DNA from: Macrostomum lignano
Lineage: Eukaryota
NCBI GenBank assembly: GCA_002269645.1
Contig: NIVC01003370.1
Span: 1-51,045 of the forward strand
Length of the DNA stretch: 51,045 nucleotides
Direction of reading: 5' to 3'
The position numbers were made by a program, and so were the translations under genes. Numbering within the stretch: position 1 is the stretch's first letter; each line of letters begins with the position of its first letter. The notes below the pieces were generated by a model. The model had not been told where the DNA came from. It worked only from the letters and a program-made list of their open reading frames with translations, and did no database searches. Below are positions 1 through 51,045 of this stretch, piece after piece.

Positions 1-190
1 CGGTTCCTCCGGGTCACCAGACGAGCCTCTGTCCTCCCACCGAGGACTGCGCTGCAGGCAGGTTCGGCAGACCTCCCTGACTGGCCCAGCGCCCTAGCCT
101 ATGCGGGTTTCTCAGGGATTAGCGGAATGAGCGACGCTCGCCTCCCCGCTGCGTCTTTGGGCCACCCGGTTAGTCAGGTAAGTCAAGCAA
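1..190 (+). mobile_element. Possible decayed 3' end of a non-LTR retrotransposon
   Basis: GC-rich segment ending in GTCAGGTAAGTCAAG, similar to GTCAAGTAAGTCAAG near the 3' end of the LINE remnant (~30060). No diagnostic protein motif is visible. Confidence 0.25.
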
Positions 191-706
191 TCTTGAATTT
201 CTACATTAAGAATGCTCTTTTCGGTCGAGGAAACCAGGAACTCAATCCTCCAGTATATATTAAGTACATATATATTTTATTAAAAAGATAAAAATTTAGT
301 TGTTTACCAAGCTGACGTAAATTTAGACTGTCTGTGCTTCATGTCGTAAATATCATTTCATGCTAACAATTTGTCCGAAAAATGAAAAGGTGATGCTAAC
401 TCGTACTTCATTTGTTTAAAATTGCTATCTAGATCAGTATTCAGATAGTAGGCTAGCGGTAAAATGCTTGTGCAACCAAAGACAATATATTATCAGTCAA
501 GTACAAACAGTGGCTTTGAGAATAACTTGTATTGCAGAACACATGTAGAAGTAGACATTTGCTTTTTTAAAATAAAAATGATCGATAGGCACTCAGGGGT
601 TACTGTGACAGCAAGTTCGTACGACAGAGACAGCAAGAATCCACGTCCATAGACGAAGTTGCTTCTTATCAACTGTCTTCTTCTTAAAAAACTCAAATAT
701 TCTGAT

Positions 707-2077
707 ATGAGTATTCTGATATCTTACACACGTCTACGTCAGTTCGTTAGAAAAAATTCTAAATCGAACGTATCGCGTGATTTCAGTAGCGGCGTTAATC
801 AGCCTCGTTCCTCTCGCGTGCTGTCAAAAAAAGAATCCAGACTGTCTCAATGCGTTCTACGACTGCAACGGGTCTGACAAAAGCGACTGCTTTATCTCCA
901 AGTTTCACTCACTGCTGTCAGTGACTGCTCAGAGCCTGATGGTCGATCGCATCAGCATGCGCCTGCACGCCGACGCATTGAAGAAGGACTGGAAAGACAG
1001 ATCGGGCTACTGCTACATCGAGGCCATCGTCAGCTCCGACGGGCGCGTCCTGTTTCTCAGGTTCAAAATCAATTAAGATATTGTTTATTTTTTAAAGGAC
1101 TGTCAGTCGTCATCCATTGCCATCCATCAATTTAAGTCAATGATTTACTCAAATTTTAACTCTTAGATTCAGCAACTCACGATCGCTTCTGACGGGTTTT
1201 GTGAGTGAATTTTATGAATAATTTGTTATCAATCGTGTTTTGGTATTCAGAATTTTTTTACTCGTTTTGTTAGTCAGAAAAAGTCCGCTTCATACTTCTG
1301 CAAAGTTGTGGTAATGACTCGTAGATAATGATTTTGTCATCATGGTTGAACCTTTAGGTCGACAGCGCATCATGGAAAAAACTTCAAAACCTTATCCAAG
1401 TTTATGAGAGCAGGCCGAATGGCATGCAGCTGCTTGTGGATCTAAACGCTAAGCAGCATTGCTCCAATTCGAACTTTTTATCTCCCTCTGTAATTCGGGA
1501 CACAACATATGTATTCGCCCGGCTCATGAACCGATCCGAGGTCAACGAACTGCCAACTACAAGCTCCTACATCAATATGGACTTCTCTGCGTCTGCCGAG
1601 GAGATCAAGCAGGTGCAGAAAAGCAATTCTGTGAATCTGCACGGCAGTAAGTCGCTGGACGTGGCAACAATTTTGCTGAATAAACGCTGGCACCCGCTGA
1701 CCCTGTGGGTGTACCGCTGCCCTGCCCGTCTGGGCTTCGGCGATGTCCAGTGCAACAGCAAAAGTGAGCGCAGTACAGCAACTGTCTTTTTCATTTGTAA
1801 CAGACAAATTTCAAGTTTTCAGTGAGTCGAATCGCAGACAAACCTTATAACCAATGAGTTGACAACACCCGCTTGAATTTCAGTGCACGCCTATTTGTTC
1901 CTGCGGTCCTGGATCAACAACAGCAGGGCGCAAATCCAGAAGGAGGATTTTAAAAACTACGCTGGTTGGAGATACAAGTGTGAGTTTCTGGCAATCATGC
2001 TGGGCTTTCCCATTTTCATTATTCGACGCTTAGTTTCTGCTTTTCCTGCGATTATTTTTTTTCCATCTTCAGCCTGA
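707..2077 (+). CDS. Secreted protein of unknown family, ~281 aa, 6 exons
   Basis: Phase-consistent GT-AG model: 707-737, 787-1060, 1167-1200, 1358-1763, 1884-1979, 2073-2077. N-terminus MSILISYTRLLAALISLVPLACCQ looks like a signal peptide. Exon 1 is the least certain. Confidence 0.65.
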
Positions 2078-2837
2078 GCAGGTCTTTGAGATAAAATATG
2101 AAAGAGGAAAAATATTGTCTCTTAATTTTTGGCCTCTCGGCTCTTTACATGCAAGTTCTGAAAAGATCTAAAGCGCCAGCTGTGCGATCACGTTTCAGTC
2201 CTTAAGGAAGACGTCTATCTAATCACTCTGATGGTTATAGTTCCTCTGTACATCGCCATCCATCTGCACTGCATTATGTGGTTTGGCCTGTCACCTGTTT
2301 CGAGCGGCTTGTAAAAGATCCTTCAAGATGAGATATGACAGCTGACCTGACAGCTTAGTTTAACGTTTCCGTTTACAAGTTTTGCCTGAAATTGCAAAAT
2401 AAACGTTGAAAGTTCTACAAACTCTTGATTCTAAAAATATATCAAACTGTTGGCTTCACGAGCGTAATCTTTGTTGATGCGGGAACGCTCTTTCGCTCTT
2501 TTCCTTGCATAATTTCACGTGGGTAACTTTATCCCCCAACTCGTAACTCGACAGCTCGACAAATTTTAACAAACGACGTGCGAGCTCGAGTGACGTTTTA
2601 CGGTGCCCAACTAAGGCTTTAGTGTCCGATCGGTGTGTGCTCACTGTTTGTAAACACCTACCCTAACACGGCGCCTTTGCCCTGCGCCCTGTCCCCTCCG
2701 TGGCCGGGGTTTTAACTCCTCTGTCTGTGACTACCTGCCCTGACCAGCCTAGTCTGTAAGGGCTGAGGCTGATGCTGCTAATTTACAAACTGGCTGCACA
2801 GCTTTGAGAATTTGCGACCGTCCAAACCAACAACTGT

Positions 2838-4205
2838 ATGGCTCTGTTTAATGGCGGTTGCAAGCGAGAGTTGCAGACCAGACTGGACTAGGCCATGGCT
2901 CTGCTTAATGGCGGTTGCAAGCGAGAGTTGCAGACCAGACTGGACTAGACCATGGCTCTGCTTAATGGCGGTTGCAAGCGAGAGTTGCAGACCAGACTGG
3001 ACTAGGCCATGGCTCTGCTTAATGGCGGTTGGAAGCGAGAGTTGCAGACCAGACTGGACTAGACCATGGCTCTGCTTAATGGCGGTTGGAAGCGAGAGTT
3101 GCAGACCAGACTGGACTAGACCATGGCTCTGCTTAATGGCGGTTGCAAGCGAGAGTTGCAGACCAGACTGGACTAGGCCATGTCTCTGCTTAATGGCGGT
3201 TGGAAGCGAGAGTTGCAGACCAGACTGGACTAGACCATGGCTCTGCTTAATGGCGGTTGCAAGCGAGAGTTGCAGACCAGACTGGACTAGGCCATGGCTC
3301 TGCTTAATGGCGGTTGGAAGCGAGAGTTGCAGACCAGACTGGACTAGACCATGGCTCTGCTTAATGGCGGTTGGAAGCGAGAGTTGCAGACCAGACTGGA
3401 CTAGACCATGGCTCTGCTTAATGGCGGTTGCAAGCGAGAGTTGCAGACCAGACTGGACTAGACCATGGCTCTGCTTAATGGCGGTTGCAAGCGAGAGTTG
3501 CAGACCAGACTGGACTAGGCCATGGCTCTGCTTAATGGCGGTTGCAAGCGAGAGTTGCAGACCAGACTGGACTAGGCCATGGCTCTGCTTAATGGCGGTT
3601 GCAAGCGAGAGTTGCAGACCAGACTGGACTAGGCCATGGCTCTGCTTAATGGCGGTTGGAAGCGAGAGTTGCAGACCAGACTGGACTAGACCATGGCTCT
3701 GCTTAATGGCGGTTGCAAGCGAGAGTTGCAGACCAGACTGGACTAGACCATGGCTCTGCTTAATGGCGGTTGGAAGCGAGAGTTGCAGACCAGACTGGAC
3801 TAGACCATGGCTCTGCTTAATGGCGGTTGGAAGCGAGAGTTGCAGACCAGACTGGACTAGACCATGGCTCTGCTTAATGGCGGTTGCAAGCGAGAGTTGC
3901 AGACCAGACTGGACTAGACCATGGCTCTGCTTAATGGCGGTTGCAAGCGAGAGTTGCAGACCAGACTGGACTAGGCCATGGCTCTGCTTAATGGCGGTTG
4001 CAAGCGAGAGTTGCAGACCAGACTGGACTAGGCCATGGCTCTGCTTAATGGCGGTTGCAAGCGAGAGTTGCAGACCAGACTGGACTAGGCCATGGCTCTG
4101 CTTAATGGCGGTTGCAAGCGAGAGTTGCAGACCAGACTGGACTAGACCATGGCTCTGCTTAATGGCGGTTGGAAGCGAGAGTTGCAGACCAGACTGGACT
4201 AGACC
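2838..4205. repeat. 57-bp minisatellite, 24 copies
   Basis: Unit ATGGCTCTGCTTAATGGCGGTTG(C/G)AAGCGAGAGTTGCAGACCAGACTGGACTAG(A/G)CC; 1368 bp = 24 x 57. Confidence 0.97.
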
Positions 4206-4945
4206 AATTTGTCACAAAACCAAGCCAACAGTCACAACACGCTTGTCAGAGTGATGAAGGCAGCACAGCAGCAGCATGGAGCACCATGAAGGGAATCCAA
4301 ACGGCACCAGCGCCTCTCCTGCAGGGCACCAACCACTTTGACCAGAGGATCGCCCGAGAAGAGACAAACTGCTCCGGCTGAGGACTCTTCAATGCCAGAC
4401 TGCGGAGATCGACCTCTTTGGAATGCTTCGAGTCATCGTGCCTTTTCTACTCTGACCCTCTTTCTTCACAATCCTTTGTGTCCACCTTTGTCCGTCTAGG
4501 GGTGAGGTGTTCCGGCTGCTTTAACAATGCGCATCCGCGTCTGTATAAAGGGTTTCCTCTTTCCTGTCAAGTTGTGCTTGGTTATTAGGGTGTTAGATTA
4601 CCCAATTTTTTGGGCCTTCAGACTCATGTTAATCATAAGGGTTTTCATAGCATTCATAGTTGAGCAAACATCCTGTTTTGCTTAAAAGTGCCTTGGCGTA
4701 ACGAAAGATCACTTCTAAAAAAGCTAAGAGCGCATACTTAAAAGAGCGTTTACGGCTCGTATTCTATGGTCACATTGCAGCTTTTGTCTCTGCTGAAGTC
4801 ACAGCAGCAAAGAGCAAGGCTACATCTTTTTAGAAATGGCTCTATTCCAGCAATGCAGAATCCAGCTGTAAATAATAGCATCTGCAGTTTTATAAAATCC
4901 CCACAAGAAAGTTTTTGCTTTGGGCAAAGCTCTGCTGCTTGAAGC

Positions 4946-6490
4946 ATGGCGTCGCAGTGGCAGCAGCTGCTTGGGCTGCTCGCCACTGTCTCCGACTGTC
5001 GAGCACTGCTAAGCAGCTCCCTTAAAACTTCCAGCCAGAAAGGCGGCAAATGCTGCAACTGCTGGCTCACGGAACCTGCCTGTGCTCTCGTGCGGGCCCG
5101 GAAACTCTCCCGGCTAACAGACATGCAGCTGGAGGCCCTGACTGCTATCCAGAGCTTCTGTCTGCTCTGTAGGCGACATCGGAGCCACAACGCCAGCAAC
5201 GCTGGAGCAGTCGTGATGACACCCACCTGGACTGAGCGAGATCGTCAGTGTCTTCACGGCAAAAATCACCGACCGCCGCACCAACGGCTTGGCATGTTTC
5301 GCTCGGCCATAATCCGCCAGCTCTGGGAGATTCACCGACTTCTGCTAGCCCTCATCGATATGGACAAGGCTCAGGAAGACCGGTCCGCTAAGCCAGACTG
5401 TGCTCGCAAATCCAGTAGGTCTCGCTCCTTGAGCGCCATCGAGATGCAGTTGGATACAACTAGCAGCGAAGTGCGCTGCTGCGGTGACAGCCGGCGAACG
5501 GGCTTCGGAGAGCAGAGGTTTCTGTCGATCCCGCTGCATCAAGAGTGCCACAACCTGCAGACGCCACCCGGCAGTCCGACGACGACATTCGAGACGAGGC
5601 CGCACCAAAAACTAAACGCAACGTCTATGCGCAGTAACTCGATGTCGGAGTGGAGTTTTGCATGTGCAGCTGCGGCTGACAGGCAGGTGTGCTTCGCGTC
5701 CACTGTCTGTGTTGGCAAAGTCGGGAGTGCGCGAAAGGCTTTAGCAGTAAAATCAGCTGTTGAGTCAGCAAAACCTGCGACGAAAGCTCCGTCCAAAGCC
5801 AACACGGCTGCCAAAGCTTCTGGGAACGAACAGCCGCTGATTGGCGTCGACCTAATATTATTGAAGAAGAACTATCAGCAGTTCGTCGAGCAGAACGTCA
5901 ACAGCATGTCGTCTCCGTTCAGCAGAAGCGACAGCAGCGCGACTATCGACAGTGATGTCCCGGAACTGAGCAGCAACTCAGAGAAGAAAAACAAAGCGAG
6001 TAAGATCAGAGAGGACATCGTGTTTCAGAGAGTGCTCTGTACCGAAGATCGGTCTCAAGCGCGGAAGGTTGGCAGCTCGAACGCCGCTCTGTTGACAACT
6101 CTCAGCAGCTTGAAGAGCCGCATCGATGCCATCAAGAAGAACCTGTCGGAGCGAGATTGCGACGGCTGCAGCAGCTTCAGCGCCGACCACAACGGGGGCG
6201 AAAGCGCAAGCCGCAGAAAGTCTCGATCGGACCGTTCAGACCGAGGCCGAAGGCCGACCTCGCAGCCGGTGCCGGCGAAGCCAGAAGCCACTCGGGGCCC
6301 GGCGCGCAACCAGAGTAATCTGAACTTGAAGCTCGAAGCTCAACCAACGCAATGGCAGCTGCGGTCTATTGCGGCCAGGCTGGACCGCACCGTGAGCCAG
6401 CTGGGCAGCATGCTTGGCTCGGCCATGTGGCTATGCCGCAGGCGAAGTCCCGGAGCTCCAACCCTGAGGAGGCGTTCACGCCGGAAGTGA
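4946..6490 (+). CDS. Hypothetical 514-aa protein, S/R-rich with a possible coiled-coil segment
   Basis: Long non-repetitive ORF in GC-rich sequence between AT-rich flanks; amphipathic stretch LLTTLSSLKSRIDAIKKNL. No family recognised; true start and splicing uncertain. Confidence 0.5.
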   Translation: MASQWQQLLGLLATVSDCRALLSSSLKTSSQKGGKCCNCWLTEPACALVRARKLSRLTDMQLEALTAIQSFCLLCRRHRSHNASNAGAVVMTPTWTERDRQCLHGKNHRPPHQRLGMFRSAIIRQLWEIHRLLLALIDMDKAQEDRSAKPDCARKSSRSRSLSAIEMQLDTTSSEVRCCGDSRRTGFGEQRFLSIPLHQECHNLQTPPGSPTTTFETRPHQKLNATSMRSNSMSEWSFACAAAADRQVCFASTVCVGKVGSARKALAVKSAVESAKPATKAPSKANTAAKASGNEQPLIGVDLILLKKNYQQFVEQNVNSMSSPFSRSDSSATIDSDVPELSSNSEKKNKASKIREDIVFQRVLCTEDRSQARKVGSSNAALLTTLSSLKSRIDAIKKNLSERDCDGCSSFSADHNGGESASRRKSRSDRSDRGRRPTSQPVPAKPEATRGPARNQSNLNLKLEAQPTQWQLRSIAARLDRTVSQLGSMLGSAMWLCRRRSPGAPTLRRRSRRK

Positions 6491-7797
6491 TTAGAATGCT
6501 TTGCCTTATTGCGTGAACTATGTTACTTAATTTTAGTTAAAAAATTCAGTAAAAGTATTTCAGTGCAATAAGTTACCTGAATTTGTACGAGCTATTTATC
6601 CCCTCGAACGGATAAATGATATTACAATCTTGAACGAAAACAGTAAATGCAGACGTTACATTTAAATGTGCGTTTTGCTGTGTAAATGCTCGCGCACTGT
6701 AGAGCTCGTAGTTGAAAGCTTATTATTACTCTACAGTAAATACATGTAAGCACTACTGACAGTAATCTTGCCCTGTTCAAAACGCTCGATCCGAACACTA
6801 GAGTGCGAAGTTTGCGAAATTTCTTCTTATTTATCGTGGGTGAAGGTTAGGATGTCTTCCGCATGCTTTCTATGGCTTGACAGCAGCAACAAAAGCATGC
6901 CGTCAGTCACCTCTGACGAGCAGCATTGCGTCGTCATCAGCAACAGCCGGCAGGTCATCGACAAAACGATAAAGTCCTCTATTGTCCTCGCCGTTAGGGA
7001 GCGTGCAGCGTCAGCAGCAGCCCCCCCCCGTGCACCCAACCTTGACAGGACACACAAAGCTTGCTTTGAGAGCTTAGTAAAACTCCACAGCTTTCACGAA
7101 TTCGCTCCATTGTTCTGCTAGAGAGACAGTTTAGCAAATATTGATTCATATTCAGCTACACAATCCAGTCAGTCAACCGTGTTTGGCTTCCAGGGTTTAT
7201 TCCGTCAAAATTTTGATACTAAGGATGTCAAAGCAGCTCATGGTTAAAATTTTCTGACTATTGCGCCACGGTTGAATTCGTGCACTCCCGCATTCATTTG
7301 GAGCTTGCGCAATCAACGTCCTTGAAGGCCAACCCCCAATGCACAGTGAAGTTTACATCCCTAAGGATAAATCAAGTTAGCGCCACTCCTGTGTCAGTGC
7401 GTGCCTGTGCGTATTTCTGCGAGCTCTGTTTGTGTTAGGGGGACAATGTCTCCGAAGGCGTTCCGCCGGGGTGCTCGCAGTCCTTTTGCTTCTGGATGTT
7501 TGTGTTTCGACTATTGAAAAAAGAAATTCATAACTCGTACGATTTCCAATCCAGAAGCGCTGTTCCTTAAAACTTTTCGTCGGTGCCTTGTATTTGTTAA
7601 TAAGTAAAAGTATGCATTCTAATAAAGCATTATGCTGTTATAAATATGTATAAATATTTAATAATTAAGATCAATAGCGATAGAAATAGGCAGCGTATTT
7701 CAGTTCAGTACGAGTTCTTGACTTTTTAAAAGAATGTTCTTGCAGCTGTTGTTGCCGCCCCATCACAGGCATGGGCGGTCGCGGCGGCTGGCAGAGC

Positions 7798-9236
7798 TCA
7801 GCACAGAGTCTCGAGCTGCTGCACTTCCGTGAGGTTCAGCGCGGCGGCCGCGATGCCGTAGCAGTGCAAGGTGCCTTTGAATGGCGAGAAGCTGCTGTAG
7901 CCGATTTTGAGACCGCCGTCTCCGAACAAGGTGTCCGGGTCAGTGGTGTAAGTGGCTGCCGACGAGTCGCGCGTGCCGTTGTAAAAGAAGGTCGCCATAT
8001 TCGTCTCGGCCAGATCGATGGCCACCGCTGTGCTGTACGTCGCCGGATTGGAAAAGTCCTGCGGCAGAAATTCGCTGCCGGAGGTGAACTCCCGCCTGGT
8101 CAGGTCGCGTTCCAAGAAGACGGCGCGACCGCCGACGCCCCGGCACCATCGTCCTGTGCCGCCGTCCGGGGCTCCGACGCTTCGGTTGAACACCCAGTGG
8201 AAACAGCGGCCCTCGAAGTCGTACGTGGCCGTTACCTTGGCAGTGGGGACAGGGGATCGCGTTAATGGCCTCATTAATTGGGTCAGGACTACTGCATTGA
8301 CTAATACCCAGTAAGAATGCTTTAATACGATAATAATTAAGCAATCGCAAGAGGGCAGCCTGGCGCAATGCTTTCGCCGACATTGTTGCACAACCCTACC
8401 GCGCCAATAGCGCGCCAAAACTGTATACGCACTCGCAAACACGCACACACAAGGGTTTACAGCGGCCGTGACTTTTTAATCGTCAGGCACATAAGCGTTT
8501 AATGAGTGGCCTACCTTGTGCAAATATGATCTTTGGGTTAGCCTTCATGAGACCACGACAACTAAATTTCGTCAGCCCCACATGAACGCACATAGCCGCG
8601 CACATAATCAAACCAGTGGTCGTGGCACGCGAGTCGGATGCGTTTACCACACGGAGCAAATCTGCCCCTAATCCCAAATTCGAACAAGCTTACCTTGATG
8701 AAGAAGCTGAGCTGGTTATGGGGCAAGTAGTGGCCGAGTGCGCCGCCCATCAGGTCGACTTCAAGGTTGGAGTCGAATGAGCCCAGCAGCTCAACTCCCA
8801 GGCGGTTCCTCGCGGCATTGTTGGCGGTCAGGCCGAAGGCGCTCGCGTTGAGCTGGTTGCTCAGGCTAAACCGGAAGTTATAAAAGGCCAGCAGCTTTGG
8901 CGCAACGTTGTCGGGAATCGGCGGAGGCCTGACGAGGCTCCGGCAGCTTCCGGCTTGCCAGAACTGCAGCCAGGCGGCGAGGGTGCCCAGCTGGCAGGTG
9001 GCAGCGGCGGGCGAGTGATAGGCCACCACGCATGCCGGCCACAGCGAGCACTCGACGGCACAGGTGCGCCGATCGGTGGCTCCGGACACAAGGCGGAGGG
9101 TGGCGTCGGTGCCGGCTGACAGAGCCGGGCAGGTGGCTTCCTCAGTGAAGGCGGCTCGGGTGTCAGCCGCTCGAGCGGGAGCCGCAGTCAGTGCGATCGC
9201 GGAAGCCAGCAGAAGGCGGAGATGCGGCAGAGGCAT
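7798..9236 (-). CDS. Secreted PAN/Apple-domain + LamG/concanavalin-like protein, ~326 aa, 2 exons
   Basis: Exon 1 9236-8694 (AAG|gtaagc), exon 2 8235-7798, both phase 0. Signal peptide MPLPHLRLLLASAIALTAAPARA; PAN-like CAVECSLWPACVVAYHSPAAATCQL; LamG-like C-terminus (FFYNG..., LKIGYSSFSPFKGTLHCYGIAAAALNLTEVQQL). Confidence 0.75.
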
Positions 9237-9320
9237 GGCGGGATTTTTGTCTAGCTAGATAGTTATCAAGCCCAGCCGCTTTTGTCGGGGGTTTTTAGCC
9301 TGATTAAGCGGTAGTGTTTT

Positions 9321-9334
9321 GTTGCTATGGCAAC
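9321..9334. promoter_or_regulatory. RFX X-box
   Basis: GTTGCTATGGCAAC matches the canonical X-box (GTTGCY-AT-GGCAAC), 85 bp upstream of the ATG at 9236. Confidence 0.6.
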
Positions 9335-9714
9335 CGATAGGGCGAGTGGAGTGAGGCGGTTGGGCGCTGCTGCCAGACCCAGCGAGACACGGTTGGATGA
9401 GGTACGAGTCAAGCACAGGCGAAACAGCAGCAGCGCGCAGCCGGGCCAAAATGCAGTGAGGTGGAAAGTCAGGCTTCGCTGGGGAATCAGAAAACGGGGA
9501 CTTCTATAGAATATGGACTAGAACTCAACGCCGATATCAAAAGTTGCAATATTTGAAATTTACCCAATTTTCACATAGAATAGCAGAGGACTACTCTCGT
9601 GTTAGGTAAGAAATTACCCTTCTATCGATGCTTATTTTCCAGTCCACATATTTTAGAAGTCCGTGTAACTGAGGCTTATACTCACATACGAATGTACTCA
9701 GAATATAGGGGATA

Positions 9715-9720
<6 letters not shown>

Positions 9721-9776
<56 letters not shown>
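9721..9776. repeat. (AG)28 microsatellite
   Basis: Perfect AG run. Confidence 0.98.
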
Positions 9777-9778
<2 letters not shown>

Positions 9779-10359
9779 GGGGGAGTTTCCGTGCGCTGCC
9801 GTGTATGGAACTGAAAATGAAATATTTTTGCCTGCAAAAGCAAAAACACCACTTGCTACCTTGGAAGCTGGGACTGAGAACTAAGAGGCAGCCAGCAGAT
9901 TTGCTTTCAGAGACTGTTCCAGCTTTTCCAGCTGCTGAAAAACCAATTATTTCTGCCAAAGCTGAGTTGAGTTTTTCCCAAACTGGACAACAATGAGCCG
10001 TGGAATGAGGGAGGCTGTAGCGCTCTTTAATAATTAATTGGCATTAGTCGCTTGGCTGTTATTGATTGGGCTGGGCGATGCCAATTTGTTTAATTGATTG
10101 GCTCTGTCTCTCGCCTTGGGATATTTTTTATTATTTACCTGGAGCGCAATAAATATAGAAAAAAACTTATAATTACTCAAAACCGAGGCAACGCCGAAAC
10201 TGTCTTACGAGAGAAGGCATGTTTTCGAACCCCATCATCAACCTCCAACCTCAGGACACAAGGGACACACTGTCTTCAGATATTCGAGAACGAAACTTTA
10301 AATCACAAGGACACACAACCTCAAGACACACGGACAGATGATAAGCATAAGACGCCCTT

Positions 10360-10728
10360 GGCACAACCTCACGACGTCCTGGCACACAACCTCACGACGT
10401 CCTGGCACACAACATCACGACGTCCTGGCACACAACCTCACGACGTCCTGGCACACAACCTCACGACGTCCTGGCACACAACCTCACGACGTCCTGGCAC
10501 ACAACCTCACGACGTCCTGGCACACAACCTCAAGAAGTCCTGGCACAACCTCAGGACGTCCTGGCACACAACCTCACGACGTCCTGGCACACAACCTCAC
10601 GACGTCCTGGCACACAACCTCAAGAAGTCCTGGCACACAACCTCACGACGTCCTGGCACACAACCTCACGACGTCCTGGCACACAACCTCAAGAAGTCCT
10701 GGCACACAACCTCAAGAAGTCTTGGCAC
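10360..10728. repeat. 23-bp minisatellite, ~16 copies
   Basis: Unit GGCACACAACCTCACGACGTCCT, with variant ...CTCAAGAAGTCCT. Confidence 0.95.
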
Positions 10729-10915
10729 GCAGACTTAAGGCTGTGAAGGAACGGCGTTTATTGATTCATAATTTTGGAACACGTCTGAGTTTTTTGCTCT
10801 TACCCAGGGCACCCGTCCGTCCTGCCGAGAATCCTCTATGGCAAAGTGCCAAAAACGGTCTATACGCCAACACCTATAGAATATCCCTCAGCTCTGGGGC
10901 AGAATTCTCATCAGC

Positions 10916-11161
10916 ATGGAAATGTGCAGAATTCTGGCATATCTGTTTATCATTGGCAGCCTGGTCTCTTCCGTTGACCAGCAGAAGCAGCAGCAAGAAA
11001 AGTCAAAGCAGCCCAGCAGGCTGACCTTCTCCTGCATCTACACGCAGGTCTGCAGGCCGACAATGGAGGACTGCGAGACCGCATGCCCTGACGGTTGGAG
11101 CCAGCCCTGCCATCTGGAGCCGGCCAGCAAAAAGTATTGCTGCACCGGCTGCTTCTGGTGA
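10916..11161 (+). CDS. Small secreted 8-Cys peptide precursor (defensin/toxin-like), 81 aa
   Basis: Hydrophobic N-terminus MCRILAYLFIIGSLVSS, Q/K-rich propiece, then C-x5-C-x6-C-x3-C-x7-C-x9-CC-x2-C. AT-rich 3' flank with AATAAA near 11308. Confidence 0.7.
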   Translation: MEMCRILAYLFIIGSLVSSVDQQKQQQEKSKQPSRLTFSCIYTQVCRPTMEDCETACPDGWSQPCHLEPASKKYCCTGCFW

Positions 11162-11340
11162 CCCAAGCAGTGTTCATTTACTATTTTATTTGTGTAAGCT
11201 GTGTTATGGTACAAATACAATACAAATCAAACACCGTAGCGTTGTGTGCTTATCCTCTGTATCGATTCTACACTGAATGAAAGCAGTGCTTGCGTTATGA
11301 TATGACAGCTAATAAATCATTTGGGACAATAGGACTTTCT

Positions 11341-11787
11341 ACTCCCTGTTCATACAGTCTACTCCATTCACATACAGTCTACTCCATTCACATCCAGTCT
11401 ACTCCATTCACATCCAGTCTACTCCATTCACATCCAGTCTACTCCATTCACATTCAGTCTACTCCATTCACATACAGTCTACTCCATTCACATCCAGTCT
11501 ACTCCATTCACATCCAGTCTACTCCATTCACATCCAGTCTACTCCATTCACATCCAGTCTACTCCATTCACATCCAGTCTACTCCATTCACATCCAGTCT
11601 ACTCCATTCACATCCAGTCTACTCCATTCACATCCAGTCTACTCCATTCACATCCAGTCTACTCCATTCACATCCAGCCTAATCCATTCACATCCAGTCT
11701 ACTCCATTCACATCCAGTCTACTCCATTCACATCCAGTCTACTCCATTCACATCCAGTCTACTCCATTCACATCCAGTCTACTCCAT
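11341..11787. repeat. 20-bp minisatellite, ~22 copies
   Basis: Unit CATCCAGTCTACTCCATTCA; degenerate copies continue to ~11885. Confidence 0.96.
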
Positions 11788-12117
11788 GAAAATCTATTCT
11801 GCTCCCTTCTCATCCATTCTGATCTCTTCTCATCCATTCTACTGCCTTCTCGTCCATTCGAATCCTTTCTCATCCAGTCTACTCCCTTCCTTGAATTATA
11901 GTCACAAAAGCGCTGCAGACTACTGGAGTGCAGAGTAGGATGGTTCGTCTCCAGAATTAGCTTTCTGTGTCTTCCTTGGTTGTTTTAATGATGAAAAAAG
12001 CTTCGCATGCTCTCTGTTAGGCAGATTAATTAATGAAGCCATAAAAAGTCCCTTCGTCAAACTTCATGCATATTAGAACTTTGATAATGAGTGAGTTTAG
12101 CAATCCTCAGTACAAAT

Positions 12118-13467
12118 TCAGCTACACTGCACGGAATCAGACAGCAACCTGCGCAGCAAAATGTTGCGACAGATCAAATAGTCCAATAGGGAGTTCCAGT
12201 CAACACTGGATCGCTCTCTGCTGCCGCTTCCTCCCATCTTGCTGTAGTCATGACGGAATTGCCCGCAGCGGCAGGTCTTCACCGAGTGCTCGCTGACGCA
12301 CTGGCCTGTCAGGGAGTGCGGGCAGCGGGACTGGCGGTGGCAGTGCAGGTCGTTGGAGCACTCGGTGCACAGGCAAACTCCTCGGGTTGATAGACCGTGC
12401 GGCTGGTAGCACTTGGGCAGCAGCTCCGTCTCTTGCCTGCCAGGGTGGTCAGAGCGGGTCTTTTGACGCTTTGCATTAATAGCGCGGCTTCTTGTTGTTG
12501 CTGTCACCACGGTGGTCTCGTGTGCCTGGAGCCTTATTAACCCCCACCCCTCCTCTCCCGCTGTGTTCTTGTGTGCCTGGGGCCTTAACCCCCACCCCTC
12601 CTTTCCCGCTGTGTTCTTGTGTGCCTGGGGCCTTATTAACCCCCACCCCTCCCCTCCCGCTGTTTTCTTGTGTGCCTGGGGCCTTATTAACCCCACCCCT
12701 CCCCTCCCGCTGTGTTCTTGTGTGCCTGGGCCTTATTAACCCCCACCCCTCCCGCTGTTTTCTTGTGTGCCTGGGGCCTTATTAACCCCCACCCCTCCCC
12801 TCCCGCTGTGTTCTTGTGTGCCTGGGGCCTTATTAACCCCCACCCCTCCCCTCCCGCTGTGTTCTTGTGTGCCTGGGGCCTTATTAAGCCCCACCTTTCC
12901 CCTCCCGCTGTTTTCTTGTGTGCCTGGGGCCTTATTAACCCCCACCCCTTCCCTCCCGCTGTGTTCTTGTGTGCCTGGGGCCTTATTAAGCCCCACCCCT
13001 CCCCTCCCGCTGTTTTCTTGTGTGCCTGGGACCTTAACCCCCACCCCTCCCCTCCCGCTGTTTTCTTGTGTGCCTGGGGCCGTAACCCCCACCCCTCCTC
13101 TCCCGATGTGTTCTTGTGTGCTTGGGGTCTCAAACACAAGCAATAAAAATATCCAGCCCAGCACTCACTTGGCCTCGCTGTCCCCAATGTACTGGTCGTG
13201 GCTGCAGCCGCCGTGCATAGCCAGACAGTCCAAGTTAGTGCTGCATAAGTGCACGGCATGGTGCTTGTAGGGATCCGGGTTGGCTTCCATCGCCTGCAGC
13301 TGGGCCGCATTGGCCTGGGTCTCAAGCTCCTCTTGGCTATCTTCGCTGGCGCCGCTCTGCTGATTCTTAGTCGTCGCTAAATCGACGGCCGAACCAAATG
13401 CGACCAGAAGCTGCAGCACAATGGACAAAGACCCCAGCATGACAAGCAGATTTCCGAACCCGTGCAT
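12118..13467 (-). CDS. Secreted Cys-rich protein, ~223 aa, 2 exons
   Basis: Exon 1 13467-13169 (AA|gtgagt) has signal peptide MHGFGNLLVMLGSLSIVLQLLVAFGSA, an acidic propiece and CSTNLDC. Exon 2 ~12490-12118 has a KR site and CYQ...CLCTECSNDLHCHRQSRCPHSLTGQCVSEHSVKTCRC. The acceptor lacks a good pyrimidine tract, so its position is uncertain. Confidence 0.6.
12518..13125. repeat. ~51-bp intronic minisatellite, ~12 copies
   Basis: Unit CTTGTGTGCCTGGGGCCTTATTAACCCCCACCCCTCCCCTCCCGCTGTGTT, with 48-bp variants. Confidence 0.95.
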
Positions 13468-14134
13468 GTCTCCGATAATATTTTTCGACCACTCTGAATA
13501 AAGTTTTTGATGATTGCCTACTTGGAACAGCAGATCCATCAGCTCCATTGTAAATTCAATCATTTGGTTGCGGCCATAGAGTCCCGTTCGACAAGCATTG
13601 AATTCCAGTCGAAGCCGGGGTGCACTAAGACTGGCATCTGGATCCGTATTTTACATGGATTGCTAGCCAGATGGAAGCTTTGAAAGAATTTACACAAAGA
13701 ATTCAGACTATTCAAATCAATATGCGAGCTGAAACGTATAGAAAAATATAAAATCTGAAATCAGAAAGAATTAGCCTGAGCTTTCACTTTGACTCTCGCC
13801 TTTCTGCCCAGTTTCGTTAAGAAAAAGATAAGCTGCTGCTCGACCCATAACATTTTTTCATTATCAAAAACTTTACTGCTCAAGGGAAACTCTGCTTAGA
13901 AAATGAAAAAAGCCTGACATGAAGGTGCTCTGCTGGTGTGCCGCCTGATCTCAATCGAAACTATTGAGCTGCTGCCACTGGCGCCTTATCTAAGCTCTGA
14001 GCGATAGCGACTCAAAGGAGCGCGGAGAATAAAAGTGCTCAGCTCTGCTCTGTTCCTAAGCGCACTTCGATCCAGCAGGCATTGTCGCCGAGCTCAACTC
14101 AAACTCTTCTCTTGGCCCCCAAACAGTTGCTCCA

Positions 14135-17100
14135 ATGGCTGCCGATCCAGAGTCCATCAACATGGAGATGTACGCGGAGCCCGAGAACAGCTCAGACACA
14201 GCCCGGATCTGGGAGCGGGTCCGGCAGCAACTCAACCCGGCCAGGCACTCCATCGCTGAGAACATCCTGGCTGGCATTGTCGTTCTGCTGCTGGTTGTGG
14301 TCATCGCCCTGGCTGCCACCCACGGCGGTGGTGCTGGCGGCGGCGGTGGGGTTGACACTGCGTGCCAAACTGAGGCCTGCCTGTACCGCTCCGGCTACCT
14401 GGTGAGGGATCCATTGCTCAGTCAGATTCCCCACCAATTCCCCACCGATTCCCAACCGATCCCCCTCCGATTCCCCACCGATTCCCCACCAATTCCTCAC
14501 CGATTCCTTACCGATTCCCCATCGATTCCCCACCGATTCCCCACCGATTCCCCACCGATTCCCCACCGATTCCTTACCGATTCCCCACCGATTCCCCACC
14601 GATTCCCCACCGATTCCCAACCGATTCCTTACCGATTCCCCACCGATTCCCCACCGATTCCTTACCGATTCCCCACCGATTCCCCACCGATTCCCCACCG
14701 ATTCCCAACCGATTCCCCACCGATTCCCCACCGATTCCTTACCGATTCCCCACCGATTCCCACCGATTCCTTACCGATTCCCCACCGATTCCCCACCGAT
14801 TCCCAACCGATTCCCAACCGATTCCCAACCGATTCCCCACCGATTCCCCACCGATTCCCCACCGATTCCCCACCGATTCCCAACCGATTCCCCACCGATT
14901 CCCCACCGATTCCTTACCGATTCCCCACCGATTCCCCACCGATTCCTTACCGATTCCCCACCGATTCCCCACCGATTCCCCACCGATTCCCAACCGATTC
15001 CTTACCGATTCCCCACCGATTCCCCACCGATTCCCCACCGATTCCCCACCGATTCCCAACCGATTCCCCACCGATTCCCCACCGATTCCTTACCGATTCC
15101 CCACCGATTCCCCACCGATTCCTTACCGATTCCCCACCGATTCCCCACCGATTCCCCACCGATTCCCAACCGATTCCTTACCGATTCCCCACCGATTCCC
15201 CACCGATTCCTTACCGATTCCCCACCGATTCCCCACCGATTCCCCACCGATTCCCAACCGATTCCCCACCGATTCCCCACCGATTCCTTACCGATTCCCC
15301 ACCGATTCCCCACCGATTCCTTACCGATTCCCCACCGATTCCCCACCGATTCCCAACCGATTCCCAACCGATTCCCAACCGATTCCCCACCGATTCCCCA
15401 CCGATTCCCCACCGATTCCCCACCGATTCCCAACCGATTCCCCACCGATTCCCCACCGATTCCTTACCGATTCCCCACCGATTCCCCACCGATTCCTTAC
15501 CGATTCCCCACCGATTCCCCACCGATTCCCAACCGATTCCCAACCGATTCCCAACCGATTCCTTACCGATTCCGTACCGATTCCCCACCGATTCCCCACC
15601 GATTCCTTACCGATTCCCCACCGATTCCCCACCGATTCCCAACCGATTCCCAACCGATTCCCAACCGATTCCTTACCGATTCCGTACCGATTTCTAACTG
15701 ATTTCCCACCGATTCCCCACCGATTCCCCACTGATTACCCACCGATTCCCAACCGATTCCCAACCGATTCCCAACCGATTCCTTACCGATTCCGTACCGA
15801 TTTCTAACTGATTTCCCACCGATTCCCCACCGATTCCCTACCGATTCCCCACCGATTCCCCACCGATTCCCCACTGATTACCCACTGATTCCCTCGGTTG
15901 GAATCACAGCTCGCAGTCTCCCTGTACTTCTAAACTTCAAGCCACCATTTCTCCCCAGGTGAGTTTCCTCAACCGCTCGGCCAGCCCGTGCGATAATTTC
16001 TACGCTTTCGCCTGCGGCGCCGCCGAGCAGGTGATGCCGATAAACCCGGCTTACCGCGAGCGGACGGTCAGCGGCGAGCTGATCAGGCAGAACGCCGACA
16101 AGCTCGAGGCCGCCCTCCGTTCGCCGATCGTTCGCAACTCGGCGGACTCCTACGAACGAAAGTTGAAAACAATTTTCGGCACCTGCATTGACGACTTTCG
16201 AATCGAACGGGTGCGCGGCGCCCTGTTCGCCGACCTGCTGCGGCGTCAGTTCTACGTGATGAACGGCTCGGTGGTCGGCCAGTTCGACCTGGACCGCGAG
16301 CTGCTCTCCGCCGTGAAAACCTTCGGAGCTTCGGCCTTCTTCGAGTACCGGGTGGAGCCGAACCCGCTGGACGGAGGCCGGTACACGATTTCGGTGAGGG
16401 TGTTGCCTGTCCTGAAGCTCAGGTCCTGAAGCTCAAGGTGCTCTGCTCTGAGTGCGGCAAGTAAACTTATTTCGCCCTTATTTCCAGATTTACAACGGCG
16501 GGATCGGCATGCTGCCTGCCATGTACCTGTTCGACTTTGTGAGTACTGGACGCAGCTGTCTGTGCACTGGTGCGCGATTGAAGAAAGGACACAGGGAAAT
16601 GGCTGTACATGTGGAGCAGAGATCACTTGGGATGTAAGCGGATACTGGGGTAGACAGGGTCAGAGAGTACACTGGGTCAGAGAGTACATAGGGTCAGAGA
16701 GTACATAGGGTCAGAGAGTACACAGGGTCAGAGAGTACACAGGGTCAGAGAGTACACAGGGTCAGAGAGTACACAGGGTCAGAGAGTACACAGGGTCAGA
16801 GAGTACACAGGGTCAGAGAGTGCACAGGGTCAGAGAGTACACAGGGTCAGAGAGTACACAGGGTCAGAGAGTACACAGGGTCAGAGAGTACACAGGGTCA
16901 GAGAGTACACAGGGTCAGAGAGTACACAGGGTCAGAGAGTACACAGGGTCAGAGAGTGCACAGGGTCAGAGAGTACACAGGGTCAGAGAGTACACAGGGT
17001 CAGAGAGTACACAGGGTCAGAGAGTACACAGGGTCAGAGAGTACACAGGGTCAGAGAGTACACAGGGTCAGAGAGTACACAGGGTCAGAGAGTACACAGG

Positions 17101-20100
17101 GTCAGAGAGTACACAGGGTCAGAGAGTACACAGGGTCAGAGAGTACTTTATTTCCAGTACCACAGGCAGCGCGAGTCCTACAAGGAGTACATGAGAGTAA
17201 CAGCGAAACTCCTGGTTGCCGACGCCGAGCCCGGCACGGTCGATAATCCGAACGGCGTCACGGCGCGCATCGAGAATTTCGTGCTCGACGTCATGGAGAT
17301 CGAGACGGCCCTCGCCAATGTGAGCTCTGTGGAAGAATTCACCTAGCAGGGAAATATGGTTGGGGAGAATTCTCCCAATTACCAAAGCACTGTCCCACTG
17401 TCAATACCAACAGTTCAGCAGGAACGCCGCTGGACCGGACCCCGACAAGCCGCCGCTGGCTCCTGGCAACCAAATCAGCCTGACTGAGATGGACTCGAGC
17501 TACCAGCCAATCAGGTGGTCCGCGCTGTTCAGCGGCACCCTTGAGTCCGGGGTGCAGGGCTCCACCAGAGTGGCAGTGCAGACGGCTGACTACCTGAGGC
17601 GGGCGATGACCTACGTTGGGGAGACCATCAGGTTGCTGCACCCAGTCGATTATAACAGGCAGGTGGATTCCCGTTGAGACCGAGGTCGCTTTGCTAGACA
17701 GGGAGTCCCTCTTGTTAGAGGCAGGAGTCACGTTTTACGAGCTATAAACATATTTACCCGCTACAGACACAGGATTTACCCGCTACAGACACCGGATTTA
17801 CCCGCTACAGACACCGGATTTACCCGCTACAGACACAGGATTTACCCGCTACAGACACAGGATTTACCCGCTACAGACACAGGATTTACCCGCTACAGAC
17901 ACAGGATTTACCCGCTACAGACACCGGATTTACCCGCTACAGACACATGATTTACCCGCTACAGACACCGGATTTACCCGTACAGACACAGAATTTACCC
18001 GCTACAGACACATGATTTACCCGTACAGACACAGGATTTACCCGCTACAGACACAGGATTTACCCGTACAGACACCGGATTTACCCGCTACAGACACAGG
18101 ATTTACCCGCTACAGACACCGGATTTACCCGTACAGACACAGGATTTACCCGCTACAGACACCGGATTTACCCGTACAGACACCGGATTTACCCGTACAG
18201 ACACATGATTTACCCGTACAGACACAGGGTTTACCTGTCACCGTCAGCTAATGCCACACCCATGCTCCCTCGCACAGGAGGCTGTCCAACTACCTGAATT
18301 GGCAGGTGATCCGCAATTACAGCGGTGACTTATCGAGCGCCTACGTTCACGCCAAGCGCGAGTTTGAGTCCAGCCTGTCCAGCAGCAGCTACATCTACCA
18401 GAGCAGGCTGGACTATTGCTTGGACCGCACCAAGAACTTCATGTTGCTGGGGCTCAACAGCCTCTTCGTTGCGGACCACCTGGTGGACTCCAGCAAGCAG
18501 GCTGTGGGTCGGGACTTGTTTTTGTTCTGTAAAGCTCGCCCCAGGCTCTCTCTGATATCTGATTATCATTCTTCTACCGGTAGATGGGAACTAATGAGCT
18601 CCAATCAGTACGAAACTGGTCCTAATTAAGCAAAATTCGGTTTTGTCAAATTTTTCCCGCGTAAGAGTAAATCGCTTATTGCGATGAATATCGGACATGA
18701 ATCCTGCACCGGCTGCACTTGTACCCGGTTGAGCTCGGGCCTCAAGAGCCTCCGATTGGGCAGTGACCTCTGCCCTGCTCCCCTCTCTCCCTCTCCGTCT
18801 CTCCGCCTCTCTCCATCTCTCTCCCTCTCCGCCTCTCTCCCTCTCTCTCCCTCTCCGTCTCTCCGCCTCTCTCCTCTCTTCATCTCTCTCCCTCTCCGTC
18901 TCTCCGTCTCTCCGCCTCTCTCCATCTCTCTCCCTCTCCGCCTCTCCGTCTCTCTCCCTCTCTCTCCATCTCTCTCCCTCTCCGCCTCTCTCCCTCTCTC
19001 TCCCTCTCCGTCTCTCCGCCTCTCTCCTTCTCTCTTCATCTCTCTCCCTCTCCGTCTCTCTCCCTCTCCGTCTCTCTCCCTCTCCGACTCTTCGCCTCTC
19101 TCCTTCTCTCTCCCTCTCCGTCTCTCCGCCTCTCTCCTCTCTTCATCTCTCTCCCTCTCCGTCTCTCCGTCTCTCTCCCTCTCTCTTCATCTCTCTCCCT
19201 CTCCATCTCTCTCCCTCTCCGTCTCTCCGTCTCTCTCCCTCTCTCTTCATCTCTCTCCCTCTCCATCTCTCTCCCTCTCCGTCTCTCCGCCTCTCTCCTC
19301 TCTTCATCTCTCTCCCTCTCCGTCTCTCCGTCTCTCCGCCTCTCTCCATCTCTCTCCCTCTCCGCCTCTCCGTCTCTCTCCCTCTCTCTCCATCTCTCTC
19401 CCTCTCCGCCTCTCTCCCTCTCCGACTCTCCGCCTCTCTCCTTCTCTCTCCCTCTCCGTCTCTCTCCCTCTCCGACTCTTCGCCTCTCTCCTTCTCTCTC
19501 CCTCTCCGTCTCTCCGCCTCTCTCCTCTCTTCATCTCTCTCCCTCTCCGTCTCTCCGTCTCTCTCCCTCTCTCTTCATCTCTCTCCCTCTCCATCTCTCT
19601 CCCTCTCCGTCTCTCCGTCTCTCTCCCTCTCTCTTCATCTCTCTCCCTCTCCATCTCTCTCCCTCTCCGCCTCTCTCCCTCTCTCTCCCTCTCCGTCTCT
19701 CCGCCTCTCTCCTTCTCTCTTCATCTCTCTCCCTCTCCGTCTCTCTCCCTCTCCGACTCTCCGCCTCTCTCCTTCTCTCTCCCTCTCCGTCTCTCTCCAT
19801 CTCTCTTCATCTATCTCCCTCTCCATCTCTCTCCCTCTCCGCCTCTCTCCGACTCTCCGCCTCTCTCTTCATCTCTCTCCCTCTCCGACTTTCCGCCTCT
19901 CTTCATCTCTCTCCCTCTCCGCCTCTCTCCTTCTCTCTCCCTCTCCCTCTCCGCCTCTCTTCATCTCTCTCCCTCTCCGCCTCTCTCCTTCTCTCTCCCT
20001 CTCCCTCTCCGCCTCTCTTCATCTATCTCCCTCTCCATCTCTCTCCCTCTCCGCCTCTCTCCCTCTCTCTCCCTCTCCGTCTCTCTCCCTCTCTCTTCAT

Positions 20101-23100
20101 CTCTCTCCCTCTCCGACTCTCCGCCTCTCTTCATCTCTCTCCCTCTCCGCCTCTCTCCTTCTCTCTCCCTCTCTCTCCGTCTCTTCGCTTCTCTCCCTCT
20201 AGAATCTGAAATCAGATTTGCCCATGAGCCTTGGGGCCAGCAGACTCCAAGCAGTCATTCCGGGTGCTGACTCTAGCAAAACCCTTTCGCAGGTGGACAG
20301 TCTGTACAAAACTCTCCAGTCTGAGTTCGTCAGCGGCATTGAAAGGCTCGACTGGATTGGGTCCACCGAACGAGCCAAGATGAGGATGAAAATTCAGGCT
20401 GTGGTGGACAAGATCGGCTACTCACCGACTGAGATCCGGGATGAGTTTCTGGACGAGTACTACAAAGATGTGAGCGTAAATTATGATGCTGAAGGTTCGA
20501 TTTAGTACTCTTAGATTAATGTGTCACTCCAGATTGGAATGTGTCACTCTAGATTGAAATGTGTCACTCTAGATTGGAATGTGTCACTCTAGATTAGAAT
20601 GTGTCACTCTAGATTAGAATGTGTCACTCTATAGATTAGAATGTGTCACTCTATATAAAAATTAGCTCTAAACTCTCGCACTGTCACGCACCCCGCCCGC
20701 ACAGCTCACTGTTGACCCGGACTACCCCATGATGGACATCTCAATCAGCTGGCAGAACTTCAAGCGCCTGAAGCAGGGCTCCCTGCTGGGCACCGTACAG
20801 CAGGCCACCGCTTGGAGCGGCGCCACCTTCGACGTGGCGCTGTCCATGACTTCCACAGCGCAGCTGACAGTTCCTGCCGGCATTCTGCAGTGGCCATTCT
20901 TCTCCCCTCAGCTGCCGGGCTACATCAATTTCGCCACCATCGGGCAGCGCATGGCAGCTGAGCTGATCAAGGCTGTGGATGCCACTGGTGACTGCAGAGC
21001 TGCTGCAGCTGCTGGACATGGGATTCCGATGGGATTCCAGTGGGATTCCGATGGGGCTCCAGTGGGATTCCGATGGGACTCCAGTGGGATTCCGATGGGA
21101 CTCCAGTGGGATTCCGATGGGACTCCAGTGGGATTCCGATGGGACTCCAGTGGGATTCCGATGGGACTCCAGTGGGATTCTAATTGGACTCCAGTGGGAT
21201 TCTACGGGACTCCTATTGTAGCATTCTATTGGCCTAAAATTTGCCTTGTGCTTGTGAGATTATATTTGAGTCCAGTTAGGTACCGGCCGATTGAACAGGG
21301 GATGTTCTGACAAATTCGAATCCCAACCTCTTCCTTCAAGGCCAGCTCACGGACCAGCAGGGAAACTCAAATCCCATGTGGTCGGAGCGGACAAGGCAGA
21401 GCTATGTGGCGAAGGCGCAGTGCGTCAACTTCACCTACTGGGACTTGACGGCAGGGCCGTATTGGGTTGGAAACAGAAGTTACTATGTGAGTGATTCTGT
21501 GGGGCAGGGCTGCTGGCTGAGTGATTCTGTGGGGCAGGGCTGCTGGCTGAGGGATTCTGTGGGGCAGGGCTGCTGGCTGAGTGATTCTGTGGGGCAGGGC
21601 TGCTGGCTGAGTGATTCTGTGGGGCAGGGCTGCCGGCTGAGTGATTCTGTGGGGCAGGGCTGCCGGCTGAGGGATTCTGTGGGGCAGGGCTGCTGGCTGA
21701 GGGATTCTGTGGGGCAGGGCTGCTGGCTGAGTGATTCTGTGGGGCAGGGCTGCTGGCTGAGGGATTCTGCGGGGCAGGACTGCTGGCTGAGTGATTGAGC
21801 TGGGGCAAGCGGTGTGAAATCCCATACTGATTAAGTGATAATTACCATCCCGCACTCAGGTGGACATCAACCCGATAATCTCGAGAACTCTGCGCACGGC
21901 AGTTGCTGAGACGGATGCGCTCCGGCTGGTGTCGAAGGCTTACGCCGGTTTCGAGGGGGGTGGGTCAGAACTCCCGCTGCCGCTTGGCCATCTCAACAAA
22001 ATGCAGTCTTTGTTCACTGCCTGGGCACAGGTGAGGCCGAGGGTCAAAAACGGGTACCAAAATGGCGGGTGTGGAGAAGGCACAGGTGAAGAGAGGGCAC
22101 AGGTGAAGAGGGCACAGGTGAAGAGGGCACAGGTGAAGAGAGGGCACAGGTGAAGAGAGGGCACAGGTGAAGAGAGGGCACAGGTGAAGAGAGGGCACAG
22201 GTAAAGTAAGGGCACAGGTGAAGAGAGGGCACAGGTGAAGAGGGCACAGGTGAAGAGAGGGCACAGGTGAAGAGAGGGCACAGGTGAAGAGAGGGCACAG
22301 GTGAAGAGAGGGCACAGGTGAAGAGGGCACAGGTGAAGAGAGGGCACAAGTGAAGAGAGGGCACAGGTGAAGAGAGGGCACAGGTGAAGAGAGGGCACAG
22401 GTGAAGAGGGCACAGGTGAAGAGAGGGCACAGGTGAAGAGAGGGCACAGGTAAAGTAAGGGCACAGGTGAAGAGAGGGCACAGGTGAAGAGGGCACAGGT
22501 GAAGAGAGGGCACAGGTGAAGAGAGGGCACAGGTGAAGAGAGGGCACAGGTAAAGTAAGGGCACAGGTGAAGAGAGGGCACAGGTGTAGACTAAGGCAGA
22601 GAGATACGACTGAGAGTTGACGAAGCCTCTTGGCGTTTATTAGATCGATACGCAGGTTAAATACGATACAACGATTGTTACATAACTGGGTATAAAAGAT
22701 AGAGACAGGGGTGGGTGAAAAGCACGTACATGCTGTACAATAGCAACCCCCACCCCGCTCTAGCGACTGGCGCATACAAGTACACTTGCAACTCACTACA
22801 ATCCTCCCCGGCGAAAAAGATCAATAACATTCGAACGAATAATTCGAAGGAAACATAAGAACAGTAAAACATTTGAAACAATATTGGTATAAAGAATTTC
22901 TCGCTTTCAAATAATTTCCAACAGTCAGTAGAACAGTCACTGAGTCAATCAAAAATTCAACCGGCCACATAGCGATCCACCGGCATCCGCCTACGCACCG
23001 GGTAGCGTCTCGGGGGCGGCTCCTCGTCCGCCTCATCGCCGCCGTGCGCCGCGTGCGCAAAGGGCGGCTGCAGGAAGCACTCTCCGTCAGGGACTGGCAG

Positions 23101-26100
23101 GATCCGCGGCCGCAGACGATTCACATTCACCCTGCGGGTCCGGCCGCTCTCGATCTTTCGAATTTCGACTACCAGATCCCGCTGCGACAGCACCTGCCAG
23201 CCCGGCTCCCAGTAAGGCGCCAGCTTGGAGCCCCTCAGCTCGATGCGCAGCAAGACCTCGTCTCCAGGACTGAACATGCGCAGCTGCCCGGTCGACCTGT
23301 CGTAGCCGCTCTTTTGCTCGCCAGCCGCCTGCACCAGATGCTCCTCGACAGACTCTCGAATTCGCAGCAGGTCGCCCTCGAGCTTGTCGGCGTAGGTGCG
23401 CACGTCATAGAATCGCCTGGACTGCTGGCTGATGACCGGCAGGCTCGGATCGCGCCCGGTGACCACCTTCAGTGGCGGCAGCTGTGTTGAGCAGTGCACC
23501 CGGGAATTGTAGGACAGCAGGATCAGTGGCAGCTTGTCCTCCCACTCGCTCTCTCGCTCGGTGAAACACCTGAGTAACTGCAGCACTGACTTGTTGCCCG
23601 ACTCTGCTAATCCGCTGCCTTTGGGATTGTAAGCCGTTGTTCTTGTCTTCGTGACTCCCAGGCCTCGCAGTGTCTTGAAAAAGCTGAGACTCGAAATTCG
23701 GTCCTTGATCGGAGTGGATGACTCGGGGAAGTCCAGTCTGGGAGCAGATGGAGAGGAAGGCGCGAGCAGTAGTCTCAGCAGTCTGGTCAGGAAACGCCAC
23801 GGCCGTCAGGTACTTGGAAAACTGATCCTGAGCCACCAGCAGGTATTTGTTGCCGCGCGATGATGGCGCCACCTTGACGATGTCGATAGCCACAGAATCC
23901 CACGGCGAGCCGATTGGCAGTTCTCCGAGTGGCGCGCTGGTCCGCGAGCCCGCTTTCTTCTCCTGACAGACAGAACAACTCTGGCAGTGTTGCACGATGT
24001 CTTCAGCCATGCCGGGCCAGTAGGCGGTCAGTTTCAGTGTGCGGTAGCATTTCTCGGCTCCGAAATGACCTCCCAGACCTTCGTGAGCGTTGGTCAAAAA
24101 CTGTTGTCGAAGCCGCGCTGGCACCACTGGAACCTCCCGCAGGCCGTCTGGGTCATTGAACTTGCGCAGTAGAACACCGTCATCATCCAGCTTCAGCTTC
24201 TTCCAGATTCTGCCGAGTTGCTGCAGTGGTCCTGCTCGCCATCTGGGTGCAATTTCTGCGTCCTTGTCCATCGCCTGAATCACCTGGCTGAGCTCCGGGT
24301 CATGTCGCTGCGCAGTTTTGAGCTCTTCAGTGTCGATTTCCGGAGTCAGCTGCGTAGCTGCGACTTCTTGGCCGTGCAGTCTGGACAGCGCGTCAGCATC
24401 TGTGTTCTCAACGCCTCTTCGGTACTTGACGGTGAAGTCGAACTCTTGAAGCAGCAGACGCCATCGTCCTAGCCTGCCGTAGCTGTCAACTCTCTGTGAA
24501 TCGATGTAGGTGAGCGGGCAGTGATCCGTGTGCACCGTGAAATGCTTGCCGAGAAGATAGTGGCGAAAAACTTTGAATGCGTGCAAGATGGCCAGGCACT
24601 CCTTTTCTGTTGCAGAGTATTTCTTCTCAGCTGAATTGAATGCGCGGCTTGAGAACTCGATCACCGCCTCGCCTTGCTTCAGAATTGCACCGACTCCGCT
24701 GCCACTGGCATCCGTGAAGACTGAGAACTCCTTAGTGAAATCCGGGTTCACCAGGATCGGAGGACTAATTAGGCACCTTTTGAGCTCGTCGAAGGCCGTC
24801 TGGCATTCCGAAGTCCAGTCAAATGGGACGCCCTTGCCAGTCAGATGGTGCAGCGGTGCGGCGATGGCAGCGAAGTTGGCTACATGGCGTCGGTATTGGT
24901 TGCACAGGCCGATGAACTGACGCACCTCCTTGGCTGACCTCGGCTCTCTCCACTGCTGAATTGCCTCCAGCTTCTCCTGGCTGGGCTGGGCACCATCCTT
25001 TGAATACCGTGTGCCGAGAAAGGTCACTTCGGGTACCGCGATCTTGCACTTGGAGCCTCTTAATGTCAGTCCGGCTGCTCGAAGTCGCTCGAAGGTCTCT
25101 CGAAGTTGCCGCAGATGATCCGACTTGGTCTTTGAGAAGCAGAGGCTGTCATCGAAGAACGTGAAGACGAAATCGCAGCCGTTGAAAACTTTTGACATTA
25201 GCATACAGAACGTGCTTGGGCCGCCCGACAGACCTTGGGGCATTCTCTTAAATTGGTACAGCGGCATCCCTGGTCCCGGACAGAAAGCAGTTTTTAGCTT
25301 GTCTTCTTCTGCCATCGGAATTTGAAAATAGCCTCCATTGAGATCCAACACAGAGAACACTGAACTGCCTGCGATTCGATCTCTTGCCTCCTCCATCAAC
25401 GGAATTCCCTGTGCAGAGCGAATAGTCTTCTTGTTGATCTCTCGATAGTCTATGGTCAGGCGGAGACTGCCATCCTTCTTTGTCACGTACACCGGTGGGG
25501 CCACGTACGGACTTTCGCTCAGCTCTATCACGTCGTTCTCCAGCAGTTCCTGAATCAGCTGCTCTACCTTCTCCCGGTAATGCACAGGCATTCGGCGCGG
25601 TGGCACTCGGACAGGTACTTCATCCGTGAGAACAATTCGGTGCTGTTGCAGATGAGTTAGTCCCGGCTTTTTCTTGAACAAGTCTTTGAACTCCACCAGC
25701 AGCCGTTGTACATCAAGGTCGTCGGTAGTCGGCAACTCGAACTCTTCACAGCTGAACTCGGGGACGAGTGCGTCTTCGATGTCAACTGGATCGTCGGTGT
25801 CAGCCTGGAATCTGGTGCTGCAGACTTGGCCGGCTTCTTGTGAAGATCCTGTGAAGTCCAGCTGCAAATTATGCTTGCCGATGAAGTCGACTCCAACAAT
25901 GACAGGGCAGACCAAACCTGACACAACGAAAAACAATTGCCGAGCTGTCACTCCACCGACTGTAAGTGGCAATTCGATTTGCCGTTCTATGCTAATTGGC
26001 TGCTTGTTCACTGAATGAAGTTGCACTCTGGCTGCAGTTGCCTGTCTGAGCTGGGATTTTGTCAGGATGCTGGACTCAACTAGTGAGCACTGGCTTCCGG

Positions 26101-27951
26101 TGTCTAACAGCGCCTTCACACTTCTGCCATCAAGCTTGCACTCACACTGCGATAGTCGGTCGGGCGCGACGCTGCATCCGTCGAAGATCCCGCCGACTGT
26201 GAGCGCCGGCCTTGAAGCCGCTGCTGCTGGGCCCGCAGTTACTGCTGGCCGGGGTTGCGGGCCCGCACACCCCAGCCTCTGGCGTTTCCCGGCTGTCGCC
26301 TGCTGTAGCAATCTCTGGCAATGTGGCCGGCCTTGTGGCAGTTGTAGCAGATGATGTCAGACTTCGAACGGTGCTGCGGTCTCGTTGTGCTGCTCGTCCT
26401 CACTCCACAGGCTGCCAGCTGCTGCAGCTGGGAACTCAGGGTGCTCACCGATGCCTGCAGACTCTGCACAGTGTCCCGCAGCTCCTGAACTTCGCTGGAT
26501 TGGCTCGACTGAGGTTGCACCGCTGCTGCTGGGATGCTTGGCGAGCTGTGCTGCATCAGTAGCTGGGCCTTTTGAAGCGCTTGCTCTGAGGTCTTAACGC
26601 TGGAGTCCGCGCGAATCTGCCAGCTCACGGATTCGGGAAGGCCACAGACGAACTGATGGAACAGCAGAGCCTCTTGAGCATCTTTGTTGTCCACGGAGGA
26701 GCTTTTGAGCATCTTCTTTAACTCGTAAAGATACATGCGTGGAGTCTCATTCGACAAAATCTTCCTTGATTTGAACGCCTCCATGACGGCGAAGTGCTCG
26801 CGGTTCGGGTGGAATGCATCATCCAATGCCTGGACTACTTTGTCGTAGTCTGCCTGATCTCCTGCCGACAGTTCCAAATAAACGACGAGAGCCTCGCCAT
26901 CCAAAAATGTGGCCAGTCGCTCCGCTTTGCACGTGTCCCACTTGTTGACTTTTGCGCATACATTGAAACGCTGCAGCCATTCCTTAAAGTTGCCGGTACT
27001 GAAAACTCTGGGCAGCGCTGCACTGGCGGTCAAACCTTTCTCAGCCATTCTAGAATAATTTGCTCTGCTACCAGTTGTAGACTAAGGCAGAGAGATACAA
27101 CTGAGAGTTGACGAAGCCTCTTGGCGTTTATTAGATCGATACGCAGGTTAAATACGATACAACAATTGTTACATAACTGGGTATAAAAGATAGAGACAGG
27201 GGTGGGTGAAAAGCACGTACATGCTGTACAATAGCAACCCCCACCCCGCTCTAGCGACTGGCGCATACAAGTACACTTGCAACTCACTACACAGGTGAAG
27301 AGAGGGCACAGGTGAAGAGAGGGCACAGGTGAAGAGAGGGCACAGGTAAAGTAAGGGCACAGGTGAAGAGAGGGCACAGGTGAAGAGGGCACAGGTGAAG
27401 AGGACACAGGTGAAGAGAGGGCACAGGTGAAGAGAGGGCACAGGTGAAGAGAGGGCACAGGTGAAGAGAGGGCACAGGTGAAGAGAGGGCACAGGTGAAG
27501 AGAGGGCACAGGTGAAGAGAGGGCACAGGTGAAGAGAGGGCACAGGTAAAGTAAGGGCACAGGTGAAGAGAGGGCACAGGTGAAGAGAGGGCACAGGTGA
27601 AGAGAGGGCACAGGTGAAGAGAGGGCACAGATAAAGAGAGGGTTACTGTGGACATGAACCTGTATCATAAGCCTGAACTGAAATTGCAGACATTCTGCTT
27701 CACCCGGGATCCGCTGTACTCATACATCAGGGGAGCCTTGGGCCGCCTCATGCCAGAGGATATTCAGTAAGCCGCTGACTCATGCTGATTTTTTTTCAAA
27801 TTTTAACCCTCGCATTGTTTAATGAACACTGCTCAATTGCAGCGTCAACGGAGTGCTGTCGCTGATCCCAGAGTTCCAGTCAGCCTTCAGCTGTCCTGCT
27901 GACTCAGCGATGGTGAAGCTAGGAGGCTGCAGCCCAATTTTCTATACCTGA
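14135..27951 (+). CDS. Neprilysin/ECE-like (peptidase M13) type II membrane protein, predicted catalytically inactive, ~782 aa, 12 exons
   Basis: Exons 14135-14401, 15959-16393, 16488-16538, 17158-17319, 17414-17658, 18278-18503, 20293-20469, 20705-20987, 21341-21486, 21860-22030, 27690-27766, 27843-27951 (2349 nt, phase-consistent). N-terminal TM; CQTEAC...[17 protein letters not shown]; NYLNWQV; KIGY; [11 protein letters not shown]; VNGVLS...EFQSAFSCP. Confidence 0.9.
14424..15890. repeat. 11-bp minisatellite (ACCGATTCCCC family) filling M13 intron 1
   Basis: More than 120 units with CCCC/CCTT/CCCA variants; a ~110-bp higher-order duplication lies near the 3' end. Confidence 0.96.
16655..17146. 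repeat. 17-bp minisatellite in M13 intron 3, ~29 copies
   Basis: Unit GAGAGTACACAGGGTCA; the array ends 11 nt before the acceptor. Confidence 0.96.
17750..18235. repeat. 22-bp minisatellite in M13 intron 5, ~22 copies
   Basis: Unit ACACAGGATTTACCCGCTACAG, with 21-bp variants. Confidence 0.96.
18780..20198. repeat. CT-rich low-complexity array in M13 intron 6
   Basis: About 1.4 kb of CTCTCTCC/CTCTCCG/CTTCAT motifs, almost entirely pyrimidine on the + strand. Confidence 0.95.
20511..20653. repeat. 20-bp minisatellite in M13 intron 7, ~7 copies
   Basis: Unit AGATT(G/A)GAATGTGTCACTCT. Confidence 0.92.
21019..21210. repeat. 22-bp minisatellite in M13 intron 8, ~8 copies
   Basis: Unit GGGATTCCGATGGGACTCCAGT. 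Confidence 0.92.
21489..21798. repeat. 30-bp minisatellite in M13 intron 9, ~10 copies
   Basis: Unit GAG(T/G)GATTCTGTGGGGCAGGGCTGCTGGCT, beginning inside the splice donor. Confidence 0.95.
22078..22584. repeat. 18-bp minisatellite in M13 intron 10, left part
   Basis: Unit GGGCACAGGTGAAGAGAG with 16-bp variants; interrupted by the LTR element. Confidence 0.96.
22585..22800 (-). repeat. 3' LTR, preceded on the - strand by a polypurine tract (GGGGAGGAT)
   Basis: 216 bp, TG...CA termini; PPT immediately adjacent at ~22801-22809. Confidence 0.95.
22957..26311 (-). CDS. pol: Gypsy pol (protease, RT, RNase H, integrase) with a frameshift in the integrase core
   Basis: ALLDTGS protease; [14 protein letters not shown] and FFDD in RT; FTDASG RNase H; H-x4-H...C-x2-C and DIV/SDQG in integrase. 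The frame changes near 23671 and resumes as [24 protein letters not shown]..., ending at 22957. Confidence 0.92.
26239..27048 (-). CDS. gag: Gypsy gag, 269 aa, CCHC zinc knuckle
   Basis: [14 protein letters not shown]; starts just after the PBS and overlaps pol. Confidence 0.92.
   Translation of the reverse strand: MAEKGLTASAALPRVFSTGNFKEWLQRFNVCAKVNKWDTCKAERLATFLDGEALVVYLELSAGDQADYDKVVQALDDAFHPNREHFAVMEAFKSRKILSNETPRMYLYELKKMLKSSSVDNKDAQEALLFHQFVCGLPESVSWQIRADSSVKTSEQALQKAQLLMQHSSPSIPAAAVQPQSSQSSEVQELRDTVQSLQASVSTLSSQLQQLAACGVRTSSTTRPQHRSKSDIICYNCHKAGHIARDCYSRRQPGNARGWGVRARNPGQQ
26243..26290 (-). promoter_or_regulatory. Programmed -1 ribosomal frameshift signal (G GGA AAC + downstream hairpin)
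   Basis: Slippery heptamer at 26290-26284 in the gag frame; the -1 frame gives KRQRLGCAG of the pol ORF. Downstream GGGGT-G-TGCGGG/CCCGCA-ACCCC can form a stem. Confidence 0.8.
27062..27074 (-). promoter_or_regulatory. Primer-binding site, tRNA-iMet type
   Basis: TGGTAGCAGAG(C) on the - strand next to the 5' LTR; complementary to the ...CUCUGCUACCA end of metazoan initiator tRNA-Met. Confidence 0.8.
27076..27291 (-). repeat. 5' LTR
   Basis: 216 bp; 214/216 identical to 22585-22800. Confidence 0.95.
27292..27630. repeat. 18-bp minisatellite in M13 intron 10, right part
   Basis: Same GGGCACAGGTGAAGAGAG unit as 22078-22584. Confidence 0.96.
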
Positions 27952-29089
27952 ACTTGTTGCTTCAAATCCAGCGCTTTCGATTTTCGACTGTCGGAAACTG
28001 CAGTCCAACACGTGAATGTGCATGAAACTGAAGTTAGAATGATTTTACAATAATTTTCTTTGTAAGCCCAATTCTCGCAAGTAATTGATTTACATGCCTA
28101 TTTCGTTGCCGTGTCAATGCGAGAACCTCATAATATTGTTGTGCACCTTCTGAGGAAAAATACAGTATGTACAAGTTTTGAATTAAAACCACTTCCGAGG
28201 CCTGCAGCCTTAGCGTGTTTTAAGGTGCAGCGGTAACGAGCCTGAATTAGGTTTATGGCAGCGTGCCAACCATGCCAAGCTTTCAAAAGAGACTCGTTTT
28301 AAATACGTACAACAAAAAACTTCCACAAGAAAGCGACAATTGCATTCAATTTCAAACAGTGGGCTTTAAAAAGACTATTCCTGTTGTTCTGTCTATGGCT
28401 GAGACTTCAAGAAGTCCAATCAATTCCGACACGTTCGATTGATCGAAATTCTTTCGCTGGACAATCGTTTTGCTCAATACTTGGTGGATAGCATTGAGGC
28501 CAAAGACTAAAAAGTGGGCAAAGCATTGGCTTGGTCTTGGTGCGTGTAGGCTGTGGTTTAATGCGATTTATTGTGTGCAACCGATGGTTTTCGACCATAG
28601 ACACTTCAGTGAGCCTTACAGGGCTTTTATCATGGACTTCTATACTTAGCATAGAGTAGAGCATCAGTCGTCATCTTGGCGACAAAAGCAAAGATAGGAC
28701 AGGATCGATCTACGTGTCTTAGCAGCATGATCTGACAGCTGTGCTTGGCCGTGTGCTCAAATGCCAGCTTTCCCTATACGGGACTGCAGTCTGGCATCGG
28801 CCGCCATTGTGGTAACCTCTAAGGACGTACAGTGAGGCTCCGGAGTCGCAGTGCAACCGGGATTGCGGCGACCCAGGGACGACTCAATACTACACAGTGT
28901 AAGACACCCTAAGATGCTATTTCATAGGATGTCTTACACTGAGCAGGTTGACGCAGCGCGCAGGGCTCCAATGGGCCCTGGGCCCCAGAGAGAGCAGAAT
29001 AACACAATGACTTACGAGCCGGGGCCCGGGCCATGAGAGAAGCGACCCGCTGCGTCGTAGGCGACTCCAGCTGGCAGGCCGCATCATCC

Positions 29090-30230
29090 GCGCCTGTCAG
29101 CGCCAGTGCAGGAGTTGCTGCTGCTAACAGGTGTGCAATCGGAGTTTCGTTGAGTGCCTGTTGGCACTCCCGCTCTGTGGAGGTCCAGAAAGATGGACCG
29201 CAAGGTGGAGTCCTCAGCCCGATTTTCTGGAACTTGGTTTTGGACGAGTTGCTCAGCAGCCCGTACCCGGATCTGGTTCAAAAGATCGGCTATGCCGACG
29301 ATGTTACCGCCACTGTGGCAGGACCAACACCCGCGGTCCTAAGAGACCTCCTCCAAGCCTTCATCCACAGTGCCGAGCGCTGGGCAGACAGCTGTGATCT
29401 CAGGTTCTCTGAGTCTAAAACCATGGCCATCATATTCACCAGCCACCGAAACTGCAGGATTGAACCGCTCTCCTTCTATGGCAAACCCGTTGCCATGGAG
29501 AAACAAACCAGATGTCTGGGCGTCACCTCGACCACAGGTCCAAACCAAAGCAAACAAAGCTCTCGCAGATCCGCAGAGCTTTCGGCGCTACCTGGGGCCT
29601 TACCCCCGCCTCTGGTGAATTCACACTGCCATTGTTAGACCGGCCATCTCCTTAGCCGGCTTCATTTGAAACAGTGCCCTAGAGGTGAAAGGGGTCCTTG
29701 ATGCTCTTAACAGGGTGCAAGGCCGCGCTTGTCGAGCTATCATGAGCGCGGCTCCCTCCACGCCGTTTGCTGGCATGAACTCCTTCCTGGACATTCCCCC
29801 CTTGACATCTTTATCAGCGGAGAGGCAATGAAGACCACCTAACGTCTGCTTGACGCGGGTGTCCCAATCCAGAAGCAGTTCGCCTTTAGAAAGCGGAACC
29901 TCTGGCCGCACGGCCATCAGCTTCTGCGCCATGGAGCTGTACAATCAGTGCGCCTGGGTGAAGGAAATTACCCCCAGTACATTCTGTGGAGATTACCCTT
30001 TACTCAGAGAGTTAAGCAGCGACCCACGCCTGTGAGCGCACAACCACCTGCTCGCGTAGAGTCAAGTAAGTCAAGTTCATTGCAACCCATATGGAATTCC
30101 GGCCGATTCACCTACGGCAGAGTCCCACCACCTGTAAACACAATCTATGAACTCTCACTAGGCTCCATGGAAATTCCACGGCTTTCCCTGCTAGCCTCTG
30201 CTATATGTTATATAGTATAATTATTACTAA
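29090..30230 (+). mobile_element. Decayed non-LTR retrotransposon RT fragment (R1/LOA-like)
   Basis: PQGGVLSPIFWNLVLDELL, GYADD, RCLGV, HTAIVRPA and RACRAIMSAAPSTPFAGMNSFLDIPPLDIFI in shifting frames. Clade assignment is by motif resemblance only. Confidence 0.8.
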
Positions 30231-30806
30231 TTAGGATGCAGCGGTAACGTGAGTTCTTTCCCTGGCGCTACCAAAACAATGATGGGTTCGGATTTCTGCG
30301 CGAGAAAGAATTAGCTCCCAGAAAACGAAGTTACTGTCCGTCTTTCTTGAGCAGCAAATATTTTTACTTTGGCACTTGGCCCAAGAAATTACCTAAACAG
30401 CCTGGCAACACTCTGAATCTGCTCGAACAAAGCATGGGGCTTAAGATTTCGACTCGGCAGTGAAACAGGATCCATCAGTCGGCCTCCCCGTTAGAAGCCG
30501 CTAAAATCATTCAAATAGATGTTTTTTATAAAATGTTATTTACAAGTTGAAAAAAATTCTCGTCAAAAACATTTCATGGAAACCCGAGGCAAGGATGGCC
30601 GGGCAGCGCGGACACCCCCCGGACAGCGGCGGCTCCTTCGGGAATTTCGGCTCCTCAGTCTGAGCCCCTTTAACTGCAGTGAAGCGCGGTTTAATCCGTT
30701 TCTTTGAGATGAAGAATTTAAGGCCAAGCCGAGCAGGTGAGCAGCGCAGACTCATCGCAAGACCGATTCGAACCCACCGGCTGCCCCATCACTGATCAGT
30801 CCCAAG

Positions 30807-32642
30807 ATGCCGAGCTGTTTCGCACTGACTGCCGCGGTGCTCCTGGTCAGCAGCATGGTTGGCGACGACCGACACACTGTCGCTGAGGTGCACAAAGACC
30901 GCCCGCTCAGTGGCATGCAGGACGCCATGGAGCCACCCGCCGCTGCTGAAGGTATTGCAGGATGCTAGTGTCTAACAGCAGTAATGATACCTGTGTCTAA
31001 CAATGATGCCTGTGTCTAACAATGATGCCTGTGTCTAACAATGATGCCTGTGTCTAACAATGATGCCTGTGTCTAACAGCAGTAATGATACCTGTGTCTA
31101 ACAATGATGCCAGTGTCTAACAATGATGCCTGTGTCTAACAGCAGTATGATGCCTGTGTCTAACAGCAGTAATGGTGCCTGTGTCTAACAGCAGTAATGG
31201 TACCTGTGTCTAACAATGATGCCTGTGTCTAACAGCAGTAATGATGCCTGTGTCTAACAATGATGCCTGTGTCTAACAATGATGCCTGTGTCTAACAATG
31301 ATGCCTGTGTCTAACAGCAGTAATGATGCCTGTGTCTAACAATGATGCCTGTGTCTAACAGCAGTAATGATACCTGTGTCTAACAATGATACCCGTGTCT
31401 AACAACAGTAATGATACCTGTGTCTAACAGCAGCAATGATACCTGTGTCTAACAAATGATACCTGTGTCTAACAATGATACCCGTGTCTAACAGCAGTAA
31501 TAATACCTGTCTAACAAATGATGCCTGTGTCTAACAATGATGCCTGTGTCTAACAACGATGCCTGTGTCTAACAGCAGTAGTGATACCTGTGTCTAACAA
31601 ATGATGCCTGTGTCTAAACAATGATGCCTGTGTCTAACAGCAGTAATGGTACCTGCGTCTAACAAAGATACCTGTGTCTAACAATGATACCCGCGTCTAA
31701 CAGCAGTAATGATACCTGTGTCTAACAATGATACCTGTGTCTAACAATGATACCTGTGTCTAACAATGATACCTGTGTCTAACAAATGTTACCTGTGTCT
31801 AACAATGATGCCTGTGTCTAACAATGATGCCTGTGTCTAACAATGATGCCTGTGTCTAACAATGATGCCTGTGTCTAACAATGATGCCTGTGTCTAACAA
31901 TGATACCTGTGTCTAACAATGATACCTGTGTCTAACAAATGATGCCTGTGTCTAACAAATGTTACCTGCGTCTAACAAATGATGCCTGTGTCTAACAAAT
32001 GATGCCTGTGTCTAACAAATGTTACCTGTGTCTAACAAATGATGCCTGTGTCTAACAAATGATGCATGTGTCTAACAAATGATGCCTGTGTCTAACAAAT
32101 GATGCATGTGTCTAACAAATGATGCCTGTGTCTAACAAATGATGCATGTGTCTAACAAATGATGCATGTGTCTAACAAATGATGCATGTGTCTAACAAAT
32201 GATACCTGTGTCTAACAAATGATGCCTGTGTCTAACAATGATACCTGTGTCTAACAAATGATACCTGTGTCTAACAAATGATACCTGTGTCTAACAAATG
32301 ATGCCTGTGTCTAACAAATGATACCTGTGTCTAAAAATGATGCCTGTGTCTAACAAATGATGCCTGTGTCTAACAATGATACCTGTGTCTAACAATGATG
32401 CCTGTGTCTAACAAATGATACCTGTGTCTAACAATGATGCCTGTGTCTAACAAATGATACCTGTGTCTAACAATGATGCCTGTGTCTAACAAATGATGCC
32501 TGTGTCTAACAATGATACCCGCAATGCCCTCCCAGACCGGGCAGCCGTCAAGCGAGTTTACACACCGCTGTTCGCATTTCTGCGCCGGACCCTGAACGAA
32601 GACGGTGACAAAAGGCGAGACGCCCCCGGCCAGCAAGGCTGA
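30807..32642 (+). CDS. Putative neuropeptide/prohormone precursor, 83 aa, 2 coding exons
   Basis: Exon 30807-30951 (GAA G|gtattg) + 32536-32642 (cccag|AC), phase 1 on both sides: MPSCFALTAAVLLVSSMVG-DDRHTVAEVHKDRPLSGMQDAMEPPAAAEDRAAV-KR-VYTPLFAFL-RR-TLNEDGD-KRR-DAPGQQG*. Not shown in the ORF track. Possible 5' UTR intron at ~30739-30799. Confidence 0.7.
30968..32518. repeat. 19/20/25-bp minisatellite filling the neuropeptide-gene intron, ~75 copies
   Basis: Core AATGAT(G/A)CCTGTGTCTAAC, with +A or +AGCAGT variants. Confidence 0.96.
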
Positions 32643-33067
32643 CTGAGGCCACCGGGTCGCCTGTGTCTCCTGGCCTGACCTGGACTTGCTGGATAAAATT
32701 ATAATTAGCTGATCGCTACACATCTTCAAATGCTTCTAGATAAAATGCATTAATTGCGCCGTGGTGTTAATTGGGCATCGAGAAATGAAAAATTCAAAGC
32801 GAAAATTCACTTGGCTTTTTATACTACTATTAATTTAACCCAACTCTGCGCCCAGCAAAAACTGCTGCAGTCCGCTCTGAGGACATTCTAGTTCGAATAT
32901 TTATTTTACTTGGCAAGCGGTCCTTTCAGCAGGTAACAAAAATCTAACAGACGGTCAAGCAGAACAGCAACTTGTATATTTAGCAGTCATTTTCAATGCT
33001 GCAGATGCGAAATGCACTGAGAAGGGAGGGGCTTAACGCTTAACAGAATGGCCTCCAGTGGCTGTAT

Positions 33068-33119
33068 AGGCAGGCAGGCAGGCAGGCAGGCGGACAGACA
33101 GACAGACAGACAGACAGGC

Positions 33120-33166
<47 letters not shown>

Positions 33167-33428
33167 GAGACAGACAGAGAGAAGGACAGACAGACAGACA
33201 GACAGACAGGCAGGCAGACAGGCAGATAGACAGACAGACAGACAGGCAGACAGGCAGACAGACAGACAGACAGGCAGACAGATAGACAGACAGACAGGCA
33301 GACAGGCAGACAGGCAGACAGACAGACAGGCAGGCAGACAGGCAGACAGGCAGACAGACAGGCAGGCAGGCAGGCAGACAGGCAGACAGACAGACAGACA
33401 GGCAGGCAGACAGGCAGACAGGCAGGCA
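33068..33428. repeat. (CAGA/CAGG)n tetranucleotide microsatellite
   Basis: About 90 units of mixed CAGA/CAGG. Confidence 0.96.
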
Positions 33429-33502
33429 GAATTCCGAAGCCCCAGCTGAGCAATCAGTTAAGCAAACGGAGGCAAAGCAGCCCTGGCGGGGCCGAAGCGC
33501 CC

Positions 33503-35076
33503 CTAGGCGGCCATGCTGAACCAGCGGCTACCGGGGTCGTACACGAATAGGCGGCTGGCCGAAGGTGTCGCGTGCTCCAGCTCGTCCATCCAGCGCCAGA
33601 TGAGGCGGGCCTTGGCGGCGGGCATCAGCTCGTTGTCGCGAATGTACACCGCGGCCCGGCTGTAGGCCACCGTCTGGTCCGGGTGGCGCCGGTCGCAGCT
33701 GCGAGTGTCGACGTCGTCGCAGCAGGTCGAGTGCAGGCTGGCGGAGCCGCGGCTGAAGTAGGCCATGGGAACGCTTCTCGGCTGCTGCTGCTTCTGCTTT
33801 TGCTGCTTCTGCGACTCGACGGACCGCTGCTCCTGCGGCACTTGGTCAGCAACTGAGATTCGAAACCGGGACCTCGGAGCGTCTGACGGTTCGGATGCGG
33901 GCTCAGCAGTGCCAGGCTCAGCGTCTAGTGCAGTGGGAGTCTTCTGCTTTTGCTGTTGCTGCTGCTGCTGGATCTGCTGCTGCTGCTGCTTCTTCATCCG
34001 CTTGCTGCCGTGAAGCAAAGGCAGCGGCTCGGGTTGCTGCTTTTGCTGTTGCTGCTGCGGCTGTGGCACATTGCTGTGGATCTTGCTGTACAGGCTCGGC
34101 AACCGAGTCAGCACTTCAATTTGCCGCTCTCCGACCGTCCTGCCAGCGGGCGGGCCGCCGCCGCGTCTGTGCCGGTGCGGCAGGCGGCCGGCCATTGGAA
34201 ATGGCAGGTGGAACTGGCCGCTGGCCGCTGCCGGGCCGCTGCGGCTGCTGATGAAGTTGCTGTTGAGGGCCGGCTGCTGGCCGGTTCCGCCGGGCTGCCG
34301 GGTTGTCCACAGCGCCAGGGGGGCGGCATCGAATCTGTGCAGTGCGGGGTCAAAGATATAAGCCCGTATGAATAAAAAGAGTAACTGCTCAGGAGAAAAT
34401 TCTCAAACTCAGAGTCGGAGCAATTGCTCAATCATGAGATTCTCTGAGTCTTAGCAAGTGCTCATCGGGGGTATGATTAAAGAATAAACTCAAACTCTGA
34501 GAATATTCTCCGTAGCTTGAGTAACTGATCAGAATGCTTTTGGCCACAGACAAAAATCGTTCATACGGCTTCTTGCCGTTAGTACGGCTTTTTACGGCTT
34601 CGTAGGGCTTCTTACTTCGTAGGCCATGCTCCAGAGTTTGAAAACCCCAAGAAAAGCTTTAGCTTTAGCTTTGACGATTTATCTGCTTTTTACACTGCGA
34701 CTCGTTCTTGAGTCTGCCAGGAGGCTGCCTCAACGTTTTCTGAGCAATTGCTCAGAAATTTTGTCTATGGTAGTAGTTTTATTCTTATTGACCTGAGTAA
34801 TTGCTCAATCTCAGAGTAAATGCTTGAGTTGGAGCAGTTGCTCATTTTATTCGCATAGCCTATTTCATTCAGGCAGTTTTAGCAAGATTTGCTGTTTTGC
34901 ACAGCGTTGAATGCGGTTTGCCATAGACAAAAATTTGGAGACAAATCCACTCAACGAAAGTTTCGCAAAATCTTTGGTCAGCAGTACGTGTAGCAATTAA
35001 AAGTACATCGAGTCCGATCAATTCCTTACCCAGCGCCTTTGCCTCCGAGATTGCTGCCTGCCGTAGTGCGAATCAT
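33503..35076 (-). CDS. Hypothetical Q-rich protein, ~292 aa, at least 2 exons
   Basis: Terminal exon 34334-33503 (cacag|A TTC, open through polyQ to ...YIRDNELMPAAKARLIWRWMDELEH...) joins in phase 2 to 35076-35030 (GG|gtaagg). Further upstream exons are possible. Confidence 0.55.
34362..34861. mobile_element. MITE/foldback-like element in an intron
   Basis: Degenerate ~70-bp terminal inverted repeats (TATG..AATAAAA.GAG.AACTGCTC... at both ends); repeated GAGYAAYTGCTCA motif; perfect 22-bp palindrome at 34737-34758. Confidence 0.5.
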
Positions 35077-35420
35077 GATGAAGCATCTGCCGAATGGGGA
35101 CAAGTTAACTGGCGAGTGCCCAGCTTAAGTAGAGCTCTGAGCCCCGGCAGAACAATGCAGCGCTGGCAGCTGCCCTGAAATTTATGTCTTTCTGCCTTCT
35201 CTTCGCATAGCGGGGGCAAAGGGGGCCGCTTGATGCTTAAACAAGTTTTAGAAAAAAATTTATTGCTTTTTTAGACTTTGAGAAGATGAGGGTTGGCCGG
35301 CCTCCTGCGCCCTGAGCAAGGAAAACTCAAGCCAGACATCTGGAGTGGAGGGGTGCTGTCATATCTTTAAAATTTCATGTCTCTGACTTAACCCTAAGCA
35401 TAAGCCTAACCCTAACGGAG

Positions 35421-36495
35421 AGTGTCGGAGATATTAGGTGTCGGAAATATGAGGTGTCGGAGATATGAGGTGTCGGAGATATGGGGTGTCGGAGATATGA
35501 GGTGTCGGAGATATGAGTTGTCGGAGATATGAAGTGTCGGAAATATGAGGTGTCGGAAATATGAGGTGTCGGAGATATGGAGTGTCGGAGATATAAGTTG
35601 TCGGAGATATGGAGTGTCGGAGATATGGAGTGTCGGAGATATGGAGTGTCGAAGATATGGAGTGCCGGAGATATGAGGTGTCGGAGATATGGAGTGTCGG
35701 AGATATGGAGTGCCGGAGATATGAGGTGTCGGAGATATGAGTTGTCGGAGATATGGAGTGCCGGAGATATAAGTTGTCGGAGATATGGAGTGTCGGAGAT
35801 ATGAGGTGTCGGAGATATAAGTTGTCGGAGATATGGAGTGTCGGAGATATGGAGTGTCGGAGATATAAGTTGTCGGAGATATGGAGTGCCGGAGATATGA
35901 GGTGTCGGAGATATGAGGTGTCGGAGATATGAGGTGTCGGAGATATGGGGTGTCGGAGATATGAGGTGTCGGAGATATGAGTTGTCGGAGATATGAAGTG
36001 TCGGAAATATGAGGTGTCGGAAATATGAGGTGTCGGAGATATGGAGTGTCGGAGATATAAGTTGTCGGAGATATGGAGTGTCGGAGATATGGAGTGTCGG
36101 AGATATGGAGTGTCGGAGATATGGAGTGCCGGAGATATGAGGTGTCGGAGATATGGAGTGTCGGAGATATGGAGTGCCGGAGATATGAGGTGTCGGAGAT
36201 ATGAGTTGTCGGAGATATGGAGTGCCGGAGATATAAGTTGTCGGAGATATGGAGTGTCGGAGATATGAGGTGTCGGAGATATAAGTTGTCGGAGATATGG
36301 AGTGTCGGAGATATAAGTTGTCGGAGATATGGAGTGCCGGAGATATGAGGTGTCGGAGATATGGAGTGTGGGAGATATGGGGTGTCGGAGATATGGAGTG
36401 TCGGAGATATGGAGTGTGGGAGATATGGGGTGTCGGAGATATGGAGTGTCGGAGATATGGAGTGTCGGAGATATGGGGTGTCGGAGATATGGAGT
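35421..36495. repeat. 16-bp minisatellite, ~67 copies, with a 464-bp higher-order repeat
   Basis: Unit GTGTCGGAGATATGGA and variants; the variant pattern at 35577 recurs at 36041 (29 x 16 bp). Confidence 0.96.
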
Positions 36496-37184
36496 CTTAT
36501 ATTTCTCTATACTCCAGCGAAAGATCCATATACTAAAAAAGGTTTGTCTGTGTGTGACTATCTATCTAGGTAGTCACACACAGACTAAAAAAACAAAAAA
36601 CTAAGAACTCCCTGGCCTCAGGGCCCCAGTAAGCCTTCTCGCTTCTATCTGTCCAAGGCAGGCAGCCTTCGCTCAAAATTAAATTTCATTCCTTTCTCAT
36701 GGAGGGTTGGATAGAGAATTCTTAGAAACTCTGCTCAATAAAGGCGGTGCGGTGCGCCTGTCCAGCCGGGTCTCACAGGGCAGCCCCCACCCTCCTCGCC
36801 CTCACAGCAGTAGCCTTCACACCTCTGGAGTGTCATGGATACCGCATTTCAAAACAAAAGATTTGGCCCAGCGAGCACAGCGGTGCAGCGCGGGTGCAAT
36901 TTAGTGCAAATCTGTGCAGAGTTTACCATCAAACCCCTCTGGCTCTCATTTATATGCAACTTCAATTAAATAATACGCCAAAAAGCAACGAAGATAATTG
37001 CTCTAATCAACCAGCTGCACAAGTCAGTTGGAAAGTCAAAGAGGTTCTGGACCAAGTTTCTATATGTTTATAAAATGTTCGCTTTATACAGAAAATGCCT
37101 ATTAGGAGCGCATATAGTATAAAAAGTCCAAATACAGATAGATTATTTGAGGCGAGATGGGAGCTGGCGCGGAGAAAGGAGGTA

Positions 37185-37948
37185 GAGAGGGAGAGAGATG
37201 GTGAGAAGAGAGAGCGGAGAGAGGAGAGGGAGAGGGAGAGGGAGAGGAGAGGGAGAGAGGAGAGGGAGGGAGAGAGGAGAGGGAGAGAGGAGAGGGAGAG
37301 GGAGAGAGGAGAGGGAGAGAGGGGAGGGAGAAGGAGAGAGGAGAGGGAGAGGGAGAGGGAGAGGGAGAGGAGAGGGAGAGAGGAGAGGGAGAGAGGAGAG
37401 GGAGAGGAGAGGGAGAGAGGAGAGGGAGAGGGAGGGAGAGAGGAGAGGGAGAGAGGAGAGGGAGAGGAGAGGGAGAGAGGAGAGGGAGAGGGAGGGAGAG
37501 AGGAGAGGGAGAGGGAGAGGGAGAGGAGAGAAAGAGGGAGATGGAGAGGAGAGGGAGAGAGGGAGAGGGAGAGGAGAGGGAGAGAGGAGAGGGAGAGGGA
37601 GAGGGGGAGGAGAGGGAGAGAGGAGAGGGAGAGGGAGAGGGAGAGGAGAGGAAGAGAGGAGAGGGAGAGAGGAGAGGGAGAGAGGAGAGGGAGAGAGGAG
37701 AGGGAGAGGAGAGGGAGAGGAGAGGGAGAGGGAGGGAGAGAGGAGAGGGAGAGGGAGAGGGAGAGGAGAGGGAGAGAGGAGAGGGAGGGAGAGAGGAGAG
37801 GGAGAGGGAGAGAGGAGAGGGAGAGGGAGAGAGGAGAGGGAGAGGGGAGGGAGAAGGAGAGAGGAGAGGGAGAGGGAGAGGGAGAGGAGAGGGAGAGAGG
37901 AGAGGGAGAGAGGAGAGGGAGAGGAGAGGGAGAGAGGAGAGGGAGAGG
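37185..37948. repeat. Polypurine GA-rich array
   Basis: GGGAGA/GGAGA motifs, nearly all purine on the + strand. Confidence 0.95.
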
Positions 37949-37983
37949 GTACGTATAGGATTTTTTGCGGCCCTCCCGCAGCT

Positions 37984-40900
37984 TCAGTCGCCTCCGGCGT
38001 CCCTGCAGCGGCGGCACAGAATCGCCGCCCGAGCCCCAGCGGCATCAGCGGCGAGGCTGCGCACCCGGCAGTTGGCCAGCAGCGGCTGCAGCTCCTCGTT
38101 GCCGCCGCCGGCCTCCTCCAGCAGCAGCGTCAGCAGCTCGCCGTACCGACCGCCATCATCGTCTGCCGCCTCGGCCTTCGTCGCCACCAGCGCCCAGCCG
38201 CTGCCAGCGCAGACGCTGCCGACTGCCAGCGAGGAATTCGGCAGCCGCAGCGGGCCGAAGCCGGCAGCGCAGCCGCGGCCAGCAGCCAGGAGGCGGCCGC
38301 TGGTCAGCAGCAGCAGGCAGCGATTGCCAGCGATGGAGGCCGCGGCCACCGACTCCTCCGGCTGCTCGAGCGGCACCGGCAGGAGCTCCAGCTGCGGCAG
38401 CAGCGGCCTGGCGGACTCCGGCAGGCCCAGGCGGCCGAACCGGTTCCAGCCGGTCCCCAGCAGAGCGGCCTGCGAGCCCTCGGTCTCGGCCGCGATCAGC
38501 AGCGCCTCAGGCCCGGCGAAGGCGGACAGGGCTCGGTAACGGCCAGACGGCATCGGCAGCAGCGTCGGGAACGTTGCCGACACTTCGGCGCCAGCTTCGG
38601 CTGCGGGCAGGCAGCCCCAGGCGAACACCTCACCGGAGGAGGCGACGCAGGCGGCGAAACGGCGGCCGCAGGCGACTGAAGTCACCGAGACCTGCGCGAG
38701 CGAGCCGACAACGCGGGGTCGCTCGAGGTCGGCGACGTCGCCGTGGCCTGAGAGAGAGGTTGGGGTTTCAAATCTGCTTTTCTGAAAAAACTAGGATCTT
38801 CAGGATCTTCAGGATCGCCAGGAACCTGGAGTCCCGCACTGGGTCAGCCCAGAGTCCCGCACTGGGTCAGCCCAGAGTCCCGCACTGAGTCAGCCCAGAG
38901 TCCCGCACTGGGTCAGCCCAGAGTCCCGCACTGAGTCAGCCCAGAGCTGCTCACCCAGAGCGCCATCCCTGCCGCAGCCGAAGGTGAGCACAACGCCTGC
39001 ATCGGTCAGGCAGGCAGCGAAGCGGTCCCCGCAGTCCAGCTGGACAACCCTGAAATTATCCAGGCCGACAATGTCGGACATCAACCAGCTGCAGGGAGGC
39101 TGGCCAACCTCCCCGCCAGGCCGGTCCCACCGCACCAGCCGGTCGCGCTTGGTCAGGCCGATCAGGCAGTCGCCGCTGATGAGTTTCACGCATCGCAGAT
39201 CCTCGTGCGGCAGATCGTAGGCGATCTCCGACAACCGGTGGGAGTCTTGGTCCGGCCCGGCGGTGAACAGGTACAAAGACCTGTTGCCGCTCTCCTGGGG
39301 GGGGGGAGCAGATATGCGCATCGGTTACTACTGAAATTAACCAGGTGTGAGGTCACATCATTAGCGCCGAGTCGCTCTGCTCACAGCAGACGCAGGTGCT
39401 GCTGCAGGCACCCTACTGGCGGCAACAGGCGCGCACTCGGCGTTTCGACGACTGCCTGCTGGCTGACGCTGGCGCCCCGGATTCAGTCGGCGGCGTGGTC
39501 TTACTTCGCGGTATTGTGTGTTGTGTTATTGTGTTGTTGTGGTATGGTGTTGTTGTGGTATTGTGTTGTTGTGGTATGGTGTTGGTGTGGTATTGTGTTG
39601 TTGTGGTATTGAGTTGGTGTGGTATTGTGTTGGTGTGTTATTGTGTTGTGTTATTGTGTTGGTGTGGTATTGTGTTGGTGTGGTATTGTGTTGTTGTGGT
39701 ATTGAGTGTTGTTGTGGTATTGAGTGGTGTTGTGTTATTGTGTTGTTGTGGTATTGAGTTGGTGTGGTATTGTGTTGGTGTGTTATTGTGTTGTTGTGTT
39801 ATTGTGTTGGTGTGGTATTGTGTTGTTGTGGTATTGTGTTGTTGTGGTATTGTGTTGTTGTGTTATTGTGTTGTTGTGGTATGGTGTTGGTGTGGTATTG
39901 TGTTGGTGTGGTATTGTGTTGGTGTGATATTGTGTTGTTGTGGTATTCTGTTGTTGTGTTATTGTGTTGTTGTGGTATGGTGTTGGTGTGGTATTGTGTT
40001 GGTGTGGTATTGTGTTGGTGTGGTATTGTGTTGTTGTGGTATTGAGTGTTGTTATGGTATCGAGTGTTGTTGTGTTATTGTGTTGGTGTGGTATTGAGTG
40101 TTGTTGTGTTATTGTGTTGTTGTGGTATTGTGTTGTTGTGTTATTGTGTTGTTGTGGTATGGTGTTGGTGTGGTATTGTGTTGGTGTGGTATTGTGTTGG
40201 TGTGGTATTGTGTTGTTGTGTTATTGTGTTGTTGCGTTATTGTGTTGTTGTGGTATTGTGTTGGTGTGGTATTGTGTTGTTGTGGTATTGTGTTGGTGTG
40301 GTATTGTGTTGTTGTGGTATTGTGTTGGTGTGGTATTGTGTTGTTGTGGTATTGTGTTGTTGTGGTATTGAGTGTTGTTGTGGTATTGTGTTGTTGTGGT
40401 ATTGTGTTGGTGTGTTATTGTGTTGTTGTGTTATTGTGTTGGTGTGGTATTGTGTTGTTGTGGTATTGTGTTGGTGTGGTATTGTGTTGTTGTGGTATTG
40501 AGTGTTGTTGTGGTATTGAGTGGTGTTGTGTTATTGTGTTGGTGTGGTATTGAGTGTTGTTGTGTTATTGTGTTGTTGTGGTATTGTGTTGTTGTGTTAT
40601 TGTGTTGTTGTGGTATGGTGTTGGTGTGGTATTGTGTTGGTGTGGTATTGTGTTGGTGTGGTATTGTGTTGTTGTGGTATTGTGTTGTTGTGTTATTGTG
40701 TTGTTGTGTTATTGTGTTGTTGTGGTATTGTGTTGGTGTGGTATTGTGTTGTTGTGGTATTGTGTTGGTGTGGTATTGTGTTGTTGTGGTATTGTGTTGT
40801 TGTGGTATTGAGTGTTGTTGTGGTATTGTGTTGGTGTGGTATTGTGTTGGTGTGTTATTGTGTTGTTGTGTTATTGTGTTGGTGTGGTATTGTGTTGTTG

Positions 40901-43900
40901 TGGTATTGTGTTGGTGTGGTATTGTGTTGTTGTGGTATTGAGTGTTGTTGTGGTATTGAGTGGTGTTGTGTTATTGTGTTGTTGTGGTATTGAGTTGGTG
41001 TGGTATTGTGTTGGTGTGTTATTGTGTTGTGTTATTGTGTTGGTGTGGTATTGTGTTTTTGTGGTATTGTGTTGGTGTGGTATTGTGTTGTTGTGGTATT
41101 GAGTGTTGTTGTGTTATTGTGTTGTTGTGGTATTGAGTATTGTTGTGTTATTGTGTTGTTGTGGTATTGAGTGTTGTTGTGTTATTGTGTTGTTGTGGTA
41201 TTGAGTATTGTTGTGTTATTGTGTTGTTGTGGTATTGAGTGTTGTTGTGTTATCTTAAATGCCCGACCAGGCCTCACCCGGCACCGCAGTCGCTTCACCG
41301 TGGTGGCCAGCTTGGCCCTGCTGGACTTCTTGGTGCGCTGCTTTTTCAAGCCAACGCAGCCGAGGTCGGTGAGCAACGGGAACAGGTTGCTCAGGATGAG
41401 CGGGTGCGACAGCAGCTGCGCCGCCGAGGGCCGCTCGAGCGGGTCCACCTTCAGCATCTTGGAGATGAGGTCCGACATCAGTGGGGAATATCTGAAAGAA
41501 TTAAAAACAGAACTACATGTGAATTTCTAATTAGTGTGACACTGCCAGTTCTGACTAGTGTGACACTGTGCCAGTTCTGACTAGTGTGACACTGTGCCAG
41601 TTCTGACTAGTGTGACACTGTGCCAGTTCTGACTAGTGTGACACTGTGCCAGTTCTGACTAGTGTGACACTGTGCCAGTTCTGACTAGTGTGACACTGTG
41701 CCAGTTCTGACTAGTGTGACACTGTGCCAGTTCTGACTAGTGTGACACTGTGCCAGTTCTGACTAGTGTGACACTGTGCCAGTTCTGACTAGTGTGACAC
41801 TGTGCCAGTTTTGACTAGTGTGACACTAACTAGTGTGACTAGTGTGACACTGTGCCAGTTCTGACTAGTGTGACACTAACTAGTGTGACCAGTGAGGTGC
41901 GACATGGCGCTGTGGTATCTGTGAACCCCATAGCCCGAGAGCGCATCAAGCCAGCAGCGCCGCACCTGCGCGGGTCGAGGGGCGCCCAGCTGCCAGCGGC
42001 AATCTGGGCCACCAGGAGCAGCAGGGTGTCCGCATCGAACGGCCTGCGCAGGCAGCACATTTCGTACAGGCAGCAGCCGAGCGCCCAGATGTCGCTGGGC
42101 TCCCGGCCAGCTGTGGCCAGCTTGTCCGAGCTGAACACCTCCGGGCTGAGGTAGGCAGGAGTGCCGACCAGCCCGCTGGCGGAGCTGCCTGCAGGGCTGT
42201 CTGCGGGATTGGCGGTGGGGATTGGGGGCGTTCTCAGGAGGGTTGGGGGCGTTCTCAGGGTGGGTTGGGGGCGATTCTCAGGGCGGGTTGGGGGCGATTC
42301 TCAGGGCGGGTTGGGGGCGATTCTCAGAGCGGGTTGGGGGCGATTCTCAGGGCGGGTTGGGGGCGATTCTCAGGGCGGGTTGGGGCCGATTTTCAGGGCG
42401 GGATGGGGGCGATTCTCAGGGCGGGTTGGGGCCGATTCTCAGGGCGGGTTGGGGCCGATTCTCAGGGCGGGTTGGGGCCGATTCTCAGGGCGGGTTGGGG
42501 CCGATTTTCAGGGCGGGATGGGGGCGATTCTCAGGGCGGGTTGGGGCCGATTCTCAGGGCGGGTTGGGGGCGATTTTCAGGGCGGGATGGGGGCGATTCT
42601 CAGGGCGGGTTGGGGGCGATTCTCAGGGCGGGATGGGGGCGATTCTCAGGGCGGGTTGGGGCCGATTCTCAGGGCGGGTTGGGGGCGATTTTCGGGAGAG
42701 TTGGGGCCGATTCTCAGGGCGGGTTGGGGGCGATTTTCGGGAGAGTTGGGGGCGTTCTCAGGGCGGGTTGGGGCGTTCTCAGAGCGGGTTGGGGGCGTTC
42801 TCAGGGCGAGTTGGGGCGTTCTCAGAGCGGGTTGGGGGCGTTCTCAGAGCGGGTTGGGGGCGTTCTCAGGGCGGGTTGGGGGCGTTCTCAGAGCGGGTTG
42901 GGGCGATTTTCGGGAGAGTTGGGGGCGTTCTCAGGGCGGGTTGGGGGCGTTCTCAGAGCGGGTTGGGGGCGTTCTCAGGGCGAGTTGGGGCGTTCTCAGA
43001 GCGGGTTGGGGGCGTTCTCAGAGCGGGTTGGGGGCGTTCTCAGGGCGGGTTGGGGGCGTTCTCAGAGCGGGTTGGGGGCGATTTTCGGGAGAGTTGGGGG
43101 CGTTCTCAGGGCGGGTTGGGGGCGTTCTCAGAGCGGGTTGGGGGCGATTCTCAGGAGGGTTGGGGCGATTCTCAGGAGGGTTGGGGGCGATTCTCAGGAG
43201 GGTTGGGGGCGATTCTCAGGGCGGGTTGGGGGCGATTCTCAGGAGGGTTGGGGCGGTTCTCAGGAGGGTTGGGGGCGATTCTCAGGGAGGGTTGGGGGCG
43301 ATACTCAGGAGGGTGGGGGGCGATTCTCAGGGGAGTTGGGGCGGTTCTCAGAACGGGTTGGGGGCGTTCTCAGAGCGGGTTGGGGGCGTTCTCAGAGCGG
43401 GTTGGGGGCGATTTTCGGGAGAGTTGGGGGCGTTCTCAGGGCGGGTTGGGGGCGATTCTCAGGAGGGTTGGGGCGATTCTCAGGAGTGTGGGGGGCGTTC
43501 TCAGAGCGGGTTGGGGGCGTTCTCAGGGCGAGTTGGGGGCGTTCTCAGAGCGGGTTGGGGGCGATTTTCGGGAGAGTTGGGGGCGTTCTCAGGGCGGGTT
43601 GGGGGCGTTCTCAGAGCGGGTTGGGGGCGTTTTCAGGGCGGGTTAGAGGCGATTCTCAGGGGGTTGAGGGCGTTCTCAGGGCGGCTTGGGGGCGATTCTC
43701 AGGGGAGTTGGGGCGGTTCTCAGGGCGGGTTGGGGGCGGTTCCCAGGGCGGGTTGGGGGCGGTTCCCAGGGCGGGTTGGGGGCGGTTTTCAGGGCGGCTT
43801 GGGGGCGTTCTCAGGGCGGGTTGGAAGCGATTCTCATGCGATTTGGGGATAAGATGGGGCGATTCCAACCCCAACGTCACAACTCAGACGCAGGCTCGCC

Positions 43901-45940
43901 TTTAGCAGGGCTGGTCTGACGCAACGCAGCGAGCCCGAAGTCTGCCAGCTTGCAGACATCGCGGGCGGTGCTGGCCAGCAGGATGTTGTCCGGCTTGAGG
44001 TCGCGGTGCAGCACCTGGCGGCTGTGCAGCTCCTCCAGGGCCAGCAGCAGCTGGCAGGCAAATCTGGCCACGGCAGACTCGGACAGGCCGAGGCCGGACT
44101 GCTGATGAAGCAGGCTGCTGAGCGAGCCGCCTGAGGCGTACTCCATCACCAGGCAGAGCTGCCTGCCGCCGGCGGACTCGTCCAAGAAGCTGTCCAGCAG
44201 CCGCACGATGTTAGGATGCCGCAGGCCGGCCAGGATCTCGGCCTCCTTCAGGAAGGCCTCGCGCTGAAGCTGGTCCGCGCCGCCCAGATCGACTCGCTTG
44301 ATCACCACCTGGCGAGGTCCAGCGAGGACAAGGAGGTTGGACTTCTTTTCTAGTGAACTATCGTCTCCGAATATGAACCGCCATGTATTGCTCTTAGTGA
44401 TTGAATTTGCGAAAGTCACTACTGACTGACGCGGCGGAGGAACGGGTTTACAGGTAGACTTGTCACACCTGAGACCATCGGAAGGTAAAACTTGTCACAC
44501 CTGAGACCATCGGAAGGTAAAACTTGTCACACCTGAGACCATCGGAAGGTAAAACTTGTCACACCTGAGACCATCGGAAGGTAAAATTGTCACACCTGAG
44601 ACCATTGGAAGGTAAAATTGTCACACCTGAGACCATCGGAAGGTAAAATTGTCACACCTGAGACCATCGGAAGGTAAAATTGTCACACCTGAGACCATCG
44701 GAAGGTAAAATTGTCACACCTGAGACCATCGGAAGGTAAAATTGTCACACCTGAGAAAGGACTGTCACGCCTGAGATTGTAAGGACTGTCACACCTGAGA
44801 TTGTAAGGACTGTCACGCATGAGATTGTAAGGACTGTCACGCCTGAGATTGTAAGGACTGTCACGCCTGAGATTGTAAGGAATGTCACACCTGAGATTGT
44901 AAGGACTGTCACACCTGAGATTGTAAGGACTGTCACACCTGAGATTGTAAGGACTGTCACACCTGAGATTGTAAGGACTGTCACACCTAGGATTGTAAGG
45001 ACTGTCACACCGGAGATTGTAAGGACTGTCACACCTGGATTGTAAGGACTGTCACGCCTGAGATTGTAAGGACTGTCACACATGGGATTGTAAGGACTGT
45101 CACACCTAGGATTGTAAGGACTGTCACACCTGAGATTGTAAGGACTGTCACACCTAGGATTGTAAGGACTGTCACACCTAGGATTGTAAGGACTGTCACG
45201 CCTGAGATTGTAAGGACTGTCACACCTGAGATTGTAAGGACTGTCACGCCTGAGATTGTAAGGACTGTCACACCTAGGATTGTAAGGACTGTCACGCCTG
45301 AGATTGTAAGGACTGTCACACCTGAGATTGTAAGGACTGTCACACCTAGGATTGTAAGGACTGTCACACCTGAGATTGTAAGGACTGTCACACCTAGGAT
45401 TGTAAGGACTGTCACACCTGAGATTGTAAGGACTGTCACACCTAGGATTGTAAGGACTGTCACACCTGAGATTGTAAGGACTGTCACACCTAGGATTGTA
45501 AGGACTGTCACACCTGAGATTGTAAGGACTGTCACACCTGGGATTGTAAGGACTGTCACACCTAGGATTGTAAGGACTGTCACACCTGAGATTGTAAGGA
45601 CTGTCACACCTGGGATTGTAAGGACTGTCACACCTAGGATTGTAAGGACTGTCACACCTGAGACTACAGTATCAGGATTCCTCAACATACTCGAGACCGC
45701 AGTGATGTCTCATTAATGATGGTCAGCTGTGAAGGTCACCACTACAGGCCACTGACAGCCCTTAATTTGTTGTCTGTCCGCCAGCCAGTCTCAAAAATCA
45801 CTCCATAGACACACGCGAGCTGCATGGACACACGGACGAACCTTTTCAGGAGTTGAACAGTTTGCCTGGCGCCTCAGGTACAGAGCCACCCGGCCAGCGG
45901 TGCCCTGGTCCAGGTTCTTCAGGTGCCGATAGTTTTCCAT
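37984..45940 (-). CDS. NEK8: NIMA-related kinase with RCC1 repeats (NEK8-like), ~686 aa, 6 exons
   Basis: Exons 45940-45842, 44308-43900 (or -43921), 42200 (or 42188)-41966, 41491-41278, 39294-38955, 38747-37984. Motifs VVIK, HRDLKPDN, DFG, GTPAYLSPE, DIWALG; NEK8-like LLTDLGCV after the kinase; RCC1 motifs CGDRFAACLTDAGVVLTFG and GALGHG. An extra small exon near 39385-39500 cannot be excluded. Confidence 0.8.
38828..38944. repeat. 23-bp minisatellite in NEK8 intron 5, ~5 copies
   Basis: Unit GAGTCCCGCACTG(G/A)GTCAGCCCA. Confidence 0.9.
39511..41250. repeat. 16-bp GT-rich minisatellite in NEK8 intron 4
   Basis: Unit TGTGTTG(T/G)TGTGGTAT and variants, ~1.7 kb. Confidence 0.96.
41532..41890. 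repeat. 26-bp minisatellite in NEK8 intron 3, ~13 copies
   Basis: Unit CTAGTGTGACACTGTGCCAGTTCTGA. Confidence 0.95.
42222..43830. repeat. G-rich 23/24-bp minisatellite in NEK8 intron 2
   Basis: Unit GGGCGGGTTGGGGGCG(A)TTCTCA and variants. Confidence 0.96.
44457..45662. repeat. Compound minisatellite in NEK8 intron 1: 31/32-bp array then 24-bp array
   Basis: TGTCACACCTGAGACCATCGGAAGGTAAAA(C)T (44457-44755) switches to TGTCACACCTGAGATTGTAAGGAC (44760-45662). Confidence 0.95.
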
Positions 45941-46390
45941 TTCATTCGCAGTTCATTTAAACAGAAAAAACCATTTAGGCGCTCTGAATAAGCTGCAGTG
46001 CTGGCTCAATCTCCGTCAGGCTTTGGCATTAACTGCATACTTGAAGGGTTGTCCCTGCTGCTCAGACAAGGCCTGCTTTATCTTCTCCACTGCTAAAATT
46101 GAGTTATTAGCTAAGCAAAATAAATTCACCAAGGCCAAAGACGTGTTCAGTGTGAGTTCCGAATTGCTGACAAATGCAAACACGGTCACAGAATAAACTA
46201 TTCTGCCATTGTATTCATTTCAACAGTTGGGACAGGCAAAGTCAGGGAGCGGGTTGCAAAGACAATAGAAGTCAATCAATCGGTAAATCGGACAGGCCTT
46301 CGAATACGGTGAAGCATAAGAAGCATGGAACCGATTTACAGAGAGACAGGCAGGTCAGCTCAAGCCAAAGTGCAGCCGCAGTCCACAGCT

Positions 46391-48708
46391 TCACTTCTTG
46401 CCCCTGCTGAGCTTCTTCACCTCGCCCTCCTGGTTGCCCAGCGCGCCCATCAGCTCGCGCACCTTCCGCTTGCGCTGCGCGTCCGCCCGCAGCGTCGTCT
46501 CCAGCCGCTCGCCGGCCAAGAAGTCGCGGTCGCGGGCCACCTCGCGCACAGCCGCCTTCATCGCCCGTTTGCGCGCCCGCAGCAGGCGTTTTCGCTCCTC
46601 GCCGCCGCTGCTGTCCGACTTTCGCCGGCCGGGGTCGAAATTGGCTTCGACCTGCGGCTCCAGCAGCTCCAGCATGCGGGGCGGCTCGCGCTCGCGGAGG
46701 AGGCGGGCGCCGGTCGCCTCGGCGGAGCAGTCGGCGAATGAGTTGAGGAAGCTGCGCGATGATGAAGAGTTAAGGAGTAATCGATAATAGAAAAGTTCTT
46801 GATGGATAATTCCTAAATTTAGAATACCTATATAACTTCACAGACAAAACACAGCATTTTATAAATTGACAAGCAGTAGCATTAGCCCCCAAAGAGGGTC
46901 AAGCTGCTAGTCCACTATACAAAATATCCGAGATCAAAATACGAGCAGGCCTTCATGAGACCTGTGAATTTACCTGTCAGCTGCATTCAGAATCTCGGCC
47001 GGCCACAGCCCGCCACCCGCAGCGGCCTTGGCCCGCTCGGCAGCCTCAGCCAGCGGCAGGAAGGCCGCCCGCAGTCCGGCCGACGGCAGGCCGCCGGTGG
47101 CGCCGACGCCGTGCCAGGCGGTGAGCAGCTCGCCAAGGTCGGCGAACACGCGGCCAAGGCAGAGCAGGCGGAGCCCGGCTGCCTGCGAGCTGGCCAGACC
47201 GCTGGCCCGCTGGCACAGGCTGAGCGGCAGCGGTCCCGGCCGCCAGTCCGCTGGGACGGGTCGCGTTGCCAGCAGCAGCTGCTGGCGCCGGCGACGCGCT
47301 GAACTGGCGCCGCTGTCCTCCTCCTGCTCCTCCTCGGTATCCAAGTTCGCGTGAGGAGCTCCGCCACCGTCCCAACGACTGGCGTCAGCTGGCGAGGCCA
47401 TGAGCAGGAGGCTGTGCAGACAGGCCAGGAGCTCCGGGCACAGGGGCCAGTGAAGGGCCGACAGAAGGCGCTTCAACGCCGAGACCAGCAGCAGGATGCG
47501 GCAGATCTGAGGATTCGGTGGAGTTGCTTAGGTAAATCGAACAACAAGAAAATTATCCTACAACCGATTTATTAATATCCCAGATGAAACAGACACAGTC
47601 TACACAAGCTGCTCAGACCTCTTTGAGCCCGTGGGTCTTCGCCGGACGCAGCAGTCTGCCAGCACCTCGGCGCAGAAGGCCACGCCCAGCCTGAGGCAGC
47701 AGAAGCGGCGCGCTTTGAATCCGCTGAGGTTGCACAGCCGCAGGATGAGGCGCACAGTCTCCAGGTAGGGGGCAGGCGGAGCAGCGAGCGCGCCAGACGC
47801 AGAGTGGCCGTCATCAGCGGCGGCGACTCGCTGACGACGCGCACGGCGCAGTCGATCAAGCTTGCTGCACAGCCCCGCCAGCTGCTCGCCAGCAGAGCGC
47901 CGCTCTGACGGCTTCAACTTTGCCTTGGCAACCGAGCCGCCATTGCCGGTGGGAGCGGCGTCCTTAGCAACCAAACGCTGCGACTGCATCAGCTGGTCAG
48001 ACAGCAGCTTGAAGGCGGACAGCTGATCGCCGGACTCCGGAGCCGCCTTCGTCGAAGTCGGCACCGACATCAGCGGACCCAGCTGGAATCGAACCCGAGA
48101 CTTCCACTCGGCGTCGATGGCGTCGGTGAGGCGGCGCGTCTCCTCCAGCTGCTCGCGCTTCTCGGCGCGATCGGCGCGCGTCTGGGCGATCAGCGTCTCC
48201 ATGCGGTCCTTGAGCCCCGTGCCCTTGCGCAGCAGGCCGCCTTCGTCGAACAGCGCCTCGGAAGAATGCGCGCCGCGGCCGGCTCCGGAAGCGTCGTCGT
48301 CGTCAAACTCGGCGTCGTCCAGCTCGGTGGCCAGCGGAGCGAACTTGTTGACAGCCGACAGCAGGCCGGAGTCCTCCGCCTCCGACGGCTGCCGCATCGC
48401 CGCCTCAGCTTCCGCCGCCAGAACGCGACGCTTCTGGCGGCAAAACGGCGCAGCGCCACCTCGGCGGCGGCGTCGGCCACGTCGGCATTGCCGTCGCTGC
48501 CAGCAGCGCCGAGGCGTCGGTCCAGCAGGCCACCTTTTTTAAAACGCCGGCCCAGTTCGGCGCCCAGCGTGCGGCGCCGTTTGGCCAGACGCGGGCGGCG
48601 CCGCGGCCCGGGGCGGCGATGGCCTTGGCTGCCTTGGCAACGCCTTTGACGACGGCGGCTGGACGGCCAGCGCGTGCCATTTGAAGCTTTTGCTGCGGAC
48701 CGCTTCGC
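46391..48708 (-). CDS. NOP14: Nucleolar protein 14 (SSU processome), with an apparent frameshift
   Basis: PG.R...AKRRRTL, LDRRLG, RRFA, METLIAQTR, CPELLACLHSLL, and C-terminal RKRAMKAAVREVARDRDFLA...DAQRKRKVRELMGALGNQEGE match NOP14. Exons ~48708-47612, 47506-46974, 46751-46391. A 1-nt frame break lies at ~48435; the donor near 47612 and the start are uncertain. Confidence 0.85.
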
Positions 48709-49171
48709 CTGGAAGTGGGTGGGAAAGTGAGGACACGGATTCACTCTTGGCCTAGGTACTGTCACTTGCGTCGCCCCAAAGTCGTTGCAGGTCAGCACAG
48801 GTAAGATAGGACTCTAGATCCCGTTGTCTGAGAGATCCCGTTGTTATTGCGACCACAAAACGACTCTGGGGCGATGCAAGTGGACTCTGGGCGCTTTTAG
48901 AATAACTCTGAGGTCGTAGAGTCACGGTAAAATTTTTTAATGGGTGGGCTAGTCTAGCAATCCATTCTAATTCCTTCATCTGATTGTCTAGCCAGATTAG
49001 CGATATATTATACTACTGCAAACAGAAATCGCTGTTGAGATATAAAAAATGCCAAATAAGGTACAAAAAGTTCCAACAGTTGCTATCAATTCAATCGGTA
49101 TCGATCGGAGAGACCGGGAGTACAAATGCACCAAATGGATCTGCTTTATTTAAGACTGAATCGAGCCGCCG

Positions 49172-51045
49172 CTACATATCGGCAGTAAAGCTGAACTTGA
49201 TTGGCCCTCTGCCAGCAGCCGGCGCGGCTCCGGCCTTCTTCTTGTCGATTTTCGCCGCCTTCGCCTCGGCGCCGCCCTCCACAGCGGGGGTGGCAAGGTA
49301 CAGCTGGTCCGTCAGCCGGCGCTTGCTGACGCCCTCGCTGCTGGAGGCCGTCAGGCCCTTGACCACCCGATCCCCAGCGGCTCGGACACTCGACCGGGTC
49401 AGCTCGGACACGCCGGAGAGAGGCAGCAGGCCGGCCAGGCGGCTTTTGGCGTACAGCTGGCACAGCAGCCGCCTGCCGCGAAGGTCGAACACCCGCAGGT
49501 GCCGGTCCTCAGACGTTGCGAACAGCAGGCCGGCGTCGATGACCGCGTCCAGGGCCGTGACAGCGCCGGAGCAGCTCGGCTTGAAGTGGCCCAGCAGCTG
49601 CGCGGCGGCCGCGGCTGGCGACTTTGAAGAGGCAGCTGGCGGGCGGCGAAGGTCGAATAAGCCAAGATGGCCCGCTGAATTGCCCGCCGCGACTGCGGCT
49701 GCCGATGCTGCCTCGATGGCGCAGCAGGACTGCAGGATCAGAGGAAAAATTTATCCTAACTGAAGAAATGAAGCCAGCCTCCCACATCCTCAGTTGCTGG
49801 GCCAGCCTCCCACATCCTCAGTTGCTGGGCAAGCCCCCCCAAATCCTCAGGCTGGGCCAGGCTCCCAGATCCTCAGTTGCTGGGCCAGCCTCCCACATCC
49901 TCCTCAGTTGCTGGGCCAGCCTCCCACATCCTCCTCAGTTGCTGGGCCAGCCTCCCACATCCTCCTCAGTTGCTGGCCAGCCTCCACATCCTCCTCAGTT
50001 GCTGGCAGCCTCCCAGATCCTCAGTTGCTGGCCAGCCTCCCACATCCTCAGTTACTGGGCCAGCCTCCCAGATCCCAGTTGCTGGCCAGCCCCTTAAATC
50101 CTCAGTTGCTGGGCCAGCCTCCCAGATCCTCAGTTGCTAGCCCAGCCTCCCAGATCCTCAGTTCTGGGCCAGCCTCTCAGATCCTACGTTGCTAGCCCAG
50201 CCTCCCAGATCCTCAGTTGCTAGCCCAGCCTCCCAGATCCTCAGTTGCTAGCCCAGCCTCCCAGATCCTCAGTTGCTGGGCCAGCCTCCCAGATCCCCAG
50301 TTGCTAGCCCAGCCTCCCAGATCCTCAATTGCTGGGCCAGCCTCCCAGATCCCCAGTTGCTAGCCCAGCCTCCCAGATCCTCAGTTGCTAGCCCAGCCTC
50401 CCAGCCCCAGTCACCTGAATCGGATACTCGGACCAGGCCAAGTTAACAACAGGCCGCCGCTGCTCGCCAGGCGAGTAGAGCCGCAGCTCTCGGTGGCCGG
50501 TGCACACAGCCAGCAGTTGGCCGCCAGCAATCGGTCTGATGTCGCGCACGTCGACTGGACGGCGAAGGTTCAGCCGGTCGTTGGGCAGATTCTTGGCCTA
50601 GGAAATTTTGGGGGAACAAACAAAGGTTAAAATTGTAGCGGTAGCGTCTAACTTGACAAAAAATGAACCCGAGAATTGTTTATCTGATTTCATCAGATCC
50701 GCATGGATCAAAACCAGCTGCTCACCTGGAACACGCAGGACTCGGCCGCCACATCCCAGACCCGAAGGTCGGACTCGCGACCGCCGGTAGCCAGACGAGC
50801 GTCGCTGTCGCCCCAGGCGCGGACGACGCCAACGTGGCATCCGGCGCGCAGCTGGGCCGCATCGGTGCAGCTGGCAGCGGAGGCGGCGAAGAGAGGCCAG
50901 CCTGACGGTGCCGTCCTCGTGACCAACTGCCAGCAAATCTCTCCGCTCGCCGCTGGAATCCGCCGAGGAACAACAGAAGGTCAGACAGGTCGTGGCGGCG
51001 GCTGGGACCTGCGAGATGGATTTGCACGGACTGGCAGTGTGATGG
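49172..51045 (-). CDS. WDR74: WD repeat protein 74 / NSA1 (60S biogenesis), 5'-partial, with an apparent frameshift
   Basis: LATGGRESDLRVWD, AKNLPNDRLNLRRPV, CTGHRELRLY...QRRPV...EYP, GNSAGHLGLFDLR, LYAKSRL. Exons 51008-50726, 50597-50415, 49729-49172. Frame break at ~50897-50901. Confidence 0.85.
49778..50405. repeat. 28-bp minisatellite in a WDR74 intron, ~22 copies
   Basis: Unit CCAGCCTCCCAGATCCTCAGTTGCT(A/G)GC with +CTC variants; starts next to the donor. Confidence 0.95.

What the first reader, a model, noticed from the sequence alone, without database searches (positions are those of the whole stretch)
30807..32642. Hidden neuropeptide-like precursor split by a 1.6-kb array
Seen: an 83-aa spliced product absent from the ORF track, with a signal peptide, acidic spacers and KR-VYTPLFAFL-RR, followed by TLNEDGD-KRR. 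Established: this is prohormone-convertase substrate architecture. There is no amidation Gly on the 9-mer, and I do not recognise the peptide. Inference: a candidate new non-amidated neuropeptide.
Basis: partly seen in the sequence, partly recalled or inferred. Interest (0 to 1): 0.7.

Follow-up and report, generated by a model that had tools for sequence, protein, structure and literature searches.

The report
Unproven peptide-precursor ORF across a flatworm minisatellite
The 83-residue "neuropeptide precursor" can be read from this Macrostomum lignano (flatworm) contig exactly as described, but the pattern turns up by chance about once per window, has no relatives outside the species and no accessible transcript evidence, so it is at best a weak candidate gene.

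Summary
The window is the whole contig NIVC01003370.1 of the Macrostomum lignano Mlig_3_7 assembly.

**What is there**
- The conceptual splice is as described: ATG at 30807, donor AAG|GTATTG after 30951, acceptor CCCTCCCAG| before 32536, stop at 32640-32642.
- The 83-aa product has a hydrophobic N-terminus, an acidic spacer, then KR-VYTPLFAFL-RR-TLNEDGD-KRR-DAPGQQG.
- The 1,584-nt intron is almost entirely a 19-21-nt minisatellite.

**Against a real gene**
- Equally good "signal peptide plus three or more dibasic sites" spliced ORFs arise 0.8-1.3 times per 51 kb in composition-matched random sequence.
- Synonymous-codon evidence is weak.
- There is no AATAAA or ATTAAA downstream.
- An exhaustive search of 1.84 billion proteins found only two chimeric M. 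lignano gene models containing these exons. Nothing came from any other species.

**For a real gene**
- The frame is the best of six in both exons.
- The coding signal starts at the ATG and ends at the stop.
- The tight exon-array-exon layout is rare by chance.

**Not tested**
- RNA-seq support and comparison with the homeologous copies could not be checked.

**Estimates**
- Chance ORF about 0.5.
- Real small secreted pre-pro-peptide about 0.3; true neuropeptide about 0.1.
- Part of another transcript about 0.15.

Interest is low.

The parts
30527..30532 (+). TATAAA, 280 nt upstream of the ATG, at the edge of the GC-rich island that starts near 30560. A possible promoter element only.
   Evidence: By chance this is not unlikely in the AT-rich stretch 30500-30560.
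30560..30806 (+). GC-rich (0.57) unique stretch upstream of the ATG, a putative 5' UTR if the gene is real. It holds three upstream ATGs (30576, about 30604 and about 30710), a strong donor-like CAG|GTGAGC at 30736/30737, and acceptor-like AGs at 30798-30799 and 30805-30806.
   Evidence: Stops occur in all six frames and no frame has a positive coding score.
30807..30951 (+). Proposed exon 1, coding residues 1-48 plus the first base of codon 49. It covers the hydrophobic signal-peptide-like N-terminus (residues 1-16 or 1-19) and most of the acidic spacer.
   Evidence: Codon score is 0.26 bits/codon, the best of six frames. The same exon, frame and donor occur in UniProt models A0A1I8IUA3 and A0A1I8IWM6.
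30952..32535 (+). Proposed intron (1,584 nt), GTATTG...CCCTCCCAG. It carries 74 CTAAC motifs, the last at 32506-32510, about 25 nt before the acceptor. There is no AG between 31706 and 32533, an 828-nt AG-free zone.
30962..32516 (.). Minisatellite with unit AATGATGCCTGTGTCTAACA (19-21 nt, with 25-nt CAGCAGT variants in the 5' third), about 75 copies. It has stops in all three + frames.
32536..32642 (+). Proposed exon 2 CDS, residues 49-83 plus the TGA stop.
- KR: 32550-32555
- VYTPLFAFL: 32556-32582
- RR: 32583-32588
- TLNEDGD: 32589-32609
- KRR: 32610-32618
- DAPGQQG: 32619-32639
   Evidence: Codon score is 0.20, the best of six frames, but the synonymous-only score is about 0.
32604..32610 (+). 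Alternative donor G|GTGACA inside exon 2. The older gene model A0A1I8IUA3 uses it to splice onward to 32872.
32643..32900 (+). Putative 3' UTR space. It has no AATAAA or ATTAAA, only GATAAA at 32692 and 32739. A 10-nt partial copy of the array unit (GCCTGTGTCT) lies at 32659-32668. AATAAA on the minus strand at 32905 fits the convergent Q-rich gene (33503-34195, -).

Best explanation
Most likely the 83-aa 'precursor' is a fortuitous reading. Two short GC-rich unique segments happen to be open in compatible frames on either side of a minisatellite. They lie in the roughly 5-kb gap between the 3' end of an M13-peptidase-like gene plus a decayed LINE (upstream) and the 3' end of a convergent Q-rich gene (downstream).

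The building blocks are individually common here:
- In this GC- and Arg-codon-rich genome, hydrophobic Ala/Leu/Val runs after an ATG are frequent.
- So are pairs of basic residues.
- The array has stops in every frame, so any open frame running into it must end there.
- The array is AG-free over its last 828 nt, so the first AG after it automatically looks like a good acceptor.

On this reading nothing is secreted or processed. The minisatellite is one of the many tandem arrays that fill 35% of this contig.

Shown: the sequence facts, the chance rates and the absence of homologues. Inferred: that the locus is not a translated gene.
For: **Chance rate of the architecture**
- Three qualifying start codons occur in the real window. 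Markov-3 nulls give 0.8-1.3 per 51 kb.
- Basic residues make up 11 of 83, so about 1.4 adjacent basic pairs are expected and 4 are seen (my arithmetic).

**No relatives**
- phmmer against 1.84 billion representatives returns only two M. lignano models, plus two spurious low-complexity hits.
- Those two models (UniProt A0A1I8IUA3 and A0A1I8IWM6) are plainly chimeric. They chain M13 exons, a LINE RT fragment, the candidate exons and antisense frames of the neighbouring genes. Their use of the junction is gene-finder behaviour, not transcript evidence.

**Weak coding statistics**
- The overall codon score of 0.25 lies in a grey zone (0.2-0.35) that antisense and non-coding frames elsewhere in the contig also reach, including 30332-30451, 30541-30660 and 30585-30749 next door.
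- The synonymous-only score is 0.07. That is the 36th percentile of real exons but within the top 15% of null frames, and about 0 for exon 2.
- GC-rich islands make up 63% of the unique sequence, so they are not diagnostic.

**Transcript-level signals**
- No AATAAA or ATTAAA lies on the + strand from the stop to 33500.
- Three upstream ATGs lie between the only TATA-like element and the start.
- The donor GTATTG lacks the +4A/+5G seen in the confirmed donors of this contig: GTGAGG, GTAAGC, GTGACT.

**Array context**
- Tandem arrays lie in intergenic DNA here as well as in introns.
Against: - The proposed frame is the best of six in both exons independently. The upstream island and the post-stop sequence have stops in all frames and no coding signal, so the signal begins at the ATG and ends at the stop.
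- Null models that meet the architecture have codon scores of -0.07 +/- 0.09, against 0.25 for the candidate.
- A signal-peptide/dibasic ORF whose intron tightly brackets a tandem array occurs in only 6e-5 of random flank pairs, about 0.003 per window. Real array-bearing introns of the neighbouring M13-like gene have the same layout.
- The acceptor is well formed: CCCTCCCAG, a CTAAC motif 25 nt upstream, and the first AG in 828 nt.
- The ATG has A at -3 and is the first in its ORF.
- The published annotation pipeline estimated coding potential with TransDecoder and dropped non-coding transcripts (PMC5730564). Its default minimum ORF is 100 aa (my knowledge), so absence from the GenBank annotation is expected even if the gene is expressed.
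Confidence: 0.5

Rival explanations
1. It is a real, lineage-restricted two-exon gene for a small secreted pre-pro-peptide.

Proposed pathway:
- A signal peptide is removed after about Ser16 (VSS|MV) or Gly19.
- The acidic pro-region is released at R50-x-x-x-K54-R55.
- Prohormone convertase and carboxypeptidase processing then yields non-amidated VYTPLFAFL, TLNEDGD and, from the C-terminal Gly, DAPGQQ-NH2.

The intron has been almost wholly taken over by a minisatellite. Its units each carry a CTAAC branch-point-like motif and no AG, which leaves the AG at 32534-32535 as the only usable acceptor. The narrower claim that the product is a neuropeptide acting on a receptor is a subset of this, with probability about 0.1.
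For: - The frame is the best of six in both exons, and the coding signal is bounded by the ATG and the stop.
- The codon score of 0.25 lies within the range of confirmed exons (0.12-0.47) and far above architecture-matched nulls.
- The tight exon-array-exon layout combined with the peptide-precursor features is expected only about 0.003 times per window by chance.
- Intron 1 of the neighbouring M13-like gene has the same layout.
- The N-terminus is plausible: a 15-residue uncharged core with small residues at -1/-3 for cleavage after S16.
- Arg at P6 of the KR site fits convertase preferences (established knowledge of PC1/3 and PC2 motifs).
- The precursor ends in Gly.
- Gene finders picked this donor in two copies of the locus and this acceptor in one.
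- The exon sequence is identical over 71 residues in a second copy. This has little power, because the copies differ by less than 1%.
- An ORF under 100 aa would have been dropped by the published annotation (plus my knowledge of the TransDecoder default).
Against: - There is no transcript evidence and no homologue in any other species.
- There is a single peptide copy, and the 9-mer is uncharged and very hydrophobic (GRAVY 1.7), unlike most soluble neuropeptides.
- There is no canonical poly(A) signal.
- The donor is weak on its intron side.
- Upstream ATGs are present unless the mRNA is trans-spliced or starts close to the ATG.
- Synonymous-codon support is only about 2:1, and nil for exon 2, which encodes the peptide.
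- The architecture alone is expected by chance.
Confidence: 0.3
2. The two GC-rich segments are transcribed but not as this 83-aa CDS. They could be exons of a longer or different transcript: a read-through or trans-spliced polycistronic unit downstream of the M13-like gene, a non-coding RNA, or a CDS that leaves exon 2 through the internal donor at 32604/32605, as in model A0A1I8IUA3.
For: - M. lignano transcriptional units are often polycistronic precursors, and 39% of genes are trans-spliced (PMC5730564).
- A strong donor-like CAG|GTGAGC at 30736/30737 and acceptor-like AGs at 30798-30799 and 30805-30806 lie just upstream of the ATG.
- There is an internal donor at 32604/32605.
- The two older gene models treat exon 1 as an internal exon.
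Against: - The longer models are visibly artefactual, because they run through antisense frames of the Q-rich and NEK/RCC1 genes.
- The frame upstream of the ATG closes after 22 codons, and no other frame in 30560-30806 looks coding.
- No Rfam family matches anywhere in the window.
Confidence: 0.15

Closest known systems
Flatworm prohormone / neuropeptide precursor genes (planarian npp/spp genes; platyhelminth NPF and FLP precursors). Named from my own knowledge of the literature, not retrieved here.
   Same: Small secreted precursor layout: N-terminal hydrophobic leader, acidic spacer, short peptide between dibasic sites, terminal Gly. Such genes are often lineage-restricted and missed by annotation.
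   Different: No sequence similarity to any of them was found. There is a single, non-amidated, uncharged hydrophobic 9-mer instead of repeated or amidated peptides. No expression or peptidomic evidence exists.
Nematode non-amidated 'FAFA'-type neuropeptide-like peptides (C. elegans nlp-18/nlp-20 family). Recalled from memory, so a lead and not a test.
   Same: Short non-amidated peptides of about 9 residues, flanked by dibasic sites and ending in an aromatic/aliphatic F-A-F-x motif (here ...LFAFL).
   Different: Only a three-residue resemblance, in a different phylum. Those precursors carry several related copies. No homology is detectable.
Minisatellite-filled introns of neighbouring genes in the same contig, for example intron 1 of the M13-peptidase-like gene (14402-15958).
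   Same: A unique exon ends 10-25 nt before a tandem array and the next exon starts 20-65 nt after it, with a GT..AG intron that is almost all array.
   Different: Those exons are validated by Pfam domains and have stronger donors (GTGAGG). The candidate's exons have no independent support.
Over-extended gene models in the public M. lignano proteome (UniProt A0A1I8IUA3 and A0A1I8IWM6), which look ab initio.
   Same: They contain exon 1 with the same frame and donor. A0A1I8IUA3 also contains exon 2 with the same acceptor.
   Different: They treat the exons as internal parts of 415-aa and 1,467-aa chimeras, with unrelated automatic names. They are not evidence of an 83-aa product.

Membership tests
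Neuropeptide / peptide-hormone precursor (prohormone-convertase substrate) | Cleavable N-terminal signal peptide | tested here: inconclusive
   The heuristic is met: residues 4-18 are uncharged with mean Kyte-Doolittle 2.3, and V/S occupy -3/-1 for cleavage after S16. However, the n-region has no basic residue, no trained predictor was available, and 4% of all ATG ORFs in the window pass the same heuristic.
Neuropeptide / peptide-hormone precursor (prohormone-convertase substrate) | Peptide(s) flanked by mono- or dibasic cleavage sites | tested here: met
   K54R55, R65R66 and K74R75R76 are present, with R50 at P6 of the first site. The feature is not specific: about 1.4 adjacent basic pairs are expected from composition alone.
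Neuropeptide / peptide-hormone precursor (prohormone-convertase substrate) | Maturation signals such as a C-terminal Gly for amidation | tested here: inconclusive
   There is no Gly after the 9-mer. The precursor itself ends in Gly (DAPGQQG), so only the last fragment could be amidated.
Neuropeptide / peptide-hormone precursor (prohormone-convertase substrate) | A spliced, polyadenylated mRNA encoding the precursor exists | not testable with these tools
   No M. lignano transcript data were reachable. Look-ups of contiguous ORFs at the locus found nothing. There is no canonical poly(A) signal.
Neuropeptide / peptide-hormone precursor (prohormone-convertase substrate) | Conservation of the bioactive peptide and its cleavage sites in orthologues or paralogues | tested here: inconclusive
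   No homologue outside M. lignano was found among 1.84 billion representatives. A second M. lignano copy is identical over residues 1-71, but the copies differ by less than 1% overall, so this carries no information. The roughly 95%-identical homeologous copy could not be fetched.
Neuropeptide / peptide-hormone precursor (prohormone-convertase substrate) | Architecture occurs more often than chance allows | tested here: not met
   Architecture alone gives 0.8-1.3 chance models per 51 kb. It becomes rare (about 0.003 per window) only when the post hoc feature 'intron tightly brackets an array' is added.
Neuropeptide / peptide-hormone precursor (prohormone-convertase substrate) | Expression in neurons or secretory cells and a cognate receptor | not testable with these tools
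   Needs in situ hybridisation, single-cell data and receptor assays.
Protein-coding exon of M. lignano (any kind) | Codon usage and frame periodicity like confirmed exons of the same contig | tested here: inconclusive
   GC1/2/3 is 0.73/0.49/0.70, against 0.52-0.76/0.39-0.61/0.67-0.86 in confirmed exons. The codon score of 0.25 is the best of six frames in both exons, but it lies in a grey zone. The synonymous-only score gives only about 2:1 for coding.

The most novel reading that the evidence does not exclude
A Macrostomum-specific orphan prohormone gene that current annotations miss because its ORF is under 100 aa. It would yield a non-amidated hydrophobic nonapeptide (VYTPLFAFL) and possibly DAPGQQ-NH2. 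Its single intron has been almost completely replaced by a minisatellite. The repeat units supply about 74 branch-point consensus motifs and an 828-nt AG-free zone, so splicing is forced to one acceptor.
Probability: 0.1. Interest if true: 0.4.

Novelty: not a real feature. Interest (0 to 1): 0.15.

Why it matters
If real, it would add one lineage-restricted, non-amidated peptide precursor to the poorly charted peptide repertoire of a transgenic flatworm model. It would also show that ORFs under 100 aa next to tandem arrays are being lost from the annotation. That is useful but incremental.

If it is a chance ORF, as I think slightly more likely, the value is methodological. In GC- and Arg-rich, repeat-laden genomes the 'signal peptide plus dibasic sites' pattern is not evidence on its own. 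Each such candidate needs a junction read or a homeolog comparison before it is followed up.

Tried and rejected
**Homology searches**
- Word-indexed homology searches were run with the 83-aa product, the RCC1 exon and the M13 exon. All came back empty.
- That tool also missed UniProt A0A1I8IUA3, which shares 71 identical residues with the query. I therefore treat its negatives for this organism as uninformative.

**Route to the homeologous loci**
- I planned to reach them through paralogues of the neighbouring genes. This failed because those searches returned nothing.
- The only duplicated gene I could identify (Mlig015506 g1/g3) lies 24 kb from the candidate. That is beyond the 10-kb flank, and its proteins are not of the kind the contig look-up accepts.

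**Exact look-ups**
- Five contiguous ORFs at the locus were tried: the unspliced exon 1 ORF, the exon 2 ORF, two upstream ORFs and an antisense ORF. None is on record.

**Literature**
- Searches for the peptide string and sub-strings found nothing.
- Searches for M. lignano neuropeptide lists found nothing usable.
- The 2015 genome paper is not held.

**Ideas rejected**
- That exon 1 belongs to the LINE upstream. The LINE's RT and C-terminal frames fade out by about 30.2 kb, AT-rich sequence intervenes, and no TE protein matches the product.
- That the exons code on the minus strand.
- That a known RNA family sits here.
- That GC-rich islands mark exons. They make up 63% of the unique sequence.

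**A test I had to discount**
- I first read the tight exon-array-exon test as 4 of 4 other hits being real introns.
- On inspection two of them have a real acceptor but a chance donor or frame, so I discounted that evidence.
Full report
**Source and setting**

An exact look-up of the 514-aa ORF at 4946-6490 shows that the window is the whole 51,045-bp contig NIVC01003370.1 of assembly GCA_002269645.1. The NIVC prefix is the Macrostomum lignano Mlig_3_7 genome (PMC5730564). [quoted passage not shown] It also reports introns averaging 1.1-1.4 kb, 39% of genes trans-spliced, and 180 Mb of duplicated blocks.

In this contig tandem arrays cover 35% of the bases. The genes and elements I could place are:
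- An M13-peptidase-like gene on the + strand, running from 14135 to about 27950, with arrays in most introns.
- A Ty3/gypsy element at about 22.6-27.3 kb, inside that gene.
- A decayed LINE reverse-transcriptase fragment at about 29.0-30.2 kb.
- A Q-rich ORF on the minus strand at 33503-34195.
- A NEK-like kinase gene with RCC1 repeats on the minus strand, 44.4 to 37.9 kb.
- Nop14 on the minus strand, 48.8 to 46.4 kb.

The finding therefore sits in a roughly 5-kb gap between the M13-like gene plus the LINE and the 3' end of a convergent gene.

**Checking the observation**

The sequence facts hold.
- The ATG at 30807 has A at -3 and is the first ATG after an in-frame stop 22 codons upstream.
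- The donor is AAG|GTATTG after 30951 and the acceptor is CCCTCCCAG| before 32536. The phases are compatible.
- The stop is at 32640-32642.
Its basic sites are K54R55, R65R66 and K74R75R76, and the spacer carries 8 acidic and 4 basic residues.
- Residues 4-18 form a 15-residue uncharged hydrophobic core.
- The 1,584-nt intron is 9 nt, then about 75 units of AATGATGCCTGTGTCTAACA, then 19 nt.

The precursor ends in Gly, so its last fragment could be amidated. There is also a second donor-like site, G|GTGACA, inside exon 2.

**Is it more than chance?**

I wrote the architecture down as explicit rules:
- an ATG ORF with a signal-peptide-like start;
- one GT..AG intron of 40-3000 nt, with donor and acceptor scores at least as good as the candidate's;
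- a product of 50-200 aa;
- at least three dibasic sites, with a 5-30-residue peptide between two of them.

The real window gives three qualifying start codons. Markov-3 random sequences of the same composition give 0.8-1.3 per 51 kb. With unrestricted splice sites, ten start codons qualify. The architecture on its own is therefore what chance delivers about once per window.

Two further properties are less easily explained by chance.
- The chance models have codon scores of -0.07 +/- 0.09, against 0.25 for the candidate.
- A qualifying model whose intron tightly brackets a tandem array occurs in only 6e-5 of random flank pairs, about 0.003 per window.

Both points need discounting.
- The tightness criterion was chosen after seeing the case.
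- Random flank pairs meet the bare exon-array-exon criterion 2.3-3.1% of the time, so about one chance case is expected among the 46 array-strand combinations.
- Five combinations qualify. Of the four others, only M13 intron 1 is right in every respect. Two have a real acceptor but a fortuitous donor or frame, and one is unverified.

**Coding statistics**

I trained a codon log-odds table on confirmed exons of this contig.
- The proposed frame scores 0.26 in exon 1 and 0.20 in exon 2. It is the best of six frames in each.
- The island upstream of the ATG and the sequence after the stop have stops in all frames and no positive frame.
- Confirmed exons score 0.12-0.47 by leave-one-out.
- Values of 0.2-0.35 are also reached by antisense and non-coding frames, including three segments immediately upstream of the candidate.

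A synonymous-only score removes this effect.
- It gives 0.07 for the candidate, 0.12 for exon 1 and 0.01 for exon 2.
- Real exon chunks give 0.09 +/- 0.16 and null frames give -0.13 +/- 0.18.
- By my estimate that is roughly 2:1 in favour of coding.

GC-rich islands are not diagnostic, because they make up 63% of the unique sequence.

**Signals around the ORF**

In favour:
- The acceptor is strong. The last CTAAC motif lies 25 nt upstream, and it is the first AG in 828 nt.
- A TATAAA at 30527 sits at the edge of the GC-rich island.

Against:
- The donor's intron side (GTATTG) is weaker than the confirmed donors here.
- Three upstream ATGs lie between the TATA-like element and the start.
- No AATAAA or ATTAAA lies on the + strand in the 850 nt after the stop. 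Only GATAAA occurs, at 32692 and 32739.
- The AATAAA on the minus strand at 32905 fits the convergent gene.

An acceptor-like AG at 30798-30799 or 30805-30806 could serve trans-splicing, which would remove the upstream ATGs. That is conjecture.

**Relatives**

The exhaustive phmmer search of 1.84 billion representative proteins found four hits. Two are spurious low-complexity matches. The other two are M. lignano UniProt entries:
- A0A1I8IUA3 (415 aa) contains residues 1-71 of the product across the same junction. It then leaves exon 2 through the internal donor.
- A0A1I8IWM6 (1,467 aa) contains exon 1 with the same donor and skips exon 2.

Mapping both onto the window shows they are chimeras. 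They join M13 exons, the LINE RT fragment, the candidate exons and antisense frames of the Q-rich and NEK/RCC1 genes. They look like ab initio gene-finder output. The accession series points to the earlier WormBase ParaSite annotation (my inference from the series), and that resource describes a MAKER-based pipeline for some of its genomes. They show that gene finders like these splice sites. They are not transcript evidence.

No protein from any other species matches, and Pfam finds nothing. The peptide string and its sub-strings occur in no searchable paper.

The word-indexed homology tool returned nothing for three queries. It also missed A0A1I8IUA3, so those negatives carry no weight.

**What could not be done**

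- No M. lignano transcript data are reachable.
I did not seek it by another tool.
- Five contiguous ORFs at the locus are not on record.
- The assembly holds two more copies of this region. The neighbouring gene Mlig015506 has copies g1 and g3, at 95% and 99% protein identity. The 95% copy would give a real test of selective constraint, but it could not be fetched.
- The published annotation estimated coding potential with TransDecoder and dropped non-coding transcripts and those overlapping repeats. Its default minimum ORF is 100 aa (my knowledge), so an expressed 83-aa ORF would be absent from GenBank in any case.

**Weighing**

These are my own rough estimates.
- I assumed about 0.01-0.05 true small secreted dibasic-site genes per 51 kb.
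- I allowed about 0.04-0.1 for such a gene having an array-filled, tightly bracketed intron and passing my thresholds.
- I set that against a chance rate of about 0.003 for the same joint pattern.
- I applied a coding likelihood ratio of about 2-4, and about 0.4 for the missing poly(A) signal and the upstream ATGs.

This puts the posterior for a real gene at about 15-45%. My working figures are 0.5 for a fortuitous ORF, 0.3 for a real small secreted pre-pro-peptide (about 0.1 for a true neuropeptide), and 0.15 for exons of some other transcript.

**Comparison with known systems**

If real, it would work like any prohormone: signal-peptide removal, convertase cleavage at KR, RR and KRR, carboxypeptidase trimming, and possibly amidation of the last fragment. 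It shows no sequence relationship to known flatworm precursors. The ...FAFL ending recalls the nematode non-amidated FAFA-type peptides, but this is a three-residue resemblance recalled from memory. Its intron resembles the array-filled introns of the neighbouring genes.

**Verdict**

The neuropeptide reading is neither supported nor refuted. Interest is low until a junction read or a homeolog comparison is in hand.

Noticed in passing
window 14135-27950 (+), motif position about 20939-20965: The M13 (neprilysin-like) peptidase homologue has no HExxH anywhere in the six-frame translation. Where the zinc motif is expected, by my by-eye alignment, the sequence reads IGQRMAAEL. It is probably a catalytically inactive family member. 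Most of its introns are filled by different minisatellites.
   Followed up: partly
window about 22581-27291 (-): A young Ty3/gypsy LTR retrotransposon, with at least 220 nt of LTR 99% identical between the two ends and long gag and pol ORFs. It sits inside a 17-nt minisatellite and splits it into 22071-22590 and 27290-27642, within an intron of the M13-like gene. That gene's last two exons lie beyond the element, at 27687-27764 and 27844-27950.
   Followed up: partly
window 29018-30200 (+): A decayed LINE fragment with an RVT_1 hit (E = 1e-9) and frameshifted C-terminal frames lies directly upstream of the candidate. The older gene models fuse it to the M13 exons and to the candidate.
   Followed up: partly
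UniProt A0A1I8IUA3 and A0A1I8IWM6 (P0001, P0002): Two public M. lignano protein entries are chimeric models spanning several unrelated genes, a LINE fragment and antisense frames. Their automatic names ('Alpha,alpha-trehalase' and 'TcA_TcB_BD domain-containing protein') fit nothing I identified among the parts that map to this window.
   Followed up: partly
window 4946-6490 (+); proteins P0005-P0007: The 514-aa gene Mlig015506 exists in three copies in the assembly: this contig, PAA53131.1 on a 74-kb contig (95% identity) and PAA90966.1 on an 891-kb contig (99%). This region of the contig therefore appears to be triplicated, consistent with the known hidden polyploidy. The other copies are the natural comparators for any feature here.
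   Followed up: partly
window 32659-32668: A 10-nt exact partial copy of the minisatellite unit (GCCTGTGTCT) lies 17 nt after the proposed stop codon. The 142-nt unique segment holding exon 2 is therefore flanked by array-like sequence on both sides. By my rough estimate the chance of this is about 0.02. Its meaning is unknown.
   Followed up: no
window 31706-32533: The 3' half of the array contains no AG dinucleotide for 828 nt, while every unit carries CTAAC. Any transcript crossing it on the + strand would be steered to the AG at 32534-32535.
   Followed up: partly
window 37984-44419 (-) and 46391-48798 (-): A NEK-like kinase gene with C-terminal RCC1 repeats has arrays of up to 1.7 kb in its introns. 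A Nop14 homologue lies next to it. Long ORFs on the opposite strand of these genes and inside the arrays are artefacts of GC-rich and repetitive sequence.
   Followed up: partly
tool behaviour: The word-indexed protein search returned nothing for three M. lignano queries, although the exhaustive search shows that matching M. lignano proteins are in the collection. Negative results from that tool should not be trusted for this organism.
   Followed up: yes

What the first reader, a model, noticed from the sequence alone, without database searches (positions are those of the whole stretch)
48690..48800. NOP14 has no in-frame ATG: start codon may come from the spliced leader
Seen: the NOP14-homologous frame contains no ATG from its upstream open limit to the frameshift. 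A strong acceptor CCCACCCACTTCCAG|GCG AAG CGG sits at 48708 in phase 0. Established: the flatworm SL ends in AUG that can act as initiator, and many NOP14 proteins begin MAK. SL-AUG + GCG AAG would give MAKRSAAK. Inference: trans-splicing completes the ORF. Alternative: a cis exon from the ATG at 48979 (donor ACC|gtgact).
Basis: partly seen in the sequence, partly recalled or inferred. Interest (0 to 1): 0.7.

Follow-up and report, generated by a model that had tools for sequence, protein, structure and literature searches.

The report
Flatworm NOP14 start codon from spliced leader
In the flatworm Macrostomum lignano, the ribosome-assembly gene NOP14 has no start codon of its own and very probably takes it from the AUG at the end of the trans-spliced leader RNA, which is a known flatworm mechanism but not one recorded for this gene.

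Summary
The window is scaffold NIVC01003370.1 of Macrostomum lignano (Mlig_3_7). On the minus strand a TTCCAG|G acceptor opens NOP14 exon 1 at 48708, and that frame has no ATG. The window's copy carries four 1-nt homopolymer indels (48673, 48590, 48437, 47630). Against a sister scaffold it shows 6 substitutions but 21 indels in 7.6 kb, so these are most likely assembly errors.

In the two sister loci with an intact 5' end (L001, L002) the frame runs unbroken from the first base after the acceptor, and the first in-frame ATG is codon 105. Those 104 codons are coding:
- 8 of 9 differing codons between the two diverged copies are synonymous, including codons 1 and 3.
- They add 33 bits to the Pfam Nop14 score.

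The RNA-seq annotation, which cuts transcripts at spliced-leader (SL) read peaks, starts NOP14 0-3 nt after this acceptor in three loci and labels the CDS "partial". The species' SL ends in ATG. SL-AUG + GCG AAG gives MAK, and 49 of 77 homologs begin M-x-K.

The cis micro-exon (ATG 48979) is AT-rich and unconstrained. The ATG at 48680 is an artefact of an inserted base.

The mechanism was described in Schistosoma in 2006, so this is a new member of a known kind.

The parts
49172..51045 (-). 3' part of the upstream same-strand gene, a WDR74/NSA1 homolog (60S ribosome-biogenesis factor). Its stop codon TAG is at 49174-49172. The gene is cut off by the scaffold end.
   Evidence: Sister protein P0156 matches human WDR74 (PDB 8fkp) at E 5.8e-23. 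The protein ends ...IKFSFTADM*.
49145..49150 (-). AATAAA poly(A) signal of the WDR74 homolog, 22 nt after its stop codon.
   Evidence: Read directly from the sequence. Invariant in all four loci.
48709..49144 (-). Intercistronic region/outron between the WDR74 poly(A) signal and the NOP14 acceptor, about 436 nt. This is below the 1-kb operon threshold used for this species.
   Evidence: threshold from PMC8629364. It diverges 4.2-7.4% between the diverged copies L001 and L002 and carries 193-nt and 15-nt indels.
48926..48979 (-). TTT ACC | gtgact, encoding MKELEWIARLAHPLKNFT in phase with the acceptor. UniProt model A0A1I8HAC7 uses part of it (48953-48926) as a bridging exon.
   Evidence: GC 0.35, codon score -5.3 bits, 9.3% divergence. 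4 of its 5 substitutions are synonymous, which is a weak hint only.
48766..48811 (-). A second, different bridging mini-exon (PILPVLTCNDFGATQ, donor CAA|gtgaca) used by UniProt models A0A1I8JCN7 and A0A1I8HEF2 to fuse WDR74 to NOP14. Judged an ab initio artefact.
   Evidence: compared.
48709..48714 (-). Trans-splice acceptor hexamer TTCCAG (AG at 48710-48709), preceded by the pyrimidine-rich tcctcactttcccacccac.
   Evidence: Fits the M. lignano trans-splice motif [T/C]TNCAG. The annotated 5' ends of NOP14 in L001, L002 and L003 lie 0-3 nt after it. The same hexamer precedes the annotated 5' end of the WDR74 homolog.
47619..48708 (-). NOP14 exon 1. It begins GCG AAG CGG TCC (A K R S) in phase 0 and ends GAG|gtctgag.
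   Evidence: Pfam Nop14 profile positions 27-209.
48678..48680 (-). Decoy ATG. It is in frame with the coding stretch only in this scaffold, because of the extra G at 48673. In the other loci it is out of frame (AAT GGC).
48673..48673 (-). Extra G (CACGCGCTGG here, CAC-CGCTGG in the three sister loci). It shifts the frame by +1.
48590..48590 (-). Missing G (CGC-GTCTGG here, CGCGGTCTGG in the sisters). It restores the frame lost at 48673.
48436..48437 (-). CC where the sister loci have CCC (GCCG-CCAG).
47628..47630 (-). GGG where sister loci L002 and L003 have GGGG. This is a further 1-nt deletion just before the exon 1 donor.
   Evidence: The sister proteins read PTGLKE|ICR.
48395..48397 (-). 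First ATG in the corrected NOP14 frame (codon 105, ...AEAEAAM). It lies downstream of the conserved N-terminal motif.
46974..47506 (-). NOP14 exon 2 (ICRILLLV ... AEILNAAD).
46391..46751 (-). NOP14 exon 3, with stop codon TGA at 46393-46391. This is the conserved Nop14 C-terminus.
   Evidence: Pfam 65.9 bits, profile positions 769-862.

Best explanation
NOP14 of Macrostomum lignano is the downstream gene of an operon-like, same-strand pair with a WDR74 homolog. Its pre-mRNA is trans-spliced at the TTCCAG acceptor (first exon base 48708) to the species' 35-nt spliced leader, which ends in AUG. That AUG lands in phase 0 directly in front of GCG AAG CGG and serves as the initiator, giving MAKRSAAKASNGTAGRPAAVVKG... 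The genomic gene encodes codon 2 onwards, and the ancestral ATG has been replaced by the splice junction.

Shown here:
- the ATG-less open frame in the two loci with an intact 5' end (L001, L002);
- coding constraint from the first codon after the acceptor;
- the annotated transcript 5' ends at the acceptor.

Inferred:
- that those 5' ends carry the SL;
- that ribosomes start at the SL AUG.

The frameshifts in this scaffold's copy are most likely consensus errors of the long-read assembly, not biology.
For: (1) Identity. The window is the 51,045-bp scaffold NIVC01003370.1 of GCA_002269645.1. Three sister loci were fetched.

(2) Annotated 5' ends. PAA90971.1 starts AKRSAAK at the first base after ...TTCCAG|. 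PAA51138.1 starts 3 nt later and PAA53126.1 2 nt later. All are labelled 'partial'. The annotation pipeline (TBONE) cuts transcriptional units at peaks of SL-containing reads and numbers the resulting genes .g1.g2 and so on under a name prefix that is also shared by clustered similar transcripts. The WDR74 homolog and NOP14 are g2/g3, g1/g2 and g3/g4 at the three loci. The WDR74 homolog's annotated 5' end also sits right after a TTCCAG.

(3) The SL. It ends ...TTGCATG and is followed by GTAAG, and the trans-splice acceptor motif is [T/C]TNCAG.

(4) The open frame. In L001 and L002 the frame is open from the acceptor, and the first in-frame ATG is codon 105. Two out-of-frame ATGs (+29, +221) come before it.

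(5) Constraint. Between the diverged copies L001 and L002, 8 of the 9 differing codons in codons 1-104 are synonymous, including codons 1 and 3. The codon-usage score is +48.5 bits in this frame, against -37 and -66 in the other two.

(6) Family match. The N-terminal 104 residues raise the Pfam Nop14 score from 15.8 to 48.8 bits. Residues 27-205 align with profile positions 27-209, so the numbering is collinear.

(7) N-terminus. Of 77 full-length homologs, 19 start MAK, 19 MGK, 8 MVK and 3 MTK. SL-AUG + GCG AAG restores MAK.

(8) Precedent. In Schistosoma mansoni the SL AUG is in frame in 28% of trans-spliced transcripts, and more than 40 cDNAs need it (Cheng et al. 2006, as summarised in PMC9851317). 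The Macrostomum SL ATG is called a likely start codon in PMC10468722.

(9) Assembly errors. Window versus L002 shows 6 substitutions and 21 indel events (20 of them 1 nt, most in G/C homopolymer runs, in both directions) over 7.6 kb.
Against: - I saw no SL-junction read, 5' RACE product, ribosome footprint or peptide. The trans-splice site is inferred from annotation boundaries and from the published description of the pipeline.
- The first 18 codons after the acceptor are neutral in codon usage (-1.2 bits).
- A cis exon with an in-frame ATG and a GT donor is preserved in both diverged copies, and flatworm acceptors are often shared between cis- and trans-splicing (PMC12582326).
- The copy in this window cannot make full-length NOP14 as assembled.
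- Exact look-ups of M+protein variants found nothing.
Confidence: 0.8

Rival explanations
1. A cis-spliced first exon supplies the start. Transcription begins in the WDR74-NOP14 spacer, and the micro-exon 48979-48926 (MKELEWIARLAHPLKNFT) is spliced from ACC|gtgact to the same acceptor. This adds 18 residues in front of AKRS. It could be the main form or a minor isoform alongside trans-splicing.
For: The ATG, the 18-codon frame and the GT donor are present in all four loci, and the join to the acceptor is in phase. 4 of the 5 substitutions between L001 and L002 are synonymous, which has a probability of roughly 0.02 by my own estimate. UniProt A0A1I8HAC7 uses the donor. Acceptors shared between cis- and trans-splicing are common in parasitic flatworms.
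Against: - GC is 0.35, against 0.68-0.72 in NOP14 coding sequence, and the codon score is -5.3 bits.
- Divergence is 9.3%, at or above the flanking non-coding DNA (4.2-7.4%) and three times that of exon 1 (2.8%).
- The RNA-seq-based annotation starts the gene at the acceptor in three loci, not at this exon.
- Another UniProt model bridges through a different mini-exon, so these junctions look like predictor artefacts.
- The extension would push the family-typical MAK away from the N-terminus.
Confidence: 0.1
2. Translation starts at the first genomic in-frame ATG (48397-48395, codon 105), giving an N-terminally truncated NOP14. The upstream open frame would be an untranslated leader.
For: It is the only in-frame genomic ATG. 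The NCBI annotation could not place a start codon.
Against: - The 104 upstream codons are under purifying selection (8 of 9 synonymous) and have strong coding codon usage.
- They contain the conserved Nop14 N-terminal motif (RRFKKGGLLDRRLG) and add 33 bits to the Pfam score.
- Two out-of-frame ATGs precede this ATG.
Confidence: 0.03
3. The window's copy is a real pseudogene, a decaying duplicate in this hidden polyploid. Its start codon would then be moot, and the ATG at 48680 or the SL AUG would only give truncated products. This concerns only this scaffold's copy and could be true alongside any of the other explanations, so its confidence is not meant to sum with theirs.
For: Four 1-nt indels fall within 1.1 kb of coding exon 1, with a net shift of -2. 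The annotators could call only a 262-aa ORF on this scaffold. The DV1 line carries duplicated chromosomes.
Against: - The window and L002 differ by only 6 substitutions in 7.6 kb but by 21 indel events, most of them in G/C homopolymer runs, in both directions, and in non-coding repeats as well.
- L003 has its own private 1-nt deletion in the same exon.
- This ratio is the signature of long-read consensus error on redundant small scaffolds, not of decay.
Confidence: 0.12

Closest known systems
[quoted passage not shown]
   Same: A flatworm SL ending in AUG is joined in phase 0 to an exon that lacks its own start codon. The SL AUG is required to translate the conserved protein in the correct frame.
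   Different: The species is a free-living, early-branching macrostomorph rather than a trematode. The gene is NOP14, sitting in an operon-like pair. Here there is no in vitro or in vivo translation evidence, only sequence, comparative and annotation evidence.
slORFs: open reading frames created by SL addition, detected with slORFfinder in nematodes, Oikopleura and trypanosomes (PMC9851317)
   Same: The start codon comes from the leader, and standard annotation pipelines miss such ORFs.
   Different: Those cases mostly use near-cognate NUG codons inside the SL and often create new or alternative ORFs. Here a canonical AUG at the very end of the SL restores the ancestral N-terminus (MAK) of a conserved essential protein.
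SL trans-splicing of downstream operon genes in M. lignano (PMC8629364; TBONE annotation, PMC5730564)
   Same: There is an upstream same-strand gene with AATAAA, a spacer under 1 kb, the [T/C]TNCAG acceptor, and genes sharing one name prefix in the annotation.
   Different: In most such genes the SL only provides a 5' UTR. In the WDR74 homolog next door the SL AUG is out of frame and opens an 18-codon overlapping uORF. In NOP14 the SL AUG is the only possible start for the full protein.

Membership tests
Flatworm SL-AUG-initiated mRNA (slORF in the sense of Cheng et al. 2006) | The species has an SL RNA whose exon ends in AUG immediately before the GU donor. | tested here: met
   The organism was identified as M. 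lignano. The published SL is CGGTCTCTTACTGCGAAGACTCAATTTATTGCATG, followed by GTAAG (PMC8629364). No SL RNA gene lies in the window itself.
Flatworm SL-AUG-initiated mRNA (slORF in the sense of Cheng et al. 2006) | The mRNA is SL trans-spliced at the acceptor in question. | tested here: inconclusive
   The evidence is indirect but consistent. TTCCAG fits the trans-splice motif. The annotated 5' ends in three sister loci lie 0-3 nt after the AG, and the annotation cuts at SL-read peaks. The SL-junction reads themselves could not be inspected with these tools.
Flatworm SL-AUG-initiated mRNA (slORF in the sense of Cheng et al. 2006) | The SL AUG is in frame with the conserved ORF, with no stop codon in between. 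| tested here: met
   The exon starts in phase 0 with GCG AAG. In L001 and L002 the frame runs from the acceptor through the whole 661-residue protein. In the window as assembled it is interrupted by 1-nt indels.
Flatworm SL-AUG-initiated mRNA (slORF in the sense of Cheng et al. 2006) | No genomic in-frame AUG could give the conserved N-terminus. | tested here: met
   The first in-frame ATG is codon 105, downstream of the Nop14 N-terminal motif. There is no ATG between the upstream in-frame stop (48816-48814) and the acceptor.
Flatworm SL-AUG-initiated mRNA (slORF in the sense of Cheng et al. 2006) | Translation actually initiates at the SL AUG. | not testable with these tools
   This needs ribosome profiling, N-terminal proteomics or a reporter assay. 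Supporting inference only: purifying selection from codon 1 and restoration of the family's MAK N-terminus.
NOP14 / Utp2 (Pfam PF04147) | Significant match to the Nop14 profile across the N- and C-terminal conserved regions. | tested here: met
   110-122 bits against a cut-off of 34.9. The N-terminal part aligns to Chaetomium Utp2/Nop14 of the SSU processome (PDB 5oql_B) at E 0.02. 199 homologs had E <= 0.001 in the representative library.
M. lignano operon (as defined by Ustyantsev & Berezikov 2021) | Same-strand neighbours, a trans-spliced downstream gene, and a repeat-adjusted intergenic distance below 1 kb. | tested here: met
   The WDR74 stop is at 49172, AATAAA at 49150-49145 and the acceptor at 48709, so the spacer is about 436 nt. 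The two genes carry one name prefix in the annotation. Co-transcription itself was not observed here.

The most novel reading that the evidence does not exclude
NOP14, an essential small-subunit processome gene, has become wholly dependent on SL trans-splicing for its start codon in M. lignano. The acceptor sits exactly at the ancestral codon 1/2 boundary, and both diverged copies (L001, L002) keep it there. If so, ATG-less genes of this kind may be a systematic, uncounted class in Macrostomum. They would currently be hidden as 'partial' CDSs in the NCBI annotation and as false gene fusions in UniProt (A0A1I8HAC7, A0A1I8JCN7, A0A1I8HEF2). The gene would also be a natural reporter for trans-splicing in a transgenic flatworm model.
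Probability: 0.7. Interest if true: 0.4.

Novelty: new member of a known kind. Interest (0 to 1): 0.3.

Why it matters
The mechanism has been known in flatworms since 2006, and Macrostomum authors have remarked that their SL ends in a likely start codon, so no principle changes. Three things are still useful.

1. This is a clean, gene-level case in an early-branching free-living flatworm. An essential, conserved protein cannot be made without the leader's AUG, and the splice junction reproduces the family's MAK N-terminus.
2. It explains concrete database errors. Three NCBI entries are flagged 'partial', one is truncated to 262 aa, and three UniProt models fuse WDR74, NOP14 and, in one of them, a NEK kinase through invented mini-exons.
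3. It warns that small redundant scaffolds of Mlig_3_7 carry homopolymer indels at roughly 3 per kb. These create false frameshifts and, as here, a false in-frame ATG.

Tried and rejected
1. My first hypothesis was that the ATG at 48680 (MARAGRPAAVVKG...) is the true start and is separated from the NOP14 frame by a frameshift. Codon-usage scoring in the window supported it. The sister loci rejected it: the frame continuity is created by an extra G at 48673 that only this scaffold has.
2. Two homologous-protein searches returned nothing, even for the conserved C-terminus. The exhaustive representative search was what found the M. lignano relatives.
3. Exact look-ups of six guessed full-length products (SL-AUG, cis-exon and internal-Met forms of both alleles) found none in the collection. 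This says nothing either way.
4. The Rfam scan of the window and a search for the SL 3' half found no SL RNA gene in the window.
5. Pfam scoring of short N-terminal constructs could not tell the frames apart (24.2 against 25.6 bits).
6. Searches for the gene IDs, and of the supplements for NOP14, in the M. lignano papers gave nothing usable.
7. The 4-of-5 synonymous pattern in the cis micro-exon was considered as evidence for coding. I set it aside because the exon's divergence is as high as or higher than its non-coding flanks and its composition is non-coding.
Full report
**What is at the coordinates**

The feature lies on the minus strand. Reading that strand, a pyrimidine-rich tract ends in TTCCAG, with the AG at 48710-48709. 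The next bases are GCG AAG CGG TCC GCA GCA AAA, starting at 48708. Six-frame translation shows that this frame is open from just after a TAG at 48816-48814 and contains no ATG. It includes LAKRRRTLGAELGRRFKKGGLLDRRLG, which Pfam places at the N-terminus of the Nop14 family. The last exon (46751-46391) matches the Nop14 C-terminus at 65.9 bits, and a bridged conceptual protein scores 110 bits against a cut-off of 34.9.

**A false lead**

An ATG at 48680-48678, 29 nt after the acceptor, opens MARAGRPAAVVKGVAKAAKAIAAPGRGAAR in another frame. I first read this as a genomic start codon plus two frameshifts. The sister loci showed this to be wrong.

**Identity of the window and its sister loci**

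Two word-indexed protein searches found nothing. The exhaustive representative search found one protein at 97% identity. Its cluster holds Macrostomum lignano entries from NCBI and UniProt, including one on a 51,045-bp contig. The window is the whole scaffold NIVC01003370.1 of assembly Mlig_3_7, GCA_002269645.1. Three further loci carry the same gene order, which is a WD-repeat gene, then NOP14, then (where the contig extends far enough) a NEK/RCC1 kinase:
- L001 on NIVC01000099.1;
- L002 on NIVC01003497.1;
- L003 on NIVC01003129.1.

**The frameshifts are most likely assembly errors**

Aligned over 7.6 kb, the window and L002 differ by 6 substitutions but by 21 indel events. Twenty of these are single bases, most in G or C homopolymer runs, in both directions, and in non-coding tandem repeats as well as in exons. 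Four of them fall in NOP14 exon 1 of the window:
- an extra G at 48673;
- a missing G at 48590;
- a missing C at 48437-48436;
- a missing G at 47630-47628.

L003 has its own private deletion in the same exon. An indel-to-substitution ratio above 3:1 is what long-read consensus error looks like on small redundant scaffolds. The assembly is known to contain duplicated sequence. The first two indels are a +1/-1 pair. Between them the true coding frame is displaced, which is why the ATG at 48680 appears to be in frame in this scaffold only. In the other three loci it reads AAT GGC. A real pseudogene copy cannot be excluded without reads, but I rate it at about 0.12.

**The corrected gene has no start codon of its own**

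In L001 and L002 the frame runs from the first base after the acceptor through the whole protein: AKRSAAKASNGTAGRPAAVVKGVAKAAKAIAAPGRGAARGLAKRRRTLGAELGRRFKKGGLLDRRLG.... The first in-frame ATG is codon 105, and two out-of-frame ATGs at +29 and +221 come before it.

The 104 codons in between are clearly translated:
- L001 is a diverged copy (2.8% in exon 1, 4-9% in the spacer, with 193-nt and 15-nt indels). Nine codons differ between L001 and L002 in this stretch, and eight of them are synonymous, including codons 1 and 3 right at the junction.
- The codon-usage score is +48.5 bits in this frame, against -37 and -66 in the others.
- Including these residues raises the Pfam Nop14 score from 15.8 to 48.8 bits.

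A start at codon 105 is therefore very unlikely. The start codon must be supplied by splicing.

**Evidence that the supplier is the spliced leader (SL)**

*The leader.* M. lignano has a single 35-nt SL, CGGTCTCTTACTGCGAAGACTCAATTTATTGCATG, followed in the SL RNA gene by GTAAG. The motif enriched at its trans-splice acceptors is [T/C]TNCAG (PMC8629364). TTCCAG fits that motif.

*The annotation.* The NCBI annotation of this assembly came from a pipeline that assembles transcriptional units and then cuts them at peaks of SL-containing reads and at poly(A) sites. The resulting genes are numbered .g1.g2 and so on under a name prefix that clustered similar transcripts also share (PMC5730564). The WD-repeat gene and NOP14 are g2/g3, g1/g2 and g3/g4 at the three loci. 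The 5'-partial NOP14 CDS begins 0, 3 and 2 nt after the AG in L001, L002 and L003. The neighbouring gene behaves the same way: its annotated 5' end lies directly after another TTCCAG. This supports reading these boundaries as trans-splice sites.

*Frame and product.* The SL ends in a complete codon and the exon starts in phase 0, so the junction reads AUG GCG AAG, or MAK.

*The family N-terminus.* Among 77 full-length homologs from the representative search, 19 begin MAK, 19 MGK, 8 MVK and 3 MTK. With the SL Met as residue 1, residues 27-205 align with Pfam profile positions 27-209. The junction thus sits exactly where the ancestral codon 1/2 boundary would be.

*Context.* The upstream gene is a WDR74/NSA1 homolog (E 5.8e-23 to human WDR74). 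It ends at 49172 and has AATAAA at 49150-49145, about 436 nt from the acceptor. That is within the 1-kb limit used to call operons in this species.

**The cis-exon alternative**

The micro-exon 48979-48926 has an ATG, 18 in-phase codons and a GT donor in all four loci. Four of its five substitutions between the diverged copies are synonymous, which has a probability of roughly 0.02 by my own estimate. Against it:
- Its GC content is 0.35, against 0.68-0.72 in NOP14 coding sequence, and its codon score is -5.3 bits.
- Its divergence (9.3%) is as high as or higher than the flanking non-coding DNA.
- The RNA-seq-based annotation does not use it.

The UniProt models built on the older assembly fuse WDR74 to NOP14 through two different mini-exons. 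A0A1I8HAC7 uses LAHPLKNVT, while A0A1I8JCN7 and A0A1I8HEF2 use PILPVLTCNDFGATQ. A0A1I8HEF2 also runs on into the downstream kinase. That is what an ab initio predictor does when it meets an ORF without a start. A minor cis isoform remains possible, because flatworm acceptors are often shared between cis- and trans-splicing (PMC12582326).

**Comparison with what is known**

All reported flatworm SLs end in AUG. [quoted passage not shown] 2006, as cited in PMC9851317 and PMC12582326). The authors of the M. cliftonense and M. hystrix genomes note that the Macrostomum SL probably contains the translation start ATG (PMC10468722). The present case meets the sequence-level criteria of that class. The two experimental criteria (SL-junction reads, and initiation at the SL AUG) could not be tested here. 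I found no paper that names NOP14 or these gene IDs.

**Verdict**

It is a new member of a known kind. Its practical value is in explaining mis-annotations and in flagging homopolymer indels in this assembly. Interest: 0.3.

Noticed in passing
window 43391-51045 (minus strand); L001-L003: Three same-strand genes sit close together: a WDR74/NSA1 homolog (60S biogenesis), NOP14 (40S biogenesis) and a NEK-type kinase with RCC1 repeats. The two ribosome-biogenesis genes are annotated under one name prefix, which suggests a functionally coherent operon.
   Followed up: partly
window 43500-50900 compared with L002 (NIVC01003497.1): Two near-identical scaffolds differ by 6 substitutions but by 21 indel events, 20 of them 1 nt, in 7.6 kb, most in G/C homopolymer runs. 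This points to about 3 consensus indel errors per kb on small redundant Mlig_3_7 scaffolds, enough to break ORFs and create false in-frame ATGs.
   Followed up: yes
L005 1493-1560 (5' end of the WDR74 homolog on NIVC01000099.1; not inside the window): The annotated 5' end lies just after a TTCCAG acceptor. If it is trans-spliced there, the SL AUG would be out of frame and would open an 18-codon uORF overlapping the real ATG 12 nt downstream. This contrasts with NOP14 next door.
   Followed up: partly
UniProt A0A1I8HAC7, A0A1I8JCN7, A0A1I8HEF2 (P0001, P0159, P0158): Predicted proteins from the earlier assembly fuse WDR74 + NOP14 (+ the kinase in A0A1I8HEF2) by skipping stop codons through tiny invented exons. 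In window coordinates these are 48953-48926 or 48811-48766.
   Followed up: yes
window 23405-27048 (minus strand): This looks like a Ty3/gypsy-type LTR retroelement. One 968-aa ORF has protease, reverse transcriptase, RNase H and integrase domains, and it is preceded by a 269-aa ORF with a CCHC zinc knuckle. LTRs were not looked for.
   Followed up: no
window 29033-29638 (+) and 20729-21310 (+): There is an isolated reverse-transcriptase fragment (RVT_1, E 1e-9), and an ORF with a peptidase M13 (neprilysin-like) match (E 5.8e-8) that overlaps a 22-nt tandem array.
   Followed up: no
whole window; for example 2838-4206, 14425-15893, 39510-41253, 42222-43836, 44452-45663, 49773-50404: Short-period tandem arrays are extremely dense (36 TRF rows with score >= 200, periods 4-100 nt, up to 169 copies). 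Some appear to lie inside introns of the kinase (44452-45663) and of the WDR74 homolog (49773-50404). Several long 'ORFs' in the mechanical list are just these repeats.
   Followed up: no
window 47617-47618: The NOP14 intron 1 donor is GAG|gtctga, which departs from the species' GT[G/A]AG consensus. Intron 2 has gtaaat.
   Followed up: no
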